The notes: generated from the letters alone by a model not told the origin. Shown: positions 1 through 63,102, counted from the stretch's first letter. The stretch is 63,102 nt of DNA from Candidatus Kapaibacterium sp. (GCA_044345485.1 JBIJAX010000006.1:1-63102), one strand, 5' to 3'. Made by a program: numbers and translations.

Positions 1-2206
1 CCGTAATAGCATAACGGAGTGCACCGGGCACAGACTTCCACGAAAAGTATTGTGCTTGCGCAAACGGTATAAGTGTATCGTTTGCAGGCGATGACAGCTC
101 GGGTGCTGCAGGGATGGTAACGATAAAGTGCTTTACCGACGGACGTCCCACAACTGTACCCCTCATTGAACTTACCGTCCAGGTATACGCCATGTTATAG
201 AGCAGTGGCTCTTGAAGCACGAGCGAATCAGCCGTTGTTACCTGGTTCACAACTGGCTGTCCAAGATCGCGGTCTGCAACTACTACCCGATAGCGTTCAG
301 CCCCTTCTGCTTTTGTCCAGCGGAATGTGGGCAGTACGGATATCGCCACAGTGTCTCTTTTGAGCACGGGGCTAATCGGCACTGGAATGCCCAGCATTGT
401 CGTAAATCGAAACGTCTCAGACCAGGGTCCCTTTGCATCTCCATCATAGACACGCCGAACGCGCCAGTAATATGTTGTTGCAAGCCGCAGACCCTGCATT
501 GTTGTGTCGGTTCGTTTGGTGGTGAACCTTGTAGACGTGCTAAAACTCGGCGCACCCGACACATCAACTTCATATCCATTGTTGATGGCGGCTGCCTTCC
601 AGGATACCATGGGGACAGAATCCACTTCCGTAGCAGCATGAACTGGTTTTAGCGGGGCTGGCTCGAGACATTCTCGATATGCCAACATGAACTCACCTGA
701 AACAAGCTTTCCTACTCGGAACCTCTGCTGTTGGGCATTATATGCGGCGTCGATAACGGCAAACGCGCCTTGTCCTTCAACTGGACGGTACAGCAGTTGC
801 ATACGTTCGGCTTGCTGGATAGCTCGGATATCTCCGGTGTTGAACCACAAAGCCCCCTTTAAGCTGAGGGAGTCTTCGATCTTTACTACCCATCGCAACG
901 GAAGCATGCCACAGAATGATTCAGCCAAGAACGAAATGTTGTGTGGCAGATAGTTGTGCCGCTCAACAACTACAGGTGTAGGAGTGGCAACTGTTGTAAT
1001 CTCCAGGGAAACATTCGTGGTGCTGTCATCACAGGACATAACTGTTGTGCCGGGAGTAGATATAACTGCGTGACACCCAGCCATTCCAAACGTTGACTTC
1101 ATTACCCGGTACGACGTGATCTCTGACTGACTTGTGTTTGTTATCGTAGCAACGACCTGTCCGTTTCGCTTGATCTCTTCAGCAATGATCATGCCTTTTC
1201 GTGATGAACCCTCTGTGGCTCCATAGTTCACGAGAATGTTGCCGTTCACGAGCTCCTCAACACTCCCCATTGCTGTTGAGTAGATATTGGACGGGGCGTT
1301 GTGTTCCCAAATCTTTGTTGCCGTATACGTTGAAAGATCAAGTTCGTACTCTACTGCACGCGACACTCTTGGGGCGGGTTTCAGATTGCCATTATCAAAC
1401 AGCATGATTGTACCTCGTGGTGTTTCAAATGCTGAGTGCTGGTGAGAAAAACCGGAAAAGGTGCCAAGGGCATCATTTGCTATTGTAAACGTGGTGTTCT
1501 TCGAGGCGCTGCCACCGAGCCTCCAGATAACATTCCCATTTGTGCTGTTAATCTTGATAACAGCGTCTAAGTGTCTACACGAAACAAGGAGGTGTCCGTC
1601 GCTGGAACGTTCAACTGAGTTAACATGAATGTAGTCGATCAATGCCGAGGCAAGATCAACATCATCTGTTGCATCAGTAACCGGGATATGATCAAACGAC
1701 TTCCATTCAAAGATCACCTGTCCATCAAATCCACGTTCTTGTATCACCGCACCAAGAACTATAGCATCAGCCCGGCCGGCATGATGAAACTGCGACATGT
1801 CGATCGTTCTGCGCTCGGTGCCGAGAATGATATACGACGTGTCTGACCAAATGCGACCTTCATGAAAATCAACCTGATAGTCGCCATCAAGAAACAACGA
1901 ATCAACTGTTTCGAGGTTGTGATCTTTGCGTACAAAACACCCTGTGCTTGATTGCCATCGCGACGTGTAATACGTAAGGTATGCAGCGCCGTAGGCTCTC
2001 AGGTTTGTAACCGTACCCGTTGGCACCCGAAACACACTCCTGCCAGTGTGATCTGTAAGGCCTATAGAGTCTGTGGAGTTTGGTGCCAGCAAGTAGTAGC
2101 CTGGTGCTACTGCATTACTCGTGGTGATGTCGAGGGTGTGAAAGTTCTGTTGGGCATGCAGTTGAGTGAATACGTTCACCAACAAGAATAGAATTGCGTT
2201 TTTCAT
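1..2206 (-). CDS. Secreted aryl-sulfate sulfotransferase (ASST)-like beta-propeller protein with FN3-like repeats; 3' end runs off the window
   Basis: Absent from the ORF track because there is no stop inside the window. Manual minus-strand translation from ATG 2206 gives MKNAILFLLVNVFTQLHAQQ (signal peptide), then DFHEG, FEWKSFDH, DYIHVNS, SCRHLD, WRLGG, GFSHQHS and LFDNGN, colinear with the 3875-7126 protein. Confidence 0.85.
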   Translation of the reverse strand, partial: MKNAILFLLVNVFTQLHAQQNFHTLDITTSNAVAPGYYLLAPNSTDSIGLTDHTGRSVFRVPTGTVTNLRAYGAAYLTYYTSRWQSSTGCFVRKDHNLETVDSLFLDGDYQVDFHEGRIWSDTSYIILGTERRTIDMSQFHHAGRADAIVLGAVIQERGFDGQVIFEWKSFDHIPVTDATDDVDLASALIDYIHVNSVERSSDGHLLVSCRHLDAVIKINSTNGNVIWRLGGSASKNTTFTIANDALGTFSGFSHQHSAFETPRGTIMLFDNGNLKPAPRVSRAVEYELDLSTYTATKIWEHNAPSNIYSTAMGSVEELVNGNILVNYGATEGSSRKGMIIAEEIKRNGQVVATITNTSQSEITSYRVMKSTFGMAGCHAVISTPGTTVMSCDDSTTNVSLEITTVATPTPVVVERHNYLPHNISFLAESFCGMLPLRWVVKIEDSLSLKGALWFNTGDIRAIQQAERMQLLYRPVEGQGAFAVIDAAYNAQQQRFRVGKLVSGEFMLAYRECLEPAPLKPVHAATEVDSVPMVSWKAAAINNGYEVDVSGAPSFSTSTRFTTKRTDTTMQGLRLATTYYWRVRRVYDGDAKGPWSETFRFTTMLGIPVPISPVLKRDTVAISVLPTFRWTKAEGAERYRVVVADRDLGQPVVNQVTTADSLVLQEPLLYNMAYTWTVSSMRGTVVGRPSVKHFIVTIPAAPELSSPANDTLIPFAQAQYFSWKSVPGALRYAIT

Positions 2207-2247
2207 TGCGTACTACCAACAACGAAAAACGGCGCTGATAGTTACAT

Positions 2248-3876
2248 CTAGTTAAGGCTACGAGTATGTACGTAATAGATTTGTCCTCGTAGACCCGTGA
2301 TATACACGTTTGAATCATACACCGTCACAGATCTGATAATTGAATTATCGGCAACTGTATATGTTGTCCATGTATCACCACCATCTGTGCTCTTGAATAA
2401 ACCGGGGTATCCTGCTGCGTAGATCGTTTCACCATCGGCGTGTACATCAAACAGATGGGGTTTATGCTCAAAACTGCCTGCCGGGTTGAATACCTGATAC
2501 TTGGCACCATTGCGACAGATGTAGGCATCTTCATTTGCACGTACCAGCCACCCACCAGGAATCTTGTGAATGTCCTGTATGGATTGTTGGGGTAGCTCTG
2601 CAAATGCTCGAGTCCACGTAGCGCCTTCATTCGTCGACTCCCACACCCCATCGTTCGTGCAGATAAAGAATGTAGAATCATATGCCCGAATTGTATTCAT
2701 CGCCGATTCAGGGAACTTGATGTTCAGTGTATCCCAATGATCACCATTATCAGTGGTGCGGATTACGTACCCCCAATGTAGGCCAACGATAACAACACTG
2801 CCAAGAACACCTGTAACGTATTCTCCGCTAAGGGGCAGGTGGTTGCTGAACCGTTCTACTTGTCCTCCGCATCGAAGAACTTTGATAAGACCTCGCAGGC
2901 GTGCAGTGATCAGCAAATCATCACCATATCGATCTACGGTTTGCGCAACAGAGCCTGATAGACCTTCGTGTATCGGATATGCCACGTGTGCGCCCTCGGG
3001 TAGAAACGCAACACCGTGCTCTCGGAATCCGAAGTACACGCCCTTATCTCCGGAGACAATGCACTGCACATCTACGGTTTCTGTGTTTCGGTCAATATTG
3101 ATGGTTTCCCAATGGTTGCCGTCTACAGGCTTCTTGTGTATACCTCCCTGTCCGGCAAGAACACCAGCGTACAACACGCCATTGTGAACCTGGATATATG
3201 AGACATACTCGCTTGAGAGGTGTTTCATGTCGACCTCGGCTATCTCGAGGTCTGAAAGACGAATAGACAGAATAGGCAGACGAGACCGGGCAATGAAGAT
3301 AACGGAGTCTGTAACTGCCAACCCCGACACATCGTGTATGGAAGAGCTCGTTATGGTGTGCTCTGTGCCGTGAACCGCTCGTATCGTCAGCGTAGAATCA
3401 GAAACATTGATGGTGTTGTATCCACGAGATGCAATCCGTCCGCGCTGCTGAACAAACAACGCACCCGTTCCAGTATTTGTACGCTCAAGCTGATTAACGG
3501 AACCTTGCGTGAAACGCCGTAGTGGATTCCACGTGAGGCCGTCGTTTGTGGTACGGTGAACCATACCATTGGATGTCAGAACAAACACTGTATCACGAAT
3601 CGGAAGTACATCAACAACCGACTTGTGTGGTAACGGGGCAACTAACTCCCTCCACGAAGCCCCATTGTTGCTTGTCAAGAAAATATCATCTGTTGTTACG
3701 AGGAGTACAGATGTATCGCAGCGCACAAGCGCCCGTATACCTGGAAACGATCGTTCGCCGTACTGCGAAACCTGAAGATGGGAATTGGGGTTCTTTTGTG
3801 CAGCTGCAGCGAAGATGAATATTGATGAAATTGCAGCTAGGGCAACTACCTTCCCTACGACAACCAAAGGACCCAT
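2248..3876 (-). CDS. Secreted BNR/Asp-box beta-propeller protein (Ycf48/sialidase-like fold)
   Basis: Repeated Asp-box motifs (TSNNGASW, TTNDGLTW, TTDNGDHW, STNEGATW, STDGGDTW) and a signal peptide ending AAAA-QK. Start at 3876 or 3888; the ORF-track extension to 4068 overlaps the divergent gene. Confidence 0.75.
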   Translation of the reverse strand: MGPLVVVGKVVALAAISSIFIFAAAAQKNPNSHLQVSQYGERSFPGIRALVRCDTSVLLVTTDDIFLTSNNGASWRELVAPLPHKSVVDVLPIRDTVFVLTSNGMVHRTTNDGLTWNPLRRFTQGSVNQLERTNTGTGALFVQQRGRIASRGYNTINVSDSTLTIRAVHGTEHTITSSSIHDVSGLAVTDSVIFIARSRLPILSIRLSDLEIAEVDMKHLSSEYVSYIQVHNGVLYAGVLAGQGGIHKKPVDGNHWETINIDRNTETVDVQCIVSGDKGVYFGFREHGVAFLPEGAHVAYPIHEGLSGSVAQTVDRYGDDLLITARLRGLIKVLRCGGQVERFSNHLPLSGEYVTGVLGSVVIVGLHWGYVIRTTDNGDHWDTLNIKFPESAMNTIRAYDSTFFICTNDGVWESTNEGATWTRAFAELPQQSIQDIHKIPGGWLVRANEDAYICRNGAKYQVFNPAGSFEHKPHLFDVHADGETIYAAGYPGLFKSTDGGDTWTTYTVADNSIIRSVTVYDSNVYITGLRGQIYYVHTRSLN

Positions 3877-6800
3877 GCGAACTTTCATAGAGCAAATATC
3901 GCCAACCAGGGGTGTTTTCATCCTCGCGGCCTGTATGTTCATGTACATGTGTGTTGTTTCAACAACAACCACCGCACAAACGTATAAGATCTCCCAGCGT
4001 GGCAATGCTGCTCCGGGATACGTTATGATCAGTCCTGCAAAGAGCGACACCTTAGGCGTTATCGACAACTATGGAAGGGCCGTCTTTCCTGTTAGCGTCG
4101 GGATGCAGATCAACCTTGCTTCTTACAAGAACCGAGAACTGTCGTATTTCGGCGTTACAAACACGGGCGGAGTGCCAGGTCTAGCATGTTATGTGCGGAT
4201 GAATGCGCAACAGCAGATAACCGACTCGATTTATCCCGTAGGACAGTATCAGGCAGACTTTCACGAGGGCTTTGCCACCTCCGATACTACGTTCATGATC
4301 CTGAGTATGTATCGGGTAAAGACAGACCTGTCCAAGTACGTCCAAGGGGGCCAAACTGATGCAGAGGTTATCGGTGGTGTTATCCAGGAGATCTCGAGAT
4401 CCGGCAAAGTTCTGTTTGAGTGGAAGTCTCTCGATCACATTCCCTATTCTGACGCAACAGAAGACATAGATTTCACACAGTCTCTTGTAGATGTTCTGCA
4501 CATCAACTCGATTTACCGCGATACCGACGGCGGATTGATCCTCTCTTGCAGACACCTCGATGAGATCATCAAGATCAACGGTGTAACCGGCAAGGTGGTC
4601 TGGCGGCTCGGAGGCTCGAAGTCAAAGAACAATCAGTTCAGATTCTTGAACGACACCACGGACGGTTTCTTCGGGTTTTCGCATCAGCACAGCGTTACCC
4701 GCACGTCCCGCGGTACGCTGCTTGTGTTCGACAATGGAAACCTCAAGCCCGCTCCCAGAAAGTCCCGCATTGTTGAGTATGAGGTAGATGAAGTAGCAAA
4801 AACCGTTCGCAGAGTTTTTGAGTATTCACCCGCCGTTAGCGTTTACGCTGCCACAATGGGCAATGTTGCCGAGCTGCCAAACGGAAACATCTTTGTCGGG
4901 TATGGGGCTGCTCTGAATCTTAATAGAACTGCAAGCAACATCGCAGCACAGGAAATCGACAGAGCGGGCAATGTGGTAGCTACCGTAGACAACCTGCCCC
5001 TTCCACGGATAAACGCCTATCGAATCCTCAAAACAACGTACGGCATGACGGGTGTGCAGCGCACGATTTCTGCAACGGGCACTACAGAGTTTGCAACAAC
5101 AGACAGCACAACGTGCGTTACGCTTCAGGTTGCATCATTGAGAGCGCCTGCTGTTGTTACCGTTGAGAAGCACAACTATGCGCCGTACACTATAGAGCTA
5201 TCAAAACCCGGAACGCTGTTTTATCCTCCAGTGCGATGGGCCGTCAGAATAGACGATACAACGTCGTTAACAGGTTCAACAAAGCTTCGCTTTGAGAACG
5301 TCAGAGATGTTCTTGATGCATCAACAGCCACACTGCTGTACAGACCCGTGGAAGGTTCTGGTGTCTTTAGCATTATCACGGGTACGTACTCTTCGGCAGA
5401 GAAGAGCTGGACTATCCCGTTCATTAAGCAGGGAGAGTTTGCGCTTGGCTTTTCCAGCAAGCTGCTTCCCGAATTGGTCTATCCTCCGAACGGTTCTGTG
5501 AATGTTGCCGAGCGGGTACCTCTACGCTGGAGTAAACTCCTCTTTGCCACAACATATGAGCTGCAGGTTTCCAGGGACAGTGCCTTTCTTAAAGATGTGT
5601 CCACGTATACGGTGACAGATACAACGTTTACACCAGCTGCTCTGCGTAACAACACCACATTCTGGTGGCGAGTGCGTAAGCGTAACTCACAGGGGGTTAG
5701 TGTATGGTCAAGCGTATGGAAGTTCCGTTCCGAGTTCAATTCACCACAGATCATCGAACCCGATACTTTGCTGCGTCCGGCTATTGTTACACAGGAAAGC
5801 ATCTTTCGGTGGAAACAGGTACAGGGGGCCAGCATGTACAATGTTGTTTTCCGCGACTCTGCGGGCGGAGTTGTGTTGCTTGACACCCTTCTGAACGACA
5901 CCGTGTGTGCTCCGGTTGAACGGCTGCCCGCCAATCGTTTTATGGTGTGGAGTGTTACTGCAGAAATTGATTCGTCCCGAAGCGCCCCTTCTCCACAAGG
6001 AACGATCGCCTCCGTCCCGAAACGACCATCACTGATTTCTCCAGAGCCGAACGTCTACATACCTTCAACGGCAACAACCACCTTGCGTTGGGCAGTGGAT
6101 GAGCAGGTATCAACGTACAGGGTTCGCATGATTCGCAGTAGCGATGGTGCACCGCTGGTGGATACAACGGTGCGCGGAACATCGTGTATGGTTACAAACC
6201 TTGTCTCAGGAACACGATACACATGGACTTGCGCTGCAGAAGGCAGATATGGGCAATCGTTGATCAGTGGCCGATCCTTTACCGTTGCCGAGTCATCATC
6301 GCTGGGAAAACCAGTAATCGAAGAAACTGTTCAACGCCATCAACTCCCTCATCAAGTACCTACAACGTGCTCATGGTTACCGGTGCAGCGCGCAACCACG
6401 TATCACGTCCAGGTGGCAGAAGATGTTGTGTTCGATAATCCCGTTATCGATACCGTAGTCGATGCTACATCAGCAATGATCCTGTTATCGCGGCCTTCTG
6501 CGCTCTACGCATGGAGAGTGCAGGCACGTAACGGATTTGATATCGGTCCGTGGTCGGACACCGTATTTGCAACCACACGAATCGACAGCAACGTGATACT
6601 CACACCTGTGTATCCGCTTCATGGTAACGTCTCTGCGAAGGATAACGACATCTTCCGTTTTGTGACCAGCCCCATATTCACTGGATTCGAAGTGGTAGTT
6701 TCTCAGGATCCACGCTTTAGCAACATAGATTATAAGTACTACTGCTTTGTAGATTCAACCGCGTACTCCTTTTTACAGGAAGGGACGAGATATTACTGGA

Positions 6801-7126
6801 AGATAACAGGCACAACTGCTGCTGGACAGAACTATGTAAGCCAAACATCAACGATGGTTGTTAATACCAATGTAGGTGTGAACGAGACCGCTTCCGAGGA
6901 TTACGGCATAGAGGTAACACACACATACGATGGTATCCGCTTGTATTACAAAGGGTTAGCGAACATTGAATCTGTCGCGGTTTATTCTCTCTTGGGCGAG
7001 CGTCTTGGTGGAAGAAGTGGTTTTCCACAGGAGATGCCAATCCTGTTGGACGGCATTCAAGCTCGTACGTGTTTTATCGTAGTAACCTTTTTAACTGGAA
7101 AGGCTTATTTTATGCGCGCGAACTAA
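3875..7126 (+). CDS. ASST-like sulfotransferase domain + several FN3-like repeats + degenerate T9SS-like tail
   Basis: Motifs DFHEG, LHINS, SCRHLD, FSHQHS, FDNGN. Repeated W..V..A..Y.V.V / FWWRVR FN3-like units. Tail contains AVYSLLGE. Start uncertain (3875 or a later Met). Confidence 0.85.
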   Translation: MRTFIEQISPTRGVFILAACMFMYMCVVSTTTTAQTYKISQRGNAAPGYVMISPAKSDTLGVIDNYGRAVFPVSVGMQINLASYKNRELSYFGVTNTGGVPGLACYVRMNAQQQITDSIYPVGQYQADFHEGFATSDTTFMILSMYRVKTDLSKYVQGGQTDAEVIGGVIQEISRSGKVLFEWKSLDHIPYSDATEDIDFTQSLVDVLHINSIYRDTDGGLILSCRHLDEIIKINGVTGKVVWRLGGSKSKNNQFRFLNDTTDGFFGFSHQHSVTRTSRGTLLVFDNGNLKPAPRKSRIVEYEVDEVAKTVRRVFEYSPAVSVYAATMGNVAELPNGNIFVGYGAALNLNRTASNIAAQEIDRAGNVVATVDNLPLPRINAYRILKTTYGMTGVQRTISATGTTEFATTDSTTCVTLQVASLRAPAVVTVEKHNYAPYTIELSKPGTLFYPPVRWAVRIDDTTSLTGSTKLRFENVRDVLDASTATLLYRPVEGSGVFSIITGTYSSAEKSWTIPFIKQGEFALGFSSKLLPELVYPPNGSVNVAERVPLRWSKLLFATTYELQVSRDSAFLKDVSTYTVTDTTFTPAALRNNTTFWWRVRKRNSQGVSVWSSVWKFRSEFNSPQIIEPDTLLRPAIVTQESIFRWKQVQGASMYNVVFRDSAGGVVLLDTLLNDTVCAPVERLPANRFMVWSVTAEIDSSRSAPSPQGTIASVPKRPSLISPEPNVYIPSTATTTLRWAVDEQVSTYRVRMIRSSDGAPLVDTTVRGTSCMVTNLVSGTRYTWTCAAEGRYGQSLISGRSFTVAESSSLGKPVIEETVQRHQLPHQVPTTCSWLPVQRATTYHVQVAEDVVFDNPVIDTVVDATSAMILLSRPSALYAWRVQARNGFDIGPWSDTVFATTRIDSNVILTPVYPLHGNVSAKDNDIFRFVTSPIFTGFEVVVSQDPRFSNIDYKYYCFVDSTAYSFLQEGTRYYWKITGTTAAGQNYVSQTSTMVVNTNVGVNETASEDYGIEVTHTYDGIRLYYKGLANIESVAVYSLLGERLGGRSGFPQEMPILLDGIQARTCFIVVTFLTGKAYFMRAN

Positions 7127-7176
7127 AACGGAATCGTAAAACTTTCTTTTCATTTCATTCAAAGGGGAATTTGCGT

Positions 7177-9846
7177 ATGAGCCAATCTCTTCGACGCATT
7201 TTCGCACAAACGCTCACTGCGTGTGCTTTGGTGTTGTTGATGCTATCAACATCAGCAACACAATCATCAGCACAGGGGTGTACGTACGGTTGGGGAAACA
7301 TATTTGTAACCAGTCCTGCTACGGGTAGTACGTTTCAGAGTGCCCAAACCATGACGGTTCGCTGGTATGGCGATGTATACACGATCGGTAACTACGGTGG
7401 TACATATGCCCTGCAGTACTCGAGTAACGGCGGCGCGACATGGACGAACATTGCAACCGGAGTAAGTGGGTATGCTACGTCCTATAACTGGACGATCCCA
7501 GCAAATGCAACACCATCTACCACGTATCGCGTGCGTGTATACGAGATGCCAGGACCAAGCTGGTCATGTTCTTTCTCCAACCCTGGAAGCTCTGGTAACT
7601 TTACAGTTATCAAGGCTTGTTTGCCTGCCGCCATTTCGCAGCAGCCGCAAAGCCAGACGGTTTGTGCTGGTGGAAGCGCTTCGATCAGCGTTACATCAGA
7701 CATGACCACCGGTACATATGACTGGTACAAAGACGGTGTTATGGTTGCGTCAACACGCTCGAACGTGTACACAATTAGCCCCGTTACGCTCGCGTCTGCT
7801 GGCGTGTACAACGTTGTTCTCAAGGATGACTGTAATCCGACAACTGCAACGGTCACATCTTCAACAGCACGTCTGACGGTAATCGAACCTCCAGCGATCA
7901 CAACCAACCTCCCGGCTACACGCGTTGTATGCGAAAGCGCTAACGATACACTGCGCGTTCGTGCAACAGGTGCTGGACGTCGGTTCCAGTGGTTCAAAGA
8001 TGGGGCCGCTCTTGCTGGGGCAACTGATTCAAACTATATCGTAAATAACGCAGGTGGAACAACGGGTGGGTTGTATACGTGTGTAGTTACCGGAACGTGT
8101 TCTCCTACTGCAACGAGTGTGGTGTGTACACTTACTGTTGCGATGAAGCCTCGTATCACGGCACAGCCAACGAATCTTGATGTTTGCCCAACGGGCAACG
8201 GCACAATCAGCGTTGCTGCAACTGGAACAAACCTTGTGTATCAGTGGTACAAGGACGACAAGCCAGTTCCGGGAGGTTTTAACTCAACGTTATCGTTCGG
8301 CAATTACGATTACTCGATGAATGGTCAGTACTACTGCATGATCACCTCGAACATTCCAAACCCGAACAACTGCGTTATCACTGCACAGTCACGCACTGTT
8401 CGTGTTTCTGGCTTCCGTCCGCCAGTTGTAAAGGCACAGCCAAACAAGTCTATCGACGCCTGTGTTGGTTCGCCTCTAAGCGTTCTCGCAGAATTCACTG
8501 GTACCGGTCTTGGCTATGAGTGGTACAAGGATGGTCAGATCGTAGCAAACTCAAACTCCAATGAACTCGTTGTTGCGAAGGTATCAAAGGCGTCTGCTGG
8601 ACGTTACGTAGTCGTAGCAACTGGTACTTGCGGTTTGAAGACGGCATCCGACACAGTTACGATTACCGTTCTCGATCGTCCAACTGTAACGAAGCAGCCA
8701 GAAGGCGCAAAGCTTACTGTTGGAGATCGTCTCCAGTTAAGCACAGAAGCAACAGACATCCGCTCGATTCAGTGGATGAAGAATGATGTAGCTATTCCTG
8801 GTGCTACAACTGCCAACTTCTCGGTCGCCAGTGTTGTGAAGTCTGATGCCGGTTTCTATGCTGCTCGCATCACAAACAGCTGCGGCGGTGTTGTTACAAA
8901 CTATGCCAAGGTAGAAGTAAACGATCCTGTTATTCCTCGTCCAGCTATCGAACTCGCCCAAGTGAGCGCGGAGTTTGGTGAGATTCCTGTTGGATACGAC
9001 AAGACCGTAACACTAAACGGTTTGATCAAGAATGTTGGCAATGCGCCGCTTAGCATCACTGCTATGACTGCCGCACCAAGTGACTTCTCGATTCTCAACG
9101 CTCCATCAACACCGTTTGAAATCGCCCCTGGTTCAGCACAGACCATAACAATCAGGGCTACACCAACAGCAAAGGGTCCTCTCTTTGGAACGCTGACGAT
9201 CTCTTCGAATGCGCCAATGACGCCACAGACATCTGTTGCTCTCTCAGCTACGTATGTTCTTCGTTACAATCACGGTGCCTCACAAGACTTTGGATTGCTC
9301 GAAACAGGCAAGTCTGTAGACAAGTGTGTAACGATCACAAACACGTCTTCGCAAGAGATCACGATCGACCAGGCAACTGTTATTGGTTTGAATGCGTCGG
9401 AATTCACGGTTACTACAGCAATGCCAGTAACAATTGCTTCCGGTGCCTCAGCTGAGATATGCGTGAAGTTTGCCCCTGGTACAGCCGGTAAGAAGTCAGC
9501 CCAATTGAGCCTACGTTCTTCAAGTGGCGGTAATTCTACAATTGACCTTTCAGGATCTGGTGAAGTTCCTGGCGACGTTGTAGACGCTACGGAGGCTGGA
9601 ATTGTACTTTCACCAAACCCAGTTCGCGATCAACTCAACATTGTGTTTGGTAAGCCTATGCCAGCTATGGAGTTTACAGTTGTAAACGCCGGTGGACGTA
9701 CAGTTGCCAACTTTACACATGATGGTGTTGAAGCAGGCGGCAGCGTTCGTTGGAACGGTGGCAGCGTTCTTTCAAGCGGAACATATACTCTTATTGTACG
9801 CTACGGCGGTACAGTAACAACTGTTCCGGTAAACGTAGTCAAGTAA
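7177..9846 (+). CDS. Secreted Ig-stalk protein A: N-terminal beta-sandwich, 5 Ig-like domains, 2 ASH/choice-of-anchor-D-like domains, T9SS CTD
   Basis: Signal peptide ending SSA-QG. Five PxIxxQP...C...YQWxKDG...GxYxC units, two FG.../IxNxG ASH-like units, and an SPNPVRD...SGTY C-terminal domain. Confidence 0.85.
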   Translation: MSQSLRRIFAQTLTACALVLLMLSTSATQSSAQGCTYGWGNIFVTSPATGSTFQSAQTMTVRWYGDVYTIGNYGGTYALQYSSNGGATWTNIATGVSGYATSYNWTIPANATPSTTYRVRVYEMPGPSWSCSFSNPGSSGNFTVIKACLPAAISQQPQSQTVCAGGSASISVTSDMTTGTYDWYKDGVMVASTRSNVYTISPVTLASAGVYNVVLKDDCNPTTATVTSSTARLTVIEPPAITTNLPATRVVCESANDTLRVRATGAGRRFQWFKDGAALAGATDSNYIVNNAGGTTGGLYTCVVTGTCSPTATSVVCTLTVAMKPRITAQPTNLDVCPTGNGTISVAATGTNLVYQWYKDDKPVPGGFNSTLSFGNYDYSMNGQYYCMITSNIPNPNNCVITAQSRTVRVSGFRPPVVKAQPNKSIDACVGSPLSVLAEFTGTGLGYEWYKDGQIVANSNSNELVVAKVSKASAGRYVVVATGTCGLKTASDTVTITVLDRPTVTKQPEGAKLTVGDRLQLSTEATDIRSIQWMKNDVAIPGATTANFSVASVVKSDAGFYAARITNSCGGVVTNYAKVEVNDPVIPRPAIELAQVSAEFGEIPVGYDKTVTLNGLIKNVGNAPLSITAMTAAPSDFSILNAPSTPFEIAPGSAQTITIRATPTAKGPLFGTLTISSNAPMTPQTSVALSATYVLRYNHGASQDFGLLETGKSVDKCVTITNTSSQEITIDQATVIGLNASEFTVTTAMPVTIASGASAEICVKFAPGTAGKKSAQLSLRSSSGGNSTIDLSGSGEVPGDVVDATEAGIVLSPNPVRDQLNIVFGKPMPAMEFTVVNAGGRTVANFTHDGVEAGGSVRWNGGSVLSSGTYTLIVRYGGTVTTVPVNVVK

Positions 9847-9878
9847 GATATTGGCTCTACGCCAAGGTCGCAGTTAAT

Positions 9879-9921
9879 TAAGAAGGCCTCATCCTCACCG
9901 GATGGGGCCTTCTTACATTTT
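9879..9921 (+). terminator. Intrinsic terminator-like hairpin after Ig-stalk protein A
   Basis: 16-bp stem (9879-9894/9900-9915, one G-U pair), 5-nt loop, followed by catttt. Confidence 0.7.
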
Positions 9922-9994
9922 GTTAATAGATATTAGGAGTATTTATATTGATATTGATTGTCACCACATTACACACACTTAATGGAGCGATGTT

Positions 9995-12652
9995 ATGATC
10001 TCTCGATACAGCTGGAGCAGGCTGTTTTGCGTTGCTACGGCTCTACTATTTTCATGTGCGGCATTATCAGCACAGATCAATTTGACGATCAATTCAACAG
10101 GCGGTTCGTATTCGTCTGAGGTCGGCTGGCAAATTGTTAATACAGCCACCGGTGCAACGGTCCATTGCAGACCTCAAGCAGCAGCCGTGCCTACAGGTGT
10201 TGTTGTTAGCGTTCCTGCGGGCACATACGAAGTGCGGGCATTCGACAGTTATGGCGATACTTGGAATGGTGCCACGCTTACTGTGTTGTACACCACGTCG
10301 GGACAGATATTGGTTAACGGTATCACGTATAGCGGAACCGTTCGTCAAACCATGACATGTCCTGGTCCAACAGCTGTTACGAACACTGGACAGATCATTG
10401 CAACATTCTCTGTTGTAGCTCCGTGTTTCGCGCCTACGATCACAGCTCAGCCTGTTTCGCAAACCGTGTGCTCGGGCCAGCCCGTTACACTTTCTGTTGG
10501 ATCAACCCTTACAAACGGAACTTTTGAGTGGTTCCGCGATACGGTTAGTCTTGGTGTTTCAACGTCCAGTATTCTCACAATACCAAACGTTCAGCAAAAC
10601 AACGCTGGACTGTATCGCTGTGTATTGCGTGATAACTGTAATCCAGCAACAGCTACAACAACCACAGCAATTGCGCGGTTAACCGTAGTAGCATCTCCAG
10701 CGATCACCCAAAATCTTCCAGCCACTAGAAGTGTTTGCGAGAATGCGAACGATACACTTCGCATCCGTGCAACTGGCGCTGGACGTGCCTTCCAGTGGTT
10801 TAGAGATGGGGTGGCTATTCCTGGAGCAATAGATTCCAACCTAGTGATTAACAACGCACAGGTAGCATCTTCAGGACAATACTACTGTGTTGTGTCTGGA
10901 ACGTGCACTCCGAGTGTTACTAGCACAACCACATCGTTTGTAGTTGCCGCGCGTCCGCGGATCACTTCTGAGCCAAACAATCTCGATTTGTGCCCAGGTA
11001 CTGCAGGAACTATTAGCGTGTCTGCCACCGGTACAAATCTTACGTATCAGTGGTTCAAGGATGGGGCTCCTGTTGCTGGTGGAATCAACGCAACGCTTTC
11101 CTTCCCAAGCTATGACTATGCTTCAAACGGACTCTACTACTGCATGGTAACATCAAACGTTGCTAATCCAAACAACTGCAACATCACAGCTCAATCGCGC
11201 ACTGTACGTGTTTCAGGGTTTAGAGCTCCAACAGTAAGGACCCAGCCGGTTGCCAAGATTGACGCATGTGTAGGCACACCTGCTAATGTTCTCGCGCAGT
11301 TCTCTGGCACCGGTCTTACATACGAATGGTACAAGGACGGCGCACTGATCAGCAACAATAATTCAAACGAGCTGGTTATTGCTAACGTAACACCTGCTGC
11401 TGCTGGAAGATACGTGGTGGTTGCCACAGGAACATGCGGACTCAAGACAGCTTCTGATACTGTTACTGTTTCTGTTCTTTCTAAGCCTTCCATTTCAAAG
11501 CAACCAGAAGGGGCTAAGCTTACCGTTGGAGATCGACTTAATCTATCCGTTGAAGCATCCGACATTCGCTCAATTCAGTGGATGAAGAATGAAGTTGCTA
11601 TCCCAGGTGCAACAACAGCCAATTTCTCTATTTCAAGTGTTGTGAAGTCTGACGCAGGGTTCTACTCTGCCCGGGTAACCAACGGTTGTGGTGGTGTGGT
11701 TACAAACTATGCCAAGGTTGAAGTAAACGATCCGGTTGTCCCCCGTCCAGCGATTGAACTTTCTCAGGCAAGCGCCGATTTTGGTGAGATCCCTGTTGGT
11801 TACGACAAGACCATTGCTCTCAACAGCCTGATCAAGAATGTTGGTAATGCACCTCTCACGATCACGGCGCTCAATATTGCGCCGAGTGATTTTAGCGTGT
11901 CGAATGCCCCAGCACTTCCATTCGACATTGCGCCGGGTACTTCGCAAACGATTACTGTTAAGGCAGCACCAACTGCAAAGGGTCCAATCTTCGGAACTCT
12001 GAACATTCTTTCTAACGCTCCACTAACCCCACAGTCATCAGTTGCACTTTCCGCTGCATATGTGCTTCGTTATGGCCATCCTACTGCACAGAACTTTGGT
12101 CTGCTTGAGACAGGTAAGTCAGTTGACAAGTGTGTTACCATCACAAACACATCAACACAGGAGATCTCAATTGACCAGGCAACAGCTACAGGATTGAACG
12201 CTTCGGAGTTCACGGTCACAACATCTATGCCGCTTGCAATAGCTGCTGGTGCTTCAGCTGAGATCTGCGTAAAGTTTGCTCCTGGAACAGCAGGTAAGAA
12301 GTCTGCACAGCTTAGCCTTCGCTCCTCAAACGGTGGCAACTCAACGATCGATCTTTCTGGTTCCGGTGAAGTTCCGGGCGGTGTGATTGATGCAACAGAA
12401 GCCGGCATTTCGGTTTGGCCAAACCCGGTTCGTGAGACCGTCACGATCAACTTTGGGAAGCCACTCGCTGGTATGAACATCTCTGTTGTATCATCAGCCG
12501 GACAGGTTGTTGCTGCAATGAGTCATGATGGCGTGGACGGTGGAACTGCCGTAATGCTGAATATCGGTTCACAGGTTGCTAGTGGCGCTTATTCACTGAT
12601 CATCCGTTCTGGCGGTGATGTAATGTCTCTTCCAATCACCGTGATCAAATAA
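9995..12652 (+). CDS. Secreted Ig-stalk protein B, paralog of 7177-9846 with a different N-terminal head
   Basis: Signal peptide ending LSA-QI. Same 5 Ig + 2 ASH-like + CTD (WPNPVRE) layout. Head contains SYSSEVGWQI...DSYGDTWNG, which protein A lacks. Confidence 0.85.
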   Translation: MISRYSWSRLFCVATALLFSCAALSAQINLTINSTGGSYSSEVGWQIVNTATGATVHCRPQAAAVPTGVVVSVPAGTYEVRAFDSYGDTWNGATLTVLYTTSGQILVNGITYSGTVRQTMTCPGPTAVTNTGQIIATFSVVAPCFAPTITAQPVSQTVCSGQPVTLSVGSTLTNGTFEWFRDTVSLGVSTSSILTIPNVQQNNAGLYRCVLRDNCNPATATTTTAIARLTVVASPAITQNLPATRSVCENANDTLRIRATGAGRAFQWFRDGVAIPGAIDSNLVINNAQVASSGQYYCVVSGTCTPSVTSTTTSFVVAARPRITSEPNNLDLCPGTAGTISVSATGTNLTYQWFKDGAPVAGGINATLSFPSYDYASNGLYYCMVTSNVANPNNCNITAQSRTVRVSGFRAPTVRTQPVAKIDACVGTPANVLAQFSGTGLTYEWYKDGALISNNNSNELVIANVTPAAAGRYVVVATGTCGLKTASDTVTVSVLSKPSISKQPEGAKLTVGDRLNLSVEASDIRSIQWMKNEVAIPGATTANFSISSVVKSDAGFYSARVTNGCGGVVTNYAKVEVNDPVVPRPAIELSQASADFGEIPVGYDKTIALNSLIKNVGNAPLTITALNIAPSDFSVSNAPALPFDIAPGTSQTITVKAAPTAKGPIFGTLNILSNAPLTPQSSVALSAAYVLRYGHPTAQNFGLLETGKSVDKCVTITNTSTQEISIDQATATGLNASEFTVTTSMPLAIAAGASAEICVKFAPGTAGKKSAQLSLRSSNGGNSTIDLSGSGEVPGGVIDATEAGISVWPNPVRETVTINFGKPLAGMNISVVSSAGQVVAAMSHDGVDGGTAVMLNIGSQVASGAYSLIIRSGGDVMSLPITVIK

Positions 12653-12675
12653 CCCGTTCTTACGACGTAGACCCC

Positions 12676-12713
12676 AAAGGGTGCTGTGGTGATACACAGC
12701 ACCCTTTTTCTTT
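12676..12713 (+). terminator. Intrinsic terminator after Ig-stalk protein B
   Basis: Perfect 13-bp stem aaagggtgctgtg/cacagcacccttt, 6-nt loop, T-rich tail. Confidence 0.85.
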
Positions 12714-12719
12714 GGTACC

Positions 12720-12727
12720 TATCTTTG
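12720..12727 (+). promoter_or_regulatory. -7 promoter element (TAnnTTTG) for ispD
   Basis: TATCTTTG directly after the upstream terminator and 3 nt before ATG 12731. Confidence 0.55.
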
Positions 12728-12730
12728 GGA

Positions 12731-13429
12731 ATGCAAACAGATATCAACGTCGGAGTGGTTATCCCTGCTGGTGGTTCGGGGTTGCGCTTTGGTGGTCCGG
12801 TTCCAAAACAATACCTGCCCATACAGGGTGTACCTAGCATCGTTCGTTCTATTCGGACAATTCTTAGCCTTTCGAACTGCATAACTGTAGTTATCGCTGC
12901 GGCCGAGGAACAACACGTGTATCTAAACGAACTCCTTACAACGTTCCACGTTGCCGACGAACGTGTTCATATCGTTGCGGGAGGAAGTGAGCGGCAAGAA
13001 TCGGTGTCTAAAGCACTGCGTCATGATTCGCTTGCTAACGCAGACATTATAGCTGTGCATGATGCAGTTCGCCCCCTGGCCTCAGAAAAGCTGTGGGAGC
13101 GTGTCATTGAGGCTGCGCAGTCCTCTGGAAGCGCAATACCCATTATCCCCGTTACAGACACATTAAAGCGCGTCCATGGGGGGGTAGTTGTAGAAACGAT
13201 AGACCGATCGAGCGTTCGGCGTGTGCAAACACCCCAAGCGTTTGCATCGGACGTGCTGCGGAAGGCATATCAAGAAGCAGAGCGTCAATCATGGAGTGGG
13301 ACAGATTGTTCGAGTTTGTGTGAGCGGATTGGGGTTTCTGTTCACTGTATAGATGGTGAAGAGAACAACATCAAGATCACAACACCGTTAGATGTGGTGA
13401 TAGCAGAGACATTTCTATCGCGTAACTAA
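12731..13429 (+). CDS. ispD: 2-C-methyl-D-erythritol 4-phosphate cytidylyltransferase
   Basis: Motifs PAGGSGLRFG..PKQY, GGSERQESV, VHDAVRP, VQTPQAF, NIKITTPLD. Confidence 0.95.
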   Translation: MQTDINVGVVIPAGGSGLRFGGPVPKQYLPIQGVPSIVRSIRTILSLSNCITVVIAAAEEQHVYLNELLTTFHVADERVHIVAGGSERQESVSKALRHDSLANADIIAVHDAVRPLASEKLWERVIEAAQSSGSAIPIIPVTDTLKRVHGGVVVETIDRSSVRRVQTPQAFASDVLRKAYQEAERQSWSGTDCSSLCERIGVSVHCIDGEENNIKITTPLDVVIAETFLSRN

Positions 13430-13523
13430 TTGCCAAGGCGAAGGTTGTTTTGCGTCATGGTAAAACGGCATGTATATTCGCGCCGCTTGATACTTCAGAA
13501 ACCAATGTTGTAAGGATTCAGTC

Positions 13524-13763
13524 ATGTTTTGGACGCCCGAACTTGCTTCGTATCTGGAAGATGCGCCGTGGCCAGCAACAAAAGAAGAACTGATCGATTA
13601 CTGCAATCGAACAGGTGCACCGCTGCAGGTGATCGACAACCTCACAGAACTCGATGATTCCGAAGAGCTGACATACGAGGGTATCGAAGATCTTTGGCCT
13701 GAGTATGAAGAAGGCTCCGACGATTTGTTCTTCAGCGAAGACGAAGATCCGTACGATAATTAA
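13524..13763 (+). CDS. DUF2795 family small acidic protein
   Basis: MFWTPELASYLEDAPWPATKEELIDY...IEDLWPEY matches the conserved FCB-group DUF2795 pattern. Confidence 0.85.
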   Translation: MFWTPELASYLEDAPWPATKEELIDYCNRTGAPLQVIDNLTELDDSEELTYEGIEDLWPEYEEGSDDLFFSEDEDPYDN

Positions 13764-13784
13764 GAGCATTACATAGACATCCTA

Positions 13785-13818
13785 AACGCCCAGAGGGTTC
13801 GTCCTTCTGGGCGTTGTT
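13785..13818 (+). terminator. Terminator-like hairpin after the DUF2795 gene
   Basis: 13-bp stem aacgcccagaggg/ccttctgggcgtt (one G-U pair), 5-nt loop, weak T tail. Confidence 0.65.
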
Positions 13819-13845
13819 CGTTCTATACACCTTCCATACGGTATT

Positions 13846-16161
13846 TTGCGCCTTGTGATCATCACACGAACATGGTTGTGCTGTTTTATAGCCCTTGGAA
13901 TATGTATTTCGGGAGGGGGCTATGTCTTTGCCCAACAGGATGCTGGTGCGTATCAGGACAGCGTTATTCTGGCTGGAGAACGCTCTAGAGCGCTCCAACT
14001 TGAAGAGCTTCAGGGTGTAGAGATATTGGGGTGTCGCGAAATTCCCGACGTTGATCTGCTTGGCGTTATTTCCTCGCGTGCCAGTGACAACACCCTAGGC
14101 CGAAAGCTCGTAGAGTTCTATGAGTCTACGATGCGCCGTAACAGCGGTAAACCTGCCATTATCTATCGGCGCTTCGCGGAACTTCGGAGATCATATGAGA
14201 ATGACCGGCGTTTCTTTGAATCGAGTCTTGCCAAGGAAGACAGCAATGCAATACTTGTCTATCTGAATCAGCAGGGGTTCCATAACTCTTCGGTGGCATA
14301 TGGCTTTGGATACGACGGTGCAAACAAGAAGAAGACGTTACGATTTGTTGTTACCGAGGGCAAGCGAGCCCAGATAGATACCCTTGCAATACGGGGATTA
14401 GAGAGTATAGATTCATCGTTTCGTGAGTCGATTCTCTCGGGACTAGAGACGGGATCAAACAGCCCCTTCTCAGAGTCCTTGCTCGAGCGCGATCTCGGCA
14501 AGATCGTACGAGAGTTGCGGAACAGAGGATATTACCAGGCCAGCTATCAACCACCCACGGTGCAGATCAGCAATGATGGGCTGCATGATACCGTGCTGGT
14601 TCACATCAACGTTGGCAATAGAAAGCGAATTGGCTCTGTTGTGTTCGAAGAAAATGCGAACGGCTTCCGCTCTGTATCCGAAGGCACTCGATCACGTCAG
14701 TTAGAGTTTAGTGAAGGCGAGTGGTATAGCGAAGAAATGATAGAACAGTCGCGATCCAATTTGATGGGGCTGGGTACGTTCGAAGTTGTGTTGATCGATA
14801 CACTGGTTCAAAAGAACAGAGAGCAGGATTCTCTTCTTCATTTGAGGGTGTATACGCGCAACGCTAAACCCCACGATGTTGGGTTAAGTCTCCTGCTCTA
14901 CCAAACAGCCGTAGACAACTTTGTTAATCTTGGTCTCGGTGCAACTGTCCAGCATCGTAACGCATTTGGTGGCGCGCAGGTTGCATCAATCACAACACAG
15001 TACGTGCTTCAGGATGTAAGCCGAGTCACCCAGGGTCAACAGCTGGAGAGCGAGGCGCTGGGATCTCTTGTTCTTGTATGGCCAAACATTGGTCGGTTGT
15101 TTGACCAGCGTATAGCGCTGCAAACGTCTACGTTCTACTCGGCACGACAACTCATCACGCCGTTTCGGTTAGAGTCGTTTGGTCTTAATGCACGCGCTCC
15201 AATTTCCCTGTATTCACACACGTTTTTTAACGGCATTGATCTTAGTGTTGGGCTAGAGCGACAGATTCCTCTGAATTTTGATTTTGCGATTAACCGTGCT
15301 TTAACAGAAGCAAGGACAACGGAAGACTCTGTATTTGTTCGGAGTACGTTTAACCAGTTTCTCGTTCTAAGCGACTTCCTGAGCAAGTCTCGTGAGTTCT
15401 TTACGGGAATCAATGCTGGTCTCACGCTTCGGGGGGATCACCGGAATAGCCCCGTAAACCCAACGCGAGGTACACTGTCCTCTCTCTCCATAGAATGGGG
15501 CTGGGGCGCTGGCAAGTACATACGAGGCCAGGGGTTTGTTTCAACAGCCTTTGGGATGGGTCCGCGTGTAGTTGGTGCAACGAAGATCAGGGTCGGACAC
15601 ATTGCGCTGCTTGATTTTGTTCGTGGAGATTCAACAAAAAACAACACATACGTACCACTAGAACGCCAGTTCTTCGCTGGAGGTCCGGCTAGCATCCGCT
15701 CCTTTGCCTCTCGACGCCTTCACGATCCGGTATCGGGCAGAATATCCGGTGTGAATACCAGCGACGACTATGTTCTAGCAAACGTGATTGGTAGTGCTTC
15801 TCTTTTGGAACTTGGGTTTGAATTCCGTTATACGTTCGAAAGACCCAACGGTGTAGACGATCTCTGGGGATCATTGATCGAACGCAGTGGGATTACGTTC
15901 TTCACAGATATTGGGAACTCGTTCAACCGATTCACGTCTGAGTTGTATGGTACGTCGAAACTAGAAGATTTCTTGTACGGAAGCGCCGTGGCGCTTGGTG
16001 CGGGGTATCGTTTCGACACCCCTGTAGGACCGTTTCGAATTGACATGGCTACCAGTGTCTACGATCCAACGCGAACCGATGGACGTTGGATAGTTGGACG
16101 ACGTGGTGTGTTTAACAGCTCGAACTGGCAGCTAAGTATAGGACTAGGGCACGCTTTTTAA
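13846..16161 (+). CDS. Omp85 (BamA/TamA-like) outer-membrane protein with POTRA domains
   Basis: POTRA-like units (YLNQQGFHN, LRNRGYY), FFAGGPASIRSF loop motif, GYRFDTPVGPFRID, terminal IGLGHAF. Start TTG 13846 or GTG 13855. Confidence 0.88.
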   Translation: MRLVIITRTWLCCFIALGICISGGGYVFAQQDAGAYQDSVILAGERSRALQLEELQGVEILGCREIPDVDLLGVISSRASDNTLGRKLVEFYESTMRRNSGKPAIIYRRFAELRRSYENDRRFFESSLAKEDSNAILVYLNQQGFHNSSVAYGFGYDGANKKKTLRFVVTEGKRAQIDTLAIRGLESIDSSFRESILSGLETGSNSPFSESLLERDLGKIVRELRNRGYYQASYQPPTVQISNDGLHDTVLVHINVGNRKRIGSVVFEENANGFRSVSEGTRSRQLEFSEGEWYSEEMIEQSRSNLMGLGTFEVVLIDTLVQKNREQDSLLHLRVYTRNAKPHDVGLSLLLYQTAVDNFVNLGLGATVQHRNAFGGAQVASITTQYVLQDVSRVTQGQQLESEALGSLVLVWPNIGRLFDQRIALQTSTFYSARQLITPFRLESFGLNARAPISLYSHTFFNGIDLSVGLERQIPLNFDFAINRALTEARTTEDSVFVRSTFNQFLVLSDFLSKSREFFTGINAGLTLRGDHRNSPVNPTRGTLSSLSIEWGWGAGKYIRGQGFVSTAFGMGPRVVGATKIRVGHIALLDFVRGDSTKNNTYVPLERQFFAGGPASIRSFASRRLHDPVSGRISGVNTSDDYVLANVIGSASLLELGFEFRYTFERPNGVDDLWGSLIERSGITFFTDIGNSFNRFTSELYGTSKLEDFLYGSAVALGAGYRFDTPVGPFRIDMATSVYDPTRTDGRWIVGRRGVFNSSNWQLSIGLGHAF

Positions 16162-16177
16162 AAGCATGGGGGGTGTA

Positions 16178-17011
16178 TTACGTGATCTTCTTGATCACGC
16201 TATCGTGGAGATCAACATCCGATGCACTTGCTACGAGCGATAAGATTCCATCTGTAACTAAGTGCTGTTCCTGGTTGGTCTTCATACCGCGGCTTTGTAG
16301 AAACTCCACAATTGGCGCCGCCTCGCCCCCTGTAAAAATGACCGTCGGGTCTTTAAACTTCAAGTGCTTTGCGAACTGATCTACTGCTTGCTGAATACCA
16401 CCGGCAACTGAATACGTTACACCTGCCATGAGGCATTCCGTTGTATTAATTCCTACTACAGCAGTTGCCGGAGAGAACTTCATCTCTTGAATTGCCGCTG
16501 TTTGCTTGCTCAGACCAAATAGTTGTGTCGACAAGCCTGCGAAGATCACACCGCCTAGAAACTGTCGATCGTTGGACACAGCATTCACTGTTACTGCCGT
16601 TCCGCAGTCTACGGTTATCAACGGGGGCGTATACTTCGTCATTGCACCGATGGCACCTAACATTCGATCTATGCCGGCATTTTCAATGTGGCTCAACGAC
16701 AACAGCGATTCGTTGCGCATCAGCAGCGTGTGGGCGTTAACAACCAAATGGCTCGTGATTCGCTGAAGGACCTTGACAATTGCGGTGGTCTGTTTATGAT
16801 TAACGCTCGAAAGACCTATGATGTAACGCTTTTGCACGTGGTCGCGAAAGTGGTGCTGTACATTCTTCTTCCATTCTTTATCGTATGGAAAAGATAAGAA
16901 CACATCGTCGTGATGGATCTTTACGCGGCTGTTTCCAACGTCTATTGCTGCTATGCCGTAGCTAACGCCGTTGAGCTCAATCGATGTATCGTATAGAGTC
17001 GCCATTGTCAA
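16178..17011 (-). CDS. coaX: Type III pantothenate kinase
   Basis: Motifs IDVGNSRVK, GIDR, VDCGTAVT, FLGGVI, TGGEA. Overlaps the end of birA. Confidence 0.92.
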   Translation of the reverse strand: MTMATLYDTSIELNGVSYGIAAIDVGNSRVKIHHDDVFLSFPYDKEWKKNVQHHFRDHVQKRYIIGLSSVNHKQTTAIVKVLQRITSHLVVNAHTLLMRNESLLSLSHIENAGIDRMLGAIGAMTKYTPPLITVDCGTAVTVNAVSNDRQFLGGVIFAGLSTQLFGLSKQTAAIQEMKFSPATAVVGINTTECLMAGVTYSVAGGIQQAVDQFAKHLKFKDPTVIFTGGEAAPIVEFLQSRGMKTNQEQHLVTDGILSLVASASDVDLHDSVIKKIT

Positions 17012-17702
17012 TGATCCGTTCGAGAAATGTGGTGGTGTTTCGAATCAGTAATCGTCCGTCGTCTAACAGTTGCTCAACTACCCATACATCATCACTGTCC
17101 AGTACACGAATGTTGTTGCCTGTCAATCGAAGTTCTTTGGTCCACTCATCAATGGCATCTGAAGGTGACATTTGTGAGTATTGAAACATCCGATCGATGA
17201 TGTATGACCTGACAGTTTCTGTTGCAACGTGTACGTTTTGAAGCTGTAAAGACGTGCAGGGCTGTGATATAGTCTCTGGAAACACCGTCTGTTGGACGTT
17301 AATTCCAATGCCAATTATTGTGGCCACACATCTTGACCCTTCGAACTCGTGTTCTGTCAGTATACCTGCGATCTTACTCCAGCCTTTGTCTGTTTGTACC
17401 TGTAGATCATTGGGATATTTGATGCGAACTGTAATTTCTGGCGCCAATGTTCTGAGCACGGACGCAACAGCCAGGGTTGGATAGGCCATGGAAGCTACCA
17501 CATATGCGGTTTCAACTGTATTGTTTACCCTTTGCGCAAAGGATATATAGACATTGGCGCTGGGGTCTCCTTCCCACTTCTTACCGCTACGACCACGGCC
17601 TGCAGTTTGGTGGTCGGCAGATACAACTACAAACGGGGTGTCTTTTAACAACTCGCGTGCAACTGTATTGGTAGAATCCACAGTTGAAAGGTGGACGTGC
17701 AT
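16977..17702 (-). CDS. birA: Biotin--protein ligase (group I, no N-terminal HTH)
   Basis: Motifs VDSTN, QTAGRGRSGKKW, IKYPND, KIAGILTE, GIGINV. Confidence 0.93.
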   Translation of the reverse strand: MHVHLSTVDSTNTVARELLKDTPFVVVSADHQTAGRGRSGKKWEGDPSANVYISFAQRVNNTVETAYVVASMAYPTLAVASVLRTLAPEITVRIKYPNDLQVQTDKGWSKIAGILTEHEFEGSRCVATIIGIGINVQQTVFPETISQPCTSLQLQNVHVATETVRSYIIDRMFQYSQMSPSDAIDEWTKELRLTGNNIRVLDSDDVWVVEQLLDDGRLLIRNTTTFLERIIDNGDSIRYID

Positions 17703-17794
17703 TAATAAATTAATTTACGATGAAACATGGGGAACAAGGTCGACTACAACATTACCTGAATTTGTGGCACGGTTTTCTATTTTGTGCTACAACT

Positions 17795-19153
17795 ATGAAC
17801 CAAAGTACAGATACGATATGTGCATTGGCAACGCCACCGGGTGTGGCTGGCCTTGCTGTGATACGGATTAGCGGCCGAGAAGCCTTTAGTATCTGTGATG
17901 CTCTTTTCACTGGTAACGGGGTGGTATCCTCTGCACCTAGCCACACAATCCATTATGGATGGATATCTGAGGGGCCAACACGCATCGATTCGGTAACTGT
18001 ATCCATCTTTCGCTCCCCTACCTCGTATACTGGGGAAGATGTGGTCGAAATTGGATGCCACGGTGGTGTATTCGTAACAGAGCAACTTCTGTCCCTGTTG
18101 ATAAGCAAAGGGGCTCGCTTTGCCGATCCAGGAGAGTTCACGAAGCGGGCTTTTCTTAACAGGAAGCTGGATCTTACCCAAGTTGAAGCCGTTGCCGACA
18201 TCATCCATGCCGAAACCCGTGTTGGGGCTCAAACAGCAGCTCGACAGCTATCTGGGGGCTTTACAAGGAGATTGGGGGCTTTTCGTGAACAGGTGATGGA
18301 TGTTATTGGGCTGTTAGAACTCGAACTGGATTTCTCGGAAGAAGACGTAGAGTTCGTCGACCGTACTCACCTGCGCGTTCTTTTACAGGCGCTCTGCGAC
18401 GACGTAGATGCTTTAGCGGCAACTGCTCGGTCTTCTGAGGTATTGAGGACGGGTTTTCATGTTGCTGTCGTAGGCTTTCCGAATGCAGGTAAGAGCTCAC
18501 TCTTTAATGCGCTGCTTGACAGACCGAGAGCCATAGTAAGTGATGTTGCGGGCACTACCCGAGATTACCTCCAGGAGTCGCTCCTTCTTGAAGGATATAG
18601 CATCCATCTCGTAGATACGGCAGGAATCCGAGACGCCTCTGACAGTATCGAAATGCAAGGAATAAGCCTAACAGCCTCTGTAATGAGGGAAAGTGATCTT
18701 ATTCTGGTGCTGAACGATGTATCATTGGGTAGAAACCACTCTGAAAAGCTCGTACACGACATAACGAGCAACTACCCAGATTCATGCCTGCTGGTGGTTC
18801 AGAACAAGAGAGATCTTGTTCATGACAGTGGAGGATTGAGCGGTGACTGGGTAGAGTGCTCCGCCAGCAGTGGTTTTGGGGTAGATAACGTAAAGAAAGC
18901 ACTTGTGCGATACGCCAAAGCGCACGGAACCTCCCCGGGAGACATGCTTGTTAATGCCCGACAGGCGGTGTTATTGCACTCGATTTCTTCGAGCTTGCGG
19001 TCTTGTCTGGATGGTCTTGAACAGGGGTTATCTACCGACCTACTCTCCGTAGATCTTCGGGCATGCATCCGCCTCCTTGGAGAAATATCAGGAGAAACGT
19101 GGAATCCTGATGTCCTTGATACCGTCTTTTCTCGTTTCTGTATTGGAAAGTAG
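17795..19153 (+). CDS. mnmE: tRNA modification GTPase MnmE
   Basis: Motifs DTICALATPPG, SYTGEDVVEIGCHGG, GFPNAGKSSL, GTTRD, DTAG, terminal FSRFCIGK. Confidence 0.97.
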   Translation: MNQSTDTICALATPPGVAGLAVIRISGREAFSICDALFTGNGVVSSAPSHTIHYGWISEGPTRIDSVTVSIFRSPTSYTGEDVVEIGCHGGVFVTEQLLSLLISKGARFADPGEFTKRAFLNRKLDLTQVEAVADIIHAETRVGAQTAARQLSGGFTRRLGAFREQVMDVIGLLELELDFSEEDVEFVDRTHLRVLLQALCDDVDALAATARSSEVLRTGFHVAVVGFPNAGKSSLFNALLDRPRAIVSDVAGTTRDYLQESLLLEGYSIHLVDTAGIRDASDSIEMQGISLTASVMRESDLILVLNDVSLGRNHSEKLVHDITSNYPDSCLLVVQNKRDLVHDSGGLSGDWVECSASSGFGVDNVKKALVRYAKAHGTSPGDMLVNARQAVLLHSISSSLRSCLDGLEQGLSTDLLSVDLRACIRLLGEISGETWNPDVLDTVFSRFCIGK

Positions 19154-19158
19154 TTGTT

Positions 19159-19686
19159 ATGAGCTCCGATCTGATCATTAGGCCGCTGGAAATAGAGGAT
19201 TTTACTCAGTTTCTCGACATCCAAAGTGCAGCCTTGCTGCAAGCCCCAGAGGTGTTTGGTTCTGACTATGATTGGTTTGCAGGGCTTTCTATCCTATCCA
19301 AGGAGCAACGGTACGAGAAGTACATGAACTTCCCATACCAGTATCTCCTGGGTGCCATTGACCCATCAGGGACCATTGTAGCGATGATTGGGTACTCAAG
19401 CCAAGACTCAACCAAGACCCGTCACAAAGGAGGGTTGTGGGGCCTTTTTGTCCGTGAGAACTATCGAGGACAAGGAATTGCGTCCATTTTGATCAATTCG
19501 ATTGTTGAGACAGCAAAGGATGTGCTTGAAGTTGAACAGCTTCAACTCAGCGTAAGTACACAGAACCAAGCATCGTATGGGTTGTACCTACGCCTTGGCT
19601 TTACAGTGTACGGAACCGAAATACATGCCATGAAAATCGGTGATACGTATGTAGACGAGTATTTGATGGTGAAATTCCTTGCATAG
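19159..19686 (+). CDS. GNAT family N-acetyltransferase
   Basis: LFVRENYRGQGIA acetyl-CoA binding motif and NQASYGLYLRLGF. Confidence 0.88.
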   Translation: MSSDLIIRPLEIEDFTQFLDIQSAALLQAPEVFGSDYDWFAGLSILSKEQRYEKYMNFPYQYLLGAIDPSGTIVAMIGYSSQDSTKTRHKGGLWGLFVRENYRGQGIASILINSIVETAKDVLEVEQLQLSVSTQNQASYGLYLRLGFTVYGTEIHAMKIGDTYVDEYLMVKFLA

Positions 19687-19702
19687 TGTTTCACGTGAAA
19701 CA
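19687..19702. promoter_or_regulatory. parS: parS site (ParB binding)
   Basis: Exact TGTTTCACGTGAAACA, within a 20-bp palindrome (19685-19704). Confidence 0.92.
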
Positions 19703-19748
19703 CTTTTCCAGTTTTCCGCTTTCTTTTTGCGTCATTTTCAAACTCCTG

Positions 19749-19764
19749 TGTTCCACGTGGAACA
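19749..19764. promoter_or_regulatory. parS: parS site (ParB binding)
   Basis: Perfect palindrome TGTTCCACGTGGAACA, starting 62 bp after the first site and ending 14 nt before the mnmG ATG. Confidence 0.9.
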
Positions 19765-19778
19765 CTCCTTAGAAAATA

Positions 19779-21626
19779 ATGTTTGATGTACTTGTAATTG
19801 GCGGTGGTCACGCCGGTATTGAGGCGTCGTGCTCGGCTGCCCGAATGGGCGTACGTGTAGGGCTTGTGACGATGGACCCCACTACGATTGGTCGTCTCTC
19901 CTGCAATCCTTCGATTGGAGGAAGCGCGAAGGGACACCTTGCAACAGAGATAGATGCCCTAGGTGGCGTTATGGCCCGCATAGCCGACGCCTCAGGTATC
20001 CAGTTTAAGATGTTGAACACATCCAAGGGTCCAGCTGTTTGGTCTCCCCGTTCACAAAACGATAAAGACCTCTACCCTACCTTCGCTCAGCACACCGTTC
20101 AATCGATGCAGAACATCACGATCATCCGAGAAAGTGTTGTAGATGTGTGTATCGAACACGATACGATCAAGGGGGTTATAACTGCATCGAATGCAACAAT
20201 TCGCGCAACTACGGTGGTGTTGTGCGGTGGTACTTTTCTAAATGGGGTTATGTGGACGGGTCAGTCCGCAACGGAAGGTGGGCGCGTTGGTGAATCGGCA
20301 GCACGTGGTATCTCGGATGTTCTGGGTAGTTATGGACTAGAGAAGGGGCGACTAAAAACGGGAACACCTCCCCGAATACATAAAAACTCAATTGACTATA
20401 CAAAGACGGAGCCCCATAACGGCGACGAACACCCAAGACCGTTTTCAATCACTACGTCTAGCGTTCGCAACCAACTAGCATGCTTCGCAACGTCGACCAC
20501 CAGACAGACACATGAAATCCTGAGAACAGGATTCTCTCGATCCCCTATGTTCACAGGTCGAATACAGGGAGCTGGTCCAAGATATTGTCCGTCCATCGAA
20601 GACAAGATCGATCGGTTTTCTGAACGTGACTCTCATGTGGTGGTCCTCGAGCCCGAAGGGTTGTCTACCGACACCGTCTACGTAAACGGTTTCTCAACTA
20701 GTTTACCATTCGACGTACAAGATGTTGGACTTCGCACCATCCCTGGGCTAGCCAATGCAGAAGTGTTGCGATATGGATATGCAGTAGAGTACGATTTCTT
20801 TTACCCGTACCAGCTAACACACGGTCTGGAGACTAAGGCAATTCGAAACCTGTTCTTTGCTGGACAGATCAACGGTACATCTGGATACGAAGAAGCCGCA
20901 TCTCAAGGATTGATAGCTGGGATTAACGCCGCTCTCGCGGTAAGGGGCGAGGGCTCTTTTTCTCTACAACGCTCCGAGTCGTACATCGGTGTACTGATCG
21001 ACGATCTCGTAAATAAAAGCACAGAAGAACCCTATCGGATCTTTACATCGCTAGCTGAATACCGACTACTTCTTCGAATTGATACAGCATATCAGCGACT
21101 TTCTCATTACGGAAGATCATTCGGGCTTGTAGACAATTCTATGTGGGCGACTATCGAGAGAAAGGGTGCCTTACAGCGGGAGTTGACCAATCGTGTAAGT
21201 GTACAGAAGGTGAGCCCCTTATCGATTAATGAACACCTGACCACTATTGGTGAGGAAGGTCTCTTTGAAACGGCTACGGTCTATTCGATTACCAAAAGGC
21301 CAAAGGTTTCGTTGCTTAATGTGTTGGGATTGTCACAAGAAGGTCTAGACTCTGTGATTATGGAACACCCTGATGTGGTTCACGCAGTCGAAACTGAAAT
21401 CAAATACGAGGGATACATCCACAAACTTCACAGAGACATTGACCGGTTCAGAGAACAAGAAGCTATGAGCATACCTGAGGGGTTTGATTATACACGCGTG
21501 CAAAGTTTGTCAACCGAAGCACGGCAGAAACTACAGCGAATACAACCCGCTTCGTTAGGACAGGCGTCGCGCATACCTGGCGTGTCTGCTTCTGATGTTT
21601 CTATTCTGGCACTATACCTGCGTTAA
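19779..21626 (+). CDS. mnmG: tRNA uridine 5-carboxymethylaminomethyl modification enzyme MnmG (GidA)
   Basis: Motifs VIGGGHAG, SCNPSIGG, RLKTGTPPR, GPRYCPSIEDK, AGQINGTSGYEEAA. Confidence 0.98.
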   Translation: MFDVLVIGGGHAGIEASCSAARMGVRVGLVTMDPTTIGRLSCNPSIGGSAKGHLATEIDALGGVMARIADASGIQFKMLNTSKGPAVWSPRSQNDKDLYPTFAQHTVQSMQNITIIRESVVDVCIEHDTIKGVITASNATIRATTVVLCGGTFLNGVMWTGQSATEGGRVGESAARGISDVLGSYGLEKGRLKTGTPPRIHKNSIDYTKTEPHNGDEHPRPFSITTSSVRNQLACFATSTTRQTHEILRTGFSRSPMFTGRIQGAGPRYCPSIEDKIDRFSERDSHVVVLEPEGLSTDTVYVNGFSTSLPFDVQDVGLRTIPGLANAEVLRYGYAVEYDFFYPYQLTHGLETKAIRNLFFAGQINGTSGYEEAASQGLIAGINAALAVRGEGSFSLQRSESYIGVLIDDLVNKSTEEPYRIFTSLAEYRLLLRIDTAYQRLSHYGRSFGLVDNSMWATIERKGALQRELTNRVSVQKVSPLSINEHLTTIGEEGLFETATVYSITKRPKVSLLNVLGLSQEGLDSVIMEHPDVVHAVETEIKYEGYIHKLHRDIDRFREQEAMSIPEGFDYTRVQSLSTEARQKLQRIQPASLGQASRIPGVSASDVSILALYLR

Positions 21627-24058
21627 CGCACAATCAATACTGTTGTGTGATGTGGACCTGACGGTGTTTCGCACCGGAGGATATATGATCCTTGTGGTAG
21701 GTGGGATACATCTAGTACGTCGCCGTTTCCCTGAACCGAATGGTGTATGACCATTGTACCGTCTTGTGCAAACAGTGTAATCGCCTGTATCTGCAGATAC
21801 CCTCCAACGTATAGGGAAGCAGTTGTTGGGTTTGGTCCGACCGTGATACGGGGAGCTGTGAATTCCTTCACAGAAGAAGGCACGCCTCGTATCTCAATTG
21901 CATACGGGGAGTTCTGGATAATGGAATCAAGCGATGCATCCATCGGCGTAAGACGAATCGAATAGCCTGTGTCTGGTGCTACCGTGACAGGGACTTTCCA
22001 AAGAAAACCCTGCTGCTGAGCAAGGACGTTGTCTTTTATCAGTGTAACGGGCTGATTGTTTCTGATAAGCTCGATCTTGATCGGAACGTCAATATTTGTG
22101 TTCCACGTCACGACATACGAAGAGTCCTGATACCAGACAGCAGACGAAACGGGCTTCGTAATCTCAAGGTAGGGGCCTGTAACTGTAAATGAATCCAGGG
22201 CAGAATACTCCGATGCTGAAGATCCATAGAGTGATTTTGCGCGCCAATAATACGTACCTGGATCAAAGCCCGGTGCAACGGCTTTATCTCTAGAACTGCT
22301 AACTGTAAAAACCTGTGTTCCGAGTGGTTTCTGAACATCGTAGGTTATAGACTGGGATTGTCCTTGCGGAGATACATGGAAGGTTGTTGGTGCATTCCCA
22401 CGTATGCGTATTCCTGCAACCGGACGCAGCAGCCTTGGTGCGGCGATACTATCAGCTCCATCCTGAACGGGGCTACCAAAACAAAACTCACCTGTACGTG
22501 CAGTATCAACTACAAGTTCTCTTGTATTCGGATTAAACCTGGTTTGCAGTGGACGAAAACTTCTCTTACCGATCGAGTCGCGGTAATAGACCACCGTATT
22601 CTGGGGGTCTGTTATACCTAGTGCCGTTGTAGAAAAGCGGAACTCACCTGCATGGTCTACCATACCTTCTTGCGTTAACGTTACCCTGCATGGATACACA
22701 ACATAGGGGGCGTTGGTCTTCTCCGATTTTCCTGCTACAACCCTCTCGAACCGTGGATTTTCCGGTGCCCACATATAGCGGCGTGCGGTTGTGGTGTTGT
22801 AAAAGAATGAAACAAGGGTGTGATAGGTTACTGTCAATCCAACAGTATCTGTTGCGCGTGTGTATGTATAGGTGTTGGTAGGAAGAATCTCATCGATCAA
22901 TACATCCGCAGAGTGCCGTCCTGTTGGGTACGGGGCTTTGAGAGCCTTGTAAGGATACATCATATTCGGTAGTTCTATTTCATATACTTCTTTATCATTT
23001 ACATCCACCTCGGTAACGATTGTCTTGTTGTTCTGTAATGCCGATCCCCATGCTATCACTCTATTTCCATTAGCAAGAGTCTGCACTGCTCCTTGAACGC
23101 CTGCGTATACATCAGGTGACTTCCGATACTGACGCACGAGTGTACAGGTTTTAGCTACCTCATCGATCTTGTATTCAACTGCACGAGACCATTGAGGAGT
23201 GCGCTGTGTGCCATTATCGAACAACGATATGTTGCCGTTGGGCAGTCTGACTACGTCGTGTTGATATGAGAACACGGGATCATCTATTGACCCTGACTCA
23301 TTCAAAAAGGCAAACTGATTCAGCCTTCCACCTAGAATCCATAAAACCTTCCCAGTTTTTCTATGGACTTTCACAACCATTGAAGAATGTCGTGCACTGA
23401 TCAGAAAATGACCGTCTGTATCAACAACCACGGCATTAAGGTGGAAGTACCGTATTGATGGTGCCTTAAGATCTTCGTAAGAAACCGTCACAGGGAAGTG
23501 GTCGAGACTTCTCCATTGAAACAGAATATTGCCGTCGATATCGATTTCCTGCAGCAACATCTGTTGAACAGAGGCTGCTGGATTACCACCAGGAACAATG
23601 CTCGACATATCAACGGTTACGTTTTCCTGCATCACAACAAGTCTGTTACCATTTGGAAGCACATCGAATGAATGCATCGCTAGGTTATAGCTGTTAGCCC
23701 CCTGCAATGAATCCACTGTTACAAGATTTGTATCTATGATATAAACACTCGAAGAGGCCCTTGGTCCAGTGCCCGCAGACTGAAACACGGAATACCCTAG
23801 ACGGCCATCGGGGAGAATCCGAAAGTCGAAAGCATACTCTGGTATAAACCGGGAGACTATAGGCTTACCATCTATTCCCACCACCATTAACGAGGGTGCA
23901 AAAGGAGGAGAGGTTACACGAGTGTTTGGCGCTATGTACAGTGCTCCGGGAGCTGGTTGCGTGGACTTTGTTACTGTAACGGGAGGAAGAATCTGCGCCG
24001 AGACAGCGGTAGCAACCGTAATTGCTATAACGAGGAAAAGGAGTCTGAATGGTGTCAT
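21623..24058 (-). CDS. ASST-like sulfotransferase with beta-sandwich domains and T9SS CTD
   Basis: Signal peptide ending VSA-QI. Motifs AMHSF, FQWRSLDH, YFHLNA, SARHS, FSYQHD, FDNG. CTD GPNPTT...LDVSHLPQGSYIL. Confidence 0.85.
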   Translation of the reverse strand: MTPFRLLFLVIAITVATAVSAQILPPVTVTKSTQPAPGALYIAPNTRVTSPPFAPSLMVVGIDGKPIVSRFIPEYAFDFRILPDGRLGYSVFQSAGTGPRASSSVYIIDTNLVTVDSLQGANSYNLAMHSFDVLPNGNRLVVMQENVTVDMSSIVPGGNPAASVQQMLLQEIDIDGNILFQWRSLDHFPVTVSYEDLKAPSIRYFHLNAVVVDTDGHFLISARHSSMVVKVHRKTGKVLWILGGRLNQFAFLNESGSIDDPVFSYQHDVVRLPNGNISLFDNGTQRTPQWSRAVEYKIDEVAKTCTLVRQYRKSPDVYAGVQGAVQTLANGNRVIAWGSALQNNKTIVTEVDVNDKEVYEIELPNMMYPYKALKAPYPTGRHSADVLIDEILPTNTYTYTRATDTVGLTVTYHTLVSFFYNTTTARRYMWAPENPRFERVVAGKSEKTNAPYVVYPCRVTLTQEGMVDHAGEFRFSTTALGITDPQNTVVYYRDSIGKRSFRPLQTRFNPNTRELVVDTARTGEFCFGSPVQDGADSIAAPRLLRPVAGIRIRGNAPTTFHVSPQGQSQSITYDVQKPLGTQVFTVSSSRDKAVAPGFDPGTYYWRAKSLYGSSASEYSALDSFTVTGPYLEITKPVSSAVWYQDSSYVVTWNTNIDVPIKIELIRNNQPVTLIKDNVLAQQQGFLWKVPVTVAPDTGYSIRLTPMDASLDSIIQNSPYAIEIRGVPSSVKEFTAPRITVGPNPTTASLYVGGYLQIQAITLFAQDGTMVIHHSVQGNGDVLDVSHLPQGSYILRCETPSGPHHTTVLIVR

Positions 24059-24122
24059 GAATCTAAGAACCAAAAAACACTGTAAACGTGACAAACCAGG
24101 ACGAATCGATATATCCTGCTCG

Positions 24123-24130
24123 TAACTTTG
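24123..24130 (+). promoter_or_regulatory. -7 promoter element for serS
   Basis: TAACTTTG, 5 nt before ATG 24136. Confidence 0.55.
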
Positions 24131-24135
24131 CGTCT

Positions 24136-25398
24136 ATGCTAGACATCAAATTCATCCGCGAAAATCCAAACCTGGTAAAGACGAACTGCGTCAACAAGAA
24201 CGATAGCAGCAATATAGATCTGTTGCTGGAACTTGATGTACGCAGGCGTACCATCATCCAGACCGTTGAGGATCTCAAAAGCACTCGTAATACCGTCTCT
24301 CAGGAAATCTCAACAATCAAGAAACAAGGCGGTGATGCCTCCGATAAAATACTAGGTATGAGGGAAGTAGGAGACAGGATCAAGGATCTTGATGAAGAGC
24401 TCCGAAATCTTGAGTCGGAGATTTCCGATATCATGCTAATGATTCCAAACATCGCCCATCCATCAGTACCAATCGGGAAAGACGCGAATGATAACGTGGA
24501 AGTACGGAGAAGCGGAACGTGTGGTGATAGAGAACACAGGGTAGACCATATCGAGATCTCGCAACGACTTGGCATTCTCGACTTTGAACGGGGGGCAAAA
24601 GTTACTGGGTCTGGATTTGGTTTCTATGTAGGTAAAGGGGCTAGACTTGAACGCGCTCTGATCAACTTTTTTCTCGATACGAATACAAGCGAAAACGGTT
24701 TTACTGAGATCATGACGCCATTCGTTGTAAACAGCGACTCTTGTCGAGGAACGGGTCAGCTTCCAAAGAGCCAGGAGGATATGTACCATATCCCGAGCGA
24801 TGATCTCTACCTCATACCAACAGCAGAAGTTCCGATCACGAATTTCCACCGTGATGAGATCCTTCCATCATCTACCCTACCAATCAATTACGCTGGATAT
24901 TCTGCTTGTTTCCGAAGAGAAGCAGGAAGTCACGGCAAAGAGACACGGGGATTTCAGCGGGTTCATCAGTTCAATAAGGTAGAGCTGGTAAAGTTTGTCC
25001 AAGCTGATTCTTCATACGATGAATTGGAAACACTGGTCGGGTCTGTGGAGCGGATTCTTCAAAAACTTGGACTTACGTATCGCGTTCTGCTGCTCTGCAC
25101 GGGCGACATGACGTTTGGTGGCTCGAAGACATATGATCTCGAGGTTTGGTCACCATACGAGCAGCGGTGGCTTGAAGTGAGCTCCTGTACAAATTTTGAA
25201 TCCTTCCAAGCACGCAGAGCAAACATTAGACATAGACAGGATCCAGGAAGTAAACCAGAGTTTGTGCATACTCTGAACGGGAGCGGTTTGGCAACATCGC
25301 GAATCATGGTAGCGTTACTCGAACAGTATCAAACACCAGATGGCCGTATCCTCATACCAGAATGTCTGCAACAATACTGTGGTTTTTCTGAAATCTAG
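24136..25398 (+). CDS. serS: Serine--tRNA ligase
   Basis: Motifs MLDIKFIREN, LIPTAEVP, FRREAGS, RVHQFNKVE, EVSSCTN, HTLNGSGLA. Confidence 0.98.
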   Translation: MLDIKFIRENPNLVKTNCVNKNDSSNIDLLLELDVRRRTIIQTVEDLKSTRNTVSQEISTIKKQGGDASDKILGMREVGDRIKDLDEELRNLESEISDIMLMIPNIAHPSVPIGKDANDNVEVRRSGTCGDREHRVDHIEISQRLGILDFERGAKVTGSGFGFYVGKGARLERALINFFLDTNTSENGFTEIMTPFVVNSDSCRGTGQLPKSQEDMYHIPSDDLYLIPTAEVPITNFHRDEILPSSTLPINYAGYSACFRREAGSHGKETRGFQRVHQFNKVELVKFVQADSSYDELETLVGSVERILQKLGLTYRVLLLCTGDMTFGGSKTYDLEVWSPYEQRWLEVSSCTNFESFQARRANIRHRQDPGSKPEFVHTLNGSGLATSRIMVALLEQYQTPDGRILIPECLQQYCGFSEI

Positions 25399-25872
25399 AA
25401 TCGCCTCCCCAGATATCTATTATTCTATTGTGTATTCTCTTTGGGAGAAGAAAAGAAACCTATATGGTGTATATACACTGTGGATTACGTGGATAACACC
25501 TTCATTTTCTTCCAGGAATAGAGCTAACACACATACATTTTTCGACTTACATCACTCTTTAACCGATCCACGAAAGAGTAGATAACAGTTGGATACACCC
25601 CCATCGATGTTTCTAACACGTTACTTCTTTTTCCTTGTTTCCCACATACACTCCCTATAAAAGAACTTTATACTGCTCTTCTCAACGAAAAACTCGACAA
25701 ACGGGGATAAGTTAAAGAACAACAATATTTGATTTTTTCAAAACCCTGTAACCCCAACAAACACCCACTTCCATCCGCTGTGGATTGTGCACAAACCGTG
25801 TATTACGCAGTAGAAAACCTAGTTATTCATCTCCCTCGGTAACAAATCTCCAAAACCGGGGTTTGTTGGGTA
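25399..25872. other. Candidate chromosomal replication origin (DnaA-box cluster)
   Basis: Largest non-coding gap in the window, visibly AT-rich. Tandem TGTGGATTA/CGTGGATAA at 25479-25496, plus TTTCCCACA 25638, CGGGGATAA 25702 and TGTGGATTG/TTGTGCACA 25779-25793. About 6 kb from parS/mnmG. Confidence 0.55.
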
Positions 25873-27834
25873 ATGCATCTATTTCTCCTACTATCTCTTC
25901 TCCTAACCGATACTCCGTTGACGGTTGTTACAACGGGCAATCGGGCTCCGGGATATTTTATGGTAAGCGGAATAGACCAGGATAGTGCCTGTTTGATAGA
26001 TAACTCTGGTGTAGCCGTACACAGAATACATGCCGGACCCAACATCAATCAGCGTCCGACCCCGTACGGAGGCTTTACATATTTCGATGGCTTGTTAAGC
26101 GCTTACGTACTCGTAAACAGCGAGCTGCGCAAAACCGATACGTTCCGTGTTACTCCCCCATACAAAACAGATTTTCACGAGGGATATCAAACACGAGGCC
26201 GTCGATATATCGTGCTTGGTGTAGATATGCGCACCATGGACATGTCACAAACCATCCAAGGGGGAAGTGAATCTGCCGTGGTGCTTGGAGCTGTTATACA
26301 AGAGTTCGATCGGCGCGGTAGGCTCACATTCGAGTGGCGGTCGCTGGATCACATTCAGCCAACAGAAGCAACACACGACATCGACCTACTGCACAACAGA
26401 ATCGATTACATCCACGCCAACACTATCGCCCTAGATTCCGCCGGCGACTTCTTACTCTCGTGCCGAAATCTTGATCAGATCATCAAGATCAGCAGATCTT
26501 CGGGTTCTATTGTTTGGCGCTTAGGGGGCTCATCCGCAGCGCGAAACGACTTTACGTTTACGAATGATACGGTCTCCGGCTACGTAGGGTTTTCACATCA
26601 ACACACACCAATATTGACGAAGCAGGGAGAGATTCTACTGTTTGATAATGGAAACCTGAAATCAGATCAGATGTCTCGGGTTGTTGCATACAGACTTGAT
26701 CAAACCTTGATGACAGCAACAAAAACATGGGAGTATCAACCCAGTGAGGTTGTTTTTTCTGCTACTATGGGCAGCGTGCAGGAGCTTTCGAACGGGAACA
26801 TTCTGATCGGTTGGGGCAATACACAGAATGGATTAGTTGCAACAGAGGTTGATAGAAATGGTACCGTACACACAGAGATACGCTCAACGCAACAGTTGGA
26901 TTTTCCGTATCGGGTAACCAAGGCACCTATTGGGATGACCGTAGTGACGAAGACAATAGTTGATAACCTCCCACAACCCTTTTCGGACTTGGACAGTACC
27001 ACAAAGGTAGTTGTGCATGCGCAACAACTAACACAACCACAAGACATCACTGTTGAAAGACATCAATACCCCCCACACGAGCTGATGTTTATCGACTCAA
27101 CCCCGTGTGAGGTCTTTCCCGAACGGTGGGTGGTAGGATATGATTCGCACGTAGGCAACACCTACTCAGGATACTTCGATGTCTCACGATCTATGGCTGA
27201 GGAAGACCCCTCTGCAGCAAGAGTCTTCTGGCGTCCGGAAGAAGGTACAGGGACGTTCACACAGCTTCGCTCAGAACCTGTTGAAGCATCAGCAACCGTG
27301 AGAGTAAAAACACTACCACCAGGAGAGTATGCACTGGGTAGCATATACTGTGAAGACCCCTCCCTCCTTTACCCTTTTAACAACGAGCAGAGCAACGCTA
27401 CAACAACGCAGCTAAAGTGGACAGGTGCCATTGGTGCAGAGGGATATGAGATAGAGCTATCTACTTCCCCCGAATTCACAACAGATGTTGTCTTTCTTAG
27501 AACACAGCGCCCAGACACAACAATCAAATCCTTACAACCAACAACCACATACTATTGGCATGTCCGTGTTATACGTCCGCCCGAGGTTGGGAAGTGGACG
27601 CAGACATGGACCTTTACCACTATGACACCATCGACAGTACCTCTTGATGGCAATGTTGCAGAACTACCCGTGGGAACACTCGTTGTGGTCTACGATGTAC
27701 TGGGCAACGAAATAGCGCGCGAAACAATCGTACGCGAACACCAGCCCCTTGCATCCAATGTAGAAGACAAACTCCTGTTGTTGGTAGCAACAACCCCATC
27801 GGGTGCAACACTACGGCGCGTAATCAACCGCTAG
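25873..27834 (+). CDS. ASST-like sulfotransferase + FN3-like domain + degenerate CTD
   Basis: Motifs DFHEG, FEWRSLDH, DYIHANT, SCRNLD, WRLGG, FSHQHT, FDNGN, TYYWHVR; tail contains VYDVLGNE. Confidence 0.85.
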   Translation: MHLFLLLSLLLTDTPLTVVTTGNRAPGYFMVSGIDQDSACLIDNSGVAVHRIHAGPNINQRPTPYGGFTYFDGLLSAYVLVNSELRKTDTFRVTPPYKTDFHEGYQTRGRRYIVLGVDMRTMDMSQTIQGGSESAVVLGAVIQEFDRRGRLTFEWRSLDHIQPTEATHDIDLLHNRIDYIHANTIALDSAGDFLLSCRNLDQIIKISRSSGSIVWRLGGSSAARNDFTFTNDTVSGYVGFSHQHTPILTKQGEILLFDNGNLKSDQMSRVVAYRLDQTLMTATKTWEYQPSEVVFSATMGSVQELSNGNILIGWGNTQNGLVATEVDRNGTVHTEIRSTQQLDFPYRVTKAPIGMTVVTKTIVDNLPQPFSDLDSTTKVVVHAQQLTQPQDITVERHQYPPHELMFIDSTPCEVFPERWVVGYDSHVGNTYSGYFDVSRSMAEEDPSAARVFWRPEEGTGTFTQLRSEPVEASATVRVKTLPPGEYALGSIYCEDPSLLYPFNNEQSNATTTQLKWTGAIGAEGYEIELSTSPEFTTDVVFLRTQRPDTTIKSLQPTTTYYWHVRVIRPPEVGKWTQTWTFTTMTPSTVPLDGNVAELPVGTLVVVYDVLGNEIARETIVREHQPLASNVEDKLLLLVATTPSGATLRRVINR

Positions 27835-27838
27835 TAGG

Positions 27839-28849
27839 TTATCCCTTTGTCCCAATAAACGCCATGCACAGGTCAGTTGTGGCCTGTATGCCGCGAATAT
27901 GTGTGCGCTCCATGCCGTGAGACGCATGCACGCCTGGGCCGATAAGCCCCACTCTAACATCTACACCCGCACGCCAGGCCGCGGTTCCATCGGAGCTGTA
28001 GAAAGGGTATACATCAACAGCATGAGCGATGTTGTTCTTCTGGGCCAAACCAACCAGCGTTCTTCTGAATGCATAGTCGTATGGTCCACCTGAGTCTTTC
28101 GCACAAATCGAGCATGTAAACTCATTGCCCTCGCATGCATCCCCCACCACCCCCATGTCGATCACAAGAAGATCTTCTACAGAAGGGCTTAGTGAGGGGG
28201 CTCCACCGTGCCCAACCTCTTCGTATGTGCTAAAGAACAATTCAACAGGAGCACCTTTTCCAGACTCAGCTACTCGTCGTGCAACTTCCAGAAGCACATA
28301 ACATCCAGCCTTGTTATCGAGAAAATGACTCTTGATAAACCCGTTTGGTAGCTCGAGATACTTCGGTTCAAACGCTATGATGTCGCCTATACCGATACCA
28401 AGCGCCCGAACATCGGCGCTTGATGATACCGTTTCGTCTATCCGTACATGCATCACACTAGTGGTCCGCTCCTGTGTAGCTGCCTTGTTGTTGGCATGTG
28501 TCGAGGGGTCGTTTAACAACAACGTTCCGTTGTACACACGGTTATCAAGTGTGTGTATACGTACATAGCCCCCTTCGAAACTTGGCAGCAGTGGACCCCC
28601 CAGCAGGGAGAATTTCAGAGTTCCATTTGCATTGATACCTGAGACAATCGCGCCGAGCGTATCGGTATGGCCTGCAAGTGCCATTGTTGGCTGCTCTCCT
28701 AATGAACAGCGCAGCGCCCCCTTTGTTGTTCTCGTGGGCGAAAACCCGAACCCCTTCAAGGATTCTTCGATAAACGCTATCGCATTGTGTGTATATCCGG
28801 TTGGCGAATCGATCTCAATAAGATCACGTAGCAGGTGAAGTGTGTTCAT
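27839..28849 (-). CDS. M42 family metallo-aminopeptidase
   Basis: Motifs SPTG, GHTDTLG, LDNKAG, YEEVGHG, IDMG, HASHGMERTH. Confidence 0.9.
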   Translation of the reverse strand: MNTLHLLRDLIEIDSPTGYTHNAIAFIEESLKGFGFSPTRTTKGALRCSLGEQPTMALAGHTDTLGAIVSGINANGTLKFSLLGGPLLPSFEGGYVRIHTLDNRVYNGTLLLNDPSTHANNKAATQERTTSVMHVRIDETVSSSADVRALGIGIGDIIAFEPKYLELPNGFIKSHFLDNKAGCYVLLEVARRVAESGKGAPVELFFSTYEEVGHGGAPSLSPSVEDLLVIDMGVVGDACEGNEFTCSICAKDSGGPYDYAFRRTLVGLAQKNNIAHAVDVYPFYSSDGTAAWRAGVDVRVGLIGPGVHASHGMERTHIRGIQATTDLCMAFIGTKG

Positions 28850-28854
28850 AGCCG

Positions 28855-28880
28855 TAGGTTTGTAGGTGTTTACAAACATA
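28855..28880. promoter_or_regulatory. Face-to-face divergent -7 elements for the M16 (+) and M42 (-) peptidase genes
   Basis: TAGGTTTG (+, 28855-28862) and TATGTTTG (-, 28880-28873). Confidence 0.5.
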
Positions 28881-28909
28881 GCGCAAGTTCAAACGAGGTA
28901 TTACGATCA

Positions 28910-30157
28910 ATGGCACACATAGCCCCTTACGACATAACCCTGGCAAACGGACTTCGCGTAGTGATGTGTCCGGATAACACCGCGCCCGTTGTAAATGTCA
29001 CTGTCATGTACCGCGTTGGTTCGCATGATGAGCTTCACGGAAAGACAGGCCTTGCACATTTGTTTGAACACCTCATGTTTGACAATGCCGCTCCAGGAGT
29101 AGATAAGCAGTACGATGTCTACTGTACAAAGGCAGGGGGCTCGAATAACGCATACACAACGTTTGACTACACCACATATCACATCGACCTTCCAGCGCAC
29201 AACCTAGAGCTTGGCCTATGGCTGGAATCGGAACGGATGCGGGCATTTCGCATCACCGATCATGCACTGCAAACTCAACGAAGTGTAGTGGTAGAAGAGA
29301 TCAACCAGAACGTCTTCAATCAGCCTTATGGTGTTTGGCGTAAGGCACAACAGGAGATAGCCTACACCGCCGCATCTTCATACTCGTGGGATGTTTACGG
29401 ATCTCCTAACGATGTAGCCGCTGTAACAATGGATGACGCAAAGAACTTCTTTGAAACATTCTACCATCCTTCGAATGCCGTGCTCTGTGTTGCTGGTGAC
29501 ATAGACCTTGCTAGCGCACAAAACCTTGTTGAACGCTACTTCGGAACGATATCTGACGCTGGTGCAGATATTACACGAACACGATTTCTGCCAGAGATGA
29601 TGCTTCGTGGAACGCATGCTACAGTTACGGACAACGTCCCTCTAACAGCTGTTTTTGTAAGCATTCACATGCCTGGCTTTTCAAATAACGAACTGCTTGA
29701 TGCCGAGATTGCCTCGTCAATCATCGGTTCGGGCCGAAGCTCTGTGCTATATAAGAAGCTTGTTTCCGATCTGCGCATTGCTTCGGGTGTTGGGTGTTTT
29801 CTCGACCGAAGAGCGCACGATTCGCTTCTAACGATGTATGCCTATGCCGCAGATGAATCCGTGACCGCAGACCAACTTGTATCGGCGATGACAGAGGTTC
29901 TTTCACAAACCGTTGTTACTACCGCGATGTTGGAGTCTGCTGTAAACAAGATGAAAACAGCACATGCAGCTGAACTACAGAAGGCTAATGGTGTTGCAGA
30001 TGTTGTTGCATGGACAACATTATTCTGGAATGATCCACTGTACGTCAATACAGCACTGGAGCGATACGGAACGGTCACAACGGAAGATATTCAGAACATT
30101 GTCGCACGATGTGCATCGACGTCTGAGGGCGTTCGGCTCGACATTACACCGCAGTAA
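28910..30157 (+). CDS. M16 family (pitrilysin-like) zinc peptidase
   Basis: GLAHLFEHLMF (HxxEH), NAYTTFDYT, LWLESERM, FYHPSNA. Confidence 0.92.
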   Translation: MAHIAPYDITLANGLRVVMCPDNTAPVVNVTVMYRVGSHDELHGKTGLAHLFEHLMFDNAAPGVDKQYDVYCTKAGGSNNAYTTFDYTTYHIDLPAHNLELGLWLESERMRAFRITDHALQTQRSVVVEEINQNVFNQPYGVWRKAQQEIAYTAASSYSWDVYGSPNDVAAVTMDDAKNFFETFYHPSNAVLCVAGDIDLASAQNLVERYFGTISDAGADITRTRFLPEMMLRGTHATVTDNVPLTAVFVSIHMPGFSNNELLDAEIASSIIGSGRSSVLYKKLVSDLRIASGVGCFLDRRAHDSLLTMYAYAADESVTADQLVSAMTEVLSQTVVTTAMLESAVNKMKTAHAAELQKANGVADVVAWTTLFWNDPLYVNTALERYGTVTTEDIQNIVARCASTSEGVRLDITPQ

Positions 30158-31300
30158 TCACACAGCCGCCAGGCGTTCTGCAGCAAGTGTTAGTGTGGAG
30201 TTCTGCTTTGCAAAACACACACGCACGAGTTTTTGGCTGTATGAATGAGAATCCTGGTAGAACGGGGAAAGAGGAATCGTTGCTACGCCGTATTCCCGTG
30301 TGATTCTCTTCGCAAAATCTACATCGAGTTCATCTGAGATGTTCTCATACCCTAACAACTGAAAGTACGAACCACTACACGGCTGCATACTCCACCGGCT
30401 TCCAGCTAATGCGGTTCGGAGAAGATCTCGCTTCTCGGTAAACATCTCGCGAAGCCCCGTATATGTTGCGGGGTTACGCATGTAGGCAGCAAGCGCAACC
30501 TGTGCTGGCGTGTTAACACAGAACGACAAAAACTGGTGTACAGCACGAAATGCGTTTGTTAGGTTCTGCGGGGCAATGCATACACCAACTTTCCACCCGG
30601 TGATGTGAAACGTCTTACCAAACGATGTAACAACAAAAGTCCGTTCACGCAAAACCGGATGCGAGCAAAGCGTGTGGTGTGCACAGCCGTCAAATGTGAT
30701 CAGCTCATATACTTCGTCGCTTAGCACAAGAAGGTCGTACTCCTGGGCAATTGCAGCCAGCTCGTCAACATCCTCTCTAGACATCACGCTACCACATGGG
30801 TTGTGCGGTGAGTTTACGATGATGAGCCGCGTCTGCGAGGTAATACACGATCTCACATGTTCCCAATCTGGAGTAAACACGCCGGGAATCAAAGGAGAAG
30901 ATCTCACAATCCCGTTATTCGCAAGCACAGCCGGCGCGTATGAATCATAGCTTGGATCCATGATGATTACCTCATCTCCACTGCCTATGATGCTCGCTAT
31001 AGCCGTATACAGTGCTGATGTTGCGCCTGGAGTGATCGTGATTTCGGTATCAGGATCAACGTTACAACCATAGAGGTTGTTGTACTTCTCTGCGACAGAC
31101 TCGCGAAGTGCGAGTAATCCTGGCATTGGAGCATACTGATTGTGTCCGTCTCTCGATGCCTGGTAGAGGAGTTCGCACAACAGCGGATCGGTAGGATAAT
31201 CGGGGAATCCCTGTGAAACGTTAACAGCCCCCACCTCATTGGCAAGGGCTGTCATAATAGAGAAAATCGTAACACCTGTCGCGGGTAGCTTAGGACGCAT
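30158..31300 (-). CDS. Class I PLP aminotransferase (methionine aminotransferase YbdL-like)
   Basis: Motifs TIFSIM, NVSQGFPD, NQYAPMPG, NSPHNP, SDEVYE, SFGKTFHITGWKVG. Confidence 0.88.
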   Translation of the reverse strand: MRPKLPATGVTIFSIMTALANEVGAVNVSQGFPDYPTDPLLCELLYQASRDGHNQYAPMPGLLALRESVAEKYNNLYGCNVDPDTEITITPGATSALYTAIASIIGSGDEVIIMDPSYDSYAPAVLANNGIVRSSPLIPGVFTPDWEHVRSCITSQTRLIIVNSPHNPCGSVMSREDVDELAAIAQEYDLLVLSDEVYELITFDGCAHHTLCSHPVLRERTFVVTSFGKTFHITGWKVGVCIAPQNLTNAFRAVHQFLSFCVNTPAQVALAAYMRNPATYTGLREMFTEKRDLLRTALAGSRWSMQPCSGSYFQLLGYENISDELDVDFAKRITREYGVATIPLSPFYQDSHSYSQKLVRVCFAKQNSTLTLAAERLAAV

Positions 31301-32282
31301 CTTCCGCATCTTCTGCATCATCAAAAATGAGCTTTACGCGCTTCGCAACTTCATCACCGTCGCGATTGAGTCCGAGCGAAAACTCAACAGGATCTCCTTC
31401 GCGAAGATCTTGGAAGTCTGCATTTAACATATCTGACGCGTGAAAGAACAGGTTGTTCGGCGGATACTTAATAAATCCGTAGCCGTTCTTCATAGACAAG
31501 ATGTAAGACTCGAACCGCTCAGAGCCGTCATCAACATCCTCTTCTTCAAAACGTGAGGCACGATGATCTAAAATCTCCTGGTATTCACGAGAGTCGCGCG
31601 GCGGACGTGGTTGTGTGTCATCGCGGCGGACAAATAGATTTTGAACGATTTCATCGTTCTTTGTTGCTCTGCTCTCGATGAGATCGTGCATCTGAACTGG
31701 ATACGTGACCTCGGTAAGAAGTTCATGAGATGTTCGTGTGACAACATGTTTGCCTTCGTTGTCAACAAACTCAAAATCCCACGACAACACCATGATTCGT
31801 GCACCAAGATTGTTCATTTTACGAACAAGCGGCACGTAGTTCCCATCCGAAGTGATGAGCACAACAACGTCAAACTTCTTCAGAAGTGTTAACTCATAGG
31901 CCTCGAGAGCCATCCAAACATCTATCCCCTTCTCTTCACGACGCCCCCCAGTGTTTCGAAGCGGCAGGTAATGCGTGATAACCCCTTCCCACATTAAGAT
32001 GTCTTCGAAAACACGGTCGTAGTACAGTAGGTTGCCACGTTGCTGGGCCTCATTGGCAGAAATCCTACCGCGAAAAAAATGACTGTCAACAATTTGACAG
32101 AGGTGCATTTCTGTTTCCTCTAGCGAGGAAACCTTATAGCGGATAAAGTCGTGCAGGCCACGTAGACTAATTCTACTGTTGCGTACATGGTTAAAAGCAT
32201 AGTAATTGCTCACATGAAGGAAGTAGTTCCCATCATAGAACACACCGATACGCGTAAGCTTGGTGTTGTTGGAAAGGGGCAT
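31290..32282 (-). CDS. NYN (LabA/DUF88, PIN-like) domain protein with C-terminal cold-shock domain
   Basis: Motifs VFYDGNY, EKGIDVWMA, LITSDGNYVPLV; C-terminal GYGFI...LFFHAS RNP motifs. Confidence 0.88.
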   Translation of the reverse strand: MPLSNNTKLTRIGVFYDGNYFLHVSNYYAFNHVRNSRISLRGLHDFIRYKVSSLEETEMHLCQIVDSHFFRGRISANEAQQRGNLLYYDRVFEDILMWEGVITHYLPLRNTGGRREEKGIDVWMALEAYELTLLKKFDVVVLITSDGNYVPLVRKMNNLGARIMVLSWDFEFVDNEGKHVVTRTSHELLTEVTYPVQMHDLIESRATKNDEIVQNLFVRRDDTQPRPPRDSREYQEILDHRASRFEEEDVDDGSERFESYILSMKNGYGFIKYPPNNLFFHASDMLNADFQDLREGDPVEFSLGLNRDGDEVAKRVKLIFDDAEDAEDAS

Positions 32283-32339
32283 CTATAAAACCTGTAATGT
32301 TAAGGCGGGGTACTAACCGTATACTACTTATTTCACCAG

Positions 32340-32347
32340 CAAATCTA
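32340..32347 (-). promoter_or_regulatory. -7 promoter element for the NYN-CSD/aminotransferase unit
   Basis: TAGATTTG on the minus strand, ~57 nt upstream of ATG 32282. Confidence 0.45.
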
Positions 32348-32359
32348 TCACATTTGATG

Positions 32360-33115
32360 CTAGTACTTCGCACCTGCTTTTTTCAGCATCTGAATAATCG
32401 TCCATCTTCTATGAAGTCGTGCATGAGTTAGTGCACTCTTACCACTGTAATCAACAATTGATATGTCGGGTTTTCTACTTAACAGAATTCTCAACATCTC
32501 ATCTTCCCCAAGAACGCTCAACAGCATGGCCGCAGTGCGCCCTTGATAGTCTCTCGAATCTACAAAAGCACCTTTCTCGAGAAGCTCTTCTAGCACTCCG
32601 AGGTGACGATTGCCGCATGCGATAATGATTGGGGGATTTCCTTTTCGATCCTGCAGATTGATAAACGCACCAGCATCAACAAGTTGTGTAACGATGTTTG
32701 TTGAACCCACCTGGCACGCTACATGCAGAGGTGTCTGTCCTCGATAGTCAAAAACGTTGGGTTTTGCTCCTGCCTGAATGATCAACTGGCTAAAGCGGTC
32801 CCGATTATGAAATGCAGCGAAATGCAACACCGTTACACCCTGTGGGGTGGCAGCATTTGGATCCGCCCCAGCACTTAAAAGTGTTTCGACCATTACACTA
32901 TCATTGGCGATTGTTGCAACCATGAGAGATGTAAGGCCTTCTGCATCAACCTCATTGATGTTTACGGTCTTCTTCTTCTTCTGAAGAATACGCTGCACAG
33001 CTGTAAGATTTCCCGTTTTAACGGTTTCAATCAGGTTTTGCGCATGTCCTATTCCACAGTAGCAACAACAAACAATGAGCCCTGCAACCCACCGAAGTAT
33101 GGTTCTATTGCCCAT
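32360..33115 (-). CDS. Exported ankyrin-repeat protein
   Basis: About six GxTxL..A repeats (GLTSLMVA, GVTVLHFA, GQTPLHVA, etc.); signal peptide ending GHA-QN. Confidence 0.9.
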   Translation of the reverse strand: MGNRTILRWVAGLIVCCCYCGIGHAQNLIETVKTGNLTAVQRILQKKKKTVNINEVDAEGLTSLMVATIANDSVMVETLLSAGADPNAATPQGVTVLHFAAFHNRDRFSQLIIQAGAKPNVFDYRGQTPLHVACQVGSTNIVTQLVDAGAFINLQDRKGNPPIIIACGNRHLGVLEELLEKGAFVDSRDYQGRTAAMLLSVLGEDEMLRILLSRKPDISIVDYSGKSALTHARLHRRWTIIQMLKKAGAKY

Positions 33116-33684
33116 CAAAACCCCTGGCGCTGTAGAAAGATGCCCTTGTCTACGCGCGAAAAGAAGTCTTGGTAGAACTTAGGATCCGAAATTGCTGATA
33201 CTTCCACGGGGTTGCCTGTATTGTCGATAATCTTTGCCTGAAAGTTCGCACGTACTTTGCACCGTTTCCCGAGCTCAGATACATTAACACTCACCTCTAC
33301 CTGTTTAAACTTGTTGTATCTGGCATCTTGAGAGTTTCTATTTCTGCTGCTTGACCCCCTAGTATCAAACAGTGCGTCAAGAGCATCCATCCAATATCTG
33401 TTGCTAACGCTCTTGTCGGACAACTGAACCTCTTTCGTTGCTGTTAACAACCCAAGGTCCGTAACGGCATTCTTCACAACAAATCCATCATCTTGCAGCA
33501 CATTCAACATTGCCTTCATCACAAGCCTAACATCGTTTGTATCAAATTCTCGCGTTTGATACTCTCGCGTCTGGAGTTGGGTTTGGGGAGTGTTTACTTG
33601 CTCTGGAAAGCGAACGACAGTGCAGGAAGACAGTACTCCCAACAAGATGATTACAGCGGCTGTATGATACCTTCTTGCAACCAT
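33115..33684 (-). CDS. Lipoprotein of unknown function
   Basis: Lipobox LSSC; 1-nt start/stop overlaps with both neighbours. Confidence 0.75.
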   Translation of the reverse strand: MVARRYHTAAVIILLGVLSSCTVVRFPEQVNTPQTQLQTREYQTREFDTNDVRLVMKAMLNVLQDDGFVVKNAVTDLGLLTATKEVQLSDKSVSNRYWMDALDALFDTRGSSSRNRNSQDARYNKFKQVEVSVNVSELGKRCKVRANFQAKIIDNTGNPVEVSAISDPKFYQDFFSRVDKGIFLQRQGF

Positions 33685-34109
33685 TAAAACTTGCTCTGAT
33701 GGTATGTGAATGAATCCACCTTACTGTCCGTATTGAACTTGATAACTACGGTCAGTGTGCGCTGTGTGGTGCTTGCTGCACCCGAACGATTAGAGAAGCC
33801 GCCGAGAATGAGGAACAAACCGCTTTGGCTTTCAGAATAGGAAGCTTCGGTTGCGATTTTGTCGTATACCCACGTCTCGCGGTTGTTTTCGTCTAGTGTT
33901 GTGATGTTCGGCGATCCCAATAGTTCGGCAACTTGGGCGCCCGACATTCCCTTTTTGATTTCCTTTCTGACGATACCGGCTGTTAGCTCCCGCTCGCGCG
34001 TCGATGACAAATCTCTCCGGTCGTTCTCAACAGTCCTACATGCAGGACTTAGGCTTACAACAACCAATGCAGTAGTGATTGCGATGTAGTTCTTCATGAT
34101 GTTCTCCAA
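33684..34109 (-). CDS. SmpA/OmlA (BamE-like) domain lipoprotein
   Basis: IKKGMSGAQVAELLGSP...ETWVY...LTVVIKFN pattern; probable lipobox SPAC. Start 34109 or 34097. Confidence 0.7.
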   Translation of the reverse strand: MENIMKNYIAITTALVVVSLSPACRTVENDRRDLSSTRERELTAGIVRKEIKKGMSGAQVAELLGSPNITTLDENNRETWVYDKIATEASYSESQSGLFLILGGFSNRSGAASTTQRTLTVVIKFNTDSKVDSFTYHQSKF

Positions 34110-34121
34110 AGTCGATGCGTT

Positions 34122-34922
34122 TTAAAACTGAAACACAAAACCTGCTCGAAATGTAACAACACGGGGATCACCCACCGGCTCCCCTATGATGCTATACCCA
34201 ACACTATTTCCTCCGTCTAGCACGGCGTTGGGAATAGTCGTAGGTGTACCCCACAGATAACGAATACGTACGTCGAATAATGTGCGTTGAAGTGAGTTTG
34301 GCAGCGTGATAACGTCCGATATCTTAATGGCAACGCCGGCACCAAGGCCGTAATTCCAGGACACATATCCATCTCCCTCATGGTTCGTAGTAGTGTCAAC
34401 CCCCTGGATTTCGTCAATAGTTACTACGGAGCTAAACAGCGTGAACCCACCCACACCCTCGGCATATGGAAACAGCCACGAGTTAATGTTTGGCTGAAAA
34501 CGGATATGGAATAACACAGGCACCTGTGTGTTTGATGCCGATACTTCGAATCGTGTACGAAAGAAGTCGTTAGCCCGAAGTGTTTTCGATTCTGCTCCGT
34601 TAAACAACACACCCAGCTCGCCCCCTACAGAAACGGGAACGGGATCAAAGTAGTAACTGTACTCAGCACCAAAACCATATCCAACAGGCGGAGCCTCAAG
34701 CAGTTCGAAAACCCTCCGCAGATCACCCTGTGAGATTGATTGGAAATAGTGAATCTCAAACTGTGAATGCAGTGGCTGTTGCTTAATAACCCGAATCACT
34801 TCTTCGTCGGGCATCTTCATCGGCGGATCGCCCGCTGCTACGGCAGTAGACTCCCCAGCAATTTGGGCGTGGAGAGAATACGCACAGAAGAGGAAGAGTA
34901 GCGTAGAGATTGTTGGGCTCAT
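34122..34922 (-). CDS. Outer-membrane beta-barrel protein
   Basis: Signal peptide ending LHA-QI, alternating amphipathic strands (PYAEGVGG, YGLGAGV), terminal AGFVFQF. Confidence 0.75.
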   Translation of the reverse strand: MSPTISTLLFLFCAYSLHAQIAGESTAVAAGDPPMKMPDEEVIRVIKQQPLHSQFEIHYFQSISQGDLRRVFELLEAPPVGYGFGAEYSYYFDPVPVSVGGELGVLFNGAESKTLRANDFFRTRFEVSASNTQVPVLFHIRFQPNINSWLFPYAEGVGGFTLFSSVVTIDEIQGVDTTTNHEGDGYVSWNYGLGAGVAIKISDVITLPNSLQRTLFDVRIRYLWGTPTTIPNAVLDGGNSVGYSIIGEPVGDPRVVTFRAGFVFQF

Positions 34923-34930
34923 GGCCACGA

Positions 34931-34962
34931 AGTTACCATCTGTTTACAACCAGATGGTAACT
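34931..34962. repeat. Perfect 12-bp inverted repeat in a divergent intergenic region
   Basis: AGTTACCATCTG-N8-CAGATGGTAACT. Confidence 0.8.
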
Positions 34963-35018
34963 CGGAAGGAAAATCTATGTCCGCCAATTTGCCGATGCAG
35001 CTGTAAAAGGAGGGCGCG

Positions 35019-35966
35019 ATGCAAGAGTTCGGACGACGGGAATTCGTCAAAACCGTTCTATTGGCCAGTGGTGCATTCGTAACCACTACACAGTCATTCG
35101 GCAGGGGGCTGGCAGACCCAACACCCCATTCCGGCTCGGGTGGTGCTATTCTCCACGGTGCGGGCAATGAGCGCGTATGGGCCTGCTGGGTAGGACACTC
35201 TACCGTTCTGATCAAACTGGGTGAGAGTTGGCTGCTCACAGATCCAGTGTTTGCAGATGTTGTAGGCCTCAATATTCTGGGACTTCGGATTGGACCACGT
35301 CGGATCCTTCCACCAGCTATAGGATTGGATGAGATTCCACGACCCGATATCATCCTTCTCTCACATGCTCACATGGATCACATGGATAGATGGACGCTAG
35401 AAAAGCTCTCATCGATGTGGCCTAATCAGATTGCGGTTCTTTCGGCCACCCACACTGTTGATGTGATCAACGACCTACCTTGGAAGTCATGCGAAGAGAT
35501 TGACTGGGGTGAAACAACATCGATCTCCGGCATTACCATCCGCGCTCTCGAGGTTCGTCATAACGGTTGGCGGTTTCCCGGAGAGCCCTGTCGCAGCAAC
35601 GGATTCAAGAGAACAGGCCGCAGCTATAATGGATACGAAATTGAGTATGAGGGGGCGCGCATCGTGTTTGGTGGAGATACTGCGTACACCGATGCCTTTC
35701 GAAGTGTGCAGCCAGAGATAGACCTCGCAATCATGCCAATCGGTTCCTATGAGGGATACTCCGCATTCCATTGTAATCCAGAAGAAGCACTTGCGATGAG
35801 TATGATGATGCACGCACGCGCAGTTATGCCTATTCACCACTTGACGTTTCGTCAGAGCCCCGAGCCGATTCGCGAGCCCCTTGCTAGACTGATTCGTGCG
35901 GCCGACACAAACAAGCTGCATATAGCTGCGAAGCTGCCAGGTAACACATACAAGTACTCCGCATAG
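35019..35966 (+). CDS. Tat-exported MBL-fold hydrolase (NAPE-PLD/RomA-like)
   Basis: GRREFVK twin-arginine motif; WVGHST, LTDPVF, SHAHMDH, GGDTAY, MPIGSY, PIHH. Confidence 0.85.
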   Translation: MQEFGRREFVKTVLLASGAFVTTTQSFGRGLADPTPHSGSGGAILHGAGNERVWACWVGHSTVLIKLGESWLLTDPVFADVVGLNILGLRIGPRRILPPAIGLDEIPRPDIILLSHAHMDHMDRWTLEKLSSMWPNQIAVLSATHTVDVINDLPWKSCEEIDWGETTSISGITIRALEVRHNGWRFPGEPCRSNGFKRTGRSYNGYEIEYEGARIVFGGDTAYTDAFRSVQPEIDLAIMPIGSYEGYSAFHCNPEEALAMSMMMHARAVMPIHHLTFRQSPEPIREPLARLIRAADTNKLHIAAKLPGNTYKYSA

Positions 35967-36000
35967 ACCAGATAGCGTTGTGTTGGTATCTTCCAATACC

Positions 36001-37218
36001 ATGGATTCGTTATTTGAAGACCTTACACCCCTTGATCAGAACGATGAGTCTAAGCAGGGGTTTCGTCCGCTCGCTGAGCTTGTTCGACCTCGCACGATTG
36101 ATGATGTAGCCGGACAGTCCCATTTGCTAGGCGAAGGGGCACCCCTTCGGACGTTTGTGCAGCGCCACGAACTACCGTCGATGATTTTATGGGGTCCGCC
36201 AGGAACAGGAAAGACCACCCTTGCCCACATCCTCACTACGGCCGTGGGGGCGCACATAGAGCGTTTGAGCGCTGTGGATTCGGGTGTTAAAGAACTCCGC
36301 GAGGTACTTCGAAAAGCAGAAATACTGCGAACGAAGGGGCGGCGGACGGTTGTGTTTATTGACGAGATCCATCGGTTTACGAAATCACAGCAGGATGCCC
36401 TGCTTCATGCGGTAGAGCGCGGACATATCACTCTAATCGGCGCAACAACGGAAAACCCATCCTTTGAGATCAACAATGCTCTATTGTCGAGATGTCAGGT
36501 CTACCTCCTGAATCTTCTCACCGATAATGATATCCGCAAAGTGTTAGAGCGTGCAATCAGTATGATTGCTACAACTCGTGGTATTGAAGTATACGTTGAG
36601 GACTGGCACTCTCTGTTTCGAGTTGCTTCTGGTGATGCTCGCAAAGCGCTAAACATCATTGAGACCATTATCATGGCAGCTCAAGAGTCCGAAGCAGGAA
36701 TTGTGCATCTGACAACAGATGCAATTGAGCGTGCGATCCAAAAGCCCCTTGCCCGATATGACAGAGCCGGAGACTACCATTACGACACCATCTCAGCACT
36801 AATCAAATCAATGCGAGGGGGCGATGCTAACGCAGCATTGTTGTACTGTGCGGTAATGATTGATGCAGGTGAAGATCCGTTATTCATTGCTCGCCGGCTT
36901 GTGATCTTTGCGAGTGAAGACGTTGGCATGGCAGATTCACAAGCATTGCAGCTGGCGGTTTCTGCATATCAAGCACTAGAGCGCATAGGTATGCCAGAGG
37001 GTCGTATAGTGCTGGGTCACGTGGTGACATATCTATCCAACGCGCCGAAATCGCGAACGTCGTACAATGCGATCAATGAGGCGCTAGCTCTCGTGCGCTC
37101 TGGAACGCCGGTTTCCGTGCCAATGCACCTAAGGAATTATCCACCCGCACAGAACATCTCTGGCTATAGTGGTTTTCTGCCTGAAGACCTCGCCGATAAG
37201 AACTTCTTTCCGAGCTGA
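36001..37218 (+). CDS. rarA: Replication-associated recombination protein A (MgsA)
   Basis: Motifs PLAELVRP, WGPPGTGKTT, FIDEIHRF, GATTENPSF, HYDTISALIKSMRG, ASEDVG. Confidence 0.95.
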   Translation: MDSLFEDLTPLDQNDESKQGFRPLAELVRPRTIDDVAGQSHLLGEGAPLRTFVQRHELPSMILWGPPGTGKTTLAHILTTAVGAHIERLSAVDSGVKELREVLRKAEILRTKGRRTVVFIDEIHRFTKSQQDALLHAVERGHITLIGATTENPSFEINNALLSRCQVYLLNLLTDNDIRKVLERAISMIATTRGIEVYVEDWHSLFRVASGDARKALNIIETIIMAAQESEAGIVHLTTDAIERAIQKPLARYDRAGDYHYDTISALIKSMRGGDANAALLYCAVMIDAGEDPLFIARRLVIFASEDVGMADSQALQLAVSAYQALERIGMPEGRIVLGHVVTYLSNAPKSRTSYNAINEALALVRSGTPVSVPMHLRNYPPAQNISGYSGFLPEDLADKNFFPS

Positions 37219-37228
37219 GGAGAGACGA

Positions 37229-38359
37229 TCAGTTGTCAGTAGCTGAAGGTGCAGGTTGCTGCTCTTCGAGTCCCTTTTTCTTCGCGGCCTCTTTTTTCGC
37301 ACGAAGTCTGTTGTAGTCTATCGATTCGCGAAGCGTAACGCCGTCACGTATTATACCACGTTCGCGAAGCACACTATCAGCAGTGATGTATCTGTTGATG
37401 TTTCTGAGAGATCCACGGCTATTGTGCGGAACCTGCGAAAGAGGAATGAGCGCCTCTTCCATCGACATCGGATCTTGCGGTAGATCAATCACGACGCTGT
37501 TGTTTGATTCAAGATCTAGCCACGGACCGCCACGTTTTCTGGTGAAATCAAAAACATCCAATACGATCACTGGCGTGCCGCTAAATGGCGTATATCTGCG
37601 CAGGACGGTGTCGTACTTTGCCTGGGACACCCAATTGAATAACCACTCGGCATCGTGCATGAATTGACGAAAGCACGAGTGCGAAACAGGTCTTCCAGGC
37701 ATATCAAATTGATGAAAAGCACTACCAGCATGGAGATGAATGTTCACCGTGTACGGTAGCCTCCAGAACTTATTCAGTGAAGATATTCGCAGTCGTTGCT
37801 TCCAGTTGACAGCATAACGTCCTGGGAACGATGGCTTGCGCTCCTCTCCACTGTTTGTTGCTGCAAAACGGACAAGCACGCCGTATTCGTAGCATGCATA
37901 TGCCTGCCACTTCGGGCTAACTACAATGATCTTTTTGATTGTGTCAGCCCCTTTCCAGTATTGCGGAAATATGCTGTACGCAAGCACATCCGTATAGTTT
38001 GAATCGGGCATAACAAGGGTATCGCCAATACGCATATACCGCAGGTCTTTGCGGTTCAGGAGTGTTGCAATTCGATACATCTCGAATGTGGAGTCACTCT
38101 TTGCACACACAGCACGCAGACTATCAAGCGTGCGCTGATCTGTGATTGCAAGACGGTGATATCCGATACGCGGATATCGCTTCATAATCGAGTCTATCCT
38201 GTCTCGGTTGTTCCTGCTCACAGGCTGTTGCTTGGAGACACTATCTTGAGAGGCTGCACTATCTCTTCCCCCTGCTTGTTCATTTGAACATGCTGAAAAA
38301 GCTACCCAGAGTGCACAGAGCACAACACTATATCGATGTACAAAAGCGCTAGTCGACAT
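37229..38359 (-). CDS. L,D-transpeptidase (YkuD-like) lipoprotein
   Basis: Lipobox FSAC; AFHQ...PGRPVSHSCFR carries the catalytic His and Cys. Confidence 0.8.
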   Translation of the reverse strand: MSTSAFVHRYSVVLCALWVAFSACSNEQAGGRDSAASQDSVSKQQPVSRNNRDRIDSIMKRYPRIGYHRLAITDQRTLDSLRAVCAKSDSTFEMYRIATLLNRKDLRYMRIGDTLVMPDSNYTDVLAYSIFPQYWKGADTIKKIIVVSPKWQAYACYEYGVLVRFAATNSGEERKPSFPGRYAVNWKQRLRISSLNKFWRLPYTVNIHLHAGSAFHQFDMPGRPVSHSCFRQFMHDAEWLFNWVSQAKYDTVLRRYTPFSGTPVIVLDVFDFTRKRGGPWLDLESNNSVVIDLPQDPMSMEEALIPLSQVPHNSRGSLRNINRYITADSVLRERGIIRDGVTLRESIDYNRLRAKKEAAKKKGLEEQQPAPSATDN

Positions 38360-38419
38360 ATCCCTACAACATGAAAATGAATCTCGGTAGTTTAGCTGAT
38401 CTAAACTATCAGTTAATCT

Positions 38420-39232
38420 ATGGTCACGAACCTACATAGACTTGTTGTAATAAGCATTCTTTGTGCCATCCTTGCTGCGTGTTCCAACAAACACACACCT
38501 CAGGAAAGCCCACCCGAAGAACCCACACCACAAAAACCACCCGTGCAACAAATCTCCTATACCGTTGCTCAGCGGTATCCGCACGATAGTAATGCATTCA
38601 CGCAGGGATTAGAGATCTATCAAGGGGCATTTTTAGAAAGTACCGGTCAATATGGATCCTCGTCGCTGCGGCGCGTTGGCATTGCAACAGGTAACGTAGA
38701 AAAGAGTACCCCTTTGAACGCACGATACTTCGGCGAAGGCATCACACAGTTGTCGGGTAGGATTTACATGCTTACCTGGTTAAACCAGGAGGGTCTTGTG
38801 TTTGATGCCAAAACACTGAAACAACAAGGGACCTTTTCATATACAGGAGAGGGTTGGGGCATTACGAATGACGGTAAACATCTGTACATGAGTAATGGAA
38901 CAAGTCTTGTAACAGTGCTTGACCCCACCTCGTGGACGGTTGTACGCACGATTGCTGTTACTCTCGATGGCATGGCTGTCTCACAGCTGAATGAACTTGA
39001 ATGGATCAATGGCGATCTATGGGCCAACATCTGGCAGTCCGATAAGATTGTGAGAATCTCTCCGAGCACTGGAAATGTAACAGGTGTGATAGATCTTACA
39101 GGGATTCTACCACAAAATGAGCGGACGCCATATACGGATGTGTTAAATGGTATTGCGTGGGATTCAACTGCGAAGTTGATGTACGTAACCGGTAAAAACT
39201 GGCCGGCAATGTTTGCATTATCACTGAAGTAA
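38420..39232 (+). CDS. Glutaminyl-peptide cyclotransferase (plant/bacterial beta-propeller type), lipoprotein
   Basis: Lipobox LAAC; AFTQGL, ESTGQYG, FGEG, GEGWG, NELE, ANIWQ, VLNGIA, TGKNW. Confidence 0.93.
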   Translation: MVTNLHRLVVISILCAILAACSNKHTPQESPPEEPTPQKPPVQQISYTVAQRYPHDSNAFTQGLEIYQGAFLESTGQYGSSSLRRVGIATGNVEKSTPLNARYFGEGITQLSGRIYMLTWLNQEGLVFDAKTLKQQGTFSYTGEGWGITNDGKHLYMSNGTSLVTVLDPTSWTVVRTIAVTLDGMAVSQLNELEWINGDLWANIWQSDKIVRISPSTGNVTGVIDLTGILPQNERTPYTDVLNGIAWDSTAKLMYVTGKNWPAMFALSLK

Positions 39233-39331
39233 CCTGACTCACTACGTCACGTTTTAACTAGTAGAACGCACAACTGCCACAAGACGCTCAACAATGCGTC
39301 GATTGGCTTCACTCTTATATGGAGGTTGTGT

Positions 39332-42300
39332 ATGCTACTGCGTATTACCATTGTATTCCTGCTGGCCCAAGTGCTGGCGCGTGGACAAGACGCTTGGAAT
39401 GTTTTGTTTCCATCAGACGGTCAGATGGATGTTTCTCCCTCGGCTGCATTCACCATTCGATGTGAGTACCCCATTGATACAACTCTGTGGCGGTTGCCAG
39501 ACTTTCCGTTCGTTGTCCTGCGCGATTCTATTGCGCTGGTGACACCGCGCGATACGTGGATTCGACATCGCGTTGGCGGCCGATACGCGCTCAACGATGA
39601 GTACACGTTTACATGGACGCCCCGAAGGCTTCTTCCCAACACGCGATATCGATGTCTCTCTGGTACACGAGAGTATACATTTTTAACCGCTCCAGATGTT
39701 CCGTCCGTTCTTCGTTGTAGCATTCCTAATAACGCCATGAATTGCAGTCAGCCCTTGGAGTTGGAGCTCACGAGCCCACTACCATCTGGCTGTGTAATCG
39801 ATAGTGTATTCATTGTTGAACAACTTGCCAATACTGGAACCTGGAGTTCTGTACCACATACAACTGTGTGTACAGGTGCATATGTGCGCATCCTGCCCGC
39901 AGGGCGCTGGCAACCTAACGCACAGCTGCGATTGAGAGTGCGGTGCTCGTGGTATGCAGGAGATACACAGCTTGATCGAATGTATGAATCCATGGTACGA
40001 GGTGCCACCAAAGTAGAATGCTCTGTGCGTGAACGGTTTGGCAACAGAATGCACAAGGGAGATTTCTCCGACCTTGAAATCAACAATCGGGTTGTCGTGT
40101 CAGGCGATACACTTAGGGTGCGGGCTCCACATATACTGCAACCCAACCTTGTCTTTTCACATTGGGACTGTCCACTGTTGCCTGAGTTGCACGGCGACAC
40201 CACACTGCAGTCTGCATGTGAGATCTCGTGCGAGAATATGCAGGGTATGATTCGAGTAGAAGCCGTGTATGAACGTCATGACTCAATACGGGTGCGCATC
40301 GAGGTTGATAGTGGTGGTAGTGTAGATGTCTATACAACATCCGGTGAGTATCTCGGACTAGTAACAGACACCACGCTGATCTCCTCTCATGTTTCGAGAG
40401 GTAACCTCCTGTGTATTGCAAAACCCGGAAAAGAATCCCTCTTCTCAATGTGGTCGTATCAAGGGTCTATCGTGGGGGCATCTGCAATTGTGATTCCAAG
40501 CAGGAAAGCGATGTCTGTGTACAACATTTCGCTCAATCCAAAGTTTCAGGTCTTGAAGCCAACACTTCAGGACATGTATCGACTGCGAGGAAGCATTACA
40601 GACATAGATGCAGATCCATTGTTCAATGCAGCAGACGCTGTGCGATTTACCACACCAAACGAATACGAGTCTACGGTACAGGGAGTACGGCCACTCTGTG
40701 TTACCGCCGACAGATGTTGGGAGATCATTGGGTACTGCGACCAGTCCATAGGACATCCTGTGTGGTTTGATCAAGGCCTGCGAGAGTATTGCATAACAGC
40801 AGAAATGCTGGATCCGGAAAACCATGTTGTGTTTTTTGTACGTCGAGTAGCCATTGATCTTCGCATTGAAAGTGTGTTGCTCGGCTCTGAGGATCCATTG
40901 GATGTTCTGAGAGACAAGCATCCGCACCCTGAAACAATGATCGAGGTTCAACGAGAACAGATTATTGCTGGGCAACGGGAATGGGTGCCACTAACATCGA
41001 CAGGGTGTCCTGACCTAGCCACGAACGCAACGCGATATCAGCTTAGATGCGGAGACAACATCCGCCTCGTGGTTCACCCTGCTCAACACCGCGGTCAGCA
41101 GTGGCGTTGGTGGAGTGCGTTACCCCGCTATGTGATTCCGTCAGGGGGCGGAACTGGAGCACATCCCGCAACATATCGCCTGGTTGTCGACACAGACATA
41201 GCGGCCTTTGACGCAACCGACTGCAGTGGACAACCGCTCGATCATCGAGAGATTAGAATACAGGCAGCATTCCGTCAACAAATGGTCATTGAGTCTATAG
41301 GCTTAAGAGTCCGCGTTAATGCTCTCGGGGAACGTCAGCATGCACGGTTCGAAGAACGCTGGTTCGATCCACTTCTCTACTATGATCGTGACGCGGACGA
41401 GCCCAAAGACGGACGCCAGCTCGAGTACGTACCGCGCAGAGGAACGCCCGTACGTCTACGGTTTTCGCTACCATTAGACCCCTTGTCGGTGTTCGACAAA
41501 ACAGTGTCTGCCGAAAGCTTCGACAACGCTCTTCTTACAAATCCCCATGAACAGGATCTTGACTTTTACGTCCATGCCGATACTTCAGGCAACACAAACA
41601 TCTTATCGTCCACTGGACAGTTTCTCGATGTTGTTGAATTCTTTATCTGCGACCCAGCAACCAAGCCACGAAAGCAGGCGTTGCACACAGGGTCAATTGA
41701 TCTAACATGTGGCACTGGCATTCGTTCGTATTCGGGTCAGATGCTTCGTGCGGCGCAAACGTTCGCGCTGCGGCGCATGGAGATGCCTGGCTTTGGAGTC
41801 AAGCTCAACACTATTGAGTTCTTCGATGATGGAGACTGGGACCTTTGGCCATTTGTCAATCGAGGCGAGTTATACCATGCCGTCTATGGTGGGGACTTAA
41901 CCGCAAGGAAGGCACTCCTAACCGAACATGGTTTTACGCGTATGCCCTCATGTGAGGAACAGCAAGGGGCTATTGGAGAGTGCACAACTGTTCACGGCGA
42001 TGAGGATGGTCCACTCGCCTTCGGCGAACGTTCCCTCTGGCTTCAGACATCATGGATGGACCAAGCAGATCTGGCATGGGTAAGAATGTCAACGTGGGAT
42101 GAAGACTGTAAAGACGATAACGACTGCTTAGTCAACAGGCTAGGTGACGTAATCGATAGCCTTCGAAAACGTGTAGCAAAATTCAATGTACCGGTGGATA
42201 TGGCGGCGTTGGACTGGAAAATGCTGCTGCCAGATATCATTAAGACAGGCGTAGATCTCATTGGTGCGTTCGTAACACCAGATGATCAGGATGACTTTAT

Positions 42301-42442
42301 CGCAGAGTGCACCATTCTAGAAGATAGCCAGACGCTTTGGGGGATGCGAACCCACCAAGCCCCGTATATCAAACGATACCATGAGAACGCAGATTACGAA
42401 TTCAAGGGGCAATGGTATACATCACGGGCTGTGGTGCGATAA
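39332..42442 (+). CDS. Large secreted multidomain protein with N-terminal Big_5/SbsA-like Ig domains; function unknown
   Basis: GGAGG precedes the ATG; signal peptide; FPSDGQMDV...WTPRRLLPNTRY Big_5-like unit; Cys-rich; acidic C-terminal domain; no recognisable CTD. Confidence 0.7.
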   Translation: MLLRITIVFLLAQVLARGQDAWNVLFPSDGQMDVSPSAAFTIRCEYPIDTTLWRLPDFPFVVLRDSIALVTPRDTWIRHRVGGRYALNDEYTFTWTPRRLLPNTRYRCLSGTREYTFLTAPDVPSVLRCSIPNNAMNCSQPLELELTSPLPSGCVIDSVFIVEQLANTGTWSSVPHTTVCTGAYVRILPAGRWQPNAQLRLRVRCSWYAGDTQLDRMYESMVRGATKVECSVRERFGNRMHKGDFSDLEINNRVVVSGDTLRVRAPHILQPNLVFSHWDCPLLPELHGDTTLQSACEISCENMQGMIRVEAVYERHDSIRVRIEVDSGGSVDVYTTSGEYLGLVTDTTLISSHVSRGNLLCIAKPGKESLFSMWSYQGSIVGASAIVIPSRKAMSVYNISLNPKFQVLKPTLQDMYRLRGSITDIDADPLFNAADAVRFTTPNEYESTVQGVRPLCVTADRCWEIIGYCDQSIGHPVWFDQGLREYCITAEMLDPENHVVFFVRRVAIDLRIESVLLGSEDPLDVLRDKHPHPETMIEVQREQIIAGQREWVPLTSTGCPDLATNATRYQLRCGDNIRLVVHPAQHRGQQWRWWSALPRYVIPSGGGTGAHPATYRLVVDTDIAAFDATDCSGQPLDHREIRIQAAFRQQMVIESIGLRVRVNALGERQHARFEERWFDPLLYYDRDADEPKDGRQLEYVPRRGTPVRLRFSLPLDPLSVFDKTVSAESFDNALLTNPHEQDLDFYVHADTSGNTNILSSTGQFLDVVEFFICDPATKPRKQALHTGSIDLTCGTGIRSYSGQMLRAAQTFALRRMEMPGFGVKLNTIEFFDDGDWDLWPFVNRGELYHAVYGGDLTARKALLTEHGFTRMPSCEEQQGAIGECTTVHGDEDGPLAFGERSLWLQTSWMDQADLAWVRMSTWDEDCKDDNDCLVNRLGDVIDSLRKRVAKFNVPVDMAALDWKMLLPDIIKTGVDLIGAFVTPDDQDDFIAECTILEDSQTLWGMRTHQAPYIKRYHENADYEFKGQWYTSRAVVR

Positions 42443-42490
42443 GCGCACCAGAGAACATCAAACTATAAACCAACTTCACGGAGTACAATC

Positions 42491-43117
42491 ATGACAATAG
42501 CACTGTATATGATCTTATTGACAGCAACAACACTGCACGCTGGGGTGTGGCCTGCGGGTGGAACATTCGAAACACCGCTCCGACATGGGTCGCCTGTGAG
42601 GATAACGTGGGATCAAAGTTTGCATGCCAAACATGTGCATGTAGAGTTATGGGACGGCGAGCAGCGTCGGAGTACCACTATAGCAACGTCAGTTAATGCT
42701 ACAGATGGACAGTTTCTGTGGACGATTCCCACCACACTGCGTCCGGGAAAAATGTACCGATTCGTTGTACGCGATGCAGATCTACCAAAGCGTGCAGAGT
42801 TTTCATCGGGCTTTCACTCCATAAACAGCGCCTCGAGTTTCGCAACCTCGATTGAAGACCAATCGTTAACAACAGATGCTCTGTTGGTTACCCCGTTTCC
42901 AGCTGTAGATCGCGCGCGCGTGGCATGGACCCGATACGACGCCTCGTCTATCGATGTTATCAACCTTCAAGGAGCGGTGGTGATGCATTTCGAACCAGCG
43001 CAATCCACGCGTTCATGTGTGGTTCATACGTCTGCATTGCAGAGCGGCACCTATACGGTAGTGCTCAAGCTCGTCAATGGAGGCGCCTATAGAAGCTGGC
43101 TCGTTGTATCACACTAG
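42491..43117 (+). CDS. Small secreted protein: one beta-sandwich + T9SS CTD
   Basis: Signal peptide; VRITW...FLWTIP...YRFVV; CTD PFPA...VINLQG...LQSGTYTV. Confidence 0.75.
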   Translation: MTIALYMILLTATTLHAGVWPAGGTFETPLRHGSPVRITWDQSLHAKHVHVELWDGEQRRSTTIATSVNATDGQFLWTIPTTLRPGKMYRFVVRDADLPKRAEFSSGFHSINSASSFATSIEDQSLTTDALLVTPFPAVDRARVAWTRYDASSIDVINLQGAVVMHFEPAQSTRSCVVHTSALQSGTYTVVLKLVNGGAYRSWLVVSH

Positions 43118-44490
43118 GCGTTATCACTACCTACGGTGTATACAGCCCCTACCCTAGGGATGATAACCCGCGCATTGGGTAGCTGTACGTGGATCTCCAT
43201 TGCAAGGCGTTCACAGGCTGCGGTATCGCCATGTGTTATCACGACGGTTGATGGTCTTGTGTCCACAGCTAACGCCACCAAATCCTCCCGTGATGCATGT
43301 CCACTAAATCGAAACCGTTCGATCTGACAGGACCGAGAAACAGACTTGGTTCCAAAGTCGAACGGTTTCTTGTATTCAGACATCATCAACGCATATCCAG
43401 GAGATGTTTCATCCTGATATCCGACAAAGGCTATACCATAGCTTGGAAGCCCCATCCACTTTAGAGCTAGTTGATGCGACATTGTACCCGCGTTCATCAT
43501 CCCGGAGGGGGCAAGTACGACCGATGGCTGCTTGAAAAAGCCGCCGGTATCCAGCTCGCTTCTGCGAAGACGTTCCTGGGGAATGTCTGAAACCTCAAAC
43601 CCAGGTCGGCGCATGGGATCGCTGTAGCAGTACTGGTCGTATACCTTATTGATCCGAACCCCCATGCCCCCTGTAAAAATGGGCATGTGTGGGATACTTC
43701 CCCGCCTCATCAGCCCATAGAGCATGGGTATCATTTCCTGCAGTTTACCCATCGCAAATGTGGGAATAAGCACGGAGCCGTTGTTCTGGGAAATGCCATT
43801 GATAAAGGCAGCAAGCCGCTTAGCCTCCTCGGGAAACGTCGGGGTATGATCTGATGCAGCATTTGTGCACTCGGTAATAAGCACGTCAACGTGACTTCGA
43901 GGAAGGCGCGCCTTAGGAAGAACAACCTGATCGTCGAACTTCACATCAGCTGTATGGAGGATGCGCAGGCCTTTGCACTCCAGCGAAACGCTGGCAGATC
44001 CCAGAATGTGACCCGACCAGTGGTAGGTCATGGCAACGTTCGACCTTCCGGAATAACCGCGAATGGTAAGGGGCTCCTCATACGGCAATGCCTCAAACGC
44101 ATACCGCAGTTGTTCAATGACCTCTTGGTCGAAGAACTCCAGCCATTGCGCCGGGAACGACCTCCCAATTTCTGTGCGTAGGAGTTTTGCGCCATTGTGC
44201 ATCACAATCTGACTCAGGTCTCGCGTTGCCGGCGTCATGATAGGACGCAGATACGGCAACCGGCGCATAACATATGGTAGGGCCCCTATGTGGTCTGTGT
44301 GTGCATGTGTTATTGCAAGGATGTCTGCCGGGTAGTTTTCCAGTAAGTCTATGTTGGGGAAAGCACTTACAGTGCGGTCTCGTGGATGCAGTCCGGCATC
44401 GATCAGCACTCCCGTACCATCGAGCTCCAGATAGCAGCAATTGGCACCAATTTCTTCGGCGCCGCCTAGCATGATAAGATTCGCCTGCAC
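43114..44490 (-). CDS. Metallo-beta-lactamase/beta-CASP family nuclease (CPSF-like)
   Basis: Motifs LGGAEEIG, IDAG, THAHTDH, GHILGS, FAMGK.QE, SGMM, FSGHA, THGD. GTG start at 44490 inferred. Confidence 0.88.
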   Translation of the reverse strand: MQANLIMLGGAEEIGANCCYLELDGTGVLIDAGLHPRDRTVSAFPNIDLLENYPADILAITHAHTDHIGALPYVMRRLPYLRPIMTPATRDLSQIVMHNGAKLLRTEIGRSFPAQWLEFFDQEVIEQLRYAFEALPYEEPLTIRGYSGRSNVAMTYHWSGHILGSASVSLECKGLRILHTADVKFDDQVVLPKARLPRSHVDVLITECTNAASDHTPTFPEEAKRLAAFINGISQNNGSVLIPTFAMGKLQEMIPMLYGLMRRGSIPHMPIFTGGMGVRINKVYDQYCYSDPMRRPGFEVSDIPQERLRRSELDTGGFFKQPSVVLAPSGMMNAGTMSHQLALKWMGLPSYGIAFVGYQDETSPGYALMMSEYKKPFDFGTKSVSRSCQIERFRFSGHASREDLVALAVDTRPSTVVITHGDTAACERLAMEIHVQLPNARVIIPRVGAVYTVGSDNA

Positions 44491-44493
44491 GCA

Positions 44494-44527
44494 CAAACCT
44501 AACACGCGCCGAACCTCCGTAGTTTTG
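44494..44527. promoter_or_regulatory. Back-to-back divergent -7 elements for the beta-CASP gene and the icmF unit
   Basis: TAGGTTTG (-, 44501-44494) and TAGTTTTG (+, 44520-44527). Confidence 0.55.
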
Positions 44528-44552
44528 CCCGGTTGTCCACACAACAGGCTTT

Positions 44553-45953
44553 ATGATGCAATCACCAGCACCTTACACACCCTCCACAAAGGTTCGCATT
44601 GTTACTGCGGCGTCGTTGTTTGACGGACACGATGCGGCGATCAATGTGATGCGCCGAATCATTCAGGCCACCGGCTGCGAGGTTATCCACCTTGGTCACA
44701 ACAGATCCGTGCGCGAAGTGGTTGAGTGCGCAATTCAGGAAGATGCGCAGGCTATTGCCATGACGTCCTACCAGGGCGGACATGTAGAGTACCTGACCTA
44801 TATGCGCCAGCTGTTGGATGAACGGGGCGCCAAGCATATCTGCATTTTCGCCGGCGGCGGTGGAACGATACTTCCGTCGGAGATCGAAACACTCCATGCA
44901 AACGGCATTACAAGGGTATACTCCCCTGATGACGGTCGTGCGATGGGTCTTCAGGGTATGATCAATGATCTTGTCCAGAAGAGCGATTTCATTCCTCCGG
45001 TACCTGAGTCAGCATCCCTTTCAAGCCGCGTACAAGCAAAAGACCCAATGGCTATCGCTCAGGCAATATCCTGTGCGGAACGGGGCGAGCACACCCTTAT
45101 TGAATTTGCCAATGATGCCAAGCGGAGTCCGGTACTCGGAATAACAGGCACCGGTGGCGCAGGGAAATCTTCCCTTACAGATGAACTTGTCCGCAGATTT
45201 CTGTTGGATCATCCTGATAAGACCATTGCAGTTGTGAGCGTCGATCCGTCGAAACGCAAAACAGGCGGAGCGCTCCTGGGCGACCGTATTCGAATGAATG
45301 CGGTAAGCGATCCACGCGTCTACATGCGTTCGTTTGCTACGCGTGAATCAAACGTGGCGCTTAACCCTCACGTGCGGGATGCAATCAAGATTTTGTCGTA
45401 CGCACAGTATGATTTGATCGTAGTTGAAACCGCAGGTATTGGTCAAAGTGATTCGCAGATCACGGATCTTGCAGACGTGGCCATGTATGTGATGACGCCT
45501 GAATTCGGCGCAGCAACACAGCTTGAGAAGATCGACATGATCGATTATGCAGATATCATTGCTCTTAACAAGTTTGATAAACGGGGCGCACTGGATGCCC
45601 TGCGGGATGTTCGAAAGCAGTATCAACGAAGCCGACAACTTTTCTCGAGTCCACTCGATGACATGCCCGTCTACGGCACAATCGCATCACAGTTCAACGA
45701 CCCCGGCGCCAACACACTCTATCGTGCAGTGAATGATCTCCTTGTTCAGAAGTGTTCGCTTTCATGGACGTCTTCGTACATGGTAACCGACGAAATGAGT
45801 GAAAAGATCTACATCATCCCTCCCGATCGTACGCGATACCTTGCTGAGATCGTTGAAAGCAACCGTCGATACGACGCGTTTGTTGAGGAGCAATCGCAAC
45901 TAGCCCGTTCATTGTGGCAACTACGCGGTGTAATCGAGCAGCTTCAGAAATGA
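44553..45953 (+). CDS. icmF: Split IcmF, N-terminal part: cobalamin-binding domain + MeaB-like GTPase + first part of linker
   Basis: Motifs [66 protein letters not shown]; stops after EQLQK. Confidence 0.9.
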
Positions 45954-47296
45954 GAATAGCCCTCACCATATGGACTCTCACCGCGGTTGTGTTGCTCACG
46001 GCCTGCAGTGGATCGGATCCGGTTACACCGGATACGCAAAAGGCAGCCATACGGTTCTATAACGGCAACACTGCAATGGCAAGAGTGGAGATCAACAACA
46101 GCGAAGTCTTCGCTAGTCAGTTGTCTGGTGGTGTCAGTGGACGCACCATTCTTGAACCAACAACAGACAGCATCGAGATACGGGCATTCGATGTTGCAAC
46201 CAACGCTATCGTTGCTAGAAGAAGAACAACACTTAACCCTCTGAACTACAGTCTTGTGTTGTTTCCTTCAACGGCTGTCTTCAATTGCGTTCGGCGTCCG
46301 GAAGAATGCGTACTGCGCGAAGATGCCTCTGCGCCCCCTTCTGGACGTGCGCGTATTCGGGTGATCAACGCAACAAAAGACGGCACAGAGCTCTCCCTAA
46401 AACTCGACGGAATGGAGGTTCTTCCATCTACGCAGCTTGGGATATGTACGATATCAAACGTCGTAGACATTGAAGCAGGCGAGCATGATATTACACTTCT
46501 CCGCACAACAAACGAGCAGTATGAGGCAGCCTACGGCAGCGTTACACTTAAGGCTGGTGTTTCGTATACGGTGCTCCTGAGCGGATCGCTTTCTTTCGAG
46601 GATACATTTCCATTTCGAGCTCGAATGTATTCAGACGATGACGCAACATCAGAGATGTTCGACCTACGTATTCCTCCTGATGTTGGCAAGTATCAGATCG
46701 TAAATGCGGTGGCCGGATTGAAGGCATTCGAGGCTAGGGTAGATGGCGCGCCAAAACCGCAAACGGCTAACATCCAGTTCTCGGAATCATCCGGATATGT
46801 AGATCTCGAGATAGGCACCCATACAACGGGTGTGTTTGTGAACACAACACCGCTGATTCAAGAAACGCTTACCACAACAACGCTTCGGTCACGGAAGACC
46901 CTCTTCGTTACCGGTTCAATGGTCCCGCCGAACATAGCAGGTATTGAAGTTGTTGATCTTGTTCAGCCCCTTTCCCAAAACTCAGCTACAATTCGTGTGA
47001 TGCACCTGTCGCCGGATGCGCCGGCACTGGATTTCTACCGAATTGTAAACGGCATTGAAGTGATTATTGACGGGTGTGCGCTGATGGAGTTTCGTCAAGC
47101 ATCGTCAACAGCCAACGGCAAGATGCAGTTTACTGAACTGCCGGCCGGACAAGTCACAATTCTTGCAAAGAAGGCCAATACACAAACTATTGTTCTTGCA
47201 CCAACACAAGTAACTCTTGCGCCTGGCGAAGTGTCTACCCTATGGTTAGGGGGCTTGAGTAGCGCGGCAAAACTGTACCACGTGAAACACAACTAG
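45950..47296 (+). CDS. DUF4397-type repeat lipoprotein
   Basis: Lipobox LTAC; four related units ([32 protein letters not shown]); ATGA overlap with the upstream stop. Confidence 0.8.
47274..47289. promoter_or_regulatory. parS-like site inside the 3' end of the DUF4397 gene
   Basis: TGTACCACGTGAAACA, one mismatch to TGTTCCACGTGAAACA. Confidence 0.55.
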
Positions 47297-47304
47297 ATAT
47301 CACC

Positions 47305-49296
47305 ATGACATCAGAGCAGACCCAGACAGACGTAGCGGTTGCCGCTTTAGAGCAGCGAGCCGCTGAACTCGAAGCAAAACTTCACCATGAAGTACGCACA
47401 TTACTTGACTCTTGGGAAGTGAAGAAAGCGTCATATCAAGGCGAACACTACACGTATGTTGTTCGCGGCAAAGAAATCAAGGTCAAAAACCATACTGAAT
47501 CGTTAGCACATACCCGAGTGCCGAAGATCTCCCTACCGAAGTTTTCAGACTGGGGTGAAATCGTGCGCTGGTGTATGCAAGAAAATGTCCCTGGTGAATT
47601 TCCCTACACTGCTGGTGTGTACCCGTTCAAGCGAACGAACGAAGATCCAACGCGCATGTTTGCTGGCGAGGGTGGACCAGAGCGTACGAATAAACGATTC
47701 CACTACCTGTCGCTTGGAATGCCCGCAGCACGTCTGTCAACTGCATTCGACAGCGTTACACTTTATGGCGAGGATCCGGACTACCGTCCTGATATCTACG
47801 GCAAGATCGGCAACTCGGGCGTGAGCATTGCTTCGCTCGATGATGCAAAGAAGCTCTATTCTGGATTTGATCTTTGCGCACCGACAACATCTGTCTCGAT
47901 GACGATCAATGGTCCGGCACCAATGCTACTTGCATTCTTCATGAATGCAGCGATCGATCAAGAGTGCGAAAAGGTTATTCGAGAGCGTGGACTCGAAACA
48001 GAGGTATCAGCCAAGATCGATCAGATCTATTCGGCAAAGGGGCTACTGCGTCCAGTGTACCGTCATGGCGATGGTTCTACCGACCTACCCGAGGGAAACA
48101 CCGGTCTTGGCCTTATGCTCTTAGGCGTTACAGGAGACCAAGTACTCGATGCAGAAACCTATGCAGCATGTAAGCAGCGCGCATTGCAAAACGTACGCGG
48201 AACGGTACAGGCAGACATCCTCAAAGAAGATCAAGCGCAAAACACGTGCATCTTTTCGACAGAGTTTGCTCTGCGAATGATGGGTGATGTACAGAAGTAC
48301 TTTATCGATGAAAAGGTTCGAAACTTCTACTCGGTTTCTATCTCTGGTTACCACATCGCAGAAGCCGGTGCAAACCCGATCACACAGCTTGCGTTTACCC
48401 TTGCCAATGGATTTACCTACGTTGAGTATTACCTCTCACGAGGAATGCATATCGATGACTTTGCACCGAATCTCTCGTTCTTCTTCTCGAATGGGGTAGA
48501 CCCAGAATATTCTGTCATTGGCCGAGTTGCTCGAAAGATCTGGGCCAAGGCCATGAAGCACAAGTACAGTGGCAACGAGCGCTCACAGATGCTGAAGTAC
48601 CACATTCAAACGTCAGGACGGTCCCTGCACGCGCAGGAGATCGACTTTAACGACATCCGCACGTCGCTGCAGGCCCTGTATGCCATCTACGACAACTGCA
48701 ACTCGTTGCATACAAACGCCTACGACGAGGCGATCACAACACCAACAGAAGAGAGTGTTCGCAGGGCGGTAGCAATTCAGCTCATCATCAACCGAGAGTT
48801 GGGTCTGGCAAAGAACGAGAATCCAATCCAGGGGTCGTTCATCATTGAAGAACTCACAGACCTGGTTGAAGAGGCCGTCTACATGGAGTTCCGTCGCATC
48901 ACTGATCGTGGTGGTGTGTTGGGAGCAATGGAGAACATGTATCAACGGAACAAAATCCAGGAAGAGTCTCTGTACTACGAAACACTCAAGCACACCGGCG
49001 AGTATCCAATCGTTGGCGTGAACACCTTCCTGAGTTCCAAGGGAAGTCCGACCGTTATCCCAGCAGAGGTTATTAGGTCTACCACGGACGAAAAAGAACA
49101 ACAGATCAACAACGTTCGTATGGTGCAGAACCGCAGCGGAGATGCCACAGCGCAAGCCCTACATACCCTGCGCCAGACCGCGATTCAAAACGGCAACATC
49201 TTTGAAGCGCTAATGGAGGCGGCTAAGGTGTGTTCGCTTGGACAGATGACCAATGCACTCTACGATGTTGGTGGACAGTACCGTAGGAACATGTAG
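47305..49296 (+). CDS. icmF: Split IcmF, C-terminal part: rest of linker + acyl-CoA mutase TIM barrel
   Basis: Motifs [67 protein letters not shown], terminal GGQYRRNM. Confidence 0.92.
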
Positions 49297-49308
49297 GCAA
49301 AGGGGCTT

Positions 49309-50247
49309 GTGATTACCCTCGAACACATACGCGCAGCGCACCAGCGCATACGACCGTATGTGCATCACACACCTGTGCTAACATCGCAAGCCATCAACCA
49401 CATGGTTGGTGCGCAGTTGTGGTTTAAATGCGAGAACCTTCAAAAGGTTGGGGCGTTTAAGGCGCGCGGGGCACTGAATGCTGTCCTCCAGCTGGATGCT
49501 GACGCCTCTATCCGAGGTGTAGTGACGCATTCAAGTGGAAACCATGCACAGGCACTTGCTTATGCCGCTGGCTTACGCTCCATACCATGCACAATCGTTA
49601 TGCCCAACAACGCACCCAGCGTGAAACAACAGGCTGTGCGCGAGTACGGCGCAGAAGTGGTTCTCTGCGAACCAACACTGGCCTCGCGACTTGAAACCAT
49701 GGAGAAGATCGTGCAGAGCACGGGAGCACATCCTGTCCCACCCTACAACGACGAGCGTGTTATTGCCGGGCAAGGTACAGTTGCGCTCGAGCTCTTGGAA
49801 GATGTTGCAGAGCTAGACATTGTAATGGCCCCGGTGGGCGGTGGCGGGCTCATGAGCGGAGTAGCAACGGCCGTGCGGGCGCTAAACCCCGGTATTCGAA
49901 TTGTCGGCGCAGAACCAGAGATAGCTTCTGACGCTCAGGAATCCATGCGAACGGGCGTTCTTCAGCCCCCTACCAATGCCTTGACCGTTGCCGATGGACT
50001 TCGAACGGGCCTAGGAGATGTTACGTTTTCGCATCTCCAAGCAGCGAATGTTGAGATCATCACTGCATCAGAAGATGCAATTCGCGAGGCCACCTATCGC
50101 ATCATGGAGCGTCTCAAGGTAGTGATTGAGCCCAGCGCTGCGGTAACACTTGCTGTGTTACTGGAAAATCCCGGTCTTGCACGTGGGTGTAACGTAGGCA
50201 TCGTGTTGTGTGGCGGTAACGTTGATATCCGCCGATTACCTATCTAA
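49309..50247 (+). CDS. PLP-dependent serine/threonine dehydratase or serine racemase
   Basis: Motifs KCENLQKVGAFKARGA, HSSGNHAQA, AGQGT, VGGGGL, ADGL, CGGN; no ACT domain. Confidence 0.9.
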   Translation: MITLEHIRAAHQRIRPYVHHTPVLTSQAINHMVGAQLWFKCENLQKVGAFKARGALNAVLQLDADASIRGVVTHSSGNHAQALAYAAGLRSIPCTIVMPNNAPSVKQQAVREYGAEVVLCEPTLASRLETMEKIVQSTGAHPVPPYNDERVIAGQGTVALELLEDVAELDIVMAPVGGGGLMSGVATAVRALNPGIRIVGAEPEIASDAQESMRTGVLQPPTNALTVADGLRTGLGDVTFSHLQAANVEIITASEDAIREATYRIMERLKVVIEPSAAVTLAVLLENPGLARGCNVGIVLCGGNVDIRRLPI

Positions 50248-50309
50248 CACACCCCAGAACAGGCGATTTTCCGTAGTTTTGACGTCCTTTGGATACGTAC
50301 GGACACTCC

Positions 50310-51764
50310 ATGCACTCGGGCTATGAAGCAATTATTGGATTAGAAGTTCACGCGCAGCTCACAACTGCGTCGAAGGCCTTTTGTTCCTGTCCTACCGAGT
50401 ACGGCGCGCAGCCGAATGTAAATGTGTGTCCGATATGTCTTGGTCACCCTGGTACCTTGCCCGTTCTCAACGAAAACCTCGTTGCCTACGCCGTTAAAAT
50501 GGGCCTGGCCACAAACTGTAGTATTCGCGAGAGATCAACATTTTCTCGCAAGAACTACTACTACCCTGACCTACCGAAAGGGTATCAGATAACCCAGTTT
50601 GCAGACCCAATCTGCTACAAGGGGCATGTGGAGATCGAGACAGAATCTGGCGTAAAGCAGATCGGCATTACTCGCATTCACATGGAGGAAGACTCCGGAA
50701 AGAGTATTCACGATCTTGATATCGACACTTTGGTGGATCTCAACCGTGCAGGAGTGCCTCTTATCGAGATCGTGAGCGAGCCAGACATCCGCACCCCGCA
50801 AGAAGCATACCTCTACCTGCAGCAGATGCGCCAGATCTTGGTCTATCTTGGCATTTGCGACGGCAACCTTGAAGAAGGAAGCATGCGCTGCGATGCAAAT
50901 ATCTCTGTGCGTCCTGCTGGACAGGAACGCTTTGGAACCAAGCGCGAGGTAAAGAATCTCAACTCCTTCAGGAACGTTGAGAAGGCCATTGAATACGAGA
51001 TCAACTCCCAGATAGCCACACTTGAAGGGGGCGGATCAATATCGCAGCAAACCCTGATGTGGGATGCCGGCAATGGGCAGACCAAGGTTATGCGCTCAAA
51101 GGAACAGGCTCACGATTACCGGTACTTCCCCGAGCCAGATCTCGGTCCGGTAGTGGTATCTGCAGAGTGGCTCGAAGAACTTCGGGCCGAGCTGCCTGAG
51201 TTAGCCCTTGCCAAAAAACGCAGGTTTGTATCCGACTACGGACTGCCCGTGTACGATGCCGCAATTCTTGTTGATGAAGCATCGGTAGCATCCTACTATG
51301 AAGCTGCATGCGCCGTCCTGAAAGCCCCTTCCCAGGAAACATGGAAGTTGGTAAGTAACTGGATCATGACTGAGCTTCTGCGAATCCGCGGTGAGAAGAA
51401 ATGTGAGATTCATGATGTGGGCATTACCCCGCAGCAGCTAGCGTCGCTGATCGATGTGATTGCCGATGGGACCATCAGTAGCAAGACGGCAAAAGAACTC
51501 TTCCCAGACATGCTCGGCAGCAACAAGCTTGCTGCGGAGTTTATCGAGGAACGTGGCCTGCGTCAGGTCTCTGATGTATCGGTTCTTGTGGCGATGGTAG
51601 AAGACGTAATACGTGCAAACCCGGATAACCTCAAAAAGTACCGCGAAGGCAAGACCAACCTGCTCGGGTTCTTTGTCGGACAAGTATTGAAGGCCTCCGG
51701 GGGGTCTGCGAATCCATCCATTGTTACCGAACTGATGAAGGGGGCTTTGGATGCAGCCGAGTAA
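50310..51764 (+). CDS. gatB: Asp-tRNA(Asn)/Glu-tRNA(Gln) amidotransferase subunit B
   Basis: Motifs IGLEVHAQL, YYYPDLPKGYQITQ, HMEED, RCDANIS, EVKNLNS, DYRYFPEPDL. TAGTTTTG element at 50274-50281. Confidence 0.97.
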   Translation: MHSGYEAIIGLEVHAQLTTASKAFCSCPTEYGAQPNVNVCPICLGHPGTLPVLNENLVAYAVKMGLATNCSIRERSTFSRKNYYYPDLPKGYQITQFADPICYKGHVEIETESGVKQIGITRIHMEEDSGKSIHDLDIDTLVDLNRAGVPLIEIVSEPDIRTPQEAYLYLQQMRQILVYLGICDGNLEEGSMRCDANISVRPAGQERFGTKREVKNLNSFRNVEKAIEYEINSQIATLEGGGSISQQTLMWDAGNGQTKVMRSKEQAHDYRYFPEPDLGPVVVSAEWLEELRAELPELALAKKRRFVSDYGLPVYDAAILVDEASVASYYEAACAVLKAPSQETWKLVSNWIMTELLRIRGEKKCEIHDVGITPQQLASLIDVIADGTISSKTAKELFPDMLGSNKLAAEFIEERGLRQVSDVSVLVAMVEDVIRANPDNLKKYREGKTNLLGFFVGQVLKASGGSANPSIVTELMKGALDAAE

Positions 51765-51791
51765 TGATCAACGAATAGAGCGAGGTGCGTG

Positions 51792-52721
51792 ATGCCGATC
51801 ACACCTACAAAGACGATATGGAAGAACGGGACCTTTATCCCGTTTGAGAAAGCAACAATTCACGTGTTGTCTCACGTGGTGCATTACGGCTCCTCGTGGT
51901 TTGAGGGCATCCGCTGTTATGATACCGAGAAGGGTACGGCGATATTCCGTCTGCCAGAGCACATGCGCAGACTACATCATTCGCTGAAGGTGTACCGTTC
52001 GCAGCTGCCGTTCTCTGTAGATGAACTCTCTGAAGCAGCTGTTGATCTGGTAAAACGCAACAAACTCGGGCGTTGCTACATACGTCCATTTGCCCTGCGC
52101 GGATTCGGCGACATGGGAGTCTATGGCCTGCGGTGTCCGCTAGATGTTTACATCGCTGCATGGGAATGGGGCGCATACCTCGGCGATGACGCCGCCTCCA
52201 ACGGCGTGGATGTTTGTGTGTCTTCGTGGGACCGCATCACGCCCAATGCAATGCCTTCCCTTGCCAAGGCTGGCGGTAATTACATGAACTCCCAGCTTGT
52301 AAAGATGGAAGCTGTTGAAAACGGCTACGCAGAAGGAATTTGTCTAGATTCATACGGTAACGTTGCAGAAGGCTCGGGCGAGAACGTCTTTCTTGTTATC
52401 GACAACGAACTTGTAACGCCCCCTGCCGCAACATCGTTGCTTCCGGGAATTACCCGCGACACGGTTATCACCCTGGCCACAGAGCTTGGAATTACCGTGC
52501 GCGAACAAAACATACCCCGGGCAATGTTGTATGTGGCCGATGAAATGTTCCTCACTGGCACAGCCAGCGAGATAGCGCCCGTGACATCAGTAGACCGCAT
52601 CGCCGTAGGACGTGGCAAGGTTGGACCAATGACGCGGGCCCTACAGCAGGCATTTCACAACATCACCGTGTCGGGCGAAGACCCGTACGGATGGCTCAGC
52701 TTTGTTAAGAAGAGCCGCTAA
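51792..52721 (+). CDS. ilvE: Branched-chain amino acid aminotransferase
   Basis: Motifs HVVHYG..FEGIR, YIRP, AKAGGNY, EGSGENVF, LPGITR, ADEMFLTGTASE. GAGGTG upstream. Confidence 0.95.
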   Translation: MPITPTKTIWKNGTFIPFEKATIHVLSHVVHYGSSWFEGIRCYDTEKGTAIFRLPEHMRRLHHSLKVYRSQLPFSVDELSEAAVDLVKRNKLGRCYIRPFALRGFGDMGVYGLRCPLDVYIAAWEWGAYLGDDAASNGVDVCVSSWDRITPNAMPSLAKAGGNYMNSQLVKMEAVENGYAEGICLDSYGNVAEGSGENVFLVIDNELVTPPAATSLLPGITRDTVITLATELGITVREQNIPRAMLYVADEMFLTGTASEIAPVTSVDRIAVGRGKVGPMTRALQQAFHNITVSGEDPYGWLSFVKKSR

Positions 52722-52758
52722 CAACGAAATACTTAATCGACGAAATCAGGAGAACACC

Positions 52759-54885
52759 ATGGCTAAGGCCAAGGCAAAAACACCGCCAGCAAAGAATACA
52801 TCAGCATCGAAATCCCCTGTCAAGCCCTCGGCAGCACCCGCGGTTGAGTTGTTTGACCTTAAGGGAATCAAAGCGGACGTGCTGTTGGAATGGTACAAGA
52901 CCCAGCACTTGGGACGTAGGCTAGATGAAAAGGCTGCCAACTATCTCAAGATGGCAAAGGGGTGGTCCTACCATGCACCATTTGCTGGACATGACGGCAT
53001 TCAGTTGGCACTAGGCAAGGTGTTCCGTCCGGGTAAAGATTTCCTGTTCCCATACTACCGCGACATGCTTACATCCCTTGCAGCGGGCGTAACAGTAGAA
53101 GAGATCATTGCTAATGGTCTTTCGAAAGATGCCGACGTAGCCGGTGGTGGACGTCACATGAGCAACCACTTTGCCAAGATTTCGATTAACCTTCAGAACT
53201 CATCATCCTGCACTGGAAACCATTCGCAGCAGGCAGTAGGTACAGCCCGCTCGATCAAGAAGTTCAAGGGCGACGAAGTTGTATTCTGCTCAACTGGAGA
53301 TAGCACAACATCAGAAGGATACTACTACGAAGCCGTTAACGGAGCAGACCGCGAAAAGCTTCCTGTTGTCTTTGTGATTCAAAACAACAAGTACGGAATC
53401 TCAGTACCACTGCATGAGCAGACGGCAAATCCTATTGTCGCAGAAAACTTCAGCGGCTTTACGAACCTGAAGATCTTCTACTGTGACGGACGCAACCCGG
53501 TTGATTCCTACAACACCATGGTTGCTGCCCGTGATTATGCAGCAAGCGGCAAGGGGCCAGCAATGGTCCACGCAGACTGTGACCGTATTGGTTCGCATTC
53601 AAACTCTGACAATCACGAACTCTATCGCACCAAGGAAGACATCGAGGCAATGAAGGGTCGCGACCCACTCCCGCGCATGCGTGCCTCGCTGATCGCGGCG
53701 GGGATCGCTACAGATGCCGAGCTCGCAGCCATCGAAGAAGCGAACAAGACGGCCATTTTTGCAGCAGCAGATGCAGTAGAGCCCCTTCCGGACCCAGAAC
53801 CAGCTTCATACACACAGTTTCTGCTTCCTGATGCAGTTGTAGGGTACAATGACGACTCGGAAGTCCGCTGTACGCCAGCACCCGATGCGCCTGTTGTTAC
53901 CTTCCGTGAGGGCATCGTTAATGCCATGATGGAAGAATTCCGCCGTAATCCGAGCACCTTTTTGTTCGGACAGGACGTTGCCTCGCACAAGAAGCAGGGG
54001 ATTTTCAATGTCTGTAAGGGTATGCTTGATGAGTTCGGCAACGACCGCGTGTTTAACGCACCGATCGCCGAGGACTTTATTGTTGGTACAGCGAACGGCA
54101 TGACGCGGTACCGCGACGACATCCGAGTGGTTGTAGAGGGTGCCGAGTTTGCAGACTACTTCTGGCCGGCTATGGAGCAGCTGATCGAGTGCACGCACGA
54201 TTACTGGCGCACACGCGGGCAGTTTTCCCCTGCGATGGTTATCCGCCTAGCATCGGGAGGCTATATCCAGGGTGGATTGTACCATTCGCAAAACCTTGAA
54301 GGAACATTTACAACACTCCCAGGTCTTCGAGTTGTGTGTCCGGCCTTTGCCGACGATGCCGTTGGACTCATGCGCAATGCAATTCGTTCGCGTGGTACCA
54401 CGATGTACCTCGAGCCAAAATTCCTCTATAACTATCGTCCAACATCTGCTCAGATGCCATCAGAGGACTTCATCATTCCGTTTGGGAAGGCAAAGATCCG
54501 CCGAGCCGGATCCAGCCTCACCATCGTAACCTACGGCACGCCGGTGCACTGGAGTCTCCAGGCTGCCGAGCAGCTCTCGGCCGAGGGAATAGATGTAGAG
54601 GTTATCGACTTGCGTTCGCTAGCCCCTTGGGACAAGGAAATGGTCTTCGAGAGTGTAAAGCGTACCGGTCGATGTGTCGTAGCGCATGAGGACAAGAAAA
54701 CAGGCGGATTTGGTGGGGAAATTGCCTCATCTATCGGCGAAGAGCTATTCCGATACCTGGATGCTCCAGTAGCGCGTGTTGGTTCGAAAGACACACCGGT
54801 TGGCTTCGCAAAGAGCTTGGAGCAGGCCATCCTTCTCAATGTAAACGATATCGTTTCAGCTGTTCGGGCTACAATGTCGTTCTAG
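52759..54885 (+). CDS. 2-oxoacid dehydrogenase E1, fused alpha/beta (probably branched-chain)
   Basis: PYYRD, GD...EG...NN ThDP-binding motif, HSNSD, FGQDV, FNAPIAE, GGLYHSQ, EVIDLRSL. AGGAG upstream. Confidence 0.9.
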   Translation: MAKAKAKTPPAKNTSASKSPVKPSAAPAVELFDLKGIKADVLLEWYKTQHLGRRLDEKAANYLKMAKGWSYHAPFAGHDGIQLALGKVFRPGKDFLFPYYRDMLTSLAAGVTVEEIIANGLSKDADVAGGGRHMSNHFAKISINLQNSSSCTGNHSQQAVGTARSIKKFKGDEVVFCSTGDSTTSEGYYYEAVNGADREKLPVVFVIQNNKYGISVPLHEQTANPIVAENFSGFTNLKIFYCDGRNPVDSYNTMVAARDYAASGKGPAMVHADCDRIGSHSNSDNHELYRTKEDIEAMKGRDPLPRMRASLIAAGIATDAELAAIEEANKTAIFAAADAVEPLPDPEPASYTQFLLPDAVVGYNDDSEVRCTPAPDAPVVTFREGIVNAMMEEFRRNPSTFLFGQDVASHKKQGIFNVCKGMLDEFGNDRVFNAPIAEDFIVGTANGMTRYRDDIRVVVEGAEFADYFWPAMEQLIECTHDYWRTRGQFSPAMVIRLASGGYIQGGLYHSQNLEGTFTTLPGLRVVCPAFADDAVGLMRNAIRSRGTTMYLEPKFLYNYRPTSAQMPSEDFIIPFGKAKIRRAGSSLTIVTYGTPVHWSLQAAEQLSAEGIDVEVIDLRSLAPWDKEMVFESVKRTGRCVVAHEDKKTGGFGGEIASSIGEELFRYLDAPVARVGSKDTPVGFAKSLEQAILLNVNDIVSAVRATMSF

Positions 54886-54981
54886 ACAGTGTGAATAACA
54901 CACCAGTTTTGAGTGTGGATATCGTCTGTAACCCTAATTATTGAGAAATAGTTACCCCATATTGGGCTGTTCATATTTCTC

Positions 54982-55013
54982 TTTGGTGGGAACATCCCTA
55001 TCACCTATATTTG
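54982..55013 (+). promoter_or_regulatory. Complete Bacteroidota-type -33/-7 promoter
   Basis: TTTG (54982-54985), 20-nt spacer, TATATTTG (55006-55013). Confidence 0.65.
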
Positions 55014-55133
55014 CGAGTCTATCTCACTGCGCAGAGTGCGTACCTACGTGTGCGTACCAAGAAGCGTAGGAGAATTGGCAATGCTTTTTGACCACGGAAG
55101 AGCTCCGTAGTCAGTACTGATTTTGGGGAGTGC

Positions 55134-55847
55134 ATGAGCACACAAGACATAGACAACATCACCGAAAGCCCCGTATCTACTGGGCCTGCGGCAACTGATG
55201 CGGCAGTAGACTTCTTCTCACGGCAGTGGAAGATGATCGCCGGTGTTGTTGGTGTGGTAGTGGTGGTTGTCGCTGGCTACTTCTACATGGAGCATCAGAA
55301 CAGCGAACTAAACATCGAGGGGCTGACACACCTCTCACGTGTGCGTATGGCCTATGATATGGGTCAGTACGAAATGGCGCTCACTGGTAAAGGCCTCCCT
55401 CCGATGGATGGGCAGCCTGTTAAGGGGCTTGTTGCGATAAGTGACGAGTACTCAGGAACACCTGCTGGAGAAACAGCAGCCCTCATGGCTGGCAACGCGT
55501 ACGTAAACCTAGGTAAAGCTTCTGAAGCGTCAAACCAGTTCGGAAAAGTATCTTCCTCTTCATCTGTATTGATGCAAGTAGGTGCCTTGCAAGGACTTGC
55601 GGCTTCTCTAGAACTGGAAAAGAAGTTTGCTGATGCGGCTGCAAAGTATGAAGAGGCAGCTGTGCTGGCAGATGATAGTGGCCTAGAAGAGCAATGCTAC
55701 CTCAATGCCGCTACGTGCTATGAAGAGGTAAACAACAAAGAAAAAGCAACGGAATTGTACCGACTGATCGTTAAAAAATTCGAAATGTCAGAAGTAGCCG
55801 CATCCGCAAAATCGGGTTTGGCGCGTCTTGGCACGGCAATTGATTAG
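55134..55847 (+). CDS. Membrane-anchored TPR protein (YfgM-like)
   Basis: Single N-terminal TM helix (MIAGVVGVVVVVVAGYFY) followed by TPR-like helices (YSGTPAG, AAAKYEEA, ATELYRLI). Confidence 0.8.
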   Translation: MSTQDIDNITESPVSTGPAATDAAVDFFSRQWKMIAGVVGVVVVVVAGYFYMEHQNSELNIEGLTHLSRVRMAYDMGQYEMALTGKGLPPMDGQPVKGLVAISDEYSGTPAGETAALMAGNAYVNLGKASEASNQFGKVSSSSSVLMQVGALQGLAASLELEKKFADAAAKYEEAAVLADDSGLEEQCYLNAATCYEEVNNKEKATELYRLIVKKFEMSEVAASAKSGLARLGTAID

Positions 55848-55937
55848 CAAAATCGGGCGGTATCGCCATTTTTCTGTTTTGAGTAAATGAAAAGCGTGAA
55901 AAAATTAAAGTATAAGGTTTTTACAACTGGAGGTTGT

Positions 55938-58900
55938 ATGCAACGTTGGTTTCGTCTGAGCAGCTTGCTGCTTGTGCTAACCGCGGCATTTAACATAGCC
56001 CAAGCGGCATATGTTGAAGTCCGTGGTAGTCTTCCTCCGGGTGCGGTTCGCGTATTCGTACGTGACACCGTATATCGTATTAGTGGCACGTACACCATTG
56101 GTGGAACGCTTCTGATCGAGCCCGGAACAACAGTTGAGTTTATGCCAAACGGTCGTTTGGTTGACTCAACAGGTGGTCGAATCATTGCTGATGGTCGTGC
56201 GTCTGCGACGTACAATCCAACAGCGGTGAATCCACTGGTTCCACCATACACTGGATATGATGATTTGTCATATTTCGGTGCAGCTGGAGTCGTCACATCG
56301 ACGATCTCTACGGAGCCAACGATTCACCCGTCGAAGTATTCGACAATCTTTAATGTGGATCTTGGCACAAATGTCAACCTCCAAGGTTTGACACCTGCCC
56401 AAGCGATCATGTACAAGGCAGCTCGCCTTGAGCTCGGATCGGTTATTTCGGCCATCCGTCTTAATGCATGGTTCCGCGCAACAGGTGCTGGTATTAATGT
56501 TACACCAGGACGTATCACGTTCAAGGCTGGAGACGTTAATACATTCTCACGCGAATGGGGCCATATCGTGGTTCTCCCGGGCGCACGTGCTGCATTCTTC
56601 CGTGATGTTGACTTTGTCAACTTCCGCAAGGATACAACTGTAGATAACCGCCCAGTATACCTCACAAACAACAACGGCCAAGCATTTACGGCAGCACAAG
56701 CTGAAACAGCAAATGCAGGCCTTCTTGATGCGACAAACGGTGGTGGTGGTGCAATCACGACATTCTCGTCACGCACGTGGATTGTAGGATGTAACTTCCG
56801 CAACAACATGTCACGTTACCGTGGTGGTGCTGTGCAGATCCTGCAGGCGCCAACCGATACATATTCAGGCACGCAGCTTCAGCTGTACCCAGCTGTATCA
56901 ACAGGATTCCTTTCGGCTCTTCCGAAGTATCCTGCAACGGTTAACCCATTCATGACAGATCCAGTAACAGGCGCTCCTATTTCTACAGGACTTCCTATCA
57001 CTGACTATGTATATGATGCAAATCCTGAAACGATGTCTGATGTTGACCGTCAGTCGATCGACGACGCTCGTTTGGCGTTGTACCTCGGCCGTATCCGTCA
57101 GTCACGCTTTACAGGTAACCACGTATTGCTATCAGATGTAGATACGGTACGTATCGGTGGTATCCGTGTTGTAACGGACGCTGACCGTGCGGCAACTGTG
57201 TTCGCAAACACCAACCGTTCACAAAAGAACGAAGCCTTTGGTGGCGCTATCTACGTTTCTGGTCGTACACCAATGGTAGTCGGTATTGGTGTTAACGACT
57301 TCCAAGGCAAAGACACGATGGAATTCAACAGTAACTATGTTACAAACCGTCAACCTGCAACACCAAACGGAAACTCTGTTTCTCAAGGTGCTCGTGGTGG
57401 TGCGGTGTACGTTGGAAACCAGACAAGTGTAATCTTCGCCGGTCGTTACACAACAAACAAGACAGAAACACCATACATCACAACACTTGCTTCAACTGGT
57501 GCAGCATCTGTAGGGAACTTCTCTAAGGGTGGTGCGATCTATGCATCAACTGGTGCATGGCAGATTCAAGTACGTGGTAATCTTGATAACAACCCACCGA
57601 CACACTTCCTTGGCAACTCGTCGGGTCGTGGCGGTGCGATCTTTGTAGAAAACGGTACTAATGACAACTCCGTATCACCATGGATTGGTGGTTCAGACGG
57701 AATCATTACTGCTCGTAACTATGGTTTCAACATCAAGTTCCGCGATAACCGCGCTTCAGTAGATGGTGGTGCTATCTATACAGCACGCAACATGTACATG
57801 TATGGTGCAGGTGGCGCATCGGGTCCACTCTGGATCTACGGAACGAACTACGGTGTAGAATTCCAAAACAACGTAGCCAACTTCTCAGGTGGTGCTATCA
57901 GCGTTCAGATTCCACAGAATCTTCCAATCGCTCGCCGCACACTGCGTTTTGTTCGTGGTCACTTCCTCAATAACCGTGTTGGACAGGTTGCAACTAACCT
58001 TGCATCTGAAGTTCGCGGTGGTGGTGCTATCTATACAATCAATGCAGACTTGAACGTAGTAAAGGGTGTTGAATTCCGCGCAAATAAGGCATGGAATGGT
58101 AACGGTGGTGCTATTGCCGTTGTAACTCCAGATACGCTTACACGTAAGCGCCTGATGGTTACAGATATGGATGAAATCACATATGACGTAAATGGTGTTG
58201 CTACTGGCTATAACCCACGCAACGACATCTTTACATTCCAAACAGCTTCACCACGTCCAGATGAGCGTATGCTTACACGTTTCTACGAAAACGAAGCATA
58301 TGCAAACCCAGATCGTCAAGGTTCAGGTGCAACTCAGCGTGGCGATATCAAGATCACACACCCAGGAACAACACTTCGTGAAAACGGAACAGGCCTTGGT
58401 GGTGCATTGTACATCCTTGATAGCATCCGCGTTCGCGTAGACACGTTCTCGTTTGACCGCGTACGTATGCAAAACAACGTTGCATTCAGCGGTGCAGGTA
58501 TGTATTCAGATAACTATGACCTCAAGCTCGCTATGGCACGCTGCTTAGTCACAGGTAACAAGGCTACATCTACAATCGGCCGCACTCAGGATGTTGTAGA
58601 TGGTCCACTGGTAAACAATACAAACGAAGCATCAAGTGATCTCGCTGGTGCAGTATTGTTCGGTGAAGTAACTGGTCCACTTCCATGGAAGACATACAGC
58701 TACGCTTCTAACTCGATTTACGACAATGATGCTCGCTTCATCATTCGTCTCCCAGATGCACAAGACACAAAGGGTGTTCTTGCTGGAACAACTGGTATCG
58801 GTTTTGGTGGTGTTGATACTCTCCGTGGCAACTACTGGGGCCGTACTGAAGCTAACGTAAACACGATTCTTCCAAGCACGCCAAACACTTCATCGTTTGG

Positions 58901-61900
58901 TCGCGTACAGGAAACATTCTTCATTGCTGGTAACGGCAAGACACACATGCGTTTTGTTCGCCAAGGTTCAACAAACCCAACAGAACAAGGTCCATTTGAG
59001 TCGGATTGGCGTTACACATATGCACCAGTCGCGATTGGTGTAATCCCAGATACACTTCTTCTCGAAGGTCGTATCTATGACATCTTTGATAAGGGTACAG
59101 ACATTAAGACAGCTGATTACTCAAGCCGTCGCATGTCACCTATTGAAGACTTTGCTGTTGGTATTCCACCAACACTCAAGCTGTACAACGATCCAGCGCA
59201 ACCATCATACGAGAAGTATGTTAAGCGCATGACTCGTAACCCATATGATGCAGATGTTCATGCAGATGTTGCAGCAGTTCAGACTGAATTCGTTGGCAAC
59301 CATCCTATTGGATATCCAGTGTTTCTTGAAGCACGCGCTGATTACAGTGGTACTGCAGAAATCAGCAACAACGATGCACGCGTAATTAATGAGTCTGTGT
59401 TCTTCGTAATCAATGAGCGCACTGGTGACTACATCCGTGTAAACATGGCACAGAAGGCACTCACAGATTCAATCTTCCGCGCTCGTGTTGAACTCGTTCC
59501 AGACTCATCGAACGGTGGAGATCCTAACATCCGTCGCGCATACGAAGGCCTTGCAACGTATGGTACAGGTGCTACACTTCTTTCGTTCCTTGTAGACAAT
59601 GCTATCGCAGAAGACTCATCAGCTCTCCAAGGTCGTCGTTGGGAAGGCTCAACACAACTTGGTGAACTTGGTGGTGCAAACTTCCGCCTTGGCAACCGTC
59701 CAGCACTTCCAGTGTCAAACGGCGGTAGCGAAACATATTATGGTGGTGAGCGTTACCGTTCACTCCCAGTACGTGATGGCGATCAAGTAACAATCGTTTC
59801 ACGTACGATCCTTTGGAAAGATGGCGTAGTTGATGCTATCAAGGGTGCTCTCAGCTTCACAGTTGGCAACAACACAAACCCACCAGTATTTACTGGTGCA
59901 GCTGACACACTCCCAACATCACCGCTTCTCCACCCAGAATATCGTAATCGCGTTTTCGTAACAGAGAATCGCCTTTATACTCCAATTACAGCAGCACAAT
60001 CACCTCGCGGTGGTGGACAGCCTAGCTGGTTCAACGAACCACCTAGCTACCCAGCAGATGTTAACAATCAGCCAATCCCTGGTCGTGATCTGTTTGAGCG
60101 TGATTCTATCTTCTCGATCACAGCTGTTGACGTAAACAAGTTCTATGATCCACGTGTAGTACGTAATGCTGGTGATAACGCTCAGCTTTCATACTTCTGG
60201 AGCATCAAGACTGGAAACAGCGGTCTTCGTTATTGGTTGCGTGACACGCTGATTCGTGCAAATGCAACAAACAACAACCCAAGCTGGGGTGCTACTGGAT
60301 ACCGCATGTTCCGTGGCCGTCCAATCAATCCGTACATCGTTCCAGGTGGCGAATTGGTAGAGGTTGTAGCGAAGAACTTCCCTCCTTCAGTTGAGCTTGT
60401 TGATTCACTCCGTAAGAACAACTGGACAGAGCAGGACATCGCTCGTTGGGTATATATCTACCCATCGTATTTCCACGCAGAAGCATATGACAACGAAACT
60501 CTGCCGAAGAATCAGCAGAATCCATCGAACACAAATGCTCGCTATCTGCAACAGGATACTGTAAACTTCGGTTGGTTGGATTCTGTGTCTTATGAGTTCC
60601 GCATTCACGTTGTTGACTCGATGCCACGCTTCATCTGGCGTCACAATGCAACTGGTGCAGCAGCGGTAACATTCCAGAACATGCTCCGCGGTGATATCAC
60701 AGTTGTGTTGGATCCAACAACAACAGATCCAGCTGCTTACGATGCAGCTACGGGCACCTATCGTGACACACTTCGTTACACAACGACGACTTCACGTGTT
60801 GGTCGCAAGTTCATGCCTACAGGTGCAAACCCGAACAACATCCTGACAGAAGAGTACAACGATCCGTCACGTAATTACAACGACTCGTTGAACATTCACT
60901 TTGTTGCTAACCTTACAGACTCATTGCGCTTTAAGGCAGATATCAACACGGATGATGAGTTCGAAGATGCAGCAGCGGCAGATCTCAATCGTGCAGTTGT
61001 TCAGCAGTACGGTGCATGGGACTTCCGTTATGGTAAAACAGCATATGGTTTCGTGTCTACATCAGTTCGTGAGACGCCAAACGAAACATCTCTCGACGAT
61101 ATCATTCAGGCACGCCCAAGCTGGATGGCTACGCGCTACATGCGTCAGTACGACAATCCAAGCCAGGTCAGCCCGTTTGGTGTAGATTTCACGACAAAGG
61201 GTCAGATCGACATTCGTATCGATCGCGCAAACGCTCTTGAGCTTCTCAAGCCAGTCAACGATTTCGATCCAGGTAACCCAATCAACGGTGACCTAAATGT
61301 TGACACAGTGATGTCTGTGCTTGTAAATGACGGACACGGTGGAGTTAACACACTCACACGTCGTTTGTTTGTTAATGTTCAGCCACGTCTTCTAGATGCA
61401 AACCTTGAGGATGCAATCGAAGACATTGACTACAACGTACAATTGACAGACTCAGCACGTCGTATCAAGGTGTATGATCCTAACTTCGGTCAGGTTCAAA
61501 ACTTCGAATTGATCTACGTAGGTGAGCAGCGTGACAGTGTTCCGGTTGACCCATACTTCGCAGAAGCTGGTCAAATCGTGTTCGATGCATCACGCAAGAC
61601 AACACCAAACTGGTTGAAGATCAATCCTACTAGCGGTCTGCTTTACGGCAAGCCAACAGTAACAGATCTTCCATACTCTGATACAACTGTAAACGTTACA
61701 GTTCTAGTAACAGATGCAGGTGGTCTTCGCGACATCAAGACATATACATTGAACGTTCGTGCTGTTAATCACAAGCCAAACATGCTTCAATCGCCAATTA
61801 TTCGTTGCGTAGAAGCTGGTAAGGAATACACAGACAAGATCCGCGTAACAGATGTTGATCTTAAGCGCACACAAGCTGGTAATGAAGAACTCACATTCTC

Positions 61901-62954
61901 AGTTCTCGAGCCAGCTGGTTCATGGACTTTTGCTCCTGCAAAGCTTTCAAGCCCAATTGCAGATACGCAAGAAGTAACAATCAGCACATCGAATCTCCAG
62001 GGTACTATCGAAAACGGACGCATCAAGATCCGCATCGAAGTAACTGATCGTCAAGGTGAAAAGGATACTCTGACATACTCTGTAGCAGTTTCTGCACAGA
62101 CACGTTTCTCAGCTGATGTTCGTATTGAGAACGCAGTTGGTGGATGGCAGACACTTACATTCGGTGTGAGTGGTACAGAAATCGCGACACGTGGTGACGA
62201 AGCAGCGACGTTCGGTCGTCTTGATTCTAACTACTGCGAGTATGAATTGCCACCGGTTCCTTACACAGACGTATTCGATGCTCGTTGGACAATCCCAACG
62301 CGTAACGGTATCATCCGCAACATTCACCCATTCTCAAACACTGCAGGCGAGTCTATCTATCAAGGTCGCTTCCAAGCAGGTGGTGAGAACGGTGTAAGTT
62401 CATCATACTATCCAGTTAAGCTTTCATGGTGTCGCACGCAGCTTCCAGCACGTGATGCACAGAACCCAGGTTCTTACTACATCCGTGATGACCAATCAAA
62501 CGGTAGTCTGTTTGCTTACAACATGAAGACTGGTGAAGGTCGCTCAATCGCAGCAGTTCAGCATCGCGTTTCAGCTTCTAACGATTGCGATACCCTCGTA
62601 ATCACATCGACAGCAATTGAAGGCTTCATCATCGTGTACGACTTCACAACAGACGTCGAAAACGGCGAAGAGTCACCTTCAACTCTCGCGATCACTGGCG
62701 CTTCGCCAAATCCATTCACAACATCGACACTCGTGAACTTCACAGTTCCAACAACATCTAAGGTTTCAGTAGATATCTATGATGCTATCGGTAACCGTGT
62801 TGCAACGCTTGCAAACGATGTGTTTAACCCAGGTATGCACTCGGTTGAATGGAACGGAGCCGCTAACGGCGTAGCATTGCCAAATGGCATCTACACAGTA
62901 CGCGTATCCGATGGAGCGAATACAACATCACAGCAGATCGTATTCGTACGCTAA
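55938..62954 (+). CDS. Giant T9SS cargo: GGA(I/V/L) beta-helix repeats, unknown middle region, cadherin/He_PIG-like domains, FlgD-Ig-type CTD
   Basis: GGAGG before the ATG; signal peptide; 11 GGA[IVL] motifs, mostly preceded by FxxN; WLKINPTSGLLYGKP...VTDAGG...VNHKP; SPNPF...IYDAIGNRVATL...PNGIY. Confidence 0.88.
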   Translation: MQRWFRLSSLLLVLTAAFNIAQAAYVEVRGSLPPGAVRVFVRDTVYRISGTYTIGGTLLIEPGTTVEFMPNGRLVDSTGGRIIADGRASATYNPTAVNPLVPPYTGYDDLSYFGAAGVVTSTISTEPTIHPSKYSTIFNVDLGTNVNLQGLTPAQAIMYKAARLELGSVISAIRLNAWFRATGAGINVTPGRITFKAGDVNTFSREWGHIVVLPGARAAFFRDVDFVNFRKDTTVDNRPVYLTNNNGQAFTAAQAETANAGLLDATNGGGGAITTFSSRTWIVGCNFRNNMSRYRGGAVQILQAPTDTYSGTQLQLYPAVSTGFLSALPKYPATVNPFMTDPVTGAPISTGLPITDYVYDANPETMSDVDRQSIDDARLALYLGRIRQSRFTGNHVLLSDVDTVRIGGIRVVTDADRAATVFANTNRSQKNEAFGGAIYVSGRTPMVVGIGVNDFQGKDTMEFNSNYVTNRQPATPNGNSVSQGARGGAVYVGNQTSVIFAGRYTTNKTETPYITTLASTGAASVGNFSKGGAIYASTGAWQIQVRGNLDNNPPTHFLGNSSGRGGAIFVENGTNDNSVSPWIGGSDGIITARNYGFNIKFRDNRASVDGGAIYTARNMYMYGAGGASGPLWIYGTNYGVEFQNNVANFSGGAISVQIPQNLPIARRTLRFVRGHFLNNRVGQVATNLASEVRGGGAIYTINADLNVVKGVEFRANKAWNGNGGAIAVVTPDTLTRKRLMVTDMDEITYDVNGVATGYNPRNDIFTFQTASPRPDERMLTRFYENEAYANPDRQGSGATQRGDIKITHPGTTLRENGTGLGGALYILDSIRVRVDTFSFDRVRMQNNVAFSGAGMYSDNYDLKLAMARCLVTGNKATSTIGRTQDVVDGPLVNNTNEASSDLAGAVLFGEVTGPLPWKTYSYASNSIYDNDARFIIRLPDAQDTKGVLAGTTGIGFGGVDTLRGNYWGRTEANVNTILPSTPNTSSFGRVQETFFIAGNGKTHMRFVRQGSTNPTEQGPFESDWRYTYAPVAIGVIPDTLLLEGRIYDIFDKGTDIKTADYSSRRMSPIEDFAVGIPPTLKLYNDPAQPSYEKYVKRMTRNPYDADVHADVAAVQTEFVGNHPIGYPVFLEARADYSGTAEISNNDARVINESVFFVINERTGDYIRVNMAQKALTDSIFRARVELVPDSSNGGDPNIRRAYEGLATYGTGATLLSFLVDNAIAEDSSALQGRRWEGSTQLGELGGANFRLGNRPALPVSNGGSETYYGGERYRSLPVRDGDQVTIVSRTILWKDGVVDAIKGALSFTVGNNTNPPVFTGAADTLPTSPLLHPEYRNRVFVTENRLYTPITAAQSPRGGGQPSWFNEPPSYPADVNNQPIPGRDLFERDSIFSITAVDVNKFYDPRVVRNAGDNAQLSYFWSIKTGNSGLRYWLRDTLIRANATNNNPSWGATGYRMFRGRPINPYIVPGGELVEVVAKNFPPSVELVDSLRKNNWTEQDIARWVYIYPSYFHAEAYDNETLPKNQQNPSNTNARYLQQDTVNFGWLDSVSYEFRIHVVDSMPRFIWRHNATGAAAVTFQNMLRGDITVVLDPTTTDPAAYDAATGTYRDTLRYTTTTSRVGRKFMPTGANPNNILTEEYNDPSRNYNDSLNIHFVANLTDSLRFKADINTDDEFEDAAAADLNRAVVQQYGAWDFRYGKTAYGFVSTSVRETPNETSLDDIIQARPSWMATRYMRQYDNPSQVSPFGVDFTTKGQIDIRIDRANALELLKPVNDFDPGNPINGDLNVDTVMSVLVNDGHGGVNTLTRRLFVNVQPRLLDANLEDAIEDIDYNVQLTDSARRIKVYDPNFGQVQNFELIYVGEQRDSVPVDPYFAEAGQIVFDASRKTTPNWLKINPTSGLLYGKPTVTDLPYSDTTVNVTVLVTDAGGLRDIKTYTLNVRAVNHKPNMLQSPIIRCVEAGKEYTDKIRVTDVDLKRTQAGNEELTFSVLEPAGSWTFAPAKLSSPIADTQEVTISTSNLQGTIENGRIKIRIEVTDRQGEKDTLTYSVAVSAQTRFSADVRIENAVGGWQTLTFGVSGTEIATRGDEAATFGRLDSNYCEYELPPVPYTDVFDARWTIPTRNGIIRNIHPFSNTAGESIYQGRFQAGGENGVSSSYYPVKLSWCRTQLPARDAQNPGSYYIRDDQSNGSLFAYNMKTGEGRSIAAVQHRVSASNDCDTLVITSTAIEGFIIVYDFTTDVENGEESPSTLAITGASPNPFTTSTLVNFTVPTTSKVSVDIYDAIGNRVATLANDVFNPGMHSVEWNGAANGVALPNGIYTVRVSDGANTTSQQIVFVR

Positions 62955-62965
62955 CGCTTATCTAC

Positions 62966-62994
62966 AGGGCCGGTTCTCGGACCGGCCCTATTTA
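62966..62994 (+). terminator. GC-rich hairpin after the giant gene (terminator or stabilising stem)
   Basis: 10-bp stem agggccggtt/gaccggccct, loop ctcg, short attt tail. Confidence 0.6.
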
Positions 62995-63032
62995 AACCGA
63001 TTAAAAAAACAGTGAAAACTTTTGGAGTATTT

Positions 63033-63102
63033 ATGAAGAAACAGGTATTGATTGCCTCGGCGATTGTACTCTGTTCATTCGCGATCGGTGCAGTAGAGGG
63101 CG
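63033..63102 (+). CDS. 5' end of a secreted protein, truncated by the window
   Basis: GGAG upstream; MKKQVLIASAIVLCSFAIGAVEG reads as a signal peptide. Confidence 0.6.
   Translation, partial: MKKQVLIASAIVLCSFAIGAVEG

What the first reader, a model, noticed from the sequence alone, without database searches (positions are those of the whole stretch)
44553..49296. IcmF split inside its linker into two intact genes, with an unrelated lipoprotein gene in between
Seen: ORF1 (466 aa) holds the cobalamin domain, GTPase and start of the linker. ORF3 (663 aa) holds the rest of the linker and the mutase barrel. Together they make 1129 aa, with no frameshifts and the key motifs intact. The middle gene overlaps the ORF1 stop (ATGA) and ends 8 nt before ORF3. 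Established: IcmF is normally a single chain of roughly 1100 aa. The Phe of PTRMFAGEG and the Gln residues of ILKEDQAQN mark isobutyryl-CoA rather than methylmalonyl-CoA specificity. Ordinary unfused systems separate at domain boundaries (IcmA/IcmB/MeaB-like), not mid-linker. Inference: secondary fission at a surface loop, giving a two-subunit IcmF reassembled by the flanking helices ([22 protein letters not shown] and [17 protein letters not shown]). This loop may be a tolerated landing site for incoming genes.
Basis: partly seen in the sequence, partly recalled or inferred. Interest (0 to 1): 0.78.

Follow-up and report, generated by a model that had tools for sequence, protein, structure and literature searches.

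The report
Naturally split two-gene IcmF mutase
A vitamin-B12 enzyme that is normally one long chain is here encoded as two intact genes with a lipoprotein gene wedged between them, and the same break point has been used repeatedly in related bacteria.

Summary
ORF1 (44553-45953, 466 aa) holds the B12 domain, the MeaB-like GTPase and the first linker helix of IcmF. ORF3 (47305-49296, 663 aa) holds the second linker helix and the barrel. ORF2 (45950-47296) is a DUF4397 lipoprotein gene in another frame.

It is not an assembly error, since independent contigs bridge both junctions. It is not decay either: dN/dS is 0.014-0.050 for the halves.

The split is not private to this genome. All 104 listed N-half matches in seven families of the order (named Candidatus Kapabacteria on one relative) lie in frames of 287-550 aa. 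In the window's family the halves are adjacent, usually with the DUF4397 gene between them. In the other six families they are 5.6 kb to over 1 Mb apart or on separate contigs.

The break lies in a variable loop between two linker helices, at about residue 486 of the solved Cupriavidus enzyme. A distant Bacteroidota genus split at the same loop independently, with different cargo: an ATPase pair or a YhcG nuclease.

A structure model docks ORF1's tail helix onto ORF3, possibly from memory of the solved enzyme. Activity is untested.

Verdict: a real, conserved two-subunit IcmF, and a new variant of a known enzyme.

The parts
44553..45953 (+). icmF N-half (466 aa): cobalamin-binding domain, MeaB-like GTPase and first part of the linker. 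Gene callers in the protein collection start it one codon later, giving 465 aa.
44595..44906 (+). B12-binding domain (ORF1 residues 15-118). The DGHDAA motif, with His26, is at 44622-44639.
   Evidence: PF02310; D24-A29 invariant in 23 of 23
45090..45623 (+). MeaB-like G-protein domain (ORF1 residues 180-357). P-loop GTGGAGKSS at 45147-45173; NKFD at residues 339-342.
   Evidence: MeaB 8dpb_B: Z 25.1, rmsd 2.4, 239 aligned
45822..45947 (+). Tail helix of the N-half (residues 424-465), the first helix of the IcmF linker. It is predicted to dock on ORF3.
   Evidence: helix 424-465; contacts at residues 422-465; junction alignment
45950..47296 (+). ORF2 (448 aa): a lipoprotein with tandem DUF4397 beta-sandwich domains, in a different frame. 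Its ATG overlaps the ORF1 stop.
47297..47304 (+). 8-nt spacer between the ORF2 stop and the ORF3 start
47305..49296 (+). icmF C-half (663 aa): second linker helix, rest of the linker and the substrate-binding TIM barrel. F119 is at 47659-47661 and Q312 at 48238-48240.
47326..47406 (+). N-terminal helix of the C-half (residues about 8-34), predicted to pack against ORF1's tail helix
49309..50247 (+). PLP-dependent enzyme gene directly downstream. A similar ORF follows the C-half in the related loci where I looked. It is context, not part of the split.

Best explanation
This is a natural two-subunit form of IcmF, the fused isobutyryl-CoA mutase.

One subunit (ORF1) carries the cobalamin-binding domain, the G-protein chaperone and the first linker helix. 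The other (ORF3) carries the second linker helix, the rest of the linker and the substrate barrel with the isobutyryl-CoA-type Phe and Gln.

Inferred: the two chains reassemble without a covalent link. ORF1's long tail helix packs on ORF3's N-terminal helix and the barrel surface, which brings the B12 domain over the barrel as in the single-chain enzyme. The enzyme would therefore work like classical two-subunit ICM (large and small subunit), except that the small subunit carries its own chaperone.

Shown: the break sits in a length-variable loop between two helices, and the state is inherited across seven families of the order. In the window's family the halves stay adjacent and co-oriented with a fast-evolving DUF4397 lipoprotein gene between them. 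That gene is most likely a co-transcribed passenger unrelated to catalysis (inferred). In one sub-clade it was lost again and the halves did not rejoin.

The neighbouring genes (class IV aminotransferase, fused 2-oxoacid dehydrogenase E1) fit a role in branched-chain acyl-CoA metabolism (inferred).
For: Anatomy and motifs.

Break position: ORF1 model residues 8..466 align to 4xc6_A residues 21..486 (Z 49.0, rmsd 5.8, 457 aligned). The core 9..420 aligns to 4xc8_A 22..441 (Z 50.0, rmsd 2.0, 409 aligned). The junction alignment of 53 sequences puts every break in one variable loop.

Selection (the three pairs with every dS under 1):
- G000-G022: N-half 0.034, ORF2 0.142, C-half 0.018.
- G013-G004: 0.050, 0.154, 0.014.
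- G019-G010 (no insert): N-half 0.047, C-half 0.046.

Not an artefact: a 1611-nt contig of run X7 spans 45773-47383 with 0 differences. Contigs of X6 and X8 bridge each junction. The same three-ORF layout was seen in the 8 same-genus loci with an insert that were checked first.

Lineage-wide: all 104 listed N-half matches in families f1, f3, f6, f7, f8, f10 and f11 lie in open frames of 287-550 aa. In f1, both halves are on one contig, colinear and N-half first in 48 of the 50 genomes that have the N-half.

Passenger gene: a DUF4397 gene lies between the halves in 43 of 51 f1 genomes, counting the window's own, by sequence search. Two more carry a shorter lipoprotein gene there, of which G060's matched DUF4397.

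Co-inheritance: separate trees of the N and C parts both place split f3g3 next to fused f4+f5 at 99*.

Docking: complex prediction with ORF3 plus ORF1 residues 395-466 scored 0.89, against 0.00 for the best of 3 controls. The mark was reached by 116 of 157 solved complexes and 2 of 215 mismatched pairs. The three runs agree in at least 76% of contacts and the partner's pLDDT is at least 66.

The split persists without the insert: G006, G019, G010 and G021 have TAA, 11-12 nt, then ATG.

Context genes.
Against: No biochemical or expression evidence. No RNA run holds the stretch.

The complex score may come from memory of the solved single-chain IcmF (4XC6), and it used my own alignments.

N-half was found but no C-half in G033 (100% complete by markers), G238, G217 and G223. 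Only an MCM-like hit at 35-37% identity turned up there. So the N-half might sometimes act alone, or those assemblies have gaps.

In six families the halves are 5.6 kb to over 1 Mb apart or on separate contigs, so co-expression is not guaranteed.

The genome also encodes a separate MCM-like mutase (720-aa frame) and a MeaB-like GTPase (328-aa frame). Cross-partnering cannot be excluded.
Confidence: 0.8

Rival explanations
1. The loop is a true insertion hotspot. Incoming gene cassettes cut the fused gene, and the DUF4397 gene (or a forerunner) caused the fission in the ancestor. The halves later drifted apart in other families as more genes piled into the gap and rearrangements followed. This rivals the order of events only, not the two-subunit enzyme.
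For: In genus g217, 3 of 17 species are split at the same loop and all three carry cargo. 12 of 17 are fused at 73-90% protein identity to the split form. The cargo differs: an AAA_15/AAA_21 ATPase plus a DUF4276-like protein in G491 and G644, and a YhcG/DUF1016 nuclease in G645. No g217 species shows adjacent halves without cargo.

In the order there is a graded series of gaps. One gene sits between the halves in most of f1, two in G054 and seven ORFs in a 15-kb gap in G034. G029 has divergent halves 5.6 kb apart, and complete genomes G026, G083 and G243 have them 0.6-1.5 Mb apart.
Against: No terminal repeats and no recombinase gene were seen at either insert.

No DUF4397 gene lies next to either half in the unlinked families. 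None of 10 neighbours scanned was DUF4397, and the only homologue outside f1, in G030, is on another contig.

Four f1 species have adjacent halves and no insert, so an insert is not needed to keep the split.

ORF2 has the same G+C content as its flanks.
Confidence: 0.4
2. The halves no longer form one enzyme. The N-half has become a free-standing B12-binding G-protein, serving as chaperone or B12 carrier for another mutase. The C-half is inactive or pairs with another B12 subunit.
For: The halves are unlinked in six families. Orphan N-halves occur in G033, G238, G217 and G223. A separate MCM-like mutase and a MeaB-like GTPase exist in the window's genome.
Against: The C-half keeps every IcmF-specific invariant, including F119 and Q312, and has the lowest dN/dS (0.014-0.046). 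It has no B12 domain of its own.

At E <= 1e-50 the window's genome gave only the two IcmF halves and one MCM-like frame of 720 aa. That frame also matches the model's B12 positions 5-117 at the looser cut-off.

The N and C trees agree on the key grouping. The docking model passes its controls.
Confidence: 0.1
3. A full-length IcmF is still made, by stop-codon read-through, frameshifting or protein splicing across the gap.
For: In G006 and G021 the halves are in the same frame, separated only by TAA and four codons.
Against: In the window and in all insert-bearing loci looked at, a 1.3-1.5-kb gene in another frame, with its own signal peptide and lipobox, lies between the halves. Pfam finds only DUF4397 in ORF2 and no intein domain. 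G019 and G010 have an 11-nt, out-of-frame spacer. In six families the halves lie 5.6 kb to over 1 Mb apart or on separate contigs.
Confidence: 0.02
4. The locus is a pseudogene or an assembly artefact.
For: Interrupted IcmF genes do occur elsewhere. G333, L124 and L132 carry frameshifts at other positions, and G638 has internal stops.
Against: dN/dS is 0.014-0.050. There are over 100 species with the same break. Contigs from other runs bridge both junctions. All motifs are intact.
Confidence: 0.01

Closest known systems
IcmF, fused isobutyryl-CoA mutase (Cupriavidus metallidurans, PDB 4XC6; NCBIfam NF045497)
   Same: Same domain order and content: B12 domain, MeaB-like GTPase, linker, barrel. 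About 53-55% identity over the N-half in the structural alignment. E-values are 3.8e-152 and 1.3e-262 for the two halves. The PTRMFAGEG motif is identical and the ILKEDQxQN motif differs at one position, both with the same Phe and Gln.
   Different: It is encoded as two genes, broken at about native residue 486, with a third gene between them. ORF3 has a segment of about 54 residues (232-285) where the Cupriavidus chain has about 5 (731-735).
Classical two-subunit isobutyryl-CoA mutase (IcmA large, IcmB small) with a free MeaB-like chaperone. The names are recalled. The solved analogue seen here is 2-hydroxyisobutyryl-CoA mutase HcmA/HcmB (4R3U).
   Same: A separate barrel subunit and a separate B12 subunit must assemble. 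ORF3 residue 94 aligns to HcmA chain residue 75, so ORF3 starts only some 20-40 residues before a free large subunit would. ORF1 residues 11-147 superpose on the HcmB small subunit (Z 18.4, rmsd 2.3, 131 aligned).
   Different: The small subunit is fused to the G-protein and carries a 42-residue tail helix. By sequence the halves are IcmF, not IcmA/IcmB.
MeaB / MMAA G-protein chaperones of methylmalonyl-CoA mutase
   Same: ORF1 residues 151-400 superpose on MeaB residues 6-262 (8dpb_B: Z 25.1, rmsd 2.4, 239 aligned). MeaB (329-aa sequence) has about 65 further residues, and ORF1 has 66.
   Different: ORF1 has a B12 domain at its N-terminus. Its tail was not shown to match MeaB's C-terminal arm.
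Gene cassettes lodged between conserved genes (defence-island-style hotspots)
   Same: In genus g217 the same slot holds either an AriA/AbiLi/GajA-like ATPase with a small partner or a YhcG PDDEXK nuclease in closely related species.
   Different: The two flanks are halves of one enzyme gene. No recombinase or terminal repeats were found. The window's own cargo gave no PADLOC hit.

Membership tests
IcmF (NF045497, fused isobutyryl-CoA mutase/GTPase) | One polypeptide of about 1100 aa carrying the B12 domain, GTPase, linker and barrel | tested here: not met
   There are two ORFs of 466 and 663 aa, with a 448-aa ORF in another frame between them.
IcmF (NF045497, fused isobutyryl-CoA mutase/GTPase) | Match to the equivalog model over its whole length, above 1500 bits | tested here: inconclusive
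   ORF1 covers positions 2-465 (658.3 bits) and ORF3 reaches position 1076 (1101.4 bits). Each is under the cut-off and the sum is 1759.7. Together the matches cover positions 2-1076.
IcmF (NF045497, fused isobutyryl-CoA mutase/GTPase) | Cobalamin-binding His motif and GTPase P-loop / NKxD | tested here: met
   D24-A29 including H26, G199-S207 and N339-D342 are invariant in 23 of 23 sequences.
IcmF (NF045497, fused isobutyryl-CoA mutase/GTPase) | Phe and Gln in the substrate pocket (isobutyryl-CoA type). That these two residues set the specificity is recalled, not taken from a call. | tested here: met
   F119 and Q312 are invariant in 23 of 23 sequences. They align to the same Phe and Gln of the solved IcmF.
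IcmF (NF045497, fused isobutyryl-CoA mutase/GTPase) | AdoCbl-dependent isobutyryl-CoA/n-butyryl-CoA isomerase and GTPase activity | not testable with these tools
   An enzyme assay is needed.
Two-subunit ICM (IcmA/IcmB) with a free chaperone | A small subunit made of the B12 domain alone, with the chaperone as a separate protein | tested here: not met
   ORF1 joins the B12 domain and the GTPase in one chain.
DUF4397 (PF14344), for ORF2 | Match above Pfam's gathering score | tested here: met
   112.6 bits against a cut-off of 30.6, in 3 stretches. The model is all-beta.
Bacterial lipoprotein, for ORF2 | Signal peptide ending in a lipobox Cys | tested here: inconclusive
   LLTAC lies at residues 15-19 after a hydrophobic stretch, and C19 is invariant in 19 of 19. 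No signal-peptide predictor was run.
Intein or other self-splicing insert | An in-frame insert with a Hint or endonuclease domain | tested here: not met
   ORF2 is in another frame with its own start and stop. Pfam finds only DUF4397.

The most novel reading that the evidence does not exclude
The inter-helix loop of the IcmF linker is a recurrent, tolerated break point. Foreign genes can lodge inside a working metabolic gene there without killing it. Once split, the two conserved halves act as fixed flanks of a slot whose cargo turns over (surface lipoprotein, metal ATPase, defence-like ATPase pair, PDDEXK nuclease) and can grow until the halves come apart. Fission or re-fusion at this one loop has happened at least three times in Bacteroidota.
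Probability: 0.35. Interest if true: 0.75.

Novelty: new variant of a known kind. Interest (0 to 1): 0.58.

Why it matters
IcmF is the textbook exception among B12 mutases because its G-protein chaperone is covalently part of the enzyme. Current models of cofactor loading rest on that fusion (PMC10481361, passages read).

A natural form keeps the chaperone fused to the B12 domain but frees both from the barrel, and it has been conserved in over 100 species. That shows the link between chaperone and barrel is dispensable. It also offers ready-made subunits for testing how the B12 domain and G-domain move during loading and repair.

For genome evolution, it is a clean case of gene fission at one loop, repeated in independent lineages. 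It comes with a graded series from adjacent halves to unlinked halves, and with different passenger genes in the gap.

For annotation, the N-halves that carry a name in the top 120 of 7802 database hits are labelled 'methylmalonyl-CoA mutase', 'isobutyryl-CoA mutase', 'cobalamin-dependent protein' or 'hypothetical protein'. Each half falls below the IcmF model's cut-off.

Tried and rejected
(1) One search reported 'open frames' of about 1600 aa. I first read these as an in-frame insertion. One search showed three separate ORFs, so the figure summed neighbouring pieces in one frame.

(2) The search of protein representatives with ORF1 returned mostly fragments. Three candidates for other split N-halves (P0164, P0141, P0132) run past the loop and then diverge, so they are not clean loop splits.

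(3) I considered that ORF2 might be a B12-capturing surface lipoprotein. The model is four beta-sandwich units. Its best PDB matches are PepT1/2 extracellular domains at E about 1e-7, and nothing links it to B12. PADLOC gave no hit.

(4) I considered that ORF1's tail equals MeaB's C-terminal dimerisation arm. hhalign covers only MeaB residues 4-229, and VIA superposes only up to MeaB residues 262-267. Lengths fit, but homology is not shown.

(5) Terminal repeats or mobile-element marks at the inserts: none were found, only a 12-nt hairpin after the G491 N-half stop.

(6) RNA evidence: no RNA holder was listed.

(7) DUF4397 next to the unlinked halves: none among the 10 neighbours scanned.

(8) Literature: searches found no description of a split IcmF. 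The founding IcmF papers (PMC2804213, PMC4345561) and the pivalyl-CoA mutase paper are not held, so an earlier mention there cannot be excluded.

(10) The genome-contig scan returned only Bacteroidia relatives and no names for the window's own order. The only taxon name comes from one relative's label.
Full report
**What is there.** The three ORFs are exactly as described.
- ORF1, 44553-45953, 466 aa.
- ORF2, from ATG 45950 to TAG 47296, 448 aa, in another frame. Its ATG overlaps the ORF1 stop as ATGA.
- ORF3, 47305-49296, 663 aa, 8 nt after the ORF2 stop.

Pfam finds a B12-binding domain and a MeaB-type GTPase in ORF1, three DUF4397 stretches in ORF2, and the mutase barrel in ORF3.

The NCBIfam IcmF equivalog covers ORF1 at model positions 2-465 (658.3 bits) and ORF3 up to position 1076 (1101.4 bits). 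Each half alone falls below the 1500-bit cut-off.

Against solved Cupriavidus IcmF, ORF1 residues 9-465 align to construct residues 42-505. ORF3 residues 13-663 align to 512-1113. Only about six residues of the reference are unaccounted for at the break.

The B12 His motif, P-loop and NKFD in ORF1, and F119 and Q312 in ORF3, are present and invariant in 23 split homologues.

**Where the break lies.** A passage of PMC10481361 sets the Cbl and G domains at residues 22-442 and the linker plus barrel at 443-1093.

An AlphaFold model of ORF1 (pLDDT 81.9) ends in a single long helix, residues 424-465. Model residues 8..466 align to 4xc6_A residues 21..486 (Z 49.0, rmsd 5.8, 457 aligned). The core 9..420 aligns to 4xc8_A residues 22..441 (Z 50.0, rmsd 2.0, 409 aligned). 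The cut is therefore about 45 residues into the linker.

A junction alignment of 39 split and 14 fused relatives puts every break in one length-variable loop between two helices. That loop is about 5 residues long in some fused forms and 20-30 residues in others.

MeaB superposes on ORF1 residues 151-400 up to its own residue 262 (8dpb_B: Z 25.1, rmsd 2.4, 239 aligned), and then has about 65 more residues (329-aa sequence). ORF1 has 66 more. ORF3 residue 94 aligns to residue 75 of the free large subunit HcmA. By length, then, the cut is near the seam between the MeaB-like and large-subunit-like parts. Homology of the tail to MeaB's arm was not shown.

**Real and functional.**
- Contigs from runs other than the likely source bridge both junctions with no differences. 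X7 covers 45773-47383, and X6 and X8 each bridge one junction per contig.
- For pairs with every dS under 1, dN/dS is 0.034, 0.142 and 0.018 (N-half, ORF2, C-half) for G000-G022. It is 0.050, 0.154 and 0.014 for G013-G004. It is 0.047 and 0.046 for the insert-free pair G019-G010. The other pairs had dS above 1.3 or saturated for at least one gene and are not used.
- Complex prediction with ORF3 and ORF1 residues 395-466 scored 0.89, against 0.00 for the best of three controls. The mark was reached by 116 of 157 solved complexes and 2 of 215 mismatched pairs. The runs agree in at least 76% of contacts and the partner's pLDDT is at least 66.
- In that model, ORF1 residues 422-465 touch ORF3 residues 8-34, 82-92, 367-378, 412-420 and 526-540. 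A like structure is solved, so this pass may show likeness only.

**How widespread.** The window is contig C86 of a 2.2-Mb genome, 94% complete. One 78%-identical relative is labelled Candidatus Kapabacteria.

In 254 genomes of the order, all 104 listed N-half matches in families f1, f3, f6, f7, f8, f10 and f11 sit in open frames of 287-550 aa. The shortest of these are cut by contig ends.

Families f4, f5 and f9 and five genera of f2 have fused genes of 1125-1178 aa at 59-66% identity over the N-half. Most other f2 genomes have a more distant fused form at 45-48% identity.

In f1, 50 of 51 genomes (counting the window's own) have the N-half, and G002 has none. In 48 of these 50, both halves are on one contig, co-oriented, with the N-half first. 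An ORF2 homologue lies between the halves in 43 of the 51, counting G000. G060 and G062 carry a shorter lipoprotein gene there, of which G060's matched DUF4397, and G054 also has a P-type ATPase gene there.

G006, G019, G010 and G021 have no insert, only TAA, 11-12 nt, then ATG. The three of them that are in the tree form one clade nested among insert-bearing species. The insert was therefore lost there, and the genes did not rejoin.

ORF2 evolves fast. It shows 33-40% identity in most of the genus, where the IcmF halves keep 79-88%.

Outside f1 the halves are apart:
- 0.6-1.5 Mb in the complete genomes G026, G083 and G243.
- 15 kb, with seven ORFs between them, in G034.
- 5.6 kb and divergent in G029.
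- On separate contigs elsewhere.

**How often it happened.**
- On a tree of the joined halves (53 rows), split versus fused needs three changes. The split f3g3 pair is sister to fused f4+f5 at 99*.
- The AU test of a single split clade gives p = 0.039. This is marginal, and the group was named after seeing the tree.
- Separate N-part and C-part trees (31 rows each) repeat the f3g3 grouping at 99*.
- An RpoB tree of 24 genomes also needs three changes, and puts split f8+f11 next to fused f9.
- All of these are quick LG+G4 trees. They show more than one event, but they cannot tell fission from re-fusion or transfer.

Outside the order, a sample of 401 Bacteroidota genomes gave about 130 listed rows. 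About 128 of them lie in frames of 1088 aa or more. One (G333) is frameshifted inside the barrel. One (G491) is split at the same loop.

Of 80 named Bacteroidia loci, 69 are fused, 9 run off the contig in frame, and 2 are interrupted elsewhere.

In G491's genus, 3 of 17 species are split, 12 are fused, 1 is cut by a contig end and 1 is broken. G491 and G644 carry an AAA_15/AAA_21 ATPase (AriA/AbiLi/GajA-like in PADLOC) and a 174-aa protein with a weak DUF4276 match. G645 carries a YhcG/DUF1016 nuclease in the same slot.

DNA homology to a fused relative stops at nt 1430 and resumes at nt 1513 of the fused gene, while the summed protein length is kept. No terminal repeats or recombinase gene were seen.

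**Reading.** The window holds an inherited two-subunit IcmF. How it assembles is modelled, not measured.

Three points are added. The trait is lineage-wide. The cut lies near a natural seam. The order of fission and insertion is open for this lineage, while the second genus makes insertion-driven fission plausible.

The downstream genes (PLP enzyme, GatB, class IV aminotransferase, fused 2-oxoacid dehydrogenase E1) fit branched-chain acyl-CoA metabolism.

No paper in the held library describes a split IcmF. The founding papers could not be read.

Noticed in passing
L096 (G491:C1:547000-557000) 4232-9227; L100; L101: In an unrelated Bacteroidota genus, IcmF is split at the same loop. Either an AAA_15/AAA_21 ATPase plus a small DUF4276-like gene, or a YhcG/DUF1016 nuclease gene, sits between the halves.
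   Followed up: yes
L063 (G054:C3) 2391-4589: A heavy-metal P-type ATPase gene (HMA, E1-E2 ATPase) lies between the IcmF N-half and the DUF4397 gene. The gap can therefore take further genes.
   Followed up: partly
L034 (G034:C10) 742-19139: The IcmF halves are co-oriented but 15 kb apart. Seven ORFs lie between them, including a 1482-aa protein with a weak secretion-tail match and small lipoproteins.
   Followed up: partly
window 47998-48159 (ORF3 residues 232-285): A segment of about 54 residues inside the barrel region aligns to only about 5 residues in Cupriavidus IcmF. It holds invariant residues (P250, Y252, L261, P262, G269) in the split homologues and is also present in a fused Bacteroidia relative (G433).
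   Followed up: no
G033, G238, G217, G223: The IcmF N-half is present, but no C-half was found. Only an MCM-like match at 35-37% identity turned up. G033 is rated 100% complete. This is either an assembly gap or a real orphan N-half.
   Followed up: partly
G002 (same genus): A 99%-complete genome of the same genus gave no IcmF half in three searches. Its only hit was to the barrel part of the IcmF model (positions 706-1073).
   Followed up: no
L097 (G333), L124, L132, G638: These IcmF genes are interrupted at other positions by frameshifts or internal stops. They look like decay or sequencing errors and differ from the clean loop split.
   Followed up: partly
L096 5643-5669: A perfect 12-nt inverted repeat lies just after the N-half stop in G491. 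Related copies (92-96% over 28-37 nt) lie inside the YhcG gene region of G645.
   Followed up: no
window 51789-54885: A class IV aminotransferase gene overlaps the start of a 727-aa ORF that combines the E1_dh, transketolase pyrimidine-binding and C-terminal domains. This is a fused E1 alpha/beta of a 2-oxoacid dehydrogenase.
   Followed up: no
window 42491-43117: A 208-aa ORF has a Kre9/KNH-like Ig domain. Its C-terminal stretch looks to me like a type IX secretion sorting tail, which was not tested.
   Followed up: no
G003:C113:1100-2179 and G003:C63:1100-2239: Two contigs of one genome each carry a copy of the IcmF C-half end, starting at the same contig coordinate. This is probably strain-variant duplicate contigs in the bin.
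   Followed up: no
IcmF of family f3 genus g3 groups with fused f4+f5, while its RpoB groups with the rest of f3. This hints at transfer of icmF between families of the order.
   Followed up: partly
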